DNA of 62,720 nucleotides, the filler included. It is 4 parts of 4 records of this genome, joined end to end, with 100 filler letters (N's around TTAATTAATTAA, not from the genome) between each part and the next. Parts side by side here need not be neighbours in the genome. Positions count along the whole stretch, not along the records: positions 1 to 24,437 come from DRR378314_2286; 3 more parts are not named here. One strand, written 5' to 3'. Below, piece by piece: positions 1-62,720 of the stretch. Position 1 is the first letter of the stretch. Each line of letters starts with the position of its first letter. The translations under genes and the position numbers were made by a program. Under the pieces are notes generated by a model, which was not told where the DNA came from, did no database searches, and saw only the letters and a list, made by a program, of their open reading frames with translations.

Positions 1-1319
1 TCCGCCGCTGCCGCGTGCTCCTGACACTTGGATGAATAGTGCTCGATCTCGGATTGAAGAGTTTGTATATTTTCTGCTGCATTGTTACGGGCTGCTTTCT
101 CGGAGGATAAATCGCGCTGTAGAGCGTGCACTTGTTGGGCCATTGCGTCCCGCTCCGCTACCAAATCTCGAGCTCTCGAGATCTCCTTTTCGATCCGGCG
201 TACATTTTCTTCGTTCTGAGCAGTCAGACGAGCGCATGTACGCTGAAGATCAGAAACTGCCTCCTGATCCTGTGAATAGATTGTCTCTTCTCGAATACGG
301 AGAAGTTCTAGTGCTTCTTCCTTGGCGCGCACTGTGGTCAACAGCTCGGCCTTGGCAGCTTCGAGCTCCTCTTCAGCGATTACCGCGCGCTGTTCGGTGC
401 CGTGCAGTATACTGCGCGAGATTTCCAGCTCTTCCTGTGCGGAGGCAAAAGCGTCGTTTAGCTGAAGAATTTGATCTTGCAGCGATTCTTGAGATCGTGC
501 CGAATGCTCAAGTTCCTTCTGCATAGCGCCAAGTGCTTCGTTTGCGTTTCTCAGGGATTGTTCGCGAATGGTAGCGTCGCTTTCGTGAGTGCGCGCCAGT
601 TCTTGCATTGATGCCGTCAGGGTGCGAACTTGTTGACGATTTTCTCTGCACTCTTGCAAGTATATATCCTTGACTTCCAGTTCTGAGCGTCTCCATTCTT
701 CCATCAATCGGATACGCGCACGCAATGTTTCACACTCTCTATTCAAGAACTCCAATGATGCAGTATTTGCAGTGCCGGTGCCATTCGCCGCTTGCCGACG
801 GCGCGGCAGAGACGCGCGCGGCGCAGTTTGGGTCTTCGCCGTGCCCTTGTCTACTTGTTTGCGCTTCTTTGTTTCGCTGGCTTTGCGTGGAACTCGCAAC
901 TGCCTGTTTCCTGCATCGGACGTGCTGTTACCAGATGGATTAGTTACGCGAGTTTCACGACTTACAGCATTACGACCTCTTCCTCTGCCGCGACTACTGT
1001 CGCGCCCTCTTCGACTTGGATCAGTCGGACGAGTGCCTTGCTCGTCCTGTCGCTCGGGTGTGGTGTGGCCGGGCGGCCGCTGCACTTGTGTGTTTCGTTC
1101 CGACTGCACTGCCTTTGACCCACGTTGTATTTCTACACTCCTTGCACTCCGTTTTGTCCAGATGGATGAAGGGCTTGGGTGCGGAGTTGGCTTGCTCTTT
1201 TTAACGAGAGGTGGGAAATCGGCGTGGTCAGGAACCGAGGGGGCACCCGCCTGCGCGGAAGCCTCCGCCCGCGTTTCCGCTGTCCGAGCATCGCGCGGTG
1301 CGCTTTCTTCGTCACGCAT
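1..1319 (-). CDS. Coiled-coil protein with a disordered, Arg/Gly/Ser-rich N-terminus; 3' end runs off the window
   Basis: Manual minus-strand translation from ATG at 1319 is stop-free to position 1 (~439 codons): MRDEESAPRDART...RRGRDSSRGRGRGR...LEFLNRECETLRARIRLMEEW...AEEELEAAKAELL...LQSEIEHYSSKCQEHAAA. It is absent from the ORF track because there is no stop in the window. A possible acceptor (TTACAG) lies just upstream, so an earlier exon may exist. Confidence 0.75.
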   Translation of the reverse strand, partial: MRDEESAPRDARTAETRAEASAQAGAPSVPDHADFPPLVKKSKPTPHPSPSSIWTKRSARSVEIQRGSKAVQSERNTQVQRPPGHTTPERQDEQGTRPTDPSRRGRDSSRGRGRGRNAVSRETRVTNPSGNSTSDAGNRQLRVPRKASETKKRKQVDKGTAKTQTAPRASLPRRRQAANGTGTANTASLEFLNRECETLRARIRLMEEWRRSELEVKDIYLQECRENRQQVRTLTASMQELARTHESDATIREQSLRNANEALGAMQKELEHSARSQESLQDQILQLNDAFASAQEELEISRSILHGTEQRAVIAEEELEAAKAELLTTVRAKEEALELLRIREETIYSQDQEAVSDLQRTCARLTAQNEENVRRIEKEISRARDLVAERDAMAQQVHALQRDLSSEKAARNNAAENIQTLQSEIEHYSSKCQEHAAAA

Positions 1320-2404
1320 TCTGTAAATTCTACTGTCTCTTGTCCAGTTTGATTAACTCAACTAATGAAAATGAGTGAAAATTCAGGAATGAGCGTAAAA
1401 AAGAAAATCTCTCGCGCTGCGTTCGGATGGGGGAGATGCCGCTGCCTCGTTCTCGTTCGCACGGGTGTTTTGCCCCAAGCCACAGGGCTCCACCGGCGCG
1501 TTGGCGCTTGTGTGGCGAAATCCAGGGCCAGCGATGCGCTCAGCGTCCCTTGTTTGCTGTCCCTGCCGGCGCACGTGGCGCTCCCTGTACCCCGTTACGC
1601 ATCCGTGCCCCACCCTAGTTCCACGAGGGCGACGGAGCGTAGAGGAGTGCGCGCAAGCGATGCGCGGGGGATAGGAAGTAGCGGGCTTCACGGCGGCGTC
1701 TGTTATGCCCTATTCCAATAAGCTGATAGCTTCCCGGGCAGTCGTGCTCTATGAGATAAAGTTTATATCTAATTTCAAAACCGAAGCGGAAAGTGACAGC
1801 TTAGTCTTTATCTCGCACTTTTGTGCAGCGCTCTACGAGCATGTGTGTGGTGTAACCTTGGCGCAAGTCGTCAGCCAGCTGGCTCGCTGGAAACAAGAGC
1901 TGGGCCGCCGTCAGCTCCCACGACACAGCCGGCGACGGAACGGTTTTGCCCCACAGTAGCAGTGAAGGTGGAGAGTATGAGCGCTATGTGCACCTCCATG
2001 TGTGCAAATACAGAGCTTATGTAGTATTCGTCGGAAACCCGTTGTGGCACTGTCGCCAGCCATTGCGGAGAAGCGGCACGTACAAGTCCCTGTCTGTCGC
2101 GCAATCTGCGTAAAGCGCGAAGCAGGAAGCAAGTTTGGGAGAAGAATAAACCTATATTCTCAACCGTGCGTTGTCGCGCCTGTGCTCCTCCTTTCACAAC
2201 AGGTCAACCCTCTAGGGTCACATGACACCCGCAGCAGCCGGAGCAAGACCTAGCTTTCGATTTCGTCTCGTTGGGCCGCGGCGCGGTCGCTTGCCCGTGC
2301 GGGCTTGCGGTTGTTATGCGCTGGTCGTTCTTCAAGTGCCTGGGCCTGCACTGCTTCCGACACCTTTGAAAGAAACGCAAAGAAACGACGCGTCCGATTC
2401 AACG

Positions 2405-5400
2405 ATGAGCTCCAGAACCATATCTGCGTCAGATGTGGAGTTGCAGCCCTCGCGCACTCCGAGCTATGGTACGTTGCAAGTCGCAGGAGCTAACGCTGAG
2501 CTTGTGGGTTTGCGTAAGTCAGTGAAGCTCGATCGTTTTTCCGGAGTGCTGCGCCCGTGCGCCCAAGGAAAAGAAGCGCGACTCATGTTGGGCGCGCACA
2601 CGCGCTTACGGTCCCGTTCTCGCTCTGTGACGGGTGTACAGCTCTGGCCAAGCGGCGATATCTTCAGGTCATTCAAAATAATGTACATATTTTACATGAT
2701 AGTATAACTGGCTTGTGGGCAACTGCGCTCACGGCGCGCGTCGCTTTGCGGGTGTGCAACGGGCCGCTGAGCCCACGAGAGCGCGGAGATGTGCTTCGCA
2801 CTCCGTGCGTTGCACCTGTGTTCCACGATGACTGATCGCAAGTGTGCTTCGGCTGCTTTGGATCAAAACACTCCTTGCAGGGCGCGCGGCCTCGGCACCC
2901 CCCAAAGAAGCCCTCGCAGAAGGTCGCCTTGGCTCAGTGGCAAATTTAGTGTATCCAGGTACGCTGTGTGTGTGAACGCGCGAACCTGGGAGCGTACAAG
3001 CATTGAAACGGAGTCCTCGTCTGCAGCAGTTGCCTGCGCAGAGCGGCGCTATCCACGCACAGCGGCGCTCGCACTCCCCTTTCGTACAAGGTCGTCTCTC
3101 GAGCGACGACGCTCGGTGGCCGCGTTCTGAAGCTCACCCCCGACTCTGATCATTGGACCATATCAATATATCGTGATGCCAACAGGCTCGAGCGGAGACC
3201 GACGTCGCTACCACATCGTTCGATATGCGCCAATTGTGATCGTGGGAATTTGGCTGATGCTACCACAGCGAACCCCACCAGGTACCGTTGCGACCTTTCC
3301 GTTTTTGTACCGACCAAGTTCAGCTTCCTCTGGGAAACTAGGTTCATTAGCCCTTCACTTCTCGGGCGGTCGCATACAGAACACAGGGGGTGCTTTCACT
3401 AATATGTTCAACATGATAGTTTCGGTGTATCATTGTCGCTGTGATTACGTGGTGCGCAGCTCGGGATATGGTTTCTGGCAGTCGCGTGTACTCGTTTTTG
3501 CTGCACCAGCTCCATCCCTCCCTGCGGCTGAGGTTTGCGCTGCGTCCTGCTTACGCTCCCTCGTTTGCCGCAAAGGAGACTGCCCTTCTCGTGGATACCC
3601 TTTGCCCTTGCACTTCCTGTACACGTGCGCGTGTAGATTTTGCAACGTGATGATCTCTGTATATGAGGGTTTAGGCGAGTAGAAACGTTGAAGAGGAAAT
3701 TTTGTTGCGCGTTTCTCTCCAAGCCTTCGCGCCTGGTGCTGCCGGCACGTGCACAAGTGCTTAGGCGAGGTTCTGCTCCTCCTTGGCTGACGGCCTTCGG
3801 CCCACGGTTCTGCGCTTCTCGCCAGGTAACGGGGCATCGCCAAACGAGTGCGCCGACCTGATTCTGTACTCGATATTCTTTCGATGCATCTATTCTGCAA
3901 TCGCCGTTGCTATGGCTCTTTACTCGTACCGCCTTGTCGTCGAGTCAGTGGGATGGAGCACATTTACCGCAGCAGTTGCGGTGGGCGCTGGCGTCGAGAC
4001 AGCCCTTTTCCTGGTGCGCGCCAATAGGCCGCTGTGCTGCGACCTTTGTGTACACCTGTTGCTGAGGTATCATGATTATATTTCGAGATCCAGACACAGT
4101 AGTGAGGGTCCTTTTTTCCGGTACATGCGTTGTATGCAGCATATGGGCTGTCTGGACCCGAACGATCGCGCAGCCAGCCCTGCATTGGCCGGGGGGGGAC
4201 TCTCTCTCCGTCCATGTTGCAACTGTTGTTTCGCAGATGCGCATCAGCATGGCGCTGCCGTCGGGCAACATTCGTGATCGATTTGCAGTACACTGATAGC
4301 GCTGCGTTACGACTGCGTTTTGTGAGATATGCGATGCGCTACCGGCGCGGAGGCCCATGCCCTTACGATACCTATTCTTTCTGTACTTTGGGTTATTTTG
4401 TGCATGTCGTACCGGCTTCAGTTTCTGGAGAGCAAAAGGAGCCACATGACGAAGGACCAGTTCCAAGTTCTTGAGCCTGTCACGCTCGCAGCATCCGCTG
4501 TTGTCGTCTTTGTTGTCGGGGCGCTGCCGGGTTTCAGATTCCAACCGGGCCCTGATCGCACTGCTTTTTTTCGCGACTACAAGTACACATCGCTTGGCAT
4601 CGTTATTATTGTTCTTTCATATTACTATTCACAGGTACGCGCAAATCACACTCTTGTGAGAAGATGTAGTCAATAGTATGAGCTAAAGAGCGCTGTGTGT
4701 CTTCGTTTCGCTTCTCGATGCGGGCGAGAAAAGAGCAGTGAGCCTGCCGAATTTGTCAGGGATTGCGCGGCTTTCCCGTAACCCGCGGCAGTGCAGCGTG
4801 TACCACTATGCGAACTGACGGCAGGCAAAAATTTTTACGAGCCGATTCGCTCTCCGCCTTGCATTTATTGGTAAAGGTTGAATATTTCGTATGTTGCGTA
4901 TACCGCTATGCATCTCGGGGGGGATCGCTCGCACCATCTGCAGCGCAAAGACGCGTTCCAGTATCGCAAACGCCCATGCGAGACTCGCATTGGCCACAGG
5001 CACTCACGCACCTCCACCCAAGGTATGGAGAAGTTAGGCTTATGGTTCTGATCAAACAGACTGGGTTCGTACTTTGCGTACCCTTTCGTAGGTTTTCGCC
5101 GGATTGTTTGACGACGTCGACAACGCCGAGCTGCGATACAGGGTTCTTTTGCGCATTGCCTTCCAGCTGGTATTCCTCGTGCTGAAGAGTGCGATGGCGA
5201 TATGCACGGAGAAGCTCTCTCATCTTGCCGGGCGACAGCTTCTTGGCTTCATGTTCGGCTTCGTTGTAGATCTGATGTTTTTGGTATTCTACAAAAACCT
5301 CTTCCCGGAGTTTGTCGACACAGTTGAACTCTTCGCAGCCTTTCAAGTGACGTCGTTCTTTGCCATAATGGGAGAGTATCCGCTCCGGATGACTCAGTGG

Positions 5401-6493
5401 TACTTCCGTTTCCGAAACCGCCAGCGAGTGCGCAACAAAGTACTACGATGGCTAATCAACGAGCAGACTGACTACGGGCAATGGGTGAGGACGCTTACGG
5501 TTGACTTCTTCTTCCGAACCATTGCAGAGATACAATCGTTCCTGGTTGCAGTGTTGTTCATCACCTTTTTGCGATTCGGCTGGAATCAGGGATTCTTCCC
5601 GTACGCTGGTGACGACTTGCCAAAGGAAGACTACGAACGCGCAATGGTGTTCCTTGCGGTATCTCTTGCTTTCGAGATCGTCATTGTAATATTCGTGCGG
5701 TATTTTGTACGTTTTGTGAGCTGCAAGAAGAAGAAGAAGAAGCACGGATGCCAGTCCTGTGCGCAGGGAAACGCGCAGTGCACCGCAGAAGCAGACGCAG
5801 GCGGCGGGAAAGCCGCTGCGCTCGGCGCGCACCTTCTGCTGACCCGCCGGGCAATGCGCAGAGCCGACGCTGTGGATTGTGTGTGTATGTATCAGAGACA
5901 CCTGCACTGCAGCCATCGTGCTGGGCTAGCAAGAGATGCTTCGTGAGAACCTCCGTGAGACGGCTTGCAAGGGTTTTGCGTATCGTCGCCCGAGCATCAT
6001 CGCTGCAGGTATCGGGATATCGTATGGATTGGAAGGGCCGAGATCTTGCATTTATTTCGTCATCGTTTGCATTCAGTTCTGCAGCGATGTATGGTATAAT
6101 TGGGCGTAGCTGTGCCATCCTTCGCGATTTGCCTGGCTTTGGTGCATTCTGCAAGGTAGAGCAATCGAAACGAGTTTCCAACCCTAGTGTGCAAGAGGCA
6201 TGCCAATCTGTGCGCCAGGGCCGGTAAACGTCGCGGGAAAGGAACATCTGCAGCGAATTCAACAATCCCTTATCGTTACTTTTTCTCGAATTATTTTTTG
6301 GGGGGTGCAGGCTACTCGAGTTATTCAGAAATTCGAAGAAGAGACAGAAGATTCGTCCTCACGCCCGCGGGAAGCTTTCACGCTGGGCTCGCGCATCATT
6401 CGACCCCTTGGCATGCAAATTGCTCTCATTCTTGCGAGCGCTCATGTCCAGCAAGATCTTTTTGTTTCGCAACACAGTCTGACATTTTGCTGA
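2405..6493 (+). CDS. Multi-exon multipass membrane protein of unknown function
   Basis: Hydrophobic exons with GT-AG ends: 2405-2468, 2642-~2750, ~3133-3281, 3826-4013, ~4353-4634, 5092-5715, 6009-6155, 6311-6493(stop). Examples: LILYSIFFRCIYSAIAVAMALY, LGIVIIVLSYYYSQ|VFAGLF, EIQSFLVAVLFITFLRFGWNQGFFPY, IALILASAHVQQDLFVSQHSLTFC*. The 5' exons are less certain than the 3' ones. Confidence 0.65.
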
Positions 6494-7761
6494 TATGTGA
6501 TACTGCTTTCGCGAGACATGTGACGCAGTTGTGGTGTAGATAATATTATTTTGTGTATGGTAGCAGATGCAACTTGCAGTTGCGAAATAGTTGTGCATTG
6601 TGTATTCCAAGGTTGCCTGCCGACCTTGCGCAAGTTCAATCTCATACGTGCATGCGAAGAATACACGGAAAAAATCGGGGAAGATTGCTTCCTACGCGGT
6701 CGCTATATTTTATCGAATCCAGTTTCTTCAATACCATCACGTAAGAGCCGGCGTGGATGAAGAAGGGGTCACCACAGGGCGCGCGTGCGGGCGATGCTTA
6801 CCGTCGGACGCGGAAAGTGATTGCACGCGCAGTAGCGCCTGCTGCGGGCCGGTCTCCTGCTAATCCCCAATGCAGACAAAGCAATCGATCGAAACTGCAC
6901 GCGAAGCTTGGTTGCGTGTGTAGGTACAATGTTTTGGTGGTTGGCCGTGCTCTGGTTGGCAATAATTGCAAACTTAGGCGCTTTTGCCGAGCCGGCGCTG
7001 TACTCGTTACAGTGTGAGCGCTTGGGGGAAATCGGCAAATCTCGCATTCCAGCCTTGCCGTACATTCGTCTGAAAGAGAGACTTGATTCACGCTGCGAAT
7101 ACAAGTATCGACGGTTGTACGCACGAGACAGCGTGGTGCGTTGTGAGTGATGGGCATTTTTTTTTCTTGGCGTTCGCGCGACATGCCCGACCACACTGCG
7201 GCTGCCGCCCCACGCTTGGAGCGACACCTCCGTATAGCCGCTCCATTGCTGCGGAGGGAGAAGGGCCGCGCCTCGGTGACCTCTTGCGCGCGTGTACGTG
7301 TATTTCAATGGTATGCGGATGATATACGTCTACCGCATCAGATTTTTCTTCTCGCGATCACCAGTACCGTCACGCCAATGCAGTGCAAAGGTGCCTTTGC
7401 TTGTGTCGCTGCTGGACGACCCTGCACCGCACTAGGTTTTCCGTAGATTTTCCTGGCGCTGTTCCAGAAAAGATGATAGCGTATATTATTTGCGGTGCCG
7501 GGCAACGCGGCGCGTTGCGCTTGCGTTGCATAAAGCGTCTAGGTTTCGGCGCTGTTGCGAAGCGTTCGCCCCAATCCTGCGGCGTATATCAATATATTTT
7601 TTTTGATATATATACATTGGTGATTGTCTTTTCGTTTGTACGGACCACGCTTCTTTATTGTCACGTTTTGGATACACGAGCACGCGTCAGCGTGTCGCAC
7701 GCTGCGACTGCACCTGTAGCGCTCGGCGCAGACGGGCGAGCAAGCGCCGCGCGCTACGCCC

Positions 7762-10662
7762 ATGGCCAGCGCGTCGGAAACCGCAGCACTTCGCGACACC
7801 TCGAGCGTTGCAACGCCGGAGACAGACGATGAGTTGGCTGAGTTTGAAGCACGGGTGCGTGTCGACCTTCTTGAGCTCCAGTATGCGACTGCATCGTTGT
7901 CCTGGAGGTGTGGTGCCCTTTGTTGGCAAGCGTTGTATAGGCGAGGAGGCTTCGACGCATGTGCTTTTCTCGAGCCAACGCCGTGACCTGCTTTTGTTTG
8001 GCTCTTGGCGCGTGTGGTGCCGCGCAGGTCGAGCAAATCGCCCTGCGGCGCCTTGAATCGGGTCACTTCCGACAGCGACCAGCCGCACCGGAGAGAGGAT
8101 GGCATCGGTTTTTCATGTGCGGTCCGAATCCGAATCCCCAGTACGTGGAGAACGCAACAGCGAGTTGCGGATGCAGCGCGTGGGCTGCGGATCGAGGACA
8201 GCGAGCGCACGCTTCTGTGCTGCTCAAGCTCGTACGCTGCTGTCGTAGATGCATGTTGTGGTCGTGCGGACGGATTTTTCTCCATTTTCTGTCCGATTCC
8301 GATGTCAAGGTAGTTACTTGTAAGGTTCATGTCACTCTGTACTGCGATGTGGTGAGCGATTTTGTTGGATTTGGGTGTGCGGGCGTCCCTCGGCGGTCGC
8401 GTGGTTTGCGCTTGTCGCTGCCCTCGAGAGAACAAAATGTTGGGCCAGCTCAGTCTCTTCGCACGGTGCCTTGCCATTGCTGGGCGCAGTGCAAGCTTGG
8501 GATGTAGCGAGCCATGCAAATTTACAGCAATCGTGCAATGTGAAAGGGCGTACAGGGGAGCGCTTCGTCGTATTCTCGTATGCCAATGCACCGCGGGACC
8601 CTGCCTGCAAACGCCCGGCCAGTGTAGAATGTGTGTTCGCCCATATTTCGCTTCGGTGGCAGCTTGCCGTGATCCTTGCTCTTCTTTTTGGGTCGGAGCG
8701 CATTGCGTGCGGTTTTGCGGCATACTTTTTCGTAGGGAATCCTTCAGGGATGGCTATTGTTGTATATTGTTGATCCATTCTCGGAACGTGCGCTCAGGAA
8801 AGATATGGCATTTCTGTGTGAGACGCATCCTGCACGCGGAAGTGCACGGCGTTTGCGATTGGCTCTGCTTCGCACCTCCGGCTTGGGCTCAGTGTTTGCT
8901 TTGTTGCTCCCGCGTATTGCCACGGCAGGCGGAACTTAAGTTTATCCCTTCTCTACCTGTTGCGGATTTCCATCGAGCTTCCAATCTGCATTTTGTTCTG
9001 GGATGCGCCCTGTGATGAGCCGCTGCGTCAATATGTAACTACGGTGCTCTTGTTCGATGTTGTACTATGGCCGGTACGTCGAGTGTTTGCCGCGCAAAGG
9101 TGACGCGCGTGGTGAGCACAGGTGCTACGGTGCATTCTCCCTTTCTTGTACGTGATCGAACTTGCCATTGCAAAACTGCAGGCGATTTTATATAAATATT
9201 GGATGTTCTTCATGGTATACGTGTATACGAAGGAGATTGTGGTGTCTCTGCGTGCAATGGCGCGCTTGGCACTGTCCAGCTAGGCTTACCGGCGCTGGCG
9301 TCCGTGCTGCGCCGTCGAGCAGATGGGCTTGTTTTACGATCCGCAGCAAGTGTGGTTCCCGAGCACTCCCGGCGCGCGATGGCACCGGTCCTATCGTTCA
9401 CTTTCCACTATATACTGGTTCTGGCTCATGGTGGGAACTGTTTGGACATTCCGATCCAGCTCATGCGAGCCTGGCCTGCGAGGTAAGCGCCGCCGCGCCT
9501 GCCCTGTTCCGTGCCCAGCTCTCGAGCCCTACGGCGCGGTGGAGGTCCTCTGCGCTGTAGCGAGGCTTGCCAGCCCGTTAACCGCGCCAGGGACGAGGGG
9601 GAGTACAATGATGTCCACGAAAACATGTAAATGATAGCTAATGAGTGAATTTCGGGGTTGATGTGAATGTAGCTTGTTGTTTCCTGAGTTTGTGTATGCT
9701 CGCTACGTTTTCATCGACGTTTGCTCTTTGTCCGCTAAGTTTCCGTCGGATTGCTTCTCTGCTCTGCGTCGACTGTGCCATGGTCTTGTGCATGCTTCCT
9801 CTCGTACAGCCGGCGCGTTCGCTCTCGCTTCTATATTTCTCGCATCGACATTGATTTACTGTGCCTCGTTCTGTTCTGCTGTGAGCATTGTGTTTGTATC
9901 TTTCGGGCAAGCTTTGGAAGAAGCCCAGCATGCGCGCGAGAACCTCGAGCAAGGCGCTCGCCCGGAGGTGCGAACACAGCGCGCGTGAGCTCTTCGCGGA
10001 CAATCCTGGGCCTGGGAGTATGTGAATTGCTTTGCGGAACTCATGGGCGTGTCGTTTCCTGTACCTGGAAAAAATATGTGGAAATGCAGGACTTACGCCT
10101 TGTAAAAAGAATGACGTATGGAGAGTTTTGCGAGCACGATCAGCAAACAACGGAACAGGCTACGTATGTTTGTTGTCTGCACGAGGCTGACGTTTTTCTT
10201 CCGTTGGAACGGCATCCACCTCAACCCGCCAAAGGAGACAGCTACCCAAGAAGTATTTTGCACGCATCCAGTTGCCCGTGTTGATGAGTATATGATACGC
10301 TATCAGGTACAAAGTTGTCATCAGACATCGCTGTAAACTCGGTGGACGTCGCACTACGCTCCTAGCCGTAGACCGTACCGCTTGCGCAGTGGCTCGGCAT
10401 TCCGCCCCCGCAAGGCTTGCGAGCGATTGTTGCCGCGGCGCCGCCCACCGTGCGACTCGCCCCGCTTTTCTTGCATTGACGAGGATTTACTCGGCGACAC
10501 GGTATCCATTTTTCTAAATGCGTCTTGCAGACAATGTGCTATAACGCTGGAGGACTTCGAGGACGATAGCGATGTCGCGTTTCTCCCCTGTGGGCATATC
10601 TTTATGCATGGCCCAGCATTGCAGTGGCTCGAGTCGCATTCGCGGTGTCCACTCTGCCAGAG
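7762..10662 (+). CDS. Multi-exon transmembrane protein with a C-terminal degenerate RING-H2-like domain (putative membrane E3 ligase); last exon not located
   Basis: Phase-consistent exons 9347-9482 (IYWFWLMVGTVWTFRSSSCEPGLR), 9810-9967 (TM, then NLEQGARPE), 10090-10163 and 10531-10662 (CAITLEDFEDDSDVAFLPCGHIFMHGPALQWLESHSRCPLCQ). Upstream exons from ATG 7762 (7762-7854, 8028-~8140, ~8735, ~9182) are tentative. The layout matches multi-TM + RING-H2 ligases. Confidence 0.7.
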
Positions 10663-12013
10663 GTGAGTCTGCTGTGCAATATTTTGGCAGGAATTTCGTC
10701 ACTCTTACCTTGGATAAGCATATTCACATACATGTGCTTTGATGCGTTTCATCTACGAGGATCCGTGTGGGCGTCCCTTTGACATTGTGCCATATTTGCG
10801 CGCCCACACCTCGGCCATCGTACTGCAGGCCCCTGGACCTTGGTGATGAGGACGGTGGAGTGCGCGACATTGAGGCTGGACGCCTCGCGGAAACCTCCAG
10901 CCTCCGGATCTAAGCCTGACGGCGTGCTAGTATTTTGACTCATTCATTTGCGTACGCGATTGGTCTCGGTACATGGTAGATGGGTGATAAGATTTGCGGT
11001 TCTCTAGCGCACTGCGCGTGTGTGTGCTTGTGTGGAGTGTGTCGTGTTGGTAACAGCTGCGTGCCCTCAGGCGGGGAGACTTCTGCCCTCCATGCATGTT
11101 GTATCCCCCGCTCTTTTTGCGCATCGTATTCCCGCTCGCATTTTTTTTGGAAAAGTTGTTGTCCATTCCAGGCTGTTAGATAGGTCGAATGCCGCGCTGT
11201 ATTCTCATAATTTTCAAAGAGGCTCGCTCGGACATAGTCCACTGCGGCGCGTGAAGTTGCTGCTCGCGTTGCTTGTGCGAGCAGTTCGTTTCCATAGATG
11301 TCGCAATGCTTCAGGCCACAGCTCTTCTTTCTACTTGAAAGGAAAAATTCTTGCTGTTGAATCGCGCTGAAAGGACATCGAAATACAAAGTTGTATCCAT
11401 TCGTGGATGTTTTCAGAGTGTCGGCCGAGCTGTGTGCTCTTGCGCACCCAGGTAAGCTCTACACGAGGCACACTTCGCTGGCAGGTGTAGCGTTCAGCTC
11501 TTCACTGCAACCATTGTACCGTTATTTTGCTTGGTGACACCTTATCTGCCAGAAATGAGCGGGCCAGGGGGGAGTGAATTTTGCGAAATTGAACGGCGTC
11601 GTAGGCGCGACGGACCGAAACGCGACAGCGCACCAGCTCAACGTGGCTGTCTGCGCCACTTGCAGGGCATTTCGCCATGCTGCTTCCCATATCAATACTG
11701 TCTGTTAGTAAGTCACAGTACAATACACAAGTGTTCAAGTTGATCATTTGAATCACGGCAGGCATAAGCCCTAGTTTGCGGGGTCGCCTGGACAGCTTTT
11801 GTGGAAGCGGATAGGCTGACATCCTAGGGGTAACAACGCAATTCTTCCTTCACGGTCAGTCAAACTTGATTGGCTGGTACCACTTTGGCAGGTTTGTCCA
11901 GAGGGCGCTTGCTCCACGCAGTGACTTTGGCAGGCGCTGCGCCGCGGGCCCCTTTCACAGGATATTTTATTGTGCCTCGTTGCCTACGCAGGTTCAGGGT
12001 ACACTCTGACGCA

Positions 12014-15000
12014 ATGGCGCACACGCGACAGGCGTTTTGGATTGCGCTTGTAGCGCTTCTTGCTGTAGCGACGGCGGCGAAGTCGTCACTGCAGGAGAAA
12101 GTATCGTATTTCGATGGAGAATTTGTTGCCGAATCGCTGGCGAACGAGCAAACTGGGCGCTTTACTGCGCGCAGCGGGCTGGTAAACTCCGCGCTCGGCA
12201 GCGAGGAAGACAGTTTTGTTTCGTTGCTTGCCGCTGCGGGTTCGAGCAAAGGCGTACGTTCTTCTTCACCGCGGCTGCACAGCGCCTGAGAGCACGCGCC
12301 TCTGTTTGCAGCTTCCCTACGCGCCTCGAGCTCTCTCGTCCCGGACCTTCTCGTTGGTGTGCGTGGCGTAGATGAGGCGTCGCCTTTGCGGCTGCATATG
12401 TTTGTGATAGCTCTATGCCTTGAAGCAGTATGCGATCGCATTGGCTTCGCGAGTCAGAACGCCACAGTCTGGAGGGCGAGGTGTTGCAGGAGCATCCGGT
12501 TCCGCTTCCCCGCGCTCGCGCTGATGCACCTGCTCTGGGCGCGCGCTGGCTCGTCGAATGTGGCGTCGCAGTGCACAAGGAGCCGTCCTCTTCTTGCGGC
12601 CGTGCGTTGCTAGCGTCTCTTTTATGTAGAGCCGTTTCGAGTGCCCCTTCAGTTCTTTTTGCGCGCGTAGATCCGTGGAATTTCATGTATACATATATTT
12701 TTAGCAACTATGATTTTGCTCGGCGCAAGTGCCGATGCTATACGAGTTGCCCTGGACTAGATTCGGCTGTCGCCGTGGCAGTGTCCGTGACAGGCTGCGC
12801 CGAGATGTGGCGGTGGCCAGCTTGTCCGGGTTGGCTCTGCGCCGTTCTTTTCCGTTTCGTTGGCGGCCCCCCTGAGCCGCGCGTGCGGAATACGCCGCGG
12901 CCTGGCCACCTTTGCGTGCATAAAGCCGGATATCAGCCGCATGTGTAGCAGAGTAGTATTGTGAATCTTGTTTGGGGGCGTTTATTTTACAAAACACTGT
13001 TGAACTAGGCGCACGTCATCGTTCTACTCTTGCCGGCGCCCACGGAAGGTTCTGCTGATACTGCCCTGGTGCCCGAGTGGTGCGCGTGCGCGCCCATACC
13101 CCAAGAGCCGAGTGCGTCGCAGCCGCATCGCCTTTGCCTGCGCTGGCGCGCACTGCTGCACAGCTCCCCCGCACACTTCCCTCGTGCGTCGCTTTTTTAT
13201 CGTTGGTGCGTGTCTCGTACGAAATCTATGCAAAGTAATGATATATATTTAATTTTGTAGACAGGATGGTGTGTTTCTGTCCTTTGTGCAGCCGAGCATC
13301 TACCTCGCGTTTGTGTTCCTGTGCTGTCGTCCACGAACCCACAGGCCTACCGTTCCGCAGCGCAGTGCGAGCTTGCGGTCTTGGTGTGCGGTTCGCAGAA
13401 TCCTCATTGCAATGTCTGGGCGACTGAAGTGGCGGAGTAGGGTTACGTAAATATCACAGTTGTGTTCATTGACGAACGCACGTTGCTCGCCATGGCGTAG
13501 TGGCTGGCAAGCGGGGTTGGCCCTTGCCTACGGGATCGTGTGTTTGTTTTTTTTTTTTTTTGTTGGCGTTTCGGATGCACGCGTGGGAGATGAAAAGAGT
13601 GCTTATATGTGATCTCATGTGTTTTACCGTAGCGCACACGCCAGAACTGGCAGAGCAAGGACGTTTCGTGCGCCGCGACTGCGTGGTCTGTGCGACAGAA
13701 CTTTCGTGTTCTGGTGGGCAGCCCTGCTTCTTTGCCCCACCCTACCAGCATAGCGCACCGCCGCTCCGCCAGTGCCCTTTTTTCACCGTGAAACTGCAAT
13801 TCCGCTTTCCTATCGCATGATTTCGCGCCACCGATCTTGCTTTAGAGAATTGGATTGGTGATTTGGAGAACCATTCCTCGCACATCGTTTTTTCGGCGGC
13901 GTACCGCTTCCGTTGAGAAAACCGTCTGTCCTGGAACGACCTGTTGCGTTAACCCGCTGGCTATTTCCGTGCGCACACTGCGCGTGCCGCCCGCCCCTTT
14001 TTTTTCTCTTTTTTTTTTCGTCGCACCGGCCTTGCAGCATCTGCACGACTTTTCAGCCGTGATCAAGGTCCTACAGACTGTAATCAAGCAGCTAAAGGAG
14101 GAAGTGACCACGGCGCACGGCCACCTCGAACGCGAGCGCGCGGAGCGAAAGAAGCTGTTGCTCGAGAAGATTGCTGCTCGTGAGCTCTGGGACCAAGCTG
14201 AAAAGGCGCTGGAGCTCCGCACCGGTCAGTGCAAGACGACTAAGAAAGACTGCAAGGAACTTTTTGAGCAGCACAAAAAGGAGCGCGAGCTCATTCAGAA
14301 GATGTTTGAGCTCCTGAAGAAACTCTCGTCCGAGGGAAAGCGCTCTGGAAGCAGTGGCAAGGGAGCGGTCTTTGCGGACTTGTCGTTCATGAGCACGCAG
14401 CTGTCGAACAGCCCCGTGTTTGCCGCCGCGGACGAAACAAACGAGGCGGGGCAGCAGCTGTCGGAGCTGCTGTTGCGCGTGACGCGGCTTGCGGCGATGT
14501 CGCCAGAGCAGAGGCATCAGGAGGCCACGCAAATCTGGAAACTGCTTGAAGATATTCTGAAGCGTCTTGACGCAGAGGAGAAGGACTGCACGGACAAGAT
14601 GAAGAAGTGCGATGTCGATCTGAAGCAGCTGAGCTCTGATGCCGAAAAGAAGAAGGCACTGTCCAAGCTTGCGGACGCCAAGTACGACGAGCAGGACGGC
14701 AAGGTGAAGGAGGCAGAGAAGTTCAACGGTGAATCCAAGGCCACCGTCGAAAAGGCGATTCCTTTCCTGGAGCACCTGATCAAGACGCTCTCCGGAAATG
14801 GCAAGGCTGGCGATTTCGAAACCGACAAGGAGAAAAAGTTGCGCGAAGAGAATGAGAAGCTGAAGAAGGAACTGGAAGACCTGAAGCGCAAGAATGGCCA
14901 CCTCGAAAAAGAAGTTGCAGAGGACGAGAAAAAGGAGAAGATCGAGGAGGAAAAGAAGCGCGCGAAGGAACAGGCCGCTGCAGATCGCGAAAAACGCGAA

Positions 15001-18000
15001 GAGCAGCAGGAGGCTGAGCGCAAGAAGCTTAATGACAAGGTTGATGAAGCGCGGCAGAAGTCTGAAAAGGCCGATGAAGCGGCAAAGAAGGCGTGCGATA
15101 AGAGCTCTGGCTCGTACTCGGCAGCGACGTGCGAACAGGCGAAGAAAGCGGCAAAAGACGCCAAGGACGACCTTGACAAAGCAGAGAAAGAGCGCGAAGA
15201 TGCTCTCGAGCGGCAGAGTGAGGCGGACCGCAACGCCCGGGAGCAGGAGCGTGCCGTGCATGAGCAGCATCGTGAGAAAGAAGAGAAGCATCTCAAAGAC
15301 GTACGTTGCTGTTGGGATAAGTTCAGATTAGCACTCCTCCTTCCCGGCCTTGCGATCTTTTCGTTGCGGCGTTCGCTCAGAGGCCGCAAGTGCAGTACAG
15401 CACGCTGGCGTTGCCGCCAGACGCAGATTGTGATACAGCGACGATGACTCGCCTTCCCTGCTTCACCTTTCCTACTTTCGATGCGGAGCACAGCGCGGCC
15501 TGTCGCCGTCGCTGACCTCGCGGTCGGCGTGGTCGTTCACATCACCAAGAGCGTTTCAGCGGATGTATGCAGGGTAGGCGAGCCGTGGCTGCTGCAGTGT
15601 GCACTGCCTAGCGAAAGACATGCTCTTCTGCACGAATCAGTAGTGGCCATTTCATGGCCCCGATGCCGCATTCTCGAGCTGGTTTTTCCTCTTCTTTCTT
15701 GTTCTCTCTTTTTTTTTTTCTTTCTTGTGCCGTGACTTGTGCTGGTTACTTTCGTTGAAGTGCAGAACAGTCTCTTTTATTTCCCGACATAGATATACGA
15801 TTTCTGACGCGTTAATATTTTCATGTTCCTTTCCTTTCCTCTCCTTGCCGTTCTTTCTGCTGTAGTCTGTGGACGCGCAGAAGAAGCGCAACGACGAGGC
15901 TGCCAAGGCTGAGGATGCCGCCGAGAAGGAGCGCGAGCAGAAGCGCAAAGCAGCGGAGGATGAGATCAAGAAGCAGCTGGACGAGCTTAAGAAAAAGCAC
16001 GATGGTGAGCGCGAGAAAGAAAAGGCCGAGTCTGACAAGGCCACCGGCAAGCAGAAGGAAGCCGAGGAGAAGCTTAACAAGGAAATCGAGGACCTGAAGA
16101 AGCAGATTGAGAAAGAGCGTGAAAAGCAGACCGAGAATCTTCAAAAGGAAGCTAACAAGCGCCAGGAGGAAGTTGATAGCAAGGAAGATGAAATCACGAA
16201 GAAGAAAGCGGCCGAGGATGAAGAGGATCGTAAGAAGATCAGCGAGGCCGAGAAGGCGGCGGAGAAGGCGAAAGAGGCTCTTGATAAGCTGCAGAATGAC
16301 AATAAGGCGGAGGCTGCCAAAGAGAAGATTGCGCAAGACTCGCGCGACCAAGGCCGCAAGGACAAGGAGGATGATCTCCGCAAGGAGGTCAGCAAGCAGG
16401 TTGGCGAAGATGCGGAGAAGAAAGTCAAGGAAAAGGCTGCATACGATGCCAGCGAGAAGGACCGCCAGGAGGCTGAGAAGAAGGCGCAGGATGCGCTTGA
16501 GAAGGCGAAGAAGGAGAGCGCCGAGGCTGCCGCCAAGGAAGCCGAAGCGAACAAGATCGCTGAAGAAGCTCGCAAGAAGGAAGAGGACGCCGCTGCAAAG
16601 AAGGTTTCGGATGCAGAGAAGGCAGCGGAGACCGCGTGCTCGTCCTCCTCATCCTCGTCGTCGTCGGGTAGCTCTGGGTCCGGCTCTGGGTTGCTGAGCT
16701 TCCTCGGCCTTGGTGCAAGTGATGCGTGCACGGAGGCCAAGAAAAAGGTCGACGAGGCGAAAAAGGCACTCGAGGATCTGAAGAAGAAGAATGACCAGGC
16801 CCGCGAAGAGGCCGCAAAGAAGGCCGCCGAGGAGAAGAAGAAGCGCGATGCTGCCGAGGAGGCGCTGAAGAAGGCGCTGGACGACCTCAAGAAGAAGAAC
16901 GACGAGGCAAGGGCCGAAGAAAAGAAGAAGATGGACGAAGCGCAGGCTGAACGCCAGAAGAAGATCGACGAGGCAAAGAAGGCGCTCGAAGAGCTTCAGA
17001 AGAAGCACAAGGATGCGTCGGATGCGGAGGACAAGACGAACGACGCCGCGGAAAAGAAGCGCCGCGAAGCCGAAGAGGCCGCCAAAAAGGCGCTCGACGA
17101 TGCGAAGAAGGCGCTCGAAGAGCTCAAGAAGAAACTCGCCGAGGAGGCTGCAGCGCGTGAAAAGGCGCGTAAAGCGGAGCTTGAGAAGCTTAAGAAGATC
17201 GCTGACGATGCCAAGAAGGCTGCAAAGGACGAGAAGAAGGCTGCCGAGGCGCGCGAGCAGGAGCGCAAGGATCGCGCTGATGCTGCCAAGAAGGCCTTTG
17301 ACGAGCAAACGAAGCGGATCGAGGCGGATCGCGCCGCCGACAAGGCAGCCGCCGATGCGCGCGAAAAGGCGCGCAAGGATGCCGAAAAGGCTGCGCAGGA
17401 AAAAGCAGACTCCGCAAAGAAGAACGCTGAGACTGCGTGCGGGAAAGACGTGTCGAGCTCCGCGTGCAAAGAAGGCCTTGAAAAGCACAAGGAAGCGGCG
17501 AAAGAGGTTGAGAAGCTGAAGGAGAAGCACGGCAAGGAGGCCGGCGAGGAAGAAGCTGCCGCTAAGAAGAAGGAGGAAGAGCGTAAGAAGGCGCTCGACA
17601 AGGCCAAAGAGGAGCTCGATAAGGCGCGAGAGCAGAATGAGAAGGAGGCAAAAGAAGACGCCGAGGCGAAGAAGCGCCTGGATGATCTTAAGAAGCAGCT
17701 TGAGGATAAGCAGAAGGAGCTTGACGATCTGAAGAAGGAGCACGGCAACAACACCGCCAAGAATGATGCTGAGCAGAAGAAGCGCGATGCTGAGCGCAAG
17801 AAGAAGGAGGACGAGCTGAAGAAGAAGCTCGACGACCTCCAGGCACAGCACGAGCGCGAGCGCGCTGCCGAGGCTGAGAAGCGCAAGAAGGCGGACCAGG
17901 AGCGCAAGGAGAAGCTCGATGAGCGCGAGGGCGAGTACAAGCAAGCAAAGGACCGCAACGATGCCGCGCGCGAAGCGGACAAGAAAGCAAAGGAGCTTGA

Positions 18001-18988
18001 CGACAAGGAGAAGGCGCTCGAGAAGGCGCTCGAAGAAGCACGCCGCAACGTCAAGGATGGCGCGCAGAAGGATAAGGAAGACGCTGAGCGCAAGGCCAAG
18101 CTGCGCGAACAGGCGGAGCAGGAGGCGCAAAAGAAGGCTGACGAGGCGCAAAAGAAGGCCGATGCATGCAAGGGCAGCTCGTCTTCAAGCTCTTCCAGCA
18201 CGTCCTCGGGCACGTCTTCGTCGAGCAGCGAGAAGTGCCCCAAGGGCTGCATGCTGTACTTCGATGGGTGCCGCACCTGCTATTGCGGCGACGACGGCAC
18301 GATGAAGCAGTGCACTGGCACTGCCGGATGCGCGAACAAGGAGTCGCCGCACTGCAAGAAGTTCTCTCTTTTGCGCCACGTGGATGCGTTCGTCGATGCT
18401 TCTGCAGGCAGCGGGGCAGAGGATTCTCAGCTCGATGAAGTCAGCGATGGCTTCTCCGAGGATCTGGGCGCCACGTCGTCCGAGTCGTGCGAAGATCTGA
18501 AAGAGAAGGCGGCACAGCTCAAGAAGGAGCTGGAGGATCTGAAGGCAAAGAACGCCAAGGATGCGAAGAAGGAGGCCGAGGACGCCAAGACGCGCCAGCA
18601 GGAGCGCGAAAACAAGGTTGCTGATTTGGAGAAGCAGCTGCGTGACCTTCGCAACGAGATCCGCCGTAATGAAGAGCGCAAGCTCAGCAGCGACAAGAAA
18701 GACGCCAAGATCGGCGACCTGGAGAAGAAGCTGGGAACGTGCGAGAAGGAGCGCAGTGACCTGAAAAAGGAACTCGCCGCGCAGTCGTCGACTAAGAAGA
18801 CGGCGGCGGCGCCGCTTCTGGGCGCTCACGCCGATGAGCAGTCCGCCGCTCGCGCGGACGCGCGTGATGCCTTCAGCAAGCTCCAAGACGAAGAGAGCGC
18901 CCTCGAGAAACTCCGCACCGAGCACTTCGATGCAGACAATGTAGATGCGGCGGCCCTTTTCAACGTTGGCGACGAAAATGAGCAGTAG
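12014..18988 (+). CDS. ~1,540-aa secreted Lys/Glu/Ala-rich coiled-coil protein (3 exons) with Cys-flanked Ser loops and a pacifastin-like Cys knot
   Basis: Exons are 12014-12253 (signal peptide MAHTRQAFWIALVALLAVATAA; donor GTACGT), 14038-15300 (polypyrimidine + TTGCAG acceptor; donor GTACGT) and 15866-18988 (polypyrimidine + TGTAG acceptor; TAG stop). All junctions are phase 0. This joins track ORFs 13855..15447 and 15869..18988. The exon 1 link across a 1.78-kb intron is inferred. Confidence 0.8.
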
Positions 18989-20372
18989 GCGCATCAGTGG
19001 CGCTGCTGCTTGGTCGGAATCGCGTGCCAGAGCGCTGCCTCGGGTCTCGGGCGAGCGGGCCCACTGCTGACTAGCACGGGCACCGCCTCGCTCTGCCTCC
19101 GCGCGTCGCTGTGTGCGGCGTTGTCTGCGGCGTCTGCCGCTGGCGACTCTGCCGCCAAGCCCGGTGCCTTTTCCACCAACAACTGCCCCGTGCTGCCGGA
19201 GTTGTGCCATGGGCGGAGACTGAGCCATTTTATCTGATTTGGACTCGAAGACGCCATGGGGTGCAATCTTGCTTGCATTGGTGCGTGTGCTATTTTTGTG
19301 CGTGAGCTATTTTTTGTGCGTGTGCCTTGCAGTATCGCCCCGCGTGCATACTGTACGCAGGCGTGTGTCTGTGTGTGCGCATGCGTGTTTCTGTTTGTTT
19401 TCTACTGTACCCGTCTGTAACACATGCATGGGTAGTGGAGCCGTTTGCCGTTGCTTCATTTCAGCTCAGCAGTGCAGAAGAGCTGAAGGCCTTGGAATGG
19501 CGAAGGTTCGGGAGTTGCCGTTGCGGGCAGCTTGCCGGTACCCAGTGCTGCCGCTCGAGGGCGCGCGTGGCTTCTCTTTTTCCGCGTGTGTGCGTGGCCA
19601 AGCGTGCACAAGTGATGCGTGCGTTGAAAGAGTGCCGCCCGGATCGTATCCTGTGCGTCGCTCTTAGATGGCGGCACACGAGCTGTGCTTTCACGGCGCA
19701 CCGTGAACAGCGCAGCTGGTGCGCGCTTTCGAAGCATCCCTGTGCGCTTCCCTCGCTGTCGGACAAGATTGCCTTGGCGGCCTTGCGATGCGGTCCGTAC
19801 TGTTTTCCCTTAGCGAAGACTCGCTATATTTGCCCTAAGTTTCTTTTTTTTTTGTGGCAGCTGATTGAATGTATTTGCGTCGGCTGAGAGTCGCCTTGAG
19901 ACTCTCTGCGAAGCTTCGCTTGCAGTAAATGTGCAGCGCTTCGCTGCTCGGTTTCCATACATGGGTCTGACGGTTTTGTTCGTCTTCAAATGGCACGTTG
20001 CATCACATGTCCGACTGCAATTCCTTCTCTCGTCCTCGGCCGCTGCCAATCGAGCGCAATGGATTTACAACGCACACGTCCCACGGATAGCATCGGGATC
20101 GAAAAGGGATTCTGGCGATTCCCGCCGGCTGGGGTGCTCTCCGGTAGTCTCGGCTCCCAGAACGGACGGCGGCGCCAGGAATCGGCGCTGCCGTCAACCT
20201 ACATCCTAAACCGAATTGGTGCACGGCGCGCTCCCGCCACACGGCGCGCGGAAGCGGGTGGCCGGCGTGAGACTCGCTAGCAGTTGCAGTGCTGCCGACT
20301 TCCTCGCCAGTGCAGAGCGCCTTTGGAGCCTCTCTGTTTGTTGCACGTGCGCCACTGTGTCAGGTAATCACC

Positions 20373-23300
20373 ATGTCTTCCTCCAGCACATACTTGACAT
20401 CATTGCAGACGAAGTTTCCTGTCCACAGCGGCCTGATTGAGGAAATTACTGGCCTTCAGCAACGTCGGTGCGTTTGCGTTTGGCTGTGGGCACCCGGGCT
20501 GTGCCGCACAGCTACCGGTTCACGCGCGGGTGCGCCGTCACGTCGCGCAGCTCAACACGCGCCCTCGCGCCCCTCTCCGGCTCTCTTCTGTGACGAGCTT
20601 GTGTTCGGAAAGTGCAGAATATGTCCCTCTGCATACACATGTGAAGTAGTGCTCACATGTCGACAGCGCTTTGTGCATTCAGTACCCTGGTAGGATCCGT
20701 TGCCGACCTTGCCTTGTCCGTTCCCGAGAAAAAGGACGTTCTCTTGTGGTTGCCAGCGAAAGGCCGTGCGCGCGGTGCGTAGCCAGTGCAGGGCTCAGCT
20801 ACACGCTGTACCTCGCCCCAGCGACTGTGAGCGCTCCTCCTTTCCCGCGGAAAGCTTCACCGTATCTTTCCACGTGTATACCGCAACGTAGATCGCCAGT
20901 GTGATACACATTCACTCTGTACGTGCTTTGCGTATGGAGGGAAGATGCCTCGCGAAACATTGCGCCTGTGGAACGACGAGCGCGTATTGTCAGCTTCGCG
21001 CGCTCCGAGAGCCACCGACTTTGGCACCGCGCACGCGCACGCGGGGCGCGACACACCCTGCGTGTATGTTACTCTCGCGCACTCTACCCGGCAGTGTACT
21101 CCTCTGGGCACTATATTTCGATGCATGTTTTTAATTGAGTAATTTCGAAGCATGGTGGCGCCTTTGCGTGCGAAAGTCTGTCGCAGCCTTTTGCGGATGA
21201 GTAGTGTGCGCGTGTGAAGTAGCGCCGAGATACTATCGACGCACAGCTGCGTCACTCGGCCGCGCCGCCTGTTCCCGTGTTATGCCCCTTGCTTTCCGCG
21301 CGGCTTCTGCGCTGCAGATGGCAGACGGCTGTCGCATCGTGTCCTTTGCTGCACAGCTTGTGACAGTAAGAAGATGGCTGTGTCTCGCACCTGCGGGGGA
21401 GTTGCCCTTTCTGTCTTTCTGTTACGATTCCCTTGTCGATTACCTTGTGAACCCACGCGACGCCGCCCTTGCTTCTTGCTGCCGATATCGCAGTCTGTGG
21501 CACCAGTTGACCATCAAAGTGGACGATCTCCTGCGCTCGCCAGAGCTCAAGGTACGCGTGATTTACACCATCGAGCGAGCCTTCCATAGTCTTAGAACTT
21601 GTATTCTGCTCTATCAATGGGACGTGGTATCCGGTCCATTTCTTTAGGCAGATGCGCGGTGAAAGATTCGTTGTGGGAAACGCTATTGTGTGCACTTCGT
21701 GGCGTGCATCGCACGCGGATGCTTGCTCCGCCTTGGTGCACCAGCTGACCGCTACTCGTACCTGACGTTTTGCGGTATTGCGTGCAGGATGAAGCTGCCT
21801 CCTTCTACAAAAACTTTCTCGCTGAAATCGAAGCGAAGCTGAGTCCCGTGCGCTGCGCTGCTTTTGCCACGCGCGCCGCAGAAGCGATCACAGGTGCGAG
21901 AGCTGCTGTTACGAAGAGCCGCAGTGCGCGCAACTGTTGGGCACTTGTTCGGCTCGCGGTGGTCAGCGAGCGATGCTCTCGTGTTTCCGGCGCATTTGTC
22001 AGTGCACCATGTGTGCCTTGTTTCGCTCGTCATCCGGTAACCAGGCATATCATTGCTCATTTTCCCCGGTGTCTGGTGCCTCCTCGTTGCGCGAATTTTC
22101 TCGCTCGCAGATGCAAAGGACCGGCTTGCATTCCTCGAGGATGTCTTGTCTCGTGTTGCGGATAAGAAGCGAGTATGTTTCTGAACACACCATACGCAAT
22201 TATACACACTCGGTTTTGTGATAGGTGCCTCCCTATTCTGCATACTTGCAGAAAATAATACAAGTTGCTCGATGTAGGTGAATACTGCGAATCGGGCGCG
22301 CCGCGAGGTGACGCATACCGGATCTCCTCTTACTTGGGCTGGACTGCTGCGCGGAACTTCTGTTTTAGGAGTACCTTGCGACCTCGCGTGATGCTGCGAT
22401 GCTCTTGCGGTCTGAATGTGCCCTGGCGAAGCTCCACGCAGGTGATCCTGTGGTACGATCAGCAGCCTTGTGTGCGCTGGAGCTATAGCACCTGCGTATC
22501 GTACACTGCCTACAGGCTATCAGAGCGGAAGAGTTGGTAGCACCATTCTTGTTGTGTCGACAGTGCGCGCACCTGTCACGCTGTTCATCCATAAATCTAT
22601 CGGTTTTGTACACCCGCGGTTTTTCGCGATGCCGTAGACTTGCAAAAAGGATCTCGACTCCCTGTACGCTGATCTCGAAGGCGTTGCTGGTGTGGAGGCG
22701 CAAGTGCATGCAAGGTACGAGCACTGCTGCTCTCCCCACCGCGGAAGGCAAGCTCGCGCTAGTGCTTAAAGTTGCCCTGCCTGCATTCCATAGTGCTACA
22801 TCTGCCTGTTTACAAAGTTGTCGTTTTATCGCCGACGTGGAATGAATAGACGAGCGTGCTCTTTGTCAAGCTTAGCGAGGCAACATGGCCGCAGTACAGT
22901 AGTGGTAGGGTAACCCCAAGCCAAGGTTTCCGGGCTGTCTGCTTGCTAGGCAACTCGGATTCCGCGACAGACGTGCTGCCCTCGCAAGATGGGAGCGCCT
23001 AAGTGGTCGTTTCGAGAGATGTATTCCGCTACATGGAGAGGGTATTTCTGGAATCGATCGTCCAGTGCATATCAGCGCGAATGCGATTTCCTTCCTGTGG
23101 AGCCTGGCTTGCTGCTGCGATGCTCCCTGACGCAAGGGCAGAGGCTAGGAGCATTGCTGAGAGGCTGATGCGTACTGCTGCCCTCCGCAGTTCGCTTCGC
23201 CGATCTGACAACACCGCTCGTGTTGTTTTCGGGCATATGGCTCTCTGTGTGCCTGGTATAACCCCGGATGTTTCGTAAATCTTGCAGTGTCTATCGCACA

Positions 23301-24205
23301 ACGGCGGAATACTGGCGGACTGGACGTCCGAACCCCGGCGAGTTCTATCGCAGCGGGTTGCTGTTCCTGGCGTATACTCCTACGGAGACACTTGCGGAGG
23401 ACGACCAGGTAATGCACACTTCTTTAGCGCTGACTTGGCTGCTCCGCATTCTGATTGTGCTCGTAAAGCCTTGTGTCTATGCATTGCTTCTGATTCCGCT
23501 ACGAAACACTGACTAATGGCTTACCCATGATTGAAGGCAAGATTGTCATGAGAGGTATAGCGTGGATATTCCCTCTCTTGCGCGTCCGCGTTTGCGTCCA
23601 GTGCCCACCTTATCTCTTTGTGGTGCACACATGCTGGAGCTCGCATTTTTGTTCTGTTGTTGTTGTTGTTGCTGTTGGGCTCATGTTTGTCTGGTTGTCC
23701 TCTTATTTGGTTTTGGAAGGGGAGCGCTCTTGTCTACCGTTGGCGCTGAAATTCGTCACCCCTCAAGTAACTAGTAATCTCACATTTGAGTACTGCGTGA
23801 TTTGTGCGGTACGGGGAACATTCTTTCCAGGTGCAATGGGCATTTGATCTCGGCGTAAGCGCTCTTTTGGGCGACGACGTGTACAACATGGGCGAGCTGG
23901 TACGTTCTTGGGAAGAGCTCTAGTGCGGAGCGGTTGTGCTGCAGCCAGCCAACGCGAAGTGTGGGCGATCGGGTAGTGATATTGGCAACGTTCTTTTGGC
24001 TCTCGTGGAGCTTCTTCTCCGTGTATATTTGCAGAACATGCTCACTTTTCTTTCACATCCGCCTGCCGGTGCGTAGCTGATGCACCCCGTTTTCGAAGCG
24101 TTGACGGCGGACAAGAAGCATGGCTGGATGTCCAAGGTGCTATCTGCGTTCAACGCCGGTCGAGTGGGCGACTTTAATTCGCTTGTGAAGGCAAACTCCA
24201 CTCAG
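20373..24205 (+). CDS. RPN9: 26S proteasome lid subunit RPN9/PSMD13, 9 exons, 3' partial at the contig end
   Basis: Phase-consistent exons 20373-20467, 21494-21551 (LWHQLTIKVDDLL), 21788-21893 (FYKNFLAEIEAKLSP), 22111-22172, 22369-22452, 22638-22714 (GVEAQVHAS), 23288-23408 (EFYRSGLLFLAY), 23831-23899 (AFDLGVSALLGDDVYNMGEL) and 24077-24205 (LMHPVFEAL...W...LSAFNAG). These are all characteristic PSMD13 motifs. Confidence 0.93.
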
Positions 24206-24401
24206 GTATGTGCGATTTCATCCCTACGCCGAAACTCCTTCCTTGCCAGCCTCCATGAGCGGGTGCTCGTTGCCACTCCCCCCTCGGATACAGAGAACGC
24301 CGTAGCCGTTATTTTTCTCGACGCGGTCGGTGGTAGCAATATTATTTTGTAGCGGGGAGTTGTTGTTTGTACTGGTGTCACTGCTTCAGTTGATACTACT
24401 A

Positions 24402-24437
24402 CTGCTGCGGCTGCTGCTGCTGCTGCTGCTGCTGCTG
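24402..24437. repeat. (CTG)n microsatellite at the contig end
   Basis: A CTG/GCT run leads directly into the N spacer and is the likely cause of the assembly break. It lies in an RPN9 intron. Confidence 0.85.
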
Positions 24438-24537
24438 NNNNNNNNNNNNNNNNNNNNNNNNNNNNNNNNNNNNNNNNNNNNTTAATTAATTAANNNNNNN
24501 NNNNNNNNNNNNNNNNNNNNNNNNNNNNNNNNNNNNN
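24438..24537. other. Artificial contig spacer
   Basis: 44 N + TTAATTAATTAA (stops in all six frames) + 44 N. Confidence 0.99.
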
Positions 24538-24539
24538 CG

Positions 24540-27500
24540 TCAGATGCCACGAGCATTGTCGAGGAGCACACGGCCGCGCTTGTTGCGGTTGTCGAGTACG
24601 CTAGTGCGTGCGGCCCGACGCCGGCGACCGATGCTGTTGCTGGCATGCTGCCGTGCATCCCTGTTCGTGGCATTGGATTTGCCGCTCGAACATGCCTCGT
24701 ATGCGCACCTGCGACGGGTATTCTACATCCTCGAGCAGCATCAAAGCACCAAGCGGCTCTTGGTGGAGCACTGCCTGCCCCGGCAATCAGTGGGTCGGAG
24801 GCGTGCGTTGCTCTGCTGCGAAGAGCGGGCTGCGCCAAGGAGCCGTGCTCAGGGGGCTCTGCTGCTGCCGTCGCAGCCACCGCTGCCGAGGCGGCGGCTG
24901 TCGCTGGCGATACGCGCGAGTGTGCAAAAGTTGTTGCGTGGGTGCAGAAGTATGCGCAGTCGATCAGTACATTGGCGCGCAGCGATGGATCAGAGCGCGG
25001 TGCTCCAGCTCAGGAAGAGGAGGATGGATCATTAGCGCGGCTGCAGGAAGCGATGCATTTCGAGGTGGATTGCGCGGCGCCGGCACCATGGTTTCCTTGG
25101 AAATCGAGCAGTCGCCCTATGCGACCTGCATCGCAGTGCTGTACTGCGGACCATGCTCTCGTGGCATCGTCGTCGCGGTATGTGGCGCTGGGAGCGCCGG
25201 ACACACCTGCTGTGCGCCGTCTGCTGGGGCTTGAAGTCGTGCCTGCCGATGTTGCTGGGGCGCAGCTTGCGGCACTCGCGCGCGCTGCCGACAGTATTCT
25301 GCAGGCGGAGGCAGCGTCCCATAGCGAGGCTGGCGAAGAGGCCCGCGAAGACAGTGGGGACCTCACGGGATCTCTCCCGCAGCTGCTGATTGACAGCGCA
25401 AATGCCACAATGGCAGCTCTTGCAGAATGCTGTGTGCGAGATGGGGCTGTTGCAGGTCGTCTGGCGGCGCGCGCGGCGCGGTCAGCCGGCGTCGCCCGCT
25501 GGGTGTGGACTGGGTCCTTTTTCGTCGAGCCGTCCGATATTGCTCTTGATGAAGGTGATACGATCCCGCCATTTGTCTATACCTTGTCCTCTGAAGCCGA
25601 TCATACGCTTCGCACAGTCGCCGTTGCATTATCAGCGCCGAACACGATGTCTCCTGTGCGCTACGCCGCGCACCTTGCAGCCCTTGCGCGCAAGCACGGG
25701 CAGGCTGCGCTGCCTGCGGCACACGCGCGCGCTGCGGCACACCTGGTCAATGGGTTCGCGAAACGGGCAAAACGGGCCGAGCTTGAGCGCCTTCGCGGCG
25801 CGCTTCCCGTTCCTGCATCAAATGGTGTACTGCATGCAGCTCGCGGTGTGTATGTGGACGATGCGGTGTGGCTAGCTCCGGCTGCCCGTCGCGGGGTTGC
25901 GCTCAGCCACCCAGATGTGGACAAGCAGGCGGCGTTTGCCGTTGGCTCGCCGTCGTTACGCGCCGCGCTGCAGCGCCGTGCGGGACGTGCACGCGCTCTT
26001 CCGTGTGCATCTGCGCCTCCTGCGCAGGTTCGTACGACTATCCGCGAGAATGAAGGTGTTGCCATGGCGCTTGGCACTCTTGCAATTGGTGATTTAGTAG
26101 CTTTGGCCGATGCTGCCGGAGCTAAGCACTGCGCTGTTGGTGTAGATGCGCGCGCGTGGGGTGGTGCCGCAGTCGTGCTGCCGACACTAGCCGCTGCCCA
26201 GGGTCCGGCACTCTGCGTGGCGTTCGATGCCGACCTTACCGACGAGTTGGTGGTTGCAAGCACAGTTGACACCTTGCACGTGGAACACTACGATACTGAT
26301 GCGGGGATAGCAGCTGCGATAAGGGCGCGCGGACTGCTACGCCGAGCGCTCGTTTGGGGCGACGTTGCGGTTGCGCGAGCCGGTGATCGTCTATACATCA
26401 TCGACCCAATCGGACGAGTGACCGCAGTCACGTGCGAACCCGACGATTCACGCGCCGGCACTAGCGAAGATGGCGATATCAATAGCGAAGCGGCGATTGA
26501 GCGCATGCTTTCGTCGCAGACCCGTGTGTTTTCGCTTCCGGAGAGCGATTTAGCGACGCAGTTTCCCGATACGCATGCGGCGCTGGCTGGCTGGGGATCC
26601 GCTGCTGTTGCCTGCCGGCGCGAAAGCGCATGGACACCCAAGACGATCATCCGCGTCCCGCTGCATGGTGAGGCGGTCACTCCAGATATGGCAGGAGAGG
26701 CATTGCGACGCGCTGCAATGGGGTTGAGCACCGGGATCGCGCTCGGTGAGAGCCTGGCTTCTGTGTACGCGATCAGTGTCGGATCTGAAGGGGACGCCAC
26801 CAACATCGGTGCAGCGCTCGTGCGGTCTGCTGGTCGGGATGGCAGCAGAGGCGATTCCAGGCACTCCCGCATCGAGCTGCTCGGGTCGTCTGTTTGGAGA
26901 CGGTTCTCGTTCTCAGCATTGGTAGGCGCCTATGAGCCAGAACGCGCCTTCCATGCGATCACCATTGAAGCAGGCGTGGCTCGTTCCCTGGCAGCGGATC
27001 GCGCCCATCCCTCTGCGGCGGAGGTCAGCCACTCCAGCCGCGCAGCCCAAGGAAGCGACGGCCGAGAAGACGCACGCGCGCGCGATGGTTATGAGCGGCG
27101 TGGTGACCTCGTTTGGCAAGAGGAGCAGTGGCGAGTCGCGGAAACAAGTTGTGCGTTGTCGATCCGGACGACGGCGCAAACCATGGTCAACGGATGTCCC
27201 TTTGTGAGTCCGCATGCCGCCGTTGCGGTCCGTACTGGGGTTTCTTCGCCCAAGCGCAAGGCGTCTGAAGAAGATGGCACTTTTGCGTCTGTGCCCGATC
27301 ATACCAGTCCTCCCGGATGCGCATTAGTAGGTGGATATGCTCTTTGCTGCACAGGCCTGCCCGCGGCAGTGCGCTTTGGGTGGGGAAATGTTGGCAGCGA
27401 TGCGTGGAATCAGACCGCAGCGAGCAGCGCGGTCGCCGACACGTATGGAGCGCTGATGAGAGTGCTAAAGCGCGAGCTGTGCGCAGATGCCGACACTTAT

Positions 27501-30500
27501 TACTCAATCTGGCCAAATTTGCGATTTTTAGACCAGGAGCTTGCCAGAGCTGTCGCCGATGACGCCGATGCGATTGCGAGCGCGCGAGTTGATGGCCTCT
27601 CGGGCCCGACCCCGTGGGCGATCGCTGCCGTTGGGGTCGGTGGTGTGGCAGCGCCATGGCCCCGATCGCGGGCGCTTGCGCTCGGCCGCGCCGTTGCACG
27701 AGAAGTCTACGGAACCGTTGTTGTAGAACGCTCGGTTTTCCTGACGCTACACGGCAGCGCACGGCGTCTGCACCAAGTGGCGTTATGCGATGGCGAGCTC
27801 CCCACCGACGTGTTGCTGGCGCTCGCGCATCTCGTAGAGCTGGCTGCGCCGCCACGGGCAGTCATCGAATCAATTGGACAGGGCCCGGGCCCCAGTGCGG
27901 TGCGTCGCCTTACGCCTGAGCAAGTGCGCACCGCGCTGCGCCATGTTTCTCGGCGCCTTCGCAGCCAGAGTCGCAGTGCATCCGTCGGGTCAAGCGCCGC
28001 TCTCAGCGCGCATGTCTCGTCGTCGTCTTCTGCCGTGGCCGCCGTCCGCAACGCTGTAGCTTCGCTTTCCGTGCGCAGCTGCAAGGCGCTCCTTCAGTTC
28101 TGCGTCTCTGACCTGCCTGCGTCTGCAGCTGGCGCCAAGGACATTGTTGGTGTTGCTTGTATCCCAATGGCAAATGGAACCGTCTCTGTTTTCCCGGGTG
28201 AGAGCGTGCAAGCATCCGAGTGCGTGTACATCGATCGGTGCACTCTACGTTTGGCAGTTCTGGCAAACGCGGAAGCCGGCGAGGAGGTAGAAAGAGATAC
28301 CACAGAGGAACCAAGGACGGATATGCAGGCAACCGAGGAGAGCGCCTCAGTTGAAGCGTTTCCTCCGCTCGCGCATCGAATTCTCCATCGCGCATGTGCT
28401 TCGGTCCCCACGATCGCATCCTATTTGTGTGATGCAGGTGTAGCTCGTGTTTTGGGAACAAAGGTACTTGATATCGACGCCGTTGTTGCCGCAGGAATCT
28501 TCGATGCTATGCTTCCGGCGTGCCTATCACCACGCAGCGAGCCGCAGGCGTACGGACGCGTTGTCGTGGCGCCCTCCGAACGCGTTCTTCGTAGCAATGT
28601 ACGAGAAACGCCGTGGAGCGCTTGGTTTGTCGCCCTGTGGCGCGCTGTAGATTCGAGCGCGATACCGTCGCGCGTAGCTGGCCAATGGTGTGTGCTTCCC
28701 GCCGATGATGCCTGTTCTGAGTTATGGCCGGCGCAGTGGGCGCCGTGTCTCATCGCCCCGGCGCGTGTCGACGCCCCGGGCGCAGAGGTGCTCGATACAG
28801 TTCGACAGGCACTTGTTGCGGCTGGACATCCTCGCTTGCATGCGAGTGCTCCTATTATTCCAATTCTCGGTATCGAGGCGGAAAGCGATGCCGAAATGCG
28901 CGCGAAGGGTCTCGTGCGAATTGCGCGCGCGTTCTGCTGCGGCCTGATAGACTTCACGGCGTTGGCTGCTTCAGATCGCATTCTCGTCGGCTCTGTTGCC
29001 GGTGACGATGAGGACGCGGTGGCGCGCCTCGGCGATGACGAGCTTTCTTGCATTGCGCGCATGCCCATCTTTGAGCGTGCCGACTCTCCGGGCACTTTCA
29101 TGGCTATCCGCGCACCCGCGCCGGGAGCCGCATTAGACGAGCAGGCGAGCGCAGGCCGCCAAGAGTCTCGACACTCCGTGGCTTCTCGTGACGAAGGATC
29201 TGCTGCTGCAGTTGGCGCTGTTCCATACGGGCAGCCTCGCGTGTTCGTGTGGTCTGCCCGCTCCGCTGTTCGAGCTTCGCGTGCAGAGTCCAGCGTTGTT
29301 GCGCGTCGATGGCTTCCGCTGCTGCGGCGCTTGGGTGTACCTGAGCTTGGCGACGCGGACGTGCTTCGCACGTTTGTGATTCCTCATTTCGCGTCACTTT
29401 CACGCGAGGAACAGCATCGCCACATTGTGGAGATCTTTCGCCAGTGGGACGATCTGGGCAGCGATCACGAGCTCGTGGCAGCACTGCGCGAGCTTGCGTT
29501 TGTTCCCCGCTCGCACCTGGCTCCGCGCGCAGCACGTGATGGTGCCGTCGAGAGCTCACTGGCGCGCCCGCAGGATCTTTTGGATCCATCCGACGTGCTC
29601 CTTTCTCGCGTCTTTTCGGACTCTGCGTCGTTCCCTCCCGCTGCCATGCGTAACCCAGCGTGGTTGGAGTTTCTTGCAGCGCTAGGGCTGCCGCGTCGCG
29701 CTACCTCGGAGTCTTCGCTCGGGGCCGGCATGCTGCATCGCGCGTTCGTTCACCTGGACATGCGCGCGCGTTCTTCCGCGGCCACTGAGAGCGCTGCAGC
29801 AACGGCGTCTCTGCGCGGAGATGCATGGGAGCTGTGCAAGGCTCTTTGCGCCGAGTGGCACGCGATCGGAACCGACCCGGATGTCCGTCGGTCGCTCCGG
29901 ACGCTCTGCATTTTCCCTGCCGTGCCGCCGCAGTGCACAGGGCCGCACCGCGCACTGTTTCCTCTCAGCGAGTGTATCGTCGCTGATGATTGGGCGCTGG
30001 CGTACCGCGTGCGCGCCGTTCTCGACGAAGAAATCACTCCACCGCAGGCAGCGTGGGAGATCGGCGGACTCAAATCGCCACCTCCACTCGAAGACGTGCT
30101 TGCGCATGCTGCAGGGGCATCCAGCGGCGCAGAAGGCCGTTCGCACGAGCTCGCGTCGTGGCGCGGCTCGCAAGGGCCGGAAGTCGCTGCCGCGGCGCTG
30201 CTGCGGCATCTCGCCACCGCTCTGGCAACCGAGCGCGATCAAGAGAGACTTGCAGTCTTGCGCGATCGCTGTTCCATCTTGCCATTGGTGCCGGCGGGCA
30301 CCCGGATGCTGCGTCCATGCGACGTGTTTTTGGACCTGGAGCGGCCTGTGCCTCCGTTTTTGGCGCCGTGCCCCGTCGCGCTGCGTCCGCTCGCCGGCGC
30401 TCTCGTGGAGCTGGGCGCGCGTCAGGCGCCTGACGCGGCAACTGTGGCCTCGGTACTGGCTCGGCGTGCATCGCGGCGCGATGCGCTTACTCCAACTGAA

Positions 30501-32252
30501 CTGCATTCCGCGATCAAATGCTTAGAGCTTGTTGTGTCGCTTCACGATGAGTTTGTGCAAGCATCGGAGCACGCGCAGGCATCGAGGGGAGGCAGTGGCG
30601 CAGAGGCACCCGAGGAGCCGGGCCGCTCGGGATCCGCGGCGCGCAGGTGGCCATGGCGACGGCGCGAGCGCGAATCTCGCTCAGTGGAGGCTGAGGCCCG
30701 TCGGACAGAGCGTGCTATTGCAGAATTACATGTTCCTTCCCTTGCCTCTGTGCTTGTTCCAGCGCGTGATTGTGTATATGATGATGGGACTGGACTATGG
30801 CGTCGAGTGGCTGAGAGTTGTGCGCAGCGTGCCGTGCATCCGAAAGTACGCTCCGCGATCGCACGGGCAGCCGGCGTTCCCGCCGCCTCCGCAGCGCTGA
30901 GCGAAACTCTTGCGCGAGACGACAAGCGCGCTGCCATGACCGTCTATCATGCTGCAACTCAGGATGGAAGTAATGGAAACCAAATCGCTGAATTAGCTGC
31001 AGAGGAACTCGACGACATGCCCTTGCGCATAGCCGCAACGATCGTGAGGCGGGTGGTCGCTGCTCTGCACTTGGCGTTCTCGTCGGTGCCGCAGGAGAGC
31101 GCTCCCAGAGCGCTCCCGGAGAGTCAAACGGCTGCACCCACGTACCCATCGTTTTCAGTTGTACCAGCGGTACACACCAGCATTGTAGATACGATATCAC
31201 ACTGCATCGTTGGGGAAGTTGCTGCTCGCCCCTTCTTTTTCGACAGGGAGGAGGCGCGCGTGTATGTGGCCGCCGACCCGCTTGCTACGCTTCCTCTCCG
31301 GTGCGCCCAGGCCTATAGCGCCACGCTTGCAGCGGGTGACCCATCTCTGGAAATGGTTGAAGTTGCTTTCGACAGTGTTCGCATGCAGACTCTTTCGTTG
31401 GGTGCTGACACACGCACGCCACAGAGCTCTACGATTGCGGAAGGGCAGGAAGCATCCGTGGCCTCTGCACGCACAGCGGCGCGCCTGCAGCACGAGGCGC
31501 AACGCGGCGATCCCGGCGTCGCCCTTACTCCCGAGGACGAAATGGCACTGCGCTATCGACCGCTGCGCAGGCTGGAAATGGACGAGATCGTCGCTGTCGT
31601 CGCAGAGGGCTCTGCAGCGCGAGATCCCACAGATATAGACGCGAGAGGTGCTGTGTACGCTCGCGTTGCTGAGGATACTTCGCAGAACGCCGTTGCTGGT
31701 TTGCATGCTGTTCGCGTAGAGGTCTCGCCGTTGGGATTCGCACGTGTTCCCGCGTCGCGCCTGTACACGTTTGCTGAGCTCGATGCCGATGCGTATTTGT
31801 CGGAAAGTGGAAATCGATTGCTCCCTGCCAGCGAAGACCACACTGGAGAGCGTGTAAATGACGCAGTGCGACAGCAGGAACGCGCACAGGATGAACGCGG
31901 TCGCGATGCGGAAGATGTGGCGGAAGCCCTTCGGGCGCTGTGCGAGCGTCTGGGAATCAGCCTCGACCACGCCACAAGTGCGCGCGCCGCGGATGCGCTC
32001 CAGTTCCGCCAAGCTGCCTCGCAGGCCGAGCAGCGCGTTGCGAGGCTGGAGGCCCAAGTGCGCGAGCTAGAGCGCGATCTCCGCGAGCGCGACGAAAACT
32101 TGCTCTGCCCCATTTGTCAGACCACCGAGGTGAATATGGCGCTCGGCTGCGGGCACGCGCTCTGTATCGAGTGCAGGCAGTGCCTGCACGAGCTCAAGTG
32201 CCCAATGTGCCGCGCCAACATCGTTCACGAGCAGCGATTGTTCCTTTCGTGA
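24540..32252 (+). CDS. Sacsin-like protein (plant/protist type) with a C-terminal C3HC4 RING; 5' partial
   Basis: The frame is open from the contig start (SDATSIVEEH...) for >2,560 codons. Sacsin-repeat motifs include RWVWTGSFF, VYVDDAVWL...HPDV...AFAVGSPSLR, DLVALADAAGA...QGPALCV, LARPQDLLDP and GDPGVALTPED...RPLR...EIVAV. It ends in a coiled coil plus CPIC...CGHALCIEC...CPMC (32106-32210). Confidence 0.88.
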   Translation, partial: SDATSIVEEHTAALVAVVEYASACGPTPATDAVAGMLPCIPVRGIGFAARTCLVCAPATGILHPRAASKHQAALGGALPAPAISGSEACVALLRRAGCAKEPCSGGSAAAVAATAAEAAAVAGDTRECAKVVAWVQKYAQSISTLARSDGSERGAPAQEEEDGSLARLQEAMHFEVDCAAPAPWFPWKSSSRPMRPASQCCTADHALVASSSRYVALGAPDTPAVRRLLGLEVVPADVAGAQLAALARAADSILQAEAASHSEAGEEAREDSGDLTGSLPQLLIDSANATMAALAECCVRDGAVAGRLAARAARSAGVARWVWTGSFFVEPSDIALDEGDTIPPFVYTLSSEADHTLRTVAVALSAPNTMSPVRYAAHLAALARKHGQAALPAAHARAAAHLVNGFAKRAKRAELERLRGALPVPASNGVLHAARGVYVDDAVWLAPAARRGVALSHPDVDKQAAFAVGSPSLRAALQRRAGRARALPCASAPPAQVRTTIRENEGVAMALGTLAIGDLVALADAAGAKHCAVGVDARAWGGAAVVLPTLAAAQGPALCVAFDADLTDELVVASTVDTLHVEHYDTDAGIAAAIRARGLLRRALVWGDVAVARAGDRLYIIDPIGRVTAVTCEPDDSRAGTSEDGDINSEAAIERMLSSQTRVFSLPESDLATQFPDTHAALAGWGSAAVACRRESAWTPKTIIRVPLHGEAVTPDMAGEALRRAAMGLSTGIALGESLASVYAISVGSEGDATNIGAALVRSAGRDGSRGDSRHSRIELLGSSVWRRFSFSALVGAYEPERAFHAITIEAGVARSLAADRAHPSAAEVSHSSRAAQGSDGREDARARDGYERRGDLVWQEEQWRVAETSCALSIRTTAQTMVNGCPFVSPHAAVAVRTGVSSPKRKASEEDGTFASVPDHTSPPGCALVGGYALCCTGLPAAVRFGWGNVGSDAWNQTAASSAVADTYGALMRVLKRELCADADTYYSIWPNLRFLDQELARAVADDADAIASARVDGLSGPTPWAIAAVGVGGVAAPWPRSRALALGRAVAREVYGTVVVERSVFLTLHGSARRLHQVALCDGELPTDVLLALAHLVELAAPPRAVIESIGQGPGPSAVRRLTPEQVRTALRHVSRRLRSQSRSASVGSSAALSAHVSSSSSAVAAVRNAVASLSVRSCKALLQFCVSDLPASAAGAKDIVGVACIPMANGTVSVFPGESVQASECVYIDRCTLRLAVLANAEAGEEVERDTTEEPRTDMQATEESASVEAFPPLAHRILHRACASVPTIASYLCDAGVARVLGTKVLDIDAVVAAGIFDAMLPACLSPRSEPQAYGRVVVAPSERVLRSNVRETPWSAWFVALWRAVDSSAIPSRVAGQWCVLPADDACSELWPAQWAPCLIAPARVDAPGAEVLDTVRQALVAAGHPRLHASAPIIPILGIEAESDAEMRAKGLVRIARAFCCGLIDFTALAASDRILVGSVAGDDEDAVARLGDDELSCIARMPIFERADSPGTFMAIRAPAPGAALDEQASAGRQESRHSVASRDEGSAAAVGAVPYGQPRVFVWSARSAVRASRAESSVVARRWLPLLRRLGVPELGDADVLRTFVIPHFASLSREEQHRHIVEIFRQWDDLGSDHELVAALRELAFVPRSHLAPRAARDGAVESSLARPQDLLDPSDVLLSRVFSDSASFPPAAMRNPAWLEFLAALGLPRRATSESSLGAGMLHRAFVHLDMRARSSAATESAAATASLRGDAWELCKALCAEWHAIGTDPDVRRSLRTLCIFPAVPPQCTGPHRALFPLSECIVADDWALAYRVRAVLDEEITPPQAAWEIGGLKSPPPLEDVLAHAAGASSGAEGRSHELASWRGSQGPEVAAAALLRHLATALATERDQERLAVLRDRCSILPLVPAGTRMLRPCDVFLDLERPVPPFLAPCPVALRPLAGALVELGARQAPDAATVASVLARRASRRDALTPTELHSAIKCLELVVSLHDEFVQASEHAQASRGGSGAEAPEEPGRSGSAARRWPWRRRERESRSVEAEARRTERAIAELHVPSLASVLVPARDCVYDDGTGLWRRVAESCAQRAVHPKVRSAIARAAGVPAASAALSETLARDDKRAAMTVYHAATQDGSNGNQIAELAAEELDDMPLRIAATIVRRVVAALHLAFSSVPQESAPRALPESQTAAPTYPSFSVVPAVHTSIVDTISHCIVGEVAARPFFFDREEARVYVAADPLATLPLRCAQAYSATLAAGDPSLEMVEVAFDSVRMQTLSLGADTRTPQSSTIAEGQEASVASARTAARLQHEAQRGDPGVALTPEDEMALRYRPLRRLEMDEIVAVVAEGSAARDPTDIDARGAVYARVAEDTSQNAVAGLHAVRVEVSPLGFARVPASRLYTFAELDADAYLSESGNRLLPASEDHTGERVNDAVRQQERAQDERGRDAEDVAEALRALCERLGISLDHATSARAADALQFRQAASQAEQRVARLEAQVRELERDLRERDENLLCPICQTTEVNMALGCGHALCIECRQCLHELKCPMCRANIVHEQRLFLS

Positions 32253-33207
32253 GATTGTTGCACACCCGTGCAATGCCAAGTCGGTCTTCGCGGACCTCTG
32301 TATTTCTTGTGGAGTGAAGTAGGGGATTTTGTTTCTTTCGGCGACGTTTTCGTTGCTACACTCGGTCGCTCGATGGCGATCCCACGCTCTCGTGAAGGTC
32401 ACCCTCGCCGTGTTGTAGCCACCCTTCTTTCTTGCTGTCGTTATGGGAGCCAATCTGTATGTATATATGATTTACCGGAATGGGATAGTTTCGGAATCCG
32501 TGGGGAGCATTTTTTCTTCCTTGCCCCCCCCCTTTTTTTGTCTGCGGTGCTGTATGAATGTAGCGTCAAAGTTCTCTACAATACAATTCCCCTGCTGTGT
32601 CCGTTGTACCTGCCTCCTAGCTGGGATACATGAACGTCCGGGATGGCGTTCTGCAACGTGCGCACGCCCCGTGCAACCGATTTCGCATCGAATTTGCTCG
32701 TGAAAGCAAGATGAGGATCGCGGATACTCTACTGCTGGCGTGCAGCTGCGTGTGGGGAGGCGGTTCTCGCGGGCCGCTGCCGCTGCGGAACCCTTGCGGA
32801 GCTGCTCGTGTGGAACCAGAGCACGGGGAAGGAATCGCGCGCCCATCCCATTGCGACCACACGCACACAACAAGTTCCTTGTATTATCATTGGTTGTTTG
32901 GTCATAAAATAGCAGTGCACGCCTGATGGAACCAAGGCCACGAACACCATGGTAGCTCATGTAAGGCGCAAGCAGGCCCGGCCCGAACCAGGTCGGGCGG
33001 CCCCGCTGCAGCGGAACGAAGCGCGGAAGCTCCTGTACACACCGTAGTCGCGCGCGCACGAGCCATACGCGAGCACGAGACGCTACGACTTTGACAAAAG
33101 CACGCGCAATTTTCCACTATGCGTCACACAGTGTCACAACGTGTTCGGGACGAGCCGCTCTGTACGGGGTCTGTGATCATCGGGCGTCGCGGCTGCGGCC
33201 CACAGCG

Positions 33208-36200
33208 CTAGCGGATATACTTCGGCACGCGCTCCGCGATGGAGCTCGGGGTCACGCCGAGGTCACGAAGCGTAAGCGCTCCGGTCGACACCACATTGTC
33301 TTGCTGCAAGAGCTGAAGCTGTACAGCACCCCACAGTAATATTGAACCGGAGAGAAGGAAAGGCAAATGCAAAAATGTTGTGTCATGTGAAAGCGGCGGA
33401 AACATGCATCCGCACGGAGATACTAGGACGGTACAGCACGTCTTGTGTGCTAGAGAGAGACTCCGGTCCCATTTGCACGCGAGCCGCATTCAGCCCCGTG
33501 ATGCTCGTGCGAGCCGCATCCGACCTCGCCATACGCACACTAGCAGCTCGCAGCCTCGCTATACGCACGCGAGAGGCTCTCAGCCTCTCGATGGTGGCAC
33601 GATCCCGGCACACCGCAAAACACCGTCAGAATCTGCCAACTGGCGCCCGTTGACCGGCCCCATACAGCCCATGTACACGTGGCCTTTCTTTGCGTACACA
33701 ACGTACCTGGTCAGGGGTAAGACACAGCGGCTCCGGCATGCGCTTGAGCACTGTCTTTGCGAGAATCTCGCTCGCGCGCAGTGGAACGGGCGCAAGGAAG
33801 CGACGGCCCTTCAGGCCGCGATACTCAATAACCCGCTGCAGTGAGGAGGCGACGCAGCATACCAGGCAGATAAAAGTGGTTAGCAGTATTCGCGATTACA
33901 TCAGCCGTGCACAAAGAACGTGGAAATACGCAGCAGCGTGACTGCCGTGTGCGATCGCTTTACAGTTCCAACTCTTTCGCACAATGACCTCTCACTCGAC
34001 CCCTGCTCTCCGTTGAGAGCTTTCCCATGCTTCGCACTTCGCAATACAGGAAAGCGAATACGTCCAAATGCACCCTGGCCAGCATTGCAGTGTTCGCTGC
34101 ATAGCGCGGCACTCTACGAACACAAGCTCCATTCGCGAAACGCATCCGCGCACGTATGTGAACGAGCGAGAGCGAGAGCCTGCTGCAGCAGCGCCGCCTC
34201 TTACCTCGAAGACTTCGCGGAGCGAAACCACATCAGGCCCTCCGAACTCGAACGTGGCAGACTGGGCCTTGTCGTTTCCGAGGCAATTCACAATTCCCGT
34301 CGCAACATCGTGCACATACACGGGCTGAAACAGCGCTTCACCGCCGCCGAACAGCGGAATGACGGGGAATAGTCCCACAAGAGTCGAAAACCTGGGAACA
34401 CAGCACCGTGCCGGCATACCCGCGGTACTTTCGTGTGAGGCTCGGAAAAAAAGGAGGAATTGCCCTTGTGTATCGTCCCCGATGAGAATGCGAGTGTGCG
34501 CAATTTGGAGACAAGGCCGGGCGGGGCAAAGGGCACGTGCTTCACGTTGGAAATTACCTCATCTGCTGTGCAGGTGAGCTCTACGGCCTTGAGCGCAGAT
34601 CCTCTGATGGATTCTTCGGTGAGCGCTGTGCACAATTAGGGACAGAGCACCAGTCGCCGCGGAACACACCGTGCGTACTCGGCTGCTCTACGTTCTTGGC
34701 AGGGAGGGGTGGGGATTGCGGCGGCATTCAGCGAAGGACGCACCTGTTGAAAAACTGGTCTTCTGCTCCGAACACAACGCTGCGCGGACATTAAAATTGT
34801 CGGAAGGCGTGTCGGGTGGGAAACGTAAGTAAGCGGCGTGTGTGCATATCTATTTCTCATTCGCCACAGGCGCACATCAGCTAAAGGATTTCCATTATCT
34901 TCAAGTCTCCGCCAGATGCGGAGCCTCCACTCGTGAGTGCGAATCGCATGGGTCCCGCCAGTTCCCTTGGTGCGCATCGAAGCACCGACGGTTCCATGGA
35001 TGTGCCTTTCACTCTACCGCGTTTGCGAAAAAGGATGACGCGAGCACGTATGACGAATAAACAAGGAGCAGAGTATGAAGCAGGCGAGCGATGCCTTGTG
35101 CTCTAGATGTGTCAACTGCCGCGCTCTCCTTTCTTCTTCCGTCGGAATCGAACTAACCTGGGACGGACGATCGTTGCAGACGGGACCGCCGACCGCACTG
35201 CGCCTTCAGCATCACCTTTCGCACGCTGCATGGCAAGCCCGTGAGGCGATATTCAGTCAAGAAGAGACGAGGAAAGCAGCAATCTACCAGAAATGCTGAG
35301 AGACAGCAAATGTCTACTGTAGGCAAGCCTGTAGAAGCGAGCGTGTGCAGCGCGCCCCTCGCGCGCTTCCCGAGCAACATGACGTTCCCACATTCTCTCA
35401 ACTTAAGTGGTACATGGTAAAGCCGTTCAGAATGCTGTCATCAGAGATACGCACCGAATACGCAGCAGCGCCACTCGAGTCTGCGCCGATGGCGCTCACG
35501 TGTACCATGTTCTTGATGCCCGCGGCCTTGGCAGCCTCGGCAATCAACGACGCCGGTGCGATGATCGAATTCTGGAACGTCTGCCAGCACCACACGCCAC
35601 CATCGTACCGTGTGATATTCAAGAGCGACACACAGCCTTGGTTAACGTGGAAGTATACTTCATAGCGCACGAAAAGCAGAATTCGTTCGGGGCGTCGACG
35701 GAAACGAGCGAGGGGCCGGTGCGCAGCGCTACGCACGGCGGCACTGGTGGTCCGGCAGGCGCGCACTGCTCGCACACTAGCTACCTCCGAGCTCCGTGGG
35801 ACGCTCGCGGCACCCAGCTCGTGCAAATGCAGCGCCCTCCGAGGAAACAATGGTATTCAATCTGCTACAATATTACTGTTCTTTCGTGTAGCAGGCTGGT
35901 AAACCTCTGTTGGCACCGGGCTCCCGCCGCGCAACGGCGCACCTGCTTCTTTTTGGCGTCTTCGCGAAGGATGGCCACAAGGTTGACAGCCGCGTCGGCG
36001 CCTTCCAGCGCAGACGCTGCCGTATCCGCGCCTAGCGATCCGATTTCGACACACTCGACCTGTTGCGCGCCCGTCGAAGCATCGTATCTCCCTACAAAAA
36101 ACCATCGGTTTGTAAATTTTGACCAATACGGACGAGCGAAGATCACCAAGGGGCGTGGAAAGCTTCGCAACTGGGGAGCGGTCACCGACTCGGAAACCTT

Positions 36201-36679
36201 TCCCGATAGCGCAGAGATAGTTCGCGTCGTCCTGCCTAGCCCGCTGCTGTTGTAAGGTCACCGAGGTCTCTCCACTCTCTTGTAAGGTCTGCATACGAGC
36301 CTCTGTGATATTAACGTACCGAGAGCGACAAGAGAATTGCGTACATCCGGACGGAACGATCGCGACACGACCCGGACGCGCTCGACGCCGGCGCCGCAGA
36401 GCGCCTTCACAAGTGAGCGCCCAATGAATCCTGACCCGCCGAACACCGCAACGCAGCGTGGCGCAGCTTCGGGCAACACCGACCAGATCGAAAACCAAAA
36501 CCAAAACGTTGGACTAGCGTAAGCGATGCGCGCGCTTCCGTCCTCTCCGTGCAGGGCACAACCAGGTTTTCCTACGCACTTTCACAAAAGTTCGCAAATC
36601 TTGCGCGCTGCGAGTCGTAGCGCGCGGCGGGCAGCGGCGCGGGAGCGAAAGTGCGCGCAGTGCGCAGCTCCGCTCGCAT
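33208..36679 (-). CDS. NDUFA9-family atypical SDR (NAD(P)-binding), multi-exon
   Basis: Exons read VAVFGGSGFIGRSLV (~36346-36468), ADAAVNLVAILRE (~35944-36088), AEAAKAAGIKNMVHVSAIGAD (~35455-35582), PLFGGGEALFQPVYVHDVA...FEFGGPD (~34205-34390), 33707-33835 (...LTPDQ) and LLQQDNVV...LRDLGVTP...YIR* (ends 33208). The first exon and ATG at 36679 are tentative. Confidence 0.85.
33481..33600. repeat. Imperfect 30-bp minisatellite, 4 copies, intronic
   Basis: Units start at 33481, 33511, 33541 and 33571 (approx. GAGCCGCATNCAGCCTCGCNATACGCACGC), inside the last intron of the NDUFA9-like gene. Confidence 0.7.
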
Positions 36680-38925
36680 TGCGCCGCGCCGAAGGGGCAG
36701 GCGCCGCCGAAGCGGCACGGCGCGCTTGCAGAACGCGCAGCTCCCCGCTTCAACTACGGACTTTGTGCGACCAAGTACCAATGTATTTTTACCTCGTGTG
36801 AGTAAAGAGGTACTTCTGTATCATGTACACATAAAAACTTTCCTTTTTGCCCATGCTTCTTTCCTTTCCAACAGCAAGCCTCGGGAGGATCGCGGGCGGC
36901 GCGCGAGCGTTGGCGTGAGCAGCGCGAGCGCACTGCGCGAGGAAGCTCAGGGCAAGATTTGCACGTGCAAAGCAGCGCGCCGAAAGCACGGACATCTCCA
37001 CCCGTCAAATCTCCCTGCGCTGTATGAAATCAATTGGAATGCGGCTGCAAACACGCACGACTACCCCCCCCCCATGCGCGTACCTTGCGCTAGGGAAGTT
37101 GCGGAAGCCATTCCTTCGCTGGCAAGACACGGAGCTTCGAGTAAGAGTACAGCAAGCGCGTGCTTGACCACCGCTGTGCAAACGAGATCCTGCGTGCGGA
37201 GTGAGCGGGAATGGCATTCCGTAACCCTAACGTGCCGAGCAGCGGAGCTGTGCGGCGAAAGCCGCGGCCCTTCAGGTTCAGAAGCTGGCGCTCGCTGAGC
37301 CCTTCCGGGTCTATTCTTCGCAAACACGAGACGTTCATGCTTACCTCTTTGTTATTTCAACCTTGTAAAATAATTCCTGCGGGAGGTGGGACTAAAAATA
37401 GGTACATCGCTGCTCCTACACCCTCGCACTTCGGTTGCACAACGGCCTTGCCGCAGTGACGCAGCCTACAAGCAGCCTTCTCTGCCACCACACGACATTT
37501 GCAGCTGTTTTTCCAATGCACGTAGAGGGCAGGGCAAGGGCTTTCTCAATCTGCAACTTGCTTATGTGTTTTCAAAACCGAGTATACTAGCTATGTGGCA
37601 CGAGTTTGTGGATCTTTTTGCCCTCCAGAAAGGGGCAGGATGTTGGGCCCAGACGTGGCTGCGGAGCGTGTGGGGCGGCCGGGGGCCCTTGTCGCTCGGC
37701 AGCGTACCCGGGCTCCCAACGTCGCCACGACCCAGGGGGTCCATTTGCACCTTTCCAACCAGATTGGAGTCATTTCCACCACTAATTCAGTATATAGTAT
37801 GATAAAAGAAATAAAATTCCACTTGTTGGTACTGTACTGCCATTCTCCTCGAATTAGAGCAGATTCCTTCGGCCTAACGAAGACTTGCTATCCGGATCTC
37901 GTTTGTGAGAGAAAGCAGCTCGTGCAGATGCAACGTCAGGGCTAACCCTACTCAGCACACCTGCTCAACCTGTGCGCGAATGAGAGTGTGCTGACCCAAG
38001 TGCGCTCGGGCAAAGCGCAAAGCGCTTCCCCAGGACGACGCGTGCTTGCCGTTGCAGGCGACTCGTCGGCTTCCTCCTGCAACGACATTCTGGTGCTTTT
38101 CGTTGGGTATAAAGACACGAAAGTCTGTTCGTGAGACTCTTTCATCGCTCGTGTCAACACAAAGAGGCGTACACCGCTCTGTTGCGAAGAACGGCTGCCT
38201 GCTGGCGTGCCAGGGCACTTGCGCTGTGCGATGAAGGGCGAAGACAGCACGGTACGCGCTCGGGTTCTGGTCGGTGTGTGCTGTTGTTTCATCTAATTTC
38301 TGCGCTATTTTTTTTGCCGATATTTGCGAATACTCTCCTGTGATATGGTTATTGAGAATGGATATATTTGATTGAAAGGTAGAATGGTGAATAATATGGC
38401 GCGATAGGCGCCTTGAGGATTGTGTTCTACCACTCTGGGGAAAAGAGTTCTGCAGCCCACTCGGTGCTCTCAGCGAGTACTGCAAGTTGCTGTTCTACAG
38501 AGGCGAGAATGGCGCACCATAAGCGACTGGTGCCCCGGCACCTTGCATGCACTCGTCGAGCCGCGTTTTATCAGTGATTCTCTCCTTTCGCCTTCCCACA
38601 ACCCCAAATCTATTTGAAAATTGTACTATATTGATAGTTGAGGGCGAATTCGGAGTATTCACGCATAAATTATTGCCAAAGTCTGTCAGCTGAATGCGCA
38701 GGTTACGTGCAGCGTGCGCGCGTGTAGCACGAGCCGGCAGGCACTTTCCACGACCTGGGCGTCGGTCACTTCGTGCACAACGCTGCGGCCCTACCTCGCG
38801 ACCACCGCAGCTCGCCAGGGCGCCGCTTGCCTTGTTCTACGTACCCGCTTCGTTGGGAGTATCGTCTTCGATATTCCTCTTCTTGGATGTATGTGTAGAT
38901 GGGAGCTGAATCTTTTTTCTTGCAG

Positions 38926-39302
38926 AGGGAAAGCGACGGGAATGTATGCGGTGGGGAGGCCGACAAACGCACAACTGTGCGAACGCGAGCTCGCTCCTGA
39001 CTTTCCAACCGGCGCTCTGTTTGCTGTGCGCGACGCGCCTTTTGCTCAGGGAAAGGTGGCCGGGCACGAGTCTGGCGAGCTGCCTGCTGCCCCGCCTGCT
39101 CCTCCCTCCGGGGTATATCTCTTTTCGAAATCTGTTACGTACACCGATTCACAAATTAACAAGGGTCGTCTTGTCATAGCGGCGAGGCACGCGAAGTATT
39201 TCCCCGACTTGCGAACGCCGCAGTACCGCGACGGCCGGCGCTCTCCAGTTGTGCGCATTGAGCTGATTTGCGAGAACCGGCGCTTCGGAGCGGAGTTCAT
39301 GC
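38926..39302 (+). CDS. Exon encoding the N-terminal half of a B3-like DNA-binding domain
   Basis: YLFSKSVTYTDSQINKGRLVIAARHAKYFPDL resembles the B3 signature (LFxKxLTxSDVxxxxRLVIPKxHAxxYFP). It is bounded by a TTGCAG acceptor and a GTACGT donor. The other exons were not resolved. Confidence 0.55.
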
Positions 39303-40290
39303 GTACGTTCGTCGATACGGGTTGTACAGAATCCTGCAGTCAAACTGACTGGGTATACTGCAAGGCTGCCGCCCGACCGCCCGCGGCCTGCGTCACTGCC
39401 TTGACAGGCCGACCCTGTTGTGCGTTTCCGCTGTGCACGCTCGGCTGTGCCTGCAATGGAGTGCGTTGCATAGTCCACTGATCGCCTCGTATACAAGAGA
39501 GCAACTATTCCTTCAGATTGGTTCTCATACTGAGGCATATCATTGTGAGCGCGCGTGGTTTCGCTGGATCTTTGCTGGCGAAAATGAGCGTTCCGCAAAA
39601 TATGTCGCCCCCCGTCCACGGGGAAACCGCCGGGGCCGCGCGGCGCTGTTGCGCGCGCTCCCGCACAACCACGCCGCACCCCAGCCGCACATCTAGCTCT
39701 ACTTCCTGTGGTTGTTCCCGAATAGGCCGGTCATGGTGCAAAGATTTCGAAGATTTGTGAATAGCACATGTTTCGTGGATACTATCGCGCGCCGGCATGG
39801 TACTCTTCTTTTCTATTTGTTGTAGGGCGCTGCTGATGTGCTGTCGTTGGTTGGCTGCGGCCGGAGCTGGCACTGCTGCGGACGTCCGGAGCTCGCCGTC
39901 CCTTTGGAGGTAGCACACGTCCCCTCGCGGCGGCCATTGCAACGCTCGTCATCTCTGAGTTGACCGCCGCAGACGATGAACCTTTTCGCGAGGTGAAATG
40001 CACATGATAATCTAGGGTTCTCTCTGTTTCTATAGGAATCAATAATCGTGGTTCCGCGAGTATCGGGTTCCCGGACGAGGGAGGGAAAGTGTGCACGGTA
40101 GTCGGTGGCGAGGTTCGCGCGGACGTCGGCGTTGCGCTGATTTTCACAGGTGTTCGTGCGTTAGCGCCTGCCTCTGACAGCCTGCTGCGTGGCTCCCACC
40201 CAGTGGCGCCTGAGCTTTCGAGTCAGAAATATTCGCTAGCTGTGCTGATAATATGTATTGTTATTCTGGTCGCGAACCCGCCTGGTGCAA

Positions 40291-40390
40291 NNNNNNNNNN
40301 NNNNNNNNNNNNNNNNNNNNNNNNNNNNNNNNNNTTAATTAATTAANNNNNNNNNNNNNNNNNNNNNNNNNNNNNNNNNNNNNNNNNNNN
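40291..40390. other. Artificial contig spacer
   Basis: 44 N + TTAATTAATTAA + 44 N. Confidence 0.99.
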
Positions 40391-40488
40391 AGCGTGCCGC
40401 TGCTCAGCTGCGTGCCGCCATGACCCTTAGCGAAGAGCCTGCCGCAGCGGACACACTGCTTCAAGACACCTTCCGAGGAGAAGCCTGA
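40391..40488 (+). CDS. deoA: 3' end of a probable thymidine phosphorylase
   Basis: [31 protein letters not shown]; its TGA overlaps the deoB ATG (TGATG). The call rests on deo operon order and resemblance to the DeoA C-terminus. Confidence 0.6.
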
Positions 40489-41732
40489 TGCGTCGTGCGA
40501 TTGTATTAGTCCTTGATTCGTTTGGGATCGGTAGCGCCCCCGATGCTGATAAATTCGGCGACCAGGGTGCTGACACTCTGGGCCATATCGCTGCCGCCTG
40601 CGCCCGCGGTAACGCCGATACCGCTGAGCGCTCAGGCCCCCTAAAACTGCCCAACATGGCGGCGCTTGGCCTGTTCCACGCCCACCGCGATGCAACGGGA
40701 AGCGTCGCCGAAGGCGTTAACTTGCCAGCTCAGCTAACAGGTGCGTACGCCCACGCCAAAGAGATCTCCAGCGGCAAGGACACTCCTTCCGGCCACTGGG
40801 AAATTGCTGGCGTACCGGTGCGTTTTGACTGGGGTTATTTTCTTGATAAAACCAACAGCTTCCCCCTTGAACTGCTCGACGCCATCGTGCAAGAAGCCGG
40901 CCTCACTGGGGTGATTGGCAACTGCCACGCTTCGGGCACCGAGATCATCGCCCGCCTGGGTGAAGAGCACATAGCCACCGGCAAGCCCATCGTTTATACC
41001 TCGGCAGATTCGGTGTTTCAGATTGCCGCCCACGAGGAGCACTTTGGCTTAGAGCGTCTCTACGCGCTGTGCGAAACCGTGCGCGAGCTTCTCGAGCCCT
41101 ACAACATTGGCCGTGTGATTGCCCGCCCGTTTAACGGCGATGACAGCGCCAGTTTTACCCGCACCGGCAACCGCCGCGACTACAGCGTTGAGCCACCCAG
41201 CCCCACCGTATTGCAGAAACTGGCCGACGCGGGCGGCGAAGTGGTCTCGATTGGCAAGATCGCGGATATTTACGCGCATTGCGGCATTACCCATAAGGTC
41301 AAAGCCAGCGGCCACGACGCCCTGATGGAAGCCACGCTCGCCGAAGTAGCCCGCACCGCGCAAGAAACCAGCGACCGCCCAACCATGATCATGACCAACT
41401 TTGTTGATTTTGATTCGGTTTACGGCCACCGCCGTGACGTGCCGGGCTACGCCGCCGCGCTTGAGCATTTCGATGCCCGTCTGCCGGAACTGCTTGCCGC
41501 ACTCAACGATGATGACCTGTTGCTGCTCACCGCCGACCACGGTTGCGACCCCAGCTGGGAAGGCACCGAACACACCCGCGAATACGTGCCGGTGATGGTG
41601 CATGGCGCAGGGTTTGCCCCCGGCCCACTAGGCGAGCGCGACACCTTTGCCGATATCGGCCAGACATTAGCCGCCTTCTTCGCCGTTGAAGCGATGGAAG
41701 ACGGCAAGAGCTTTTTACCTAACGCTGCCTGA
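40488..41732 (+). CDS. deoB: Phosphopentomutase
   Basis: [56 protein letters not shown]. Confidence 0.97.
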
Positions 41733-41786
41733 ACCGCAGCGTTGAGCGAATTAATCTGATTAAAAAACGATCAATAGGAGCGTTTT

Positions 41787-42512
41787 ATGGCAACACCACA
41801 TATCAATGCTGAAATGGGCGATTTCGCGGATACCGTTCTGATGCCTGGCGACCCGCTGCGCGCCAAGTACATCGCCGATACCTACCTGGAAAATGTTCGC
41901 CAGGTCAACGATGTACGCAGCATGTTCGGCTACACCGGCACTTACCAGGGCCGCGAAATTTCGGTCATGGGCCACGGCATGGGCATTCCGTCGGTGTCTA
42001 TTTATGCCAAAGAGCTGATTACCGACTACGGCGTTAAGTCGATTATTCGTGTGGGTTCCTGCGGCGCGGTACGCGACGACGTCAACGTACGTGATGTGGT
42101 TATTGGCATGGGTGCCTGCACAGATTCCAAAGTGAACCGCATGCGCTTTAATGACCACGACTTCTCGGCCATCGCTGACTTTGAGCTAACAAGCCACGCC
42201 GTTGCTGCCGCCAAGGCGCAGAATGTGCCAGTAAAAGTCGGCAATATCTTCTCAGCGGATCTGTTCTACAACCCGCAGACCGACATGGCCGAACTGCTCA
42301 AGCGCTACGGCATCGTGGGTGTGGAAATGGAAGCGGCAGGCCTTTACGGCGTTGCAGCAGAGTTTGGTGCTCGCGCACTAACCATCTGCACGGTGTCCGA
42401 CCATATCCTGAAAGGCGAGTCGCTCTCCAGCGCCGACCGTCAGACCACCTTCAACGACATGATGACGATTGCGCTAGACACCGTATTGCGTGACGACGCT
42501 GCTAAGGCCTAA
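41787..42512 (+). CDS. deoD: Purine nucleoside phosphorylase (DeoD type)
   Basis: [44 protein letters not shown] upstream. Confidence 0.98.
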
Positions 42513-42535
42513 TAGCCATTGATGAGGATAACGCC

Positions 42536-42943
42536 ATGAGCCAAGCGGATCAGGCACTGGTTGACACGCTGCTGACCACTTTGGGCAACGCTTATGCGCC
42601 CTACTCCAACCATCCAGTCGCCGCGGTAATGGAGTGCCCAGACGGCCAGCAGTTTGCAGGCGCTAACGTCGAAGTGGCGCACTACAAAGGGCTGTGCGCG
42701 GAAGCCTCGGCGATTTCCGCCATGATCACCGCTGGCCAGCGTGAGCTTGCCAAGGTGTACGTGATGGGACCAGGCGAGCACCTGTGTACACCCTGTGGCG
42801 ACTGCCGCCAGCGCATCCGTGAATTCGCCACCCCAGAAACGCAAATTATGGTGCTTTCACACCAGGGCGACGTGCTAAAAACCTATACCATGGAAACGCT
42901 GCTTCCCGATGCCTTCGGCCCCGAGCAACTGCCGCCGCGTTAA
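42536..42943 (+). CDS. cdd: Cytidine deaminase (short, tetrameric type)
   Basis: AYAPYS, CAE and PCGDCRQ zinc motifs, LLPDAFGP. Confidence 0.9.
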   Translation: MSQADQALVDTLLTTLGNAYAPYSNHPVAAVMECPDGQQFAGANVEVAHYKGLCAEASAISAMITAGQRELAKVYVMGPGEHLCTPCGDCRQRIREFATPETQIMVLSHQGDVLKTYTMETLLPDAFGPEQLPPR

Positions 42944-42947
42944 GTGT

Positions 42948-43940
42948 TCAGGCTGTTTCCCGCATGACGAGCGTCACCGGCAGCGATACATGCCGGGGCG
43001 CTTTGCCTGCTAGCGCTTCGCCCAACAGCTCGACACTCATTGCCGCAATCGCTGCAATATCTTGACGAATGGTGGTTAACCCAGAGGCAAGCGCTGGCAG
43101 GTCATCAAAACCGGTCACTGCGACTTGGCCAGGCACGTCTATTTCCCGGTCTTCCAGCGCAGCGATACACCCTAGCGCCAGCTCGTCGGTGGCGCAGACT
43201 AGCGCATCAAACGGCAGCGCTTGCTCAGTTGTGATCTGCGCCAACGCGCGATTTAAATAACGATAACTGGTCAGTGAGTCTGAGCTGAATCGATGTGGCA
43301 GGCTAATTAGTTGCTCAGCGAGTCCGGCTTCATCCAGCGCCCGTCGGTAACCCTCTAAACGGCTATGAGGCCCCGGCACTTCCAGCTCACCACCGACAAA
43401 CGCAAGTTGTCGGCGTCCCTGAGCGATAAGGTGGTGCGTCATTTCATAAAACCCTTGGGCATCATTCGGTGCGACCGAAAAACCTCGCCCTGGGTTGCCA
43501 ATGCGCACAAAAGGCACGCCGGCATTTTCTAGCAAAGTAGGGCGCGCATCCTCAGAGGTTTCCCCCAGCAGAATAGCCGCGCCCGCCCGTTCTGGAAGCT
43601 CGGCAGTTTGATCGTGGTGGAAAAAGATCGGCACCATGCCTTGTTGGTGTAGAGCGACGGTTAAGTGTTGGTAGAGCAGAATATAGTAAGGACGCAGCTC
43701 GATATCCTGGCGTCCCAGGGAAATTCCTACCACTGCGGCTTTGCCACTAATCAGTTGCCTGGCCGCTGCGCTGGGCTGGTACGCCACTTCGCGGCTGATG
43801 GTAAGAATTTTTTCCCGCAACGCGTCGCTTAGCCCTGGCTTACCATTAAGTGCCCGACTGACCGAAGCAATAGAGACATCGGCCCGCCGGGCTATTTCGC
43901 GTATGGTCGCCGTTTGAGCGCTCTGTTTGGTCTGTTTCAT
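42948..43940 (-). CDS. LacI-family transcriptional regulator
   Basis: ATIREIARRADVSIASVSRALN HTH; VAVTGFDD...LTTIRQD sensor domain. Confidence 0.95.
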   Translation of the reverse strand: MKQTKQSAQTATIREIARRADVSIASVSRALNGKPGLSDALREKILTISREVAYQPSAAARQLISGKAAVVGISLGRQDIELRPYYILLYQHLTVALHQQGMVPIFFHHDQTAELPERAGAAILLGETSEDARPTLLENAGVPFVRIGNPGRGFSVAPNDAQGFYEMTHHLIAQGRRQLAFVGGELEVPGPHSRLEGYRRALDEAGLAEQLISLPHRFSSDSLTSYRYLNRALAQITTEQALPFDALVCATDELALGCIAALEDREIDVPGQVAVTGFDDLPALASGLTTIRQDIAAIAAMSVELLGEALAGKAPRHVSLPVTLVMRETA

Positions 43941-44016
43941 GCCATGCCTCAGCGATTCGGCTTATGATTGTGCCAAAAATTGTGCCGAAAATCGCTGAGC
44001 ATTGCGGTAAATCCAG

Positions 44017-45279
44017 CTACCAACCACGCCTCCCTATACGGGCAAGCTCGCTATCGAGCTGCTGAATTGCTTGTTCGGGGGAGGTATCACCGGATAGGGC
44101 GTCATGCACACGGTTGAACACGGCGTTAGACACCCGCGGATACGCTTCTCCAGTAACGCTCGCAGGACGTGGCACACCATTCATAACGGTTTCATAAAGT
44201 TCGCCAATAAGCGGGTGGGCTTCCAGCACCTCGGCATTTTCATAGAGCACAGGCCGCGTCGGATTTAGACCAAACTCAACGGCGTGAGCTTTCTGTTGCT
44301 CTTCAGCGGCGAGATAAGCCACTAGGTCAGCGGCGATATCAGGATGCTCTGAGTAGCGTGAAACCGCCCAGTTCCAGCCGCCAAGCGTCGCGACAGACTG
44401 CCCTTCGGGCCCGCGAGGTAACGGCGCGACGCCAAACTTGCCTTGAATGGGTGTGCCATCGGCCTGCCCCAACGACCAGGCATAGGGCCAGTTACGCATA
44501 AACACGGCGTTACCCGATTGGAACACCCCGCGAGCTTCTTCTTCCATATAGTTGCGCACGCCCTCAGGGCTGATGTCCCCCACCCAAGAGGCTGCTAGCG
44601 CAATGGCCTCTACAGCTTGGGGATTATTGATAGTGACTTGTCCATCGGCATCCACAAAAGTGCCGCCACCGTAGCTGGCTATCCACTCTAATGCATTGGT
44701 GGTCAGTCCTTCATAAGCGCGCCCCTGGAACACAAACCCATGCATGCGCGCATTACCTGCGTCGCGCTCAGATTGCTGGATATGCCGCGCAGTGTCCGTC
44801 AACGCCTGCCAGGTTTGCGGCACTTCAGCGTCGTACTTGTCCAACAAGTCCTGGCGGTAATAGAGCAACCCTGCATCCGTAAACCACGGCAACGCCACCA
44901 GCTTGCCCTGCACGGTATTGTTATCCATCAGCGAGGGAATAAAGCCGTCAGCCGCGCCTTCCGGCAGGTAGTCATTAAGGTCAACCAAATGGTCGGCAAG
45001 TAGCCCTGGCCACACAATATCCACCATCAGCACATCCACATCTTGCGATTGACTGCCTAATAGTTGCTGATAAAGCGACAACTTCTCAGTGGGTGATGCC
45101 GGGGTGGTGACGATATTCACTTGGTGACCATTAGCATCGGCCCACCGTTCTGCCAGGATTGGGCAAAAATCTGCCGCCCCACCATCGCCACAGGCAATGG
45201 TAATTTCAGCCGCCATGGCAGGCAGCGTTGTGGGCAGCAGGGCAAACAGTACCGCTGACGAGCGCAGGTAGTGACGCAT
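44017..45279 (-). CDS. Sugar ABC transporter substrate-binding protein (trehalose/maltose ThuE-like)
   Basis: Signal peptide, DIVWPG, LPWFTDAGLLYYR, YEGLTTNALEW, FMRNWPYAW, TLGGW. ATG at 45279 follows GAGGTG; the track uses a GTG at 45288. Confidence 0.9.
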   Translation of the reverse strand: MRHYLRSSAVLFALLPTTLPAMAAEITIACGDGGAADFCPILAERWADANGHQVNIVTTPASPTEKLSLYQQLLGSQSQDVDVLMVDIVWPGLLADHLVDLNDYLPEGAADGFIPSLMDNNTVQGKLVALPWFTDAGLLYYRQDLLDKYDAEVPQTWQALTDTARHIQQSERDAGNARMHGFVFQGRAYEGLTTNALEWIASYGGGTFVDADGQVTINNPQAVEAIALAASWVGDISPEGVRNYMEEEARGVFQSGNAVFMRNWPYAWSLGQADGTPIQGKFGVAPLPRGPEGQSVATLGGWNWAVSRYSEHPDIAADLVAYLAAEEQQKAHAVEFGLNPTRPVLYENAEVLEAHPLIGELYETVMNGVPRPASVTGEAYPRVSNAVFNRVHDALSGDTSPEQAIQQLDSELARIGRRGW

Positions 45280-45339
45280 AGCATTCACCTCTATTGTTAT
45301 TGGTAGGTAGGGAGCTAGTTAAAGGGTCGAGCCATCCAC

Positions 45340-46389
45340 CTAGCTGGCAATCGCTAGGCTGCGGTCTTCCTGGCTTGAAACAAAGCAGGCATCAAGCACA
45401 GTTTGAATTGCCGCGCCGCGCGCAAAGTCGGGTTGATCATTATTGCCACTGCGAATGCTCTCGACGAAGCGTTGGTAAATACTCGGCGTGGACGGTGCTT
45501 TCACAGTGCTCCAGCGGGCAGGATGTACGTCATCATCGAGACATACCTGCACATCCTCTTTTGAGGCGTCCAGGTCAATACGAATCGCGCCTTTATCGCC
45601 GTGCACACTCAGCGCCAGCGAGTTGTGATGCCCTGTTGCCCAGCGAGTGGCCTGAATAGTGCCTTTCGCACCATTGGCAAATGACACTCTCATCAGCGCG
45701 GTATCATTGGCATCCAGCACATACTCACCAATGCGGTTGTCTGGGGCTTTTTCAAAGCAGGTTAACTCGCAGTTAACGCGGGTAATGTCGCCAACGGGAA
45801 AGCTGGCAAAGTCGACAATATGCACACCAACATCACCTAATACGCCTTTGCTGCCGTGGGCTTCAGAAAGCCGCCACAACCACTGGCTATCTTCATTCCA
45901 GCGTCCCCAGGCGTTACTCACCAGCCAGCTTTGCCTATAACTGGCATCGACATGACGAACTTGACCAATCGCCCCTCCCGCAATCAGTGCACGCGCGTGC
46001 TGAATCGCTGGCGCATCGCGGTAGCTTAGGTTGACCATGTTGATCACATTAGAGGCCTGAGCAGCGGCCGCCATTTCATGGGCATCTTGTGCATTTGTCG
46101 CCAGCGGTTTTTCACACAGGATATGCTTACCTGCGGCAATAGCGGCCAGCGACGTGGCTTTGTGAACACCATCAGGGGTGACGTTACTTACCGCGTGAAT
46201 ATCATCCCGAGCCAACATGGCATCCAGGTCTTGATACACGTCGGCAATGCCATGATGCTCGGCAAACGCCTGAGCTTTGGCAAGGTCTCGGTCACACACA
46301 GCCACCACTTCGATGCCTTCAAGACGGCCAAAATGCTTGGCGTGCTCGCCAGCCATGCTGCCTGCACCAATTATCGCTAAACGGATCAT
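45340..46389 (-). CDS. Gfo/Idh/MocA oxidoreductase (ThuB-like)
   Basis: [26 protein letters not shown]; overlaps the thuA stop by 4 nt. Confidence 0.92.
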
Positions 46390-47165
46390 TTAAAGCCCTC
46401 CTCGCCGGGTTTATGCAGGCTTTCGCCTTTAATCTCGACCGGATTAGGCGCTTGGTCAGCAGGCACATTAGGGCAGCTGTCGATCCATCGCGAGCCTTCC
46501 GGGCGTGCCCAGTTCACGGCGTTTTTCAACACGGTTTTCACCTGGGCATCGTAATAAATCGGATAGGTTTCATGGCCAGGGCGGAAATAGAAAATCTTGC
46601 CGTTGCCACGTTTGTAGGTCAGGCCGGAGCGGAACACCTCTCCCCCCTCAAAGGCACTGATAAAGATCACTTCATCGGGGTTAGGCACCGCAAACGGTTC
46701 GCCGTACATTTCGGTATGGGGCAGCTCAATGTAGTCCCCCAGGCCCTGAACAATCGGGTGACCTGGGTTCACTACCCACAGCCGTTCCCGCTCGCCCGCT
46801 TCACGCCACTTGAGTGAACACGTAGTTCCCATTAAGCGCTTAAAAATTTTCGAGTAGTGCCCCGAGTGCAGCACAATCAACCCCATGCCCTGGAGTACGC
46901 GTTTTTGAACGCGATCAACCGTCTCCTCCAACACATCGCCATGGGCGGCGTGGCCCCACCATAGCAGTACATCGGTGCTTTCAAGCATTGCTTCGCTCAA
47001 GCCCTGCTCTGGGTCTTGTAATGTGACAGCAGTGGCATCGATACCTTCTGCTTCGTTTAAACCTTCGGCGATGCACTGGTGCATACCCTTAGGGTAAATA
47101 CGCGCCACGATGTCATTGGTCTGCTCGTGGACGTTCTCCCCCCATACGGTCACGTTAATGCTCAT
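46386..47165 (-). CDS. thuA: Trehalose utilization protein ThuA
   Basis: [48 protein letters not shown]. Confidence 0.95.
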
Positions 47166-47212
47166 AGATTCTCCTTGCGCAATTAAACATCTTAAAAAAT
47201 GACAGCTGAGGC

Positions 47213-47255
47213 TTAAAGTAAACGTTTACTCACAAAGAGTAAACGTTTACTTTAA
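47213..47255. promoter_or_regulatory. Tandem LacI-type operators forming a perfect 19-bp inverted repeat
   Basis: AGTAAACGTTTACT occurs at 47217-47230 and 47238-47251, 48-90 nt upstream of thuA. Confidence 0.8.
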
Positions 47256-47373
47256 TACAACTTTAGTCGCTTTTTGCTCGTAAAAAGAGTGCGCTTTAGC
47301 CGATGGGCTAGTTTTTTTGTTTAATATGTGACTGACGATGACTTCACCCCAGCCCTCCGAGCCGCCCTCGTCA

Positions 47374-47473
47374 NNNNNNNNNNNNNNNNNNNNNNNNNNN
47401 NNNNNNNNNNNNNNNNNTTAATTAATTAANNNNNNNNNNNNNNNNNNNNNNNNNNNNNNNNNNNNNNNNNNNN
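47374..47473. other. Artificial contig spacer
   Basis: 44 N + TTAATTAATTAA + 44 N. Confidence 0.99.
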
Positions 47474-48208
47474 CGGGTGCAGGTGGTTCTGGTTGCTGTC
47501 GACACCGATCGAAAGGATACCTTCGTCAGCAGCGGTCTGCAGCACGCCGACACCGGTGCCTCCGGCAGCGGCATAAACCACATCAGCACCCTGACTGATC
47601 TGCGCTTTGGTCAATTCTGATCCTTTCACCGGATCGTTCCAGGCAGCCGGAGTTGTACCGGTCATGTTGGCAACAACATTGATCTCAGGGTTAACAGCCT
47701 TGGCGCCCTGTGCGTAGCCGCAGCCAAAGTGGCGAATCAACGGGACGTCCATGCCGCCGATGAAACCCACGGTGCCCGATTTTGAGGCCATCGCAGCCAT
47801 CATGCCAACCAGATAAGAACCTTCGTGCTCGGCAAAGCCGACTTGACGTAGGTTTGGTGCATCCAGCCATGTCACGTCGACCACGACGAATGTGGTGTCA
47901 GGATAGTCAGCGGCGACAGCGCTAAGCGGGTCAGCCATGCCAAAGCCCATCGTGATGATCGGGTTCGAACCCGCTTCGGCGAAACGGCGCAGGGCCTGTT
48001 CGCGCTGTGCTTCGGACTGCATTTCGATTTCGCGGTAAGTGCCGCCCGTTTCTTCGGCCCAGCGAGACGCGCCGTTGTGGGCCGCTTCGTTGAACGACTT
48101 GTCGAACTTGCCACCCAGATCAAAGATCAGGGCCGGTTCTGCCAGAGCGGCGCCTGCAGTCAGTGCAACCGCAGCGGCTGCGCCCATCAAGGATTTCATA
48201 AGGGTCAT
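47474..48208 (-). CDS. BMP-family (nucleoside-type) ABC substrate-binding protein, 3' partial
   Basis: DLGGKFDKSFNEAA, FAEHEGSYLVG, AAGGTGVGV, IGVDSNQ. Confidence 0.92.
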
Positions 48209-48355
48209 CTGTTACTCCCGTTGGTAGTTATCGGTCCGGGACTGGAACGCCCGGTACCCACTCAGAGCGAGCATACCTGTTGTGATGGCGGGAATTGAAG
48301 CTGTTTGCAACTGCTTCGGTCAACAGAAATTTGACCATATGGTCCAAAAAAGTGA

Positions 48356-48775
48356 TTATTTGTCGTTTAAACGGCATTCCATGACGATCGCATCGACGTT
48401 TGGACCGTTCTCGCGCAAGTAATAGCTCTTGCGTGTGCCGCAGGCCATATATCCGCATCCTTCATAGAGCGCGATTGCTGCCAGGTTGTCAGAGGCGACA
48501 TCCAAAAACGCGCGCGACGCACCGATCTTTTTTGCATGGCCGTGAAAATCCGTCATGACTTGTCGCGCAAGCCCCAGCCTTTGATGATCTGGATGGGTCG
48601 CTATCGTCAGCAGTTCCGCTTCATCCGCGATGACCTGAACCAGAGCGAAAGATCTTTTGTCACCAACGACATGGATAAACCGGTTTGCCAGCAGTTCGGT
48701 GAATTCTTCTGCAATCCACGGGCGGCTTTGCCTGAAAGCCGCAGCATGGATATGGGCCATGTCCTGAGGTGTCAT
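48356..48775 (-). CDS. rimI: RimI-like GNAT acetyltransferase
   Basis: ATG at 48775 overlaps the tsaB stop; DEAELLTIAT, QRLGLA, NLAAIALYE, RKSYY. Confidence 0.85.
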   Translation of the reverse strand: MTPQDMAHIHAAAFRQSRPWIAEEFTELLANRFIHVVGDKRSFALVQVIADEAELLTIATHPDHQRLGLARQVMTDFHGHAKKIGASRAFLDVASDNLAAIALYEGCGYMACGTRKSYYLRENGPNVDAIVMECRLNDK

Positions 48776-49362
48776 TCGTCCAGAAGAACCGGCGGTATGT
48801 CGCGGGAAGGCGCAGCATCCGCAGGGCGAACATAAAGAGGCGCAGGCGGAACATTCGCTGCGGCAAAGCGAAGTGTGGCCAGTCGCGCAATTGCGCAGAC
48901 CTGCCGAACGGGCTGATCGCACAGATACAACGGGCCGAGCGATTCTGCGTGTTGTCGAGAGATAAGCCGCGCCTCGCCACCAGCTGGCTTCAAATAGACC
49001 TGGTCGCGCGGGGCGGAAACCGCCGGAAGATGGTTCTTGGGGGCCAATTGGGCCACCGCATCGAAACCCGACACGCCGACTGCGGGAATGCCCAAACCCA
49101 GTGACAAACCGCGGGCTGCAGAAACCGAAATTCGAATGCCTGTAAAGTTGCCGGGGCCGATTCCAACACCGATCGCATCCAAATCTTGCCAGCTGCAGTC
49201 GCCTTCTTTCAGTAGTTCTACCAGCAGGGGCATCAGTCTTTCAGCCTGTCCACGCGACATAGCTTCAGCGCGCGATACGACGATCTTGTCATTCTGCAGC
49301 AAAGCGGCCGCGCAATGCGCGGCCGATGTGTCAAACGCCAGAATGGTCGGATCAGATCGCAA
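48772..49362 (-). CDS. tsaB: tRNA t6A biosynthesis protein TsaB
   Basis: ILAFDTS, GQAERLMP, GPGNFTGIRI. Confidence 0.95.
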   Translation of the reverse strand: MRSDPTILAFDTSAAHCAAALLQNDKIVVSRAEAMSRGQAERLMPLLVELLKEGDCSWQDLDAIGVGIGPGNFTGIRISVSAARGLSLGLGIPAVGVSGFDAVAQLAPKNHLPAVSAPRDQVYLKPAGGEARLISRQHAESLGPLYLCDQPVRQVCAIARLATLRFAAANVPPAPLYVRPADAAPSRDIPPVLLDE

Positions 49363-49915
49363 CTGGGCGAACCTCGATCACTTCAGGGATATAGTGGCGC
49401 AGCAGATTTTCGATACCCATCTTCAACGTGATCGTCGAAGAAGGACATCCTGCGCATGCCCCTTGCATATGCAGGTACACAATCCCTCGGTCAAAGCCGT
49501 GAAATGTGATGTCGCCGCCATCCTGCGCCACAGCGGGTCGCACACGACTGTCCAGCAGGTCTTTGATTTGGTGAACGATCTCGGCGTCTTCGCCGGTATG
49601 CTCGGCATGACCCGCCCCCGCATCAACATCCGCTCCCATGATGGGTTGGCCGGACTGATAATGTTCCATCACCGCGCCGAGGATGGCGGGTTTGATGTGA
49701 TCCCACTGGGTTTCATCGGATTTGGTCACCGTGACGAAATCATTGCCAAAGAACACACCCGTTACACCAGCTACGCCAAAGATACGTTTAGCAAGCGGAG
49801 ATTTCTCGGCCGCATCTGCGTTTGGAAAATCTGCGGTGCCCGCTTCCAGAACCGTCTGACCGGGTAGAAACTTCAGAGTTGCCGGGTTGGGTGTAGATTC
49901 AGTTTGGATGAACAT
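49352..49915 (-). CDS. NifU/NFU1-family Fe-S carrier
   Basis: MFIQTESTPNPATLKFLPG, VRPAVAQDGGDI, GACAGCPSS. Confidence 0.95.
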   Translation of the reverse strand: MFIQTESTPNPATLKFLPGQTVLEAGTADFPNADAAEKSPLAKRIFGVAGVTGVFFGNDFVTVTKSDETQWDHIKPAILGAVMEHYQSGQPIMGADVDAGAGHAEHTGEDAEIVHQIKDLLDSRVRPAVAQDGGDITFHGFDRGIVYLHMQGACAGCPSSTITLKMGIENLLRHYIPEVIEVRPVAI

Positions 49916-49984
49916 GGCGCGGCTCCGTTTAAGGTGTATCTGATATGCGCGTCCAGGCGCGGGAAGTCAAGATTTGGAACCGTT

Positions 49985-50578
49985 CTAAATTGATGCCGCG
50001 TGGCAAATTGCGTCATCCAGACGGTCGTCACCCCAAAACAGCTCATCCCCGGCAATAAAGCTTGGCGCGCCAAAGATGTGCAAGGCCTTCGCCCGGGCGA
50101 CCTGCTCAAACAGGGCGGCCTTGATCTTGGGATCGTTCATCCGTTCCATCGTAGCGAGTGAAACGCCGTTCGTACCTAGGCATTCAGCCAAAATCGCCGG
50201 ATCCGAGATGTCATGGCCAGCCGCGAATTGCGCAGAATAAACAGCACGAACGAAGGCCGCCCGCTGATCGGCGGGCTCGATCGCCATGGCTAGCCGCGCC
50301 GCGTTCAGGCTGTTTTGTGGAAATGTCTTGGGCTGCTGAAACGGCAGGTCGCGTGCCGCACAAAGCCGCTCCATATCCCGCCACATGTACCGCCCTTTTG
50401 CAGGGTAGAGGTTGAATGGCGAGTTGTTCCAACCCTGTTCGGCAAAGATAGGACCCAATAGAAAAGGTTGCCATTCCACGGCAATCCCTTTTTCAGACGC
50501 TGCCTGCTGGATACGCATCGCGCTGAGATAGGAATAAGTCGACGCAAAATCGAACCAGAATTGCAGTTTCGCGGGCAT
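49985..50578 (-). CDS. 2-hydroxychromene-2-carboxylate isomerase / kappa-GST DsbA-like protein
   Basis: FWFDFASTYSYL, FGAPSF, ELFWGDDRL. Confidence 0.9.
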   Translation of the reverse strand: MPAKLQFWFDFASTYSYLSAMRIQQAASEKGIAVEWQPFLLGPIFAEQGWNNSPFNLYPAKGRYMWRDMERLCAARDLPFQQPKTFPQNSLNAARLAMAIEPADQRAAFVRAVYSAQFAAGHDISDPAILAECLGTNGVSLATMERMNDPKIKAALFEQVARAKALHIFGAPSFIAGDELFWGDDRLDDAICHAASI

Positions 50579-50587
50579 CAGGTTGCC

Positions 50588-51043
50588 TCAGGTGATGGCT
50601 TCCAGTTTTTCCTTACTCAGATCGCCCGGCACGATGGTGATCGGAATGGGCAAGCTGCCAGAGTTCCGGGTCAGCTGGGTGACCAGCGGTCCGGGGCCTT
50701 TTTTGTCAGTGCCCGCACCTAGTACCAGCACGCCGATCTCAGAGTCGGATTGGACGTGTTCGATGATCTCGGATACAGGATCACCTTCGCGGATGGCCAA
50801 TTCGGGTTCGACCCGCTGCTTGTCACGCATCCATTTGGCGAACACTTCGAAATGCGCGTGAATGCGTTCACGCGCTTCTTCGCGCATCACTTCAGCCACT
50901 CCGATCCAGTGATTGAATTCGTCAGGCGGAATAACCGAAAGAACCGTAACCCCGCCGCCAGTATGCGCCGCGCGCATTGCTGCAAATCGCATGGCGTTCA
51001 GGCATTCGCGGCTGTCGTCCAGAACGACTAGGAACTTGCGCAT
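50588..51043 (-). CDS. Universal stress protein
   Basis: KFLVVLDDSREC, VLVLGA...GPGPLV, PITIVPG. Confidence 0.9.
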   Translation of the reverse strand: MRKFLVVLDDSRECLNAMRFAAMRAAHTGGGVTVLSVIPPDEFNHWIGVAEVMREEARERIHAHFEVFAKWMRDKQRVEPELAIREGDPVSEIIEHVQSDSEIGVLVLGAGTDKKGPGPLVTQLTRNSGSLPIPITIVPGDLSKEKLEAIT

Positions 51044-51115
51044 GTTTGTCCTCGTTTGTTTTCGGGATCATGCCCCACACGATGCGCAGTGGCAACTGAA
51101 ACAGGCAAGCGCGGG

Positions 51116-51979
51116 TCAGCGATTGCTTGCAGCCCAATCCCAGTACATTGCGCGCGCACGGCGTGCTATTGGTCCCACCTGATATTGGGTGTCATCCAAC
51201 GCGGTGATTGGGGTCACTTTGCTCATGTTGCCGCTCATGAACACTTCGTCCGCATCGTGAAAATCATCGAAACTGAGGACGGTTTCATGCACTGCTACAC
51301 CATCGGCCCGCAGGTTCTTGATATGCCTCGCGCGGGTGATTCCTGCAAGGAACGTGCCATTGGGAATCGGGGTAAACACCTCGCCATCGCGGACCATGAA
51401 GATGTTTGCCGTTGCAGTTTCAGCCACATGCCCCATCGCGTCCGCAACCAGTGCGTTTGAAAACCCCTTGCTGCGCGCCTCCTGCAGCATCCGGGCGTTG
51501 TTTGGATACAGGCAACCGGCTTTGGCATTAACCACAGCCGATTCCAGGACAGGGCGTCGGAATCGCGTGGTCGTCAGCGTGGCCGAGGCGGTTTCAGGTG
51601 CCATCGGGATTTCTTCGAGGCAGATCGCGAAACCTGTGCTGTTCTCTTGTGGGATGATCGCGGTTTGATCTCCGTCGATGCCCCAGTACATGGGGCGAAT
51701 ATAGACAGCGGTATCGGGTGTATAGCTTTGCAACCCTTCGTTAATCAGCTCGACCATCTGTTCGGTTGCCACTGAAGGTGTCAGCATCAGCGCCTCGGCT
51801 GAGCGGTTCACGCGGGCGCAATGGGCCTCCAGGTCCGGGGCCATTCCATCAAAGTACCGGGCACCGTCAAAAACCGATGAGCCAAGCCATGCGCCATGGT
51901 CGGCTGCCCGCATGATCGGGGCGTCCCCGTCATGCCATTGACCTTGGAAATAGGTGCGGATGTTTTTGCCGACTGCCAT
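51116..51979 (-). CDS. Class IV (branched-chain-type) aminotransferase
   Basis: VFDGAR, AKAGCLYPN, ETATANIF, FLAGITR; ATG at 51979 follows GGGAGG. Confidence 0.92.
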   Translation of the reverse strand: MAVGKNIRTYFQGQWHDGDAPIMRAADHGAWLGSSVFDGARYFDGMAPDLEAHCARVNRSAEALMLTPSVATEQMVELINEGLQSYTPDTAVYIRPMYWGIDGDQTAIIPQENSTGFAICLEEIPMAPETASATLTTTRFRRPVLESAVVNAKAGCLYPNNARMLQEARSKGFSNALVADAMGHVAETATANIFMVRDGEVFTPIPNGTFLAGITRARHIKNLRADGVAVHETVLSFDDFHDADEVFMSGNMSKVTPITALDDTQYQVGPIARRARAMYWDWAASNR

Positions 51980-52038
51980 TGCGCCCTCCCTCAAGCTTCG
52001 GGGAAACCTAGGTTGGGGCTGACGCAAGGTCCAGCAGA

Positions 52039-52515
52039 TTATCCGCGTTGCAGCGGCAGCGCATCGCGTTTGACCATGGTGCGTAAAGCAAAGTTTGATC
52101 GCAGGTTTCTAATGCCTTGGATTTTCATCAGCCGGTTTTCCAGAAATGCGTCAAACGCGTTAAGATCTTTGGCGACAACACGCAGCAGAATATCGCGCGA
52201 ACCGGTCATAAGATAGCACTCCATCACCTCGTCGCAGCGACGAATAGCCTTTTCAAAGGAATCGATGGCGTAGCGGTCCTGTTTCTCCAACTCGACAGAC
52301 ACAAAAATTGTAACGCCAAATCCAAGCCGCTCGGGGTCAACTTGTGCGGCGTAACCGGTGATGATCCCGTCCCGCTGCAGCCGATCCAGACGTCGCGCGC
52401 AAGGCGTCGGGGACAGTCCGACATGTTCTGCCAGATCAATGACGGTCATGCGGCCATCGTTTTGCAGGGCGCGGATTAACTTGGAATCGATCTCATCCAT
52501 GGCGAAAAACTTCAT
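52039..52515 (-). CDS. Lrp/AsnC-family regulator
   Basis: DEIDSKLIRALQNDGR...LAEHVGLSPTPCARR, ECYLMTG; divergent from the dehydrogenase. Confidence 0.93.
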   Translation of the reverse strand: MKFFAMDEIDSKLIRALQNDGRMTVIDLAEHVGLSPTPCARRLDRLQRDGIITGYAAQVDPERLGFGVTIFVSVELEKQDRYAIDSFEKAIRRCDEVMECYLMTGSRDILLRVVAKDLNAFDAFLENRLMKIQGIRNLRSNFALRTMVKRDALPLQRG

Positions 52516-52629
52516 AGTGGTGTGTAATTTTAGAACTTATCACCAAAATATTCTCTGAGATAGTGACAAAAGGGTGAAAATCACTCGACGATAGATGGCA
52601 AACTCTCGGAAGCATTCCGGAGGAGAAGA

Positions 52630-53679
52630 ATGGAAATCACCATTGTAGACGCGCCAGAGCACGAGCGCGTGGTTGAATTCAAAGACAACGCAGTTGGTCT
52701 TTTGGGCTACATCGCGATCCACTCAACGCAACGTGGCCCTGCTGCGGGTGGCGTGCGCATGCGCCCCTATGGCCATCCTGTAGAGGCCCTGAATGATGCG
52801 TTGCGGTTGGCAAGGGGAATGACGTTCAAGAACGCTGCTGCTGATCTTCCACTTGGTGGCGGCAAGGCCGTGATAATCGGCGATCCGCAAGTTGATAAAT
52901 CGCCAGAGCTGCTGCAGGCGTTCGGGCAAGTCGTACAAAGCCTAAGCGGCCAGTACTGGACGGCAGAAGACATGGGCATGACGCCTGCCGACATGGCGCA
53001 TATTGGATCAGCGACTGGCTTCGTAGCGGGATTGGCAGAAGGTGCGTTTGCCAGCGGGGATCCCTCTCCGATAACGGCACGCGGGATATTCAATGCCATC
53101 CGGGTGACTGCGATGCACCGATTTGGACAGGCCAGTCTCGACGGCCTGACCGTTTCGGTTCAGGGGCTTGGTCATGTGGGGGAACACTTGTGCCGGTTGC
53201 TGCATGATGCCGGGGCGCAGTTGATCGTGACGGATATCGACACCCTCCAATCGGCGCGCATGGCAGAGCTGTTTTCGGCGCAGGTTGTTGCGCCCGATGC
53301 GATTTATGGCATTAAGGCAGATATTTTTGCCCCCTGTGCCATTGGTGGTATCCTCAATGAAACGAGCATTCCGACGTTGCAAGTTGGCGCTGTGGCTGGC
53401 GGTGCAAATAACCAGTTGGCCCGTAGTTGCGATGCGCAAGCGCTCCACCAGCGTGGCATTCTTTATGCCCCTGACTTTGTCGCCAACGGTGGTGGTATCG
53501 TAAATGTGGCAACGGAGATTCTGCGCGTCGCAGAGCGCGAAGCCTGGGTGGATGGTCGATTGCAGGCGCTGGAACAGACGATGGACCGTATCCTGACGCG
53601 GGCCAAAGTGGAATCGGTCAGCCCGCATGAGGTTGCCGAAACCATCGTGCATGAGATGCTTCGCCTGCAGGCAGCTTAA
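52630..53679 (+). CDS. Leu/Phe/Val dehydrogenase
   Basis: GPAAGGVR, GMTFKNA, GGGK, TAEDMG, GDPSPITARG, VQGLGHVG, GANNQL; SD GGAGG. Confidence 0.93.
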   Translation: MEITIVDAPEHERVVEFKDNAVGLLGYIAIHSTQRGPAAGGVRMRPYGHPVEALNDALRLARGMTFKNAAADLPLGGGKAVIIGDPQVDKSPELLQAFGQVVQSLSGQYWTAEDMGMTPADMAHIGSATGFVAGLAEGAFASGDPSPITARGIFNAIRVTAMHRFGQASLDGLTVSVQGLGHVGEHLCRLLHDAGAQLIVTDIDTLQSARMAELFSAQVVAPDAIYGIKADIFAPCAIGGILNETSIPTLQVGAVAGGANNQLARSCDAQALHQRGILYAPDFVANGGGIVNVATEILRVAEREAWVDGRLQALEQTMDRILTRAKVESVSPHEVAETIVHEMLRLQAA

Positions 53680-53693
53680 GAAACCGCCAAACG

Positions 53694-53724
53694 AAAAACG
53701 CCGCCCGAGATGGGGCGGCGTTTT
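53694..53724. terminator. Bidirectional intrinsic terminator
   Basis: AAAACGCCGCCC-gagatg-GGGCGGCGTTTT between the convergent dehydrogenase and trpS. Confidence 0.85.
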
Positions 53725-53742
53725 AGAATTCGGTGTGGTCGG

Positions 53743-54771
53743 TTAGGACTTACCTGCTCCAACCATTCCGACAATCTCGTAGGTCTGCTGCAGAATCGGG
53801 GCTGCAATTGCGCGTGCCCGTTCCGCACCACGGGCAAGAATTTGGTCGATTTCAGCCTCTTCCCCCATCAGGCGCGCCATCTCGGATGAAATTGGCGACA
53901 GCTTCTCAACGGCCAATTCAGCCAGCATCGGCTTGAACTCTCCAAATTGTTTGCCACCGACTTCTGACAGCACCTGCCCGGCGGTCTGATCGTTGAGTGC
54001 GGCGTAGATATTCACGAGGTTGCGCGCCTCGGGCCGGCTTTCGAGACCTTCGACTTCTGACGGTAATGCATCCGGATCGGTTTTCGCCTTGCGAATTTTC
54101 TTGGCAATTGCATCGGCATCATCGGTCATGTTGATCCGGGTCATGTCGGATGGGTCTGACGACGACATCTTCCGCGATCCGTCACGCAGGTTCATCACAC
54201 GCGGTGCAGGCCCCCCGATGACCGGCTCAGTCACTGGGAAAAAATCAATGCCATAGTCATGGTTGAACTTGATCGCGATGTCGCGGGTCAGCTCCAGATG
54301 CTGCTTCTGGTCCTCACCGACCGGTACATGGGTCGCGTGATAAACCAAAATATCTGCTGCCATCAACGCGGGATAGGCAAACAGCCCCAGCGAGGCGTTC
54401 TGGGTGTTCTTCCCCGCCTTGTCCTTGAACTGTGTCATCCGCTGCATCCAGCCAATCCGGGCGATGCAGTTGAAAATCCAAGCCAGCTGGGTGTGCTCGG
54501 GCACTTGGCTCTGATTGAACAGAATAGATTTCTCGGGGTCCAGACCAGCGGCAATGAACCCTGCGCACACTTCGCGGGTTTTTTCACGCAAGCGATCAGG
54601 GTCTTGCCAGACAGTAATCGCGTGGAGGTCGACCATGCAGTAGACGGTCTCGTATTCCGGTCCCTGCATATCCACGAAACGTTTGAGTGCACCCAGGTAA
54701 TTGCCCAAGTGCAGGTTTCCCGAAGGCTGGATGCCGGAAAACACGCGAGGCGTGAATTGGGTCTCGGTCAT
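53743..54771 (-). CDS. trpS: Tryptophanyl-tRNA synthetase
   Basis: [49 protein letters not shown]. Confidence 0.98.
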
Positions 54772-54857
54772 CGAAGGAAACTCCTGTCTGGAAAAATCAG
54801 CCCCCGTCGCTTACCCATGAGGCCAAGGGACGTCAACAGCCGCGAAAGGCCAGCCCA

Positions 54858-55544
54858 GTGAGCAGTGAGCATTATACACCGCCTGTAAATCCATTACCGC
54901 CGGTTGTGGTAGCATTGGTTTTGTTCATCATTGGGATCGAACTGGCCCTTATGCTGGGCAGTCGCGGGATGGTCGGAGGACCGACTGCGGTCGGGTGGCG
55001 GCTGGATGCGCTGCAGAAATACACATTCTCACCCGACATTTTCGATTGGATGGTTCAGAACGGGCGCTGGCCGTTCGAGCATGTGATCCGCTTTGTGACC
55101 TACCCCTTTGTTCAGGCAAACTTTACGCAAGCGATCTTTGTCTGTGTGTTCGTACTGGCCATGGGCAAGATGGTTGCCGAGGTTTTTGGCAGTGTCGCCA
55201 TGCTGATCATCTTTGTGCTGTCAGGCGTGGGCGGAGCGCTGGCTTATGCCGTGTTGCTAAACCCACCCTATCCATTGGTTGGAGGGTTCCCTCCGGTCTA
55301 TGGCCTGATAGGCGCATTCACATGGTTGTTGTGGCGCAAACTGTCGTTGGTTGGGGAAAACCAATCCCGCGCGTTCAGCCTGATTGCTGTTCTGATGGGG
55401 GTGCAGTTGCTGTTCGGCCTGCTTTTTGGCGGTACCTCGGATTGGGTTGCCGATCTGGGCGGATTTGCCACCGGGTTCGGCTTGTCATTCTTTCTGGCTC
55501 CGGGTGGGTGGGCGCGCATTCTCAGCAAAACACGACGCGATTGA
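54858..55544 (+). CDS. Rhomboid-family membrane protein
   Basis: PVNPLPPVV N-terminus, multiple TM segments, RFVTYPFV, GKMVAEVFG. It sits between trpS and murJ, as I recall from Rhodobacteraceae. The canonical GxSG/H dyad is not evident. Confidence 0.75.
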   Translation: MSSEHYTPPVNPLPPVVVALVLFIIGIELALMLGSRGMVGGPTAVGWRLDALQKYTFSPDIFDWMVQNGRWPFEHVIRFVTYPFVQANFTQAIFVCVFVLAMGKMVAEVFGSVAMLIIFVLSGVGGALAYAVLLNPPYPLVGGFPPVYGLIGAFTWLLWRKLSLVGENQSRAFSLIAVLMGVQLLFGLLFGGTSDWVADLGGFATGFGLSFFLAPGGWARILSKTRRD

Positions 55545-55551
55545 TGTAGAT

Positions 55552-57093
55552 TCATCCTCGCCGCAATGTCTTTCGGAATTCAGAAAGTCTGAAAGCGCCA
55601 AAGATGTGACCCAACAGGAAGTAGGCAACTGCTGCGGTGACGATGAGCATCAGTAGCGCAAGATAGCGCCAGCCGGATAGGTCAAACGCCCAGCCAAACA
55701 AGTGAATGGCAGCGAACAACACAACGCCCATGCCTGCCGAGGCGGCCACGATCCGCCAAATCCGGTGTTTGAACCGGTCGTCAAACCGTGCTTCGTCTCC
55801 TATCTTCCGCGCGCCGATTGCCAGTAACGCAACCATAACCCAACCGGCGGTCGATGCCGCAATCGCGGGCGCGATCCACCCGACGACGGGGTAAAGACCA
55901 AAGGCAAGCCCCGCATTCACTACCATTGCAACCACGGCGTATCGAAATGGTGATTTGGTATCTTCGCGGGCGAAAAATAGCGGTTGCAACAGCTTTTGCA
56001 GCATAAACGCAGGCAACCCGATGCCGTAGATGGCCACAGCCAGCGCCGTGGCTGCCGTATCCTCAGCGCTGAACTGACCGCGTTGAAACAGGACCGAGAC
56101 CAGTTGGCCCGGAATGATGACAAAGGCAACCGTCGAAGGCAGCGTCAGCAGCAGCGTAAATTCTCCGGCCCGCGAAAAGGCGTTGCGGGCGCCTTCCTTG
56201 TCGTCGGCGCGAAGGCGTCGTGACAGGTCGGGCAACAGCACGATGCCGACCGCGATCCCGACAACACCCAGCGGCAATTGGTATAGGCGGTCCGCTGCAA
56301 ACAACCAACTGACCGCCTTTTCGGTTTTAGAGGCTACAAGCTGCCCGACCACCAGATTGATCTGCGTGACCCCCATAGCCAGTGCTGCGGGAACCGCGAT
56401 CCGCACCATACGGCGCATCTCAGGGCTGAGCTTTGGCCGACCGGGGCGGATGCGGATGCCGGCACGTTCGGTCGCAACCCAGACCAGCGCCAATTGCGCG
56501 ATGCCAGCGACCGGAATGACCGCGATCAGCAAACGGATCACCTCTCCTCCCGATATCGCGCCAAAGATCAAAGCGGAACAGGCGAAGATGTTCAGCAAAA
56601 CGGGCGCGGCAGCGGCGGCGGCAAAACGACCCGTCGCATTCAATACGCCGGAAAACAGCGCAGCCAGTGACATGAACAGGATGTAGGGAAACACGACATA
56701 CCCATAGTCCACCGCCAGATCAAAGCGGTCATCTCCGTAGAACCCTTCGGCGGTGATCCAGACCAATGCGGGCATGAAAACCATTGCCAGCCCAACCAGG
56801 GCCAGCACGGCCACCGCCAACAGATTGAACGCATCCTGAGCGAATCCTTCGGCGTTCTCTTCGCCTTCCAGTCGTTTTGAGAACATCGGCACAAAGGCCG
56901 CATTAAACGCGCCCTCGGCGAAGAAGCGGCGGAACATGTTGGGCAGGCGGAATGCGGCAACGAAGGCGTCCATCACCGGGCCTGGCCCGATATAGGCGGT
57001 CAGCAAAATCTCGCGCAGGAAACCCAGAATACGGCTGGCCAAAGTCCAAAACCCAACCGTGAAAAAGCCCGAGAGCAGGCGGATCGGTTTCAT
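55552..57093 (-). CDS. murJ: Lipid II flippase MurJ
   Basis: SRILGFLRE, AFRLPNMFRRFFAEGAFNAAFVP, ADRLYQLPLG. Confidence 0.97.
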   Translation of the reverse strand: MKPIRLLSGFFTVGFWTLASRILGFLREILLTAYIGPGPVMDAFVAAFRLPNMFRRFFAEGAFNAAFVPMFSKRLEGEENAEGFAQDAFNLLAVAVLALVGLAMVFMPALVWITAEGFYGDDRFDLAVDYGYVVFPYILFMSLAALFSGVLNATGRFAAAAAAPVLLNIFACSALIFGAISGGEVIRLLIAVIPVAGIAQLALVWVATERAGIRIRPGRPKLSPEMRRMVRIAVPAALAMGVTQINLVVGQLVASKTEKAVSWLFAADRLYQLPLGVVGIAVGIVLLPDLSRRLRADDKEGARNAFSRAGEFTLLLTLPSTVAFVIIPGQLVSVLFQRGQFSAEDTAATALAVAIYGIGLPAFMLQKLLQPLFFAREDTKSPFRYAVVAMVVNAGLAFGLYPVVGWIAPAIAASTAGWVMVALLAIGARKIGDEARFDDRFKHRIWRIVAASAGMGVVLFAAIHLFGWAFDLSGWRYLALLMLIVTAAVAYFLLGHIFGAFRLSEFRKTLRRG

Positions 57094-59909
57094 GAGGCGG
57101 CCCGTTCTGCGCCTTCGGTGATGGCCGTGCGAAGCTTGGTTTCCAGACTACGCTGTTTGGCCTCAGAGTGGTATTTCAGGCCGAACATGTCCTTGACGTA
57201 GAACGTATCGACCACTTGTTCGCCATAGGTCGCGATCACCGCATTCGCGATGTAGACATTGGCCGCTGCCATCGTGCGCGCCAGATCATAGAGTAGCCCG
57301 GGCCTGTCACGCGTATCGACCTCGATGATCGTATAGATTTCCGAGCCCTCGTTGTCGAAACTAACATGGGTCGGCACGTTAAAGGCGCGTTCGCGCTTCT
57401 TGATCTTGTCGCGCGATTTCAAGGCATCGCGTGCGACCACTTCGCCCTTAAGTGTCTTGTGGATCATCTGGGTTAGCCGTGGCAGGCGAGAGGCCTCGAA
57501 CGGATGGCCATCGGCATCTTGTACCCAGAATGCATCGGTTACATAGCCGTCTTTCGTCGTATAGCTGCGTGCGTCCACCACATTGGCCCCGACAAGGGCC
57601 AGTGCGCCCGCGATACGCGCGAAGATCCCGGGATGATCGCCCATGGCAAAACAGGCACGGGTTGCATCACGATCCTCATCCGGTTGCAGGCGGATTTCGA
57701 CAGCCCCTGGGTCACCACTGTCTTCGAGGGATCGCAGCATCTCTGCAAACTCGACATGGGTCGAAAGGTTCAGACCTTGCCAATAGGGATCGTAATGTCG
57801 CCCGGTCTCGGTTTTTAGGTCAGATTTGGACCAGCTTTCCAGCTCGGCACGCAACCGTTTTTTCGCCTCAGCTCCGCGGTTGGCCCGATTAAGGACTTCC
57901 ATACCGGATTCCAACGCGTGCTTGGTATCTGCGTGCAGCGCGCGCAGCAATGTGGCCTTCCAGTTGTTCCAGGTTGTTGGCCCGACACCGCGAATGTCAC
58001 AGACTGTTAGCACAGTCAGCAAATCCAAACGTTTGACAGTTTCAACCGCTTTGGCGAAATCTCGGATGGTGCGCGGGTCTGAGATATCGCGCTTCTGCGC
58101 CATATCGGACATTAGCAGGTGATAGCGAACCAGCCATTCCACGGTTTCCGAGTCCGCCTTGGTCAGCCCCAATCGTGGCGCCACCTTGCGCGCGATCTGC
58201 GCACCGAGAATGGAATGGTCTTCCGGGCGGCCTTTGCCGATGTCGTGCAGCAACAAAGCCACATACAGAACCTTGCGATCAACGCCCCTTTCCAGAATGG
58301 ATGACGCTAGCGGGAGTTCTTCGATCAACTCTCCGCGCTCGATCTGGGCCAGATTGACGATGCACTGGATCGTGTGCTCGTCCACCGTATAGCTGTGATA
58401 CATATTGAACTGCATCATCGCCACGATGTGCTCGAATTCGGGCAGAAAGGCTGAAAGAACGCCCAGTTCGTTCATCCTGCGCAGGGCGCGTTCGGGGTTG
58501 CCGTGTTTCAGCATCAGATCAAGAAAGATACGCCGTGCCTCTTTATCATTGCGCATCTCATCGTCGATGAGGTTCAGGTTGGCCGTCACCAATCGCATGG
58601 CATCCGGGTGGATCAGCATACCTGTGCGAAGGCCTTCCTCAAACAGTCGAAGCAAATTGACTTTGTCTGACAGGAACTTGTCCGGGTCCGCGATATCCAG
58701 ACGGCCATGGACAACCCTGTACCCGGCCTTGATCCGACGGCGACGACGAAAAATGCGTTCCAGCAGTGGCGCGCCCTTCATATGAGACGCCTCCAGCTTG
58801 GTCAGGAAGATGCGGGTCAATTCGCCCACGCGTGTCGCCTCGCGGAAATAGCGCTGCATGAACACTTCGACAGCGCGTCGACCCGCGCGGTCTTCATATC
58901 CCATGCGATCAGCCACCTCGACCTGTAGATCGAAGGTCAGCTGTTCGGTTGCGCGCCCGGTCACCAAATGCAGATGCGACCGGACAGCCCAAAGGAATTC
59001 TTCGGCCTGAACGAACTCTCCAAACTCTTCGGGGGTGAACAGGCCCATTGGGACCAGTTCAGCGACATCCTGAACGCCATAGATGTACTTGGCGATCCAG
59101 TAGAGCGATTGCAGATCGCGCAAGCCGCCTTTGCCCTCTTTGACATTTGGCTCGACTTTATAGCGTTCGCCTTGTTTCAGATGCCGCTCTTCGCGCTCCT
59201 TCAACTTGGCTTCGATGAACTCCCGCTCTGTGCCTTTGAACAGTTCACTTTTCAGGCGCGTCTCAAGTTCTTGTGCAAGCTCCTGATCCCCAACAAGGAA
59301 GCGCTGTTCCAGCATGGCGGTGCGGATGGTGAAATCATCAGCCCCCAGCCGCAGGCAATCCTTGATCGTACGCGAAGAATGGCCAACCTTCAGCCGCAGA
59401 TCCCACAGCATGTAGAGCATTGATTCGATCACGCTCTCGGCCCAGGCTGTAATCTTGTAAGGCGTAAGAAACAGCAGATCCACGTCCGAAGCTGGGGCCA
59501 TCTCGCCCCGGCCATAACCGCCCACTGCCAGCACAGCGATCTTTTCGCCTCGGGTGGGGTTCGCCAGTGGATGCAAATGTTCGTTGGCGACGCGCATCAC
59601 GGTGCTGACCATTTGGTCGGTCAGATAGGTGTAAGAGTGTGCCAGCGGACGTGCATCGAAGGGACGCAGGGCAAAGGCGTCAGCAATCGCCTTGCGACCC
59701 GTCTTTTGCGCGTCACGCAGGATGCTTACTGTTTCAGCGCGCAACGCGGCGTTGTCCGAACTGTTTTCAACAGCGGTGGACAATCTGGTATTGACGTTGG
59801 CGCTGTCGAAAATCTCATCAGCCGGACAGATCAGGTTAACATCAGGCGCAGTGACCTGTGCCAGTTGCTCAGAATCCGGCGCCAGAGAAGCTTTGTGGGG
59901 CAGGGTCAA
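57090..59909 (-). CDS. glnD: PII uridylyltransferase/uridylyl-removing enzyme
   Basis: AVGGYGRGEMAPASDVDLL, EPNVKEGKGGLRDL, YHSYTVDEH, LLHDIGKG, two ACT domains; exact start uncertain. Confidence 0.97.
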   Translation of the reverse strand: MTLPHKASLAPDSEQLAQVTAPDVNLICPADEIFDSANVNTRLSTAVENSSDNAALRAETVSILRDAQKTGRKAIADAFALRPFDARPLAHSYTYLTDQMVSTVMRVANEHLHPLANPTRGEKIAVLAVGGYGRGEMAPASDVDLLFLTPYKITAWAESVIESMLYMLWDLRLKVGHSSRTIKDCLRLGADDFTIRTAMLEQRFLVGDQELAQELETRLKSELFKGTEREFIEAKLKEREERHLKQGERYKVEPNVKEGKGGLRDLQSLYWIAKYIYGVQDVAELVPMGLFTPEEFGEFVQAEEFLWAVRSHLHLVTGRATEQLTFDLQVEVADRMGYEDRAGRRAVEVFMQRYFREATRVGELTRIFLTKLEASHMKGAPLLERIFRRRRRIKAGYRVVHGRLDIADPDKFLSDKVNLLRLFEEGLRTGMLIHPDAMRLVTANLNLIDDEMRNDKEARRIFLDLMLKHGNPERALRRMNELGVLSAFLPEFEHIVAMMQFNMYHSYTVDEHTIQCIVNLAQIERGELIEELPLASSILERGVDRKVLYVALLLHDIGKGRPEDHSILGAQIARKVAPRLGLTKADSETVEWLVRYHLLMSDMAQKRDISDPRTIRDFAKAVETVKRLDLLTVLTVCDIRGVGPTTWNNWKATLLRALHADTKHALESGMEVLNRANRGAEAKKRLRAELESWSKSDLKTETGRHYDPYWQGLNLSTHVEFAEMLRSLEDSGDPGAVEIRLQPDEDRDATRACFAMGDHPGIFARIAGALALVGANVVDARSYTTKDGYVTDAFWVQDADGHPFEASRLPRLTQMIHKTLKGEVVARDALKSRDKIKKRERAFNVPTHVSFDNEGSEIYTIIEVDTRDRPGLLYDLARTMAAANVYIANAVIATYGEQVVDTFYVKDMFGLKYHSEAKQRSLETKLRTAITEGAERAAS

Positions 59910-61041
59910 TCACAACCACCTGTTTGTTCTGGATCGTGGCAACAGCCAGACCGCGTTCGTTCGTACCGTTTGGCCGCAGGCGGAAGATACCACCGACACC
60001 CTGAAATCCGGCGTTTTGGGTCAGAGCTGCGCCGGTCAGCGCATCAGACTTACCCTGGCTGACCAGGGCCCCGATGGCTGCGATTCCATCGTAGGCCAGC
60101 CCACTGATCGGGTGCGGTGCCTCGCCGTAGGTATTGTTGTACCGCTGACGATAGGCCTGAGCTTTTGCTGGATCAGGCATCGCAAACCATCCACCCTGAA
60201 CGCCCGGAAGTTCCAGGGTTTGTGCCGGAATGTCCCAACGAGTCAGTCCCATATACTGTGTTGTGGCAGGTGATACGCCCGCTTCGGGCAGCAACTGGCT
60301 GTAAAGAGGTAGCGCGCCTGCCGTAGTCGCGGTCAGGAAAATCGAATCTGCGCCGGTCGAATCAACGGTCGCTTTGATGGTTGGAACCGAATCGATCACA
60401 CCTTGCTGAGACCTATCATACCCGACAGTACCTGCATTATTGACGCGGCTATTGCTGAGCGCGGTGGCGATTGCGGACTGGCCGAGCTGTCCTGCAGAGT
60501 CATTGCTGTGCACGATAACTGTACCATTTTTGCCCTGCCTCCCGGCATAGTTGACCAGTCGGTCTGCGGTATTTTGGAACGTGGGGCCAAGCACATAGAC
60601 ATTACCGCCCGCGATGCTTGTGTTGTTCGAGAAGGACAGCACGTTGACATTGTTGTTCAGAACGGAAAGGCCCGCCGCGTTTGCGGCCTGGGCGTAAACC
60701 GGCCCAAGGATGATCTTTGCCCCGTCTGCAACTGCTTGTTGTGCAACCGCAGAGGCCGTTCCAGCATTGCCTGCTGTGTCGTAGACGCGCAGATCAATCT
60801 TGACGTTCGGCAAATCAGCGATGGCCAAGCGCGCGGCGTTTTCAAGGCTTCGGGCCAGCGCCGCGTCTCCAGATTGCGATGATCCGCTGGGCACCAGCAA
60901 GGCCACCGGTACCGGGTCAGAGGTATCAATCGAAGGGCCTCCGCCGATACCGCCAACCTCACAGGCGGCCAGAAAAGCGGCCGTAGCCAGAACAATGGCG
61001 GATTTCGCCAATTTGCGTGCGGGCTTGCAAACGGTAAACAT
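59869..61041 (-). CDS. LpoA/LppC-like lipoprotein (penicillin-binding protein activator family)
   Basis: Lipobox LAAC, VALLVP, IILGP, LAYDG, FQGVGGIFRL...ERGLAV; divergent from rsmI. Confidence 0.85.
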   Translation of the reverse strand: MFTVCKPARKLAKSAIVLATAAFLAACEVGGIGGGPSIDTSDPVPVALLVPSGSSQSGDAALARSLENAARLAIADLPNVKIDLRVYDTAGNAGTASAVAQQAVADGAKIILGPVYAQAANAAGLSVLNNNVNVLSFSNNTSIAGGNVYVLGPTFQNTADRLVNYAGRQGKNGTVIVHSNDSAGQLGQSAIATALSNSRVNNAGTVGYDRSQQGVIDSVPTIKATVDSTGADSIFLTATTAGALPLYSQLLPEAGVSPATTQYMGLTRWDIPAQTLELPGVQGGWFAMPDPAKAQAYRQRYNNTYGEAPHPISGLAYDGIAAIGALVSQGKSDALTGAALTQNAGFQGVGGIFRLRPNGTNERGLAVATIQNKQVVVIDPAPQSFSGAGF

Positions 61042-61128
61042 CTAAAAGAAAACTCCCTGATCCGGCGTCTGAGGGCACCTTGGTCTATCGATCCGCGATA
61101 ATAAACGTCACGCTGTGAGGGTCCAGCT

Positions 61129-61986
61129 TTGAATTTCCAAAAGATCAGATTGGCCCCGGGGCTGTACTTTGTTGCCACTCCAATCGGTACCGCGCGCGAC
61201 ATTACGCTCAGGGCGTTGGATGTGTTGGCCTCGGCCGAGATGATCGCTGCCGAAGACACCCGCAGCCTGCGCCGGTTGATGGAAATCCACGGCGTGCCGC
61301 TCGAAGGGCGCCGCATATTGGCCTATCATGATCACAGCGGGGCAGGCGCACGTGGCAAAATTCTGGAGGCGCTTGAGCAGGGACAGTCGGTTGCTTATGC
61401 GTCCGAGGCTGGAATGCCCCTGATCGCGGATCCCGGTTATGATCTCGGGCGTCAGGCGGCTGAGGCCGGATACTCGGTGACTTGTGCACCCGGACCTTCC
61501 GCTGTTCTGACCGCGCTGACGCTGGCCGGGCTGCCAACCGATGCGTTCTTCTTTGCCGGATTCCTGCCCAATGCTTCTGGTGCGCGGCGTACGCGAATCG
61601 AGGCGCTGCGCAATGTCCCAGGAACACTTGTATTCTACGAATCGCCGAAACGAGTGGCCAGTTGCCTTGCCGATCTCGCGGATGTTCTTGGTGGTGACAG
61701 GCAGGCGGCGCTGTGCCGTGAACTGACCAAGAAATTCGAAGAAACCCGGCGCGGAACGCTCGCCGAACTGGCCGCCGCGTATCTGGGTGCAACGGTCAAG
61801 GGCGAAGTTGTCTTGCTTGTGGATCGCGCCCATTCGCAAACTGTTAAGGAGTCCGACGTAGAAGAGGCTTTGAAAAGGGCCTTGGAAACGCATTCGGTAC
61901 GCGATGCAGCAGATTTGGTGTCAGAGATGTTCAGCCTGCCGCGTCGCCCGATCTATCAGAAGGCCTTGAAGCTGGGAAAGGGATGA
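61129..61986 (+). CDS. rsmI: 16S rRNA C1402 2'-O-methyltransferase
   Basis: LYFVATPIG, AAEDTR, SEAGMPLIADPG, FYESPKR, CRELTKKFEE. Confidence 0.97.
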   Translation: MNFQKIRLAPGLYFVATPIGTARDITLRALDVLASAEMIAAEDTRSLRRLMEIHGVPLEGRRILAYHDHSGAGARGKILEALEQGQSVAYASEAGMPLIADPGYDLGRQAAEAGYSVTCAPGPSAVLTALTLAGLPTDAFFFAGFLPNASGARRTRIEALRNVPGTLVFYESPKRVASCLADLADVLGGDRQAALCRELTKKFEETRRGTLAELAAAYLGATVKGEVVLLVDRAHSQTVKESDVEEALKRALETHSVRDAADLVSEMFSLPRRPIYQKALKLGKG

Positions 61987-61987
61987 C

Positions 61988-62359
61988 ATGGCGCAGCGAT
62001 CTGTTCGGGGTTCGGTATCCTATCACGCCGGACATTCGGCAGAGCTTTGCGTGGCTTCTGAATACGAGCGTCGGGGATACTCAATCGCGCAGCGCAGATG
62101 GCGCGGCGCAGGTGGTGAGGTTGATCTGATCGCACGCAATGCGGATGGGTTAGTCTTCGTTGAGGTAAAGAAAAGCCGAAGTTTTGAAGGTGCTGCAGCT
62201 CGGATCAGCCGCCGACAAATGGATCGAATTTGTGCCTCTGCCGCCCAGTATCTCGAACAGGAACCCGGCGGGCAGTTGACGAATGTCCGCTTTGATGCGG
62301 CTCTGGTTGATGACACCGGAACGGTTCAAATCATCGAAAACGCCTTTGGTTTGGACTGA
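61988..62359 (+). CDS. YraN/UPF0102 family protein
   Basis: GEVDLIA, VFVEVK, RFDAALV, IIENAF; follows rsmI. Confidence 0.92.
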   Translation: MAQRSVRGSVSYHAGHSAELCVASEYERRGYSIAQRRWRGAGGEVDLIARNADGLVFVEVKKSRSFEGAAARISRRQMDRICASAAQYLEQEPGGQLTNVRFDAALVDDTGTVQIIENAFGLD

Positions 62360-62420
62360 TCGCCATTGAACCCATCCGGTCTCTGCGCCATGTATCAGGC
62401 GTGGAATTGAGGGATACACC

Positions 62421-62720
62421 ATGAAGATCGCCTTTCAGATGGACCCGATTGGGGCCGTGGATATCAATGCCGACAGCTCGTTCCGTCTGGCGGAAGAAGC
62501 ACAGGCACGCGGCCATCAGCTTTTCTTCTATGGCCCGGATCAACTGGCCTATCAGGAAGGCAGGATCACGGCGCGCGGGCACGATATGACAGTGCAGCGG
62601 GTCGCAGGCGATCCGGCTGTACTGGGCCCCGAACGCGACGTGGATCTGGCTGATTTCGATGTGATCTGGCTGCGGCAGGACCCGCCGTTTGATATGCATT
62701 ACATCACCTCGACCCATCTG
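62421..62720 (+). CDS. gshB: Glutathione synthetase, 3' partial
   Basis: Manual translation MKIAFQMDPI...DSSFRLAEEAQARGH...WLRQDPPFDMHYITSTHL; runs off the window, so it is absent from the track. Confidence 0.95.
   Translation, partial: MKIAFQMDPIGAVDINADSSFRLAEEAQARGHQLFFYGPDQLAYQEGRITARGHDMTVQRVAGDPAVLGPERDVDLADFDVIWLRQDPPFDMHYITSTHL

Follow-up and report, generated by a model that had tools for sequence, protein, structure and literature searches.

The window analysed here, a stretch of 62,720 nucleotides, consists of four separate pieces with N runs at 24438-24537, 40291-40390 and 47374-47473, and the gene described below lies on its own piece, positions 1-24437. An RNA contig of 5,546 nt from run X1 matches this piece at 12014-12253, 14038-15300 and 15866-18988 with 0 mismatches, and its joints (12253>14038 and 15300>15866) have GT..AG at both introns (Table 1). 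These are exactly the three exons that a sequence-only reading of the DNA had proposed, and the exon carrying the signal peptide is indeed joined to 14038, the splice on which that reading depended. The three-exon gene is transcribed and spliced. Joining the exons gives a coding sequence of 4,626 nt for a protein of 1,541 aa, with a stop codon (TAG) only at its end. In its use of TAG as a stop and its ~55% G+C the genome is unlike those of ciliates, in agreement with the earlier claim of a giant secreted protein encoded by a spliced, expressed gene in a non-ciliate-like genome.

Transcripts come from one transcriptome-like run and, in two further studies, from poly-A metatranscriptomes, and the source is a microbial eukaryote present in marine and other aquatic samples. 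Runs X2 and X3 match parts of exon 3 only and carry nothing informative on the N-terminal module; the identical pieces that occur in them make up small shares only. Odd internal joints in X2 and X3, with sides of 25-27 letters and extra letters between them, resemble repeat or other-organism artefacts and were set aside.

On the gene's own piece, Pfam matches among the neighbours are limited to a RING-H2 exon and a weak match to PSD13. Among the 198 further ORFs of this piece, the RING-H2 exon alone scores well, and TMEM95, Arm_APC_u3 and PSD13 are weak sub-threshold matches. Because the window joins separate pieces, some of them bacterial (those from 40391 onward), an earlier remark on plant- or algal-like neighbours is unusable. 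Searches for Rfam families and tRNAs returned none, and tblastn against the window itself revealed no paralogue and, within that scope, no sign of a multigene family.

Table 1. Features of the gene, in window positions
Feature	Positions	Strand	Details
Signal peptide	12014..12076	+	aa 1-21, MAHTRQAFWIALVALLAVATA; predicted from the translation
Acidic pro-like segment	12077..12253	+	aa 22-80, end of exon 1; pI 4.6
Intron 1	12254..14037	+	1,784 nt, GTACGT...polypyrimidine...CAG; absent from X1 RNA contig
Arm A	14053..14334	+	aa 86-179; AlphaFold2 helix 6-99 of exon 2, heptad periodicity 3.5
First C-x6-C	14230..14253	+	Cys145, Cys152; sequence
Connecting segment	14335..14502	+	aa 180-235; G-K-R at start, two short helices, R-V-T-R near end
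Arm B	14503..14790	+	aa 236-331; AlphaFold2 helix 156-251
Second C-x6-C	14587..14610	+	Cys264, Cys271; sequence
Rod start	14824..15300	+	Lys/Glu/Ala-rich; includes Cys loop 3 (Cys433...Cys445, 15094-15132)
Intron 2	15301..15865	+	565 nt, GTACGT...TAG; absent from X1 RNA contig
Rod, degenerate 36-residue repeats	15866..18166	+	motif LKKALE(D/E)LKKK(N/H)
Cys loop 4	16637-16729	+	poly-Ser/Gly, within rod
Cys loop 5	17438-17467	+	within rod
Cys1269, poly-Ser tract, 8-Cys knot	18167..18355	+	knot at aa 1292-1331; pacifastin-like Cys pattern
Acidic linker, C-terminal coiled coil, acidic tail, TAG stop	18356..18988	+	pI 4.84; single Cys1376, Cys1460

The ATG at 12014 starts an 80-codon exon whose N-terminal residues follow the n/h/c layout of a signal peptide (R5, a hydrophobic core F8-A19, then A-T-A), with cleavage predicted after A-T-A. 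The 19-residue windows with a Kyte-Doolittle mean above 1.0, 11 in all, begin at residues 1-12, making this the sole hydrophobic stretch of the protein, and inspection of the sequence thus bears out the signal peptide proposed earlier. The acidic pro-like segment of the same proposal is also present; its 59 residues include 8 D/E and 5 K/R and end in SFVSLLAAAGSSKG, and it may serve as a pro-peptide. The acidity of this segment speaks against plastid targeting by a signal peptide plus transit peptide, and that reading was rejected. A membrane anchor or GPI signal was ruled out as well, as no second hydrophobic stretch is present, including at the C-terminus (Kyte-Doolittle), and so was ER retention, the tail ending in ...GDENEQ and not in KDEL/HDEL. 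Long Lys/Glu-rich helices are frequent in cytosolic proteins, and such helices, which this protein is predicted to contain, favour an intracellular coiled-coil protein, cytoskeletal or organelle-tethering, whose hydrophobic N-terminus is not cleaved. We regard that reading as very improbable, given the signal-peptide layout in a protein with no other hydrophobic stretch, and given cysteines that are grouped in local pairs, where helices are predicted to meet or at loop bases, and in an 8-Cys knot, a distribution that fits an oxidising compartment.

The motifs quoted in the sequence-only reading for the region downstream of intron 1, namely FSAVIKVLQTVIKQLKEE, the two C-x6-C motifs, ERELIQKMFELLKKL, GKRSGSSGKG...LLLRVTRLAAM, ATQIWKLLEDILKRLDAEE and KAIPFLEHLIKTL, are all found in the translation of 14038-14800. 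The two lobes that it described as similar are not so by alignment. BLASTP returns an out-of-register match of 24 residues (E=0.33), in which the last part of lobe 1 is aligned with the first part of lobe 2, and the Smith-Waterman score of 43, against 34.2 +/- 6.1 for shuffled sequences (z=1.45), is reached by 33/300 shuffles. The lobes share a C-x6-C and, at either end, a hydrophobic helix; these elements mirror one another rather than recurring in the same order. In the AlphaFold2 model of the N-terminal module (pLDDT 87), the two lobes are predicted to be the arms of a single antiparallel hairpin with a four-helix head, and the arm A helix has a pLDDT of 92-97 across most of its length. Both arms show a 3.5-residue periodicity, and the hydrophobic pattern of arm B complements that of arm A in antiparallel orientation, with a best count reached by 26 of 2,000 shuffles. 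The C-x6-C motifs are predicted to face each other in antiparallel register (65+191 = 72+184 = 256 in exon-2 numbering), and i+j=256, which pairs Cys65/72 with Cys184/191, is a peak of this hydrophobic complementarity.

The module (aa 22-342, 35.7 kDa) has a pI of 6.48, and its arms, of ~11 kDa each, have pI values of 9.30 (arm A) and 5.76 (arm B). In the model, the G-K-R of the connecting segment sits in an exposed loop, whereas the R-V-T-R lies inside a helix of the four-helix head. Proinsulin-like removal of the complete connecting segment (G-K-R ... R-V-T-R) was therefore downgraded, since only G-K-R is exposed.

The rod that follows carries 11 copies of its motif, several of them spaced 36 residues apart; each of the three rod segments shows a peak of identity autocorrelation at lag 36 (3/3), and the periodicity of hydrophobic residues plus Ala is 3.55-3.6. 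AlphaFold2 modelling of the stretch 17063-17845 (pLDDT 88.5) gives one helix at 2-128 and a second at 133-260, and Cys1026 and Cys1035 flank the break between them, so that one Cys-flanked rod loop is predicted to be a hairpin tip. In both folded stretches, nearly the whole protein is predicted to be alpha-helical. The whole mature protein has a mass of 170 kDa and a pI of 6.01.

Comparison of both models with PDB folds yields generic helical hairpins and bundles only. A similar overall shape is found for both in the chemoreceptor cytoplasmic domain (3zx6, 2ch7), SH3BP5 (6ixf), the Smc/MukB arms (5nnv, 6h2x), Enterococcal PrgA (6z9l) and the RipA N-terminal domain (9hmx, 6ewy), with scores in the range that helical proteins commonly give; the N-terminal model is 8-16% identical to them and the second model 13-23%. 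No fold in this list belongs to a Cys-stapled fibre protein secreted by a eukaryote. The CHCH fold (twin CX3C/CX9C) of the mitochondrial intermembrane space consists of two antiparallel helices, with a C-xn-C on one face of each, stapled by two parallel disulfides. Our model would share this principle, with antiparallel helices that each carry a C-xn-C in facing register, and differs from it in the x6 spacing (one heptad), in arms of ~95 residues instead of ~15 and in the ER signal peptide, which implies a different compartment and oxidation system. We regard the likeness as an analogy of mechanism and claim no homology. Fibrinogen has 'disulfide rings' at its coiled-coil ends, and cnidarian minicollagens have Cys-rich end domains. 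These proteins may be analogous in that long structural segments are delimited by Cys pairs or knots able to cross-link chains, whereas the prediction here is of Cys pairs that clasp hairpins of a single chain.

Sequence searches returned no relative. With phmmer, the 262-aa module gave 0 matches at E<=0.001 against 1,835,955,588 representative proteins; among word-sharing candidates, none of the 4,645 of TMP-like length (144-459 aa) matched at E<=10, and no relative was found among 8,000 longer ones. A word-index protein search with the C-terminal region gave no relative at E<=1, and two metagenome-contig scans gave 365 and 603 pattern matches, none of which was confirmed by tblastn. Pfam searches with the three exon translations returned a spurious match for exon 1 only (E=0.15) and nothing for the module at E<=1, and a PDB sequence search with exon 2 returned a single spurious ribosomal match (E=0.072). 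The predicted twin C-x6-C staple matched no known family in the present searches. Since no relative was found in any protein or metagenome search, the earlier description of an undescribed structural protein fits.

The sequence-only reading had gone further and likened the module to the ciliate TMP/Grl proteins. TMPs contain two homologous heptad-repeat halves, and mature TMPs are disulfide-linked; a search for literature on trichocyst disulfide heterodimers found nothing relevant. The 'two homologous halves' behind the analogy did not survive the lobe comparison above, and, judged by its sequence, the N-terminal module does not consist of two TMP-like halves produced by duplication. In a protein-language-model search, the module is nearest to ciliate clusters with PF27870 'T1-F' (scores 0.92/0.90/0.89, 202/256 features, 26/30 matches, clusters of 181-450 aa), at a recognition value of 1972, which lies under the line of 2300 below which a high score of this tool is weak evidence. 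A 262-aa rod piece used as a control in the same search gave no usable match. We take PF27870 'T1-F' to be the trichocyst T1 family from the style of its name (cf. T2-A, T4-B); no literature was found for PF27870.

According to 10.1101/607622, TMP precursors of 40-45 kDa yield polypeptides of 15-20 kDa, these polypeptides are acidic (pI 4.7-5.5), and ciliate TMPs share scarcely >30% identity. At this level of identity, remote homology is compatible with the null results of our single-sequence searches. Inspection of the sequence matches the TMP order of signal peptide and pro-region, and the module resembles TMP/Grl precursors further in being helical, heptad-rich and of precursor-like size, with a putative cleavage site, G-K-R in its exposed loop, between two ~11 kDa helical parts. 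It differs from them in lacking phmmer similarity and duplicated halves and in being followed by ~1,200 further residues. The precursor size is matched in order by the module alone and not by the mature protein, which is four times as large, and the acidity is matched neither by the module (6.48) nor by arm A (9.30) nor by the whole mature protein (6.01). TMP candidates beyond ciliates have been proposed in Oxyrrhis marina by DELTA-BLAST (Rhiel 2018, as cited in PMC8285334). The N-terminal ~340 residues might accordingly be a true, very remote TMP/Grl ('T1-F') homologue fused to a long rod, an extrusome cargo that would be cut in the connecting segment and build an expandable lattice or thread. 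The language-model likeness with its silent rod control, the module size, the pro-protein layout and the Oxyrrhis candidates speak for such a homologue; the empty phmmer searches, the missing internal duplication, the pI and overall size, the sub-threshold recognition value and a family identity read from a name make it unlikely in our judgement.

Near the C-terminus, a PDB sequence search with aa 1285-1350 returned pacifastin-family inhibitors in 9/9 matches (E 0.053-0.77), and the printed alignments span up to six query cysteines and the core C-x-T-C-x-C-G-x-D-G-x4-C-T. Pacifastin_I is the sole Pfam family listed for the knot, at 10.6-12.1 bits and below the cut-off of 27.9, and is not listed when longer pieces are used as the query. 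The pacifastin six-Cys pattern is C-x9-12-C-N-x-C-x-C-x2-3-G-x3-6-C-T-x3-C, from which the knot departs by R in place of N and by a last loop of x4 instead of x3. Cys spacing and core motif at aa 1292-1323 resemble those of the inhibitors LCMI-II/PMP-C, SGPI-1 and SGPI-2 (PF05375), whereas two further cysteines are present and the knot occurs as a single copy in a giant coiled-coil protist protein, pacifastins being arrayed in a multi-domain inhibitor precursor. These matches raise the question of whether the knot is the functional part, the protein then being a secreted serine-protease inhibitor on a long helical stalk that might serve to fend off grazers or parasites or to guard against its own proteases. 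Between the last two aligned cysteines lies a loop, presumably the reactive-site loop of pacifastins, that has one residue more than its counterpart in the inhibitors and reads T-G-T-A-G, which we take to be an unusual reactive site. Pacifastin-like domains are now known beyond arthropods, with reports from Cnidaria, Rotifera, Fungi and Bacteria (PMC13388995), which favours an inhibitor. The Pfam scores, by comparison, fall far under the threshold, the individual PDB E-values are not significant, and a single 40-residue knot would leave 1,500 residues of conserved-frame rod unexplained; a stalked inhibitor therefore appears quite improbable.

We favour a secreted structural protein of ~170 kDa that is restricted to its lineage (an 'orphan') and works by a stapled-hairpin mechanism, at a probability of about 60%, and the product is probably a fibre or matrix protein. 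In the mechanism that we propose, the chain would enter the ER through its signal-peptide-like segment, and residues 86-331 would zip into a single long antiparallel coiled-coil hairpin, the far end of which would close with the two short helices of the connecting segment as a four-helix head. Disulfides Cys145-Cys271 and Cys152-Cys264 would staple the arms, as in twin-CXnC hairpins. The next ~925 residues would form a Lys/Glu/Ala rod, strongly charged and built of 36-residue repeats, that doubles back at loops flanked by Cys pairs, which would act as disulfide clasps; the poly-Ser tracts are probably sites of glycosylation or phosphorylation, and the small 8-Cys knot would lie near the C-terminus. 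The protein has 21 cysteines, at least one of which would be unpaired in the monomer, and covalent dimers or polymers are therefore expected. Cleavage at the exposed G-K-R (aa 180-182) would yield two disulfide-linked chains, so that the protein could act like a processed two-chain granule protein without belonging to that family. The product would most likely be fibre or matrix material stored in or released from the secretory pathway, such as extrusome content, mucilage or cell coat.

Molecular knowledge of ejected material and cell coats is scant for non-ciliate protists. The design predicted here would be a simple one, with hairpins pinned by facing Cys pairs, a rod of 36-residue repeats and a small inhibitor-like knot. 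If TMP/Grl homology were true, a spring-like rod of 1,200 residues would have been welded to a granule-matrix module, the origin of extrusome matrix proteins would predate the ciliates and their distribution would be broader, and their ancestral building block would be the twin C-x6-C hairpin, cleaved to give two chains joined by disulfides. The likeness to the ciliate proteins would thus link extrusome matrices across lineages if it reflects homology, and the protein would otherwise represent an independent solution to the same problem.

The three exons proposed in the sequence-only reading are correct. A 5,546-nt contig from X1, the run whose contigs cover the full gene, corresponds to 12089-12253, 14038-15300 and 15866-19100 with no mismatch, and joins 12253 to 14038 and 15300 to 15866 at GT..AG ends; the RNA label of X1 is a guess, and this contig is without both introns. 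A second X1 contig carries the transcript up to 11957. The spliced coding sequence of 4,626 nt has the terminal TAG as its sole stop and encodes 1,541 residues. Pieces of exon 3 are also present in two poly-A/oligo-dT metatranscriptomes of other studies (aquatic and marine), at 0 mismatches (201, 341, 169 and 289 nt) or at 90-97% identity, and the identical and variant versions span 16099-18938. Among the 40 variant sites listed, beyond which lie 8 further variant rows, 34 differ by a synonymous change at the third codon position and the other 6 by a conservative replacement, which suggests that related strains or species carry the same gene. The spliced transcript, the environmental copies and the mostly synonymous variants thus establish transcription, splicing and a conserved frame; this frame is a real one, with expression in nature and purifying selection acting on it. 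On the opposite strand of intron 1, an X1 contig of low depth may be unspliced RNA, antisense RNA or DNA carry-over.

The N-terminus is built largely as previously described. Residues 1-21 have a signal-peptide layout and form the sole hydrophobic stretch in the protein, residues 22-80 are acidic (pI 4.6), and every motif quoted earlier is found in the translation. The claim of two similar lobes did not hold: BLASTP gave E=0.33 for a 24-residue match in which the last part of lobe 1 aligns with the beginning of lobe 2, and the Smith-Waterman score (z=1.45) was reached by 33 of 300 shuffles. In a single-sequence AlphaFold2 model of the N-terminal module (pLDDT 87.2, pTM 0.66), helices 6-99 and 156-251 (exon-2 numbering, here and below for the module) are predicted to be the arms of a single antiparallel hairpin, separated by short helices 108-123, 126-129 and 136-153. 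The mirror-image look of the lobes may therefore arise because both are arms of one hairpin, and, with the arms facing each other, the four hydrophobic helices noted earlier would reduce to two contact pairs, one per hairpin end. Foldseek placed antiparallel hairpins on top, including a chemoreceptor fusion (E=2.7e-3, TMq 0.56), SH3BP5 and Smc/MukB arms, with no match at E<=0.001. The hydrophobic period is exactly 3.5 residues in each arm, and the best antiparallel registers for the hydrophobic positions are i+j = 256, 259 and 263; when arm B was shuffled 2,000 times, the best count was reached 26 times. The four module cysteines share one register (65+191 = 72+184 = 256), from which we infer a twin C-x6-C staple, that is, two predicted disulfides across the hairpin within a four-helix head.

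Beyond the module, the protein is rich in Lys (18%), Glu (16%) and Ala (16%), with six Pro. The rod consists of degenerate 36-residue tandem repeats, equal to 10 helical turns; lag 36 is the identity autocorrelation peak in all three rod segments (0.24-0.34 vs means of 0.14-0.17), and the motif LKKALE(D/E)LKKK(N/H) occurs in 11 copies, often at 36-residue spacing. Its Ala-plus-hydrophobic period is 3.55-3.6, not 3.5. The 21 cysteines lie at 145/152, 264/271, 433/445, 759/789, 1026/1035, 1269, 1292-1331 (eight), 1376 and 1460; since the count is odd, at least one is free for an inter-chain link. The motif resumes 14 residues past Cys789 and Cys1376, and a degenerate copy stands at the same offset past Cys1035. 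For residues 901-1161, AlphaFold2 (pLDDT 88.5, pTM 0.54) predicts two ~127-residue helices with their sole break between Cys1026 and Cys1035, and Foldseek again ranked helical hairpins on top, weakly (best E=0.59). The Cys-flanked loops are accordingly taken to be putative disulfide-clasped hairpin tips, the model covering one loop (Cys1026/Cys1035). C-terminal to the rod, the knot has a pacifastin-like Cys pattern. All nine matches in a PDB sequence search were pacifastin-family inhibitors (E 0.053-0.77), the alignments shown spanning up to six knot cysteines, and Pacifastin_I was the sole Pfam family listed, at 10.6-12.1 bits vs a cut-off of 27.9. This sequence likeness is sub-threshold and does not establish family membership.

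The sequence-only reading had likened the module to Paramecium trichocyst matrix proteins (TMPs) and Tetrahymena granule lattice proteins (Grls). Searching the module with phmmer against 1,835,955,588 representative proteins gave zero matches, and none of 4,645 candidates of TMP-like length matched at E<=10. The duplicated halves are absent by BLASTP and Smith-Waterman, which counts against kinship. Moreover, the module has a pI of 6.5 and is not acidic, as compared with 4.7-5.5 in the available text on TMPs (10.1101/607622), and the whole protein is four times as large as a TMP precursor. In these tests, the module did not show the traits of the TMP/Grl family. In favor of kinship, a language-model feature search placed it nearest to ciliate clusters (181-450 aa) carrying Pfam PF27870 'T1-F' (scores 0.92, 0.90 and 0.89; 202 of 256 features in common; 26 of the 30 matches), at a recognition value of 1972, below the weak-evidence line of 2300; a same-length rod control returned nothing usable. 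Judging from name style (cf. T2-A, T4-B), 'T1-F' may denote a trichocyst T1 family, and a literature search found no paper for PF27870, matrix protein T1, or 'T1-F' with trichocyst. Ciliate TMPs are described as sharing mutual identity scarcely above 30% (available text of 10.1101/607622), and TMP candidates of the dinoflagellate Oxyrrhis as detected by DELTA-BLAST only (available text of PMC8285334), so a remote homology is conceivable; we consider it unlikely.

The runs of N divide the window into four unrelated pieces, not one locus, so no argument from gene context holds from one piece to the next. The piece bearing the gene (1-24437, ~55% G+C) was scanned against Pfam with 198 further ORFs (61 + 137), yielding zero matches beyond a RING-H2 exon and three weak ones, and no Rfam families or tRNAs were found. 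The plant/algal-like neighbors invoked earlier hence carry no weight. The RING-H2 exon and an ORF farther upstream may belong to a single multi-exon membrane RING E3 ligase gene.

Features of the gene and of the joined pieces
Feature	Coordinates	Strand	Remarks
Open frame running off contig end	3-1352	-	450 codons; no Pfam family match; N-terminal half basic, low-complexity; C-terminal half Gln/Glu/Leu-rich, coiled-coil-like
ORF	5092-5943	+	Membrane-helix-like sequence
RING-H2 exon	10337-10663	+	zf-RING_2, E=1.8e-11; upstream of gene, same strand
Exons of gene	12014-12253, 14038-15300, 15866-18988	+	
X1 contig in intron 1	12605-12775	-	171 nt, depth 2.1
Rod	15866-18166	+	
Poly-Ser tract and 8-Cys knot	18167-18355	+	
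Weak match to PSD13 (proteasome subunit Rpn9) N-terminal repeats	23262-23513	+	E=2.7e-4, 21.4 bits vs 27-bit cut-off
TMEM95 match	piece 1-24437		Weak, sub-threshold, Pfam E=0.0075
Arm_APC_u3 match	piece 1-24437		Weak, sub-threshold, Pfam E=0.0033
N runs	24438-24537, 40291-40390, 47374-47473		
Open frame, different contig from gene	24486-32252	+	2,588 codons, ~62% G+C; C-terminal RING finger, zf-C3HC4_3 E=5.1e-5, under cut-off
Bacterial genes	pieces from 40391 on		LacI, solute-binding proteins/SBP, MurJ, GlnD, GFO/IDH/MocA, aminotransferase IV, Glu/Leu/Phe/Val dehydrogenase, class I tRNA synthetase W/Y, periplasmic binding protein

We class this orphan protein, whose architecture is clear and testable, among secreted helical fibre proteins stabilised by disulfides. 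The earlier view of a secreted, undescribed structural protein is well founded, while its TMP homology is unproven. Beyond the two predicted hairpins, we infer the following course. The protein would enter the ER, where the N-terminal arms would zip together and be stapled by two disulfides; the charged rod would form long hairpins clasped at the Cys loops, and the poly-Ser tracts would be modified. Molecules would then join into a fibre or matrix, linked by free cysteine(s), by the knot and, at its hydrophobic ends, by the N-terminal hairpin; the secretory pathway would store this material or release it. Extrusome, mucilage and cell coat are candidate destinations, among which sequence alone does not choose. 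Pacifastin-like domains occur well outside arthropods according to the available text of PMC13388995, and the knot, if its likeness is true, would be such a domain in a protist. If the exposed G-K-R (aa 180-182) were cut, two chains held by disulfides would result, so that the module could act like a processed granule protein although it did not show the family traits in the tests above.
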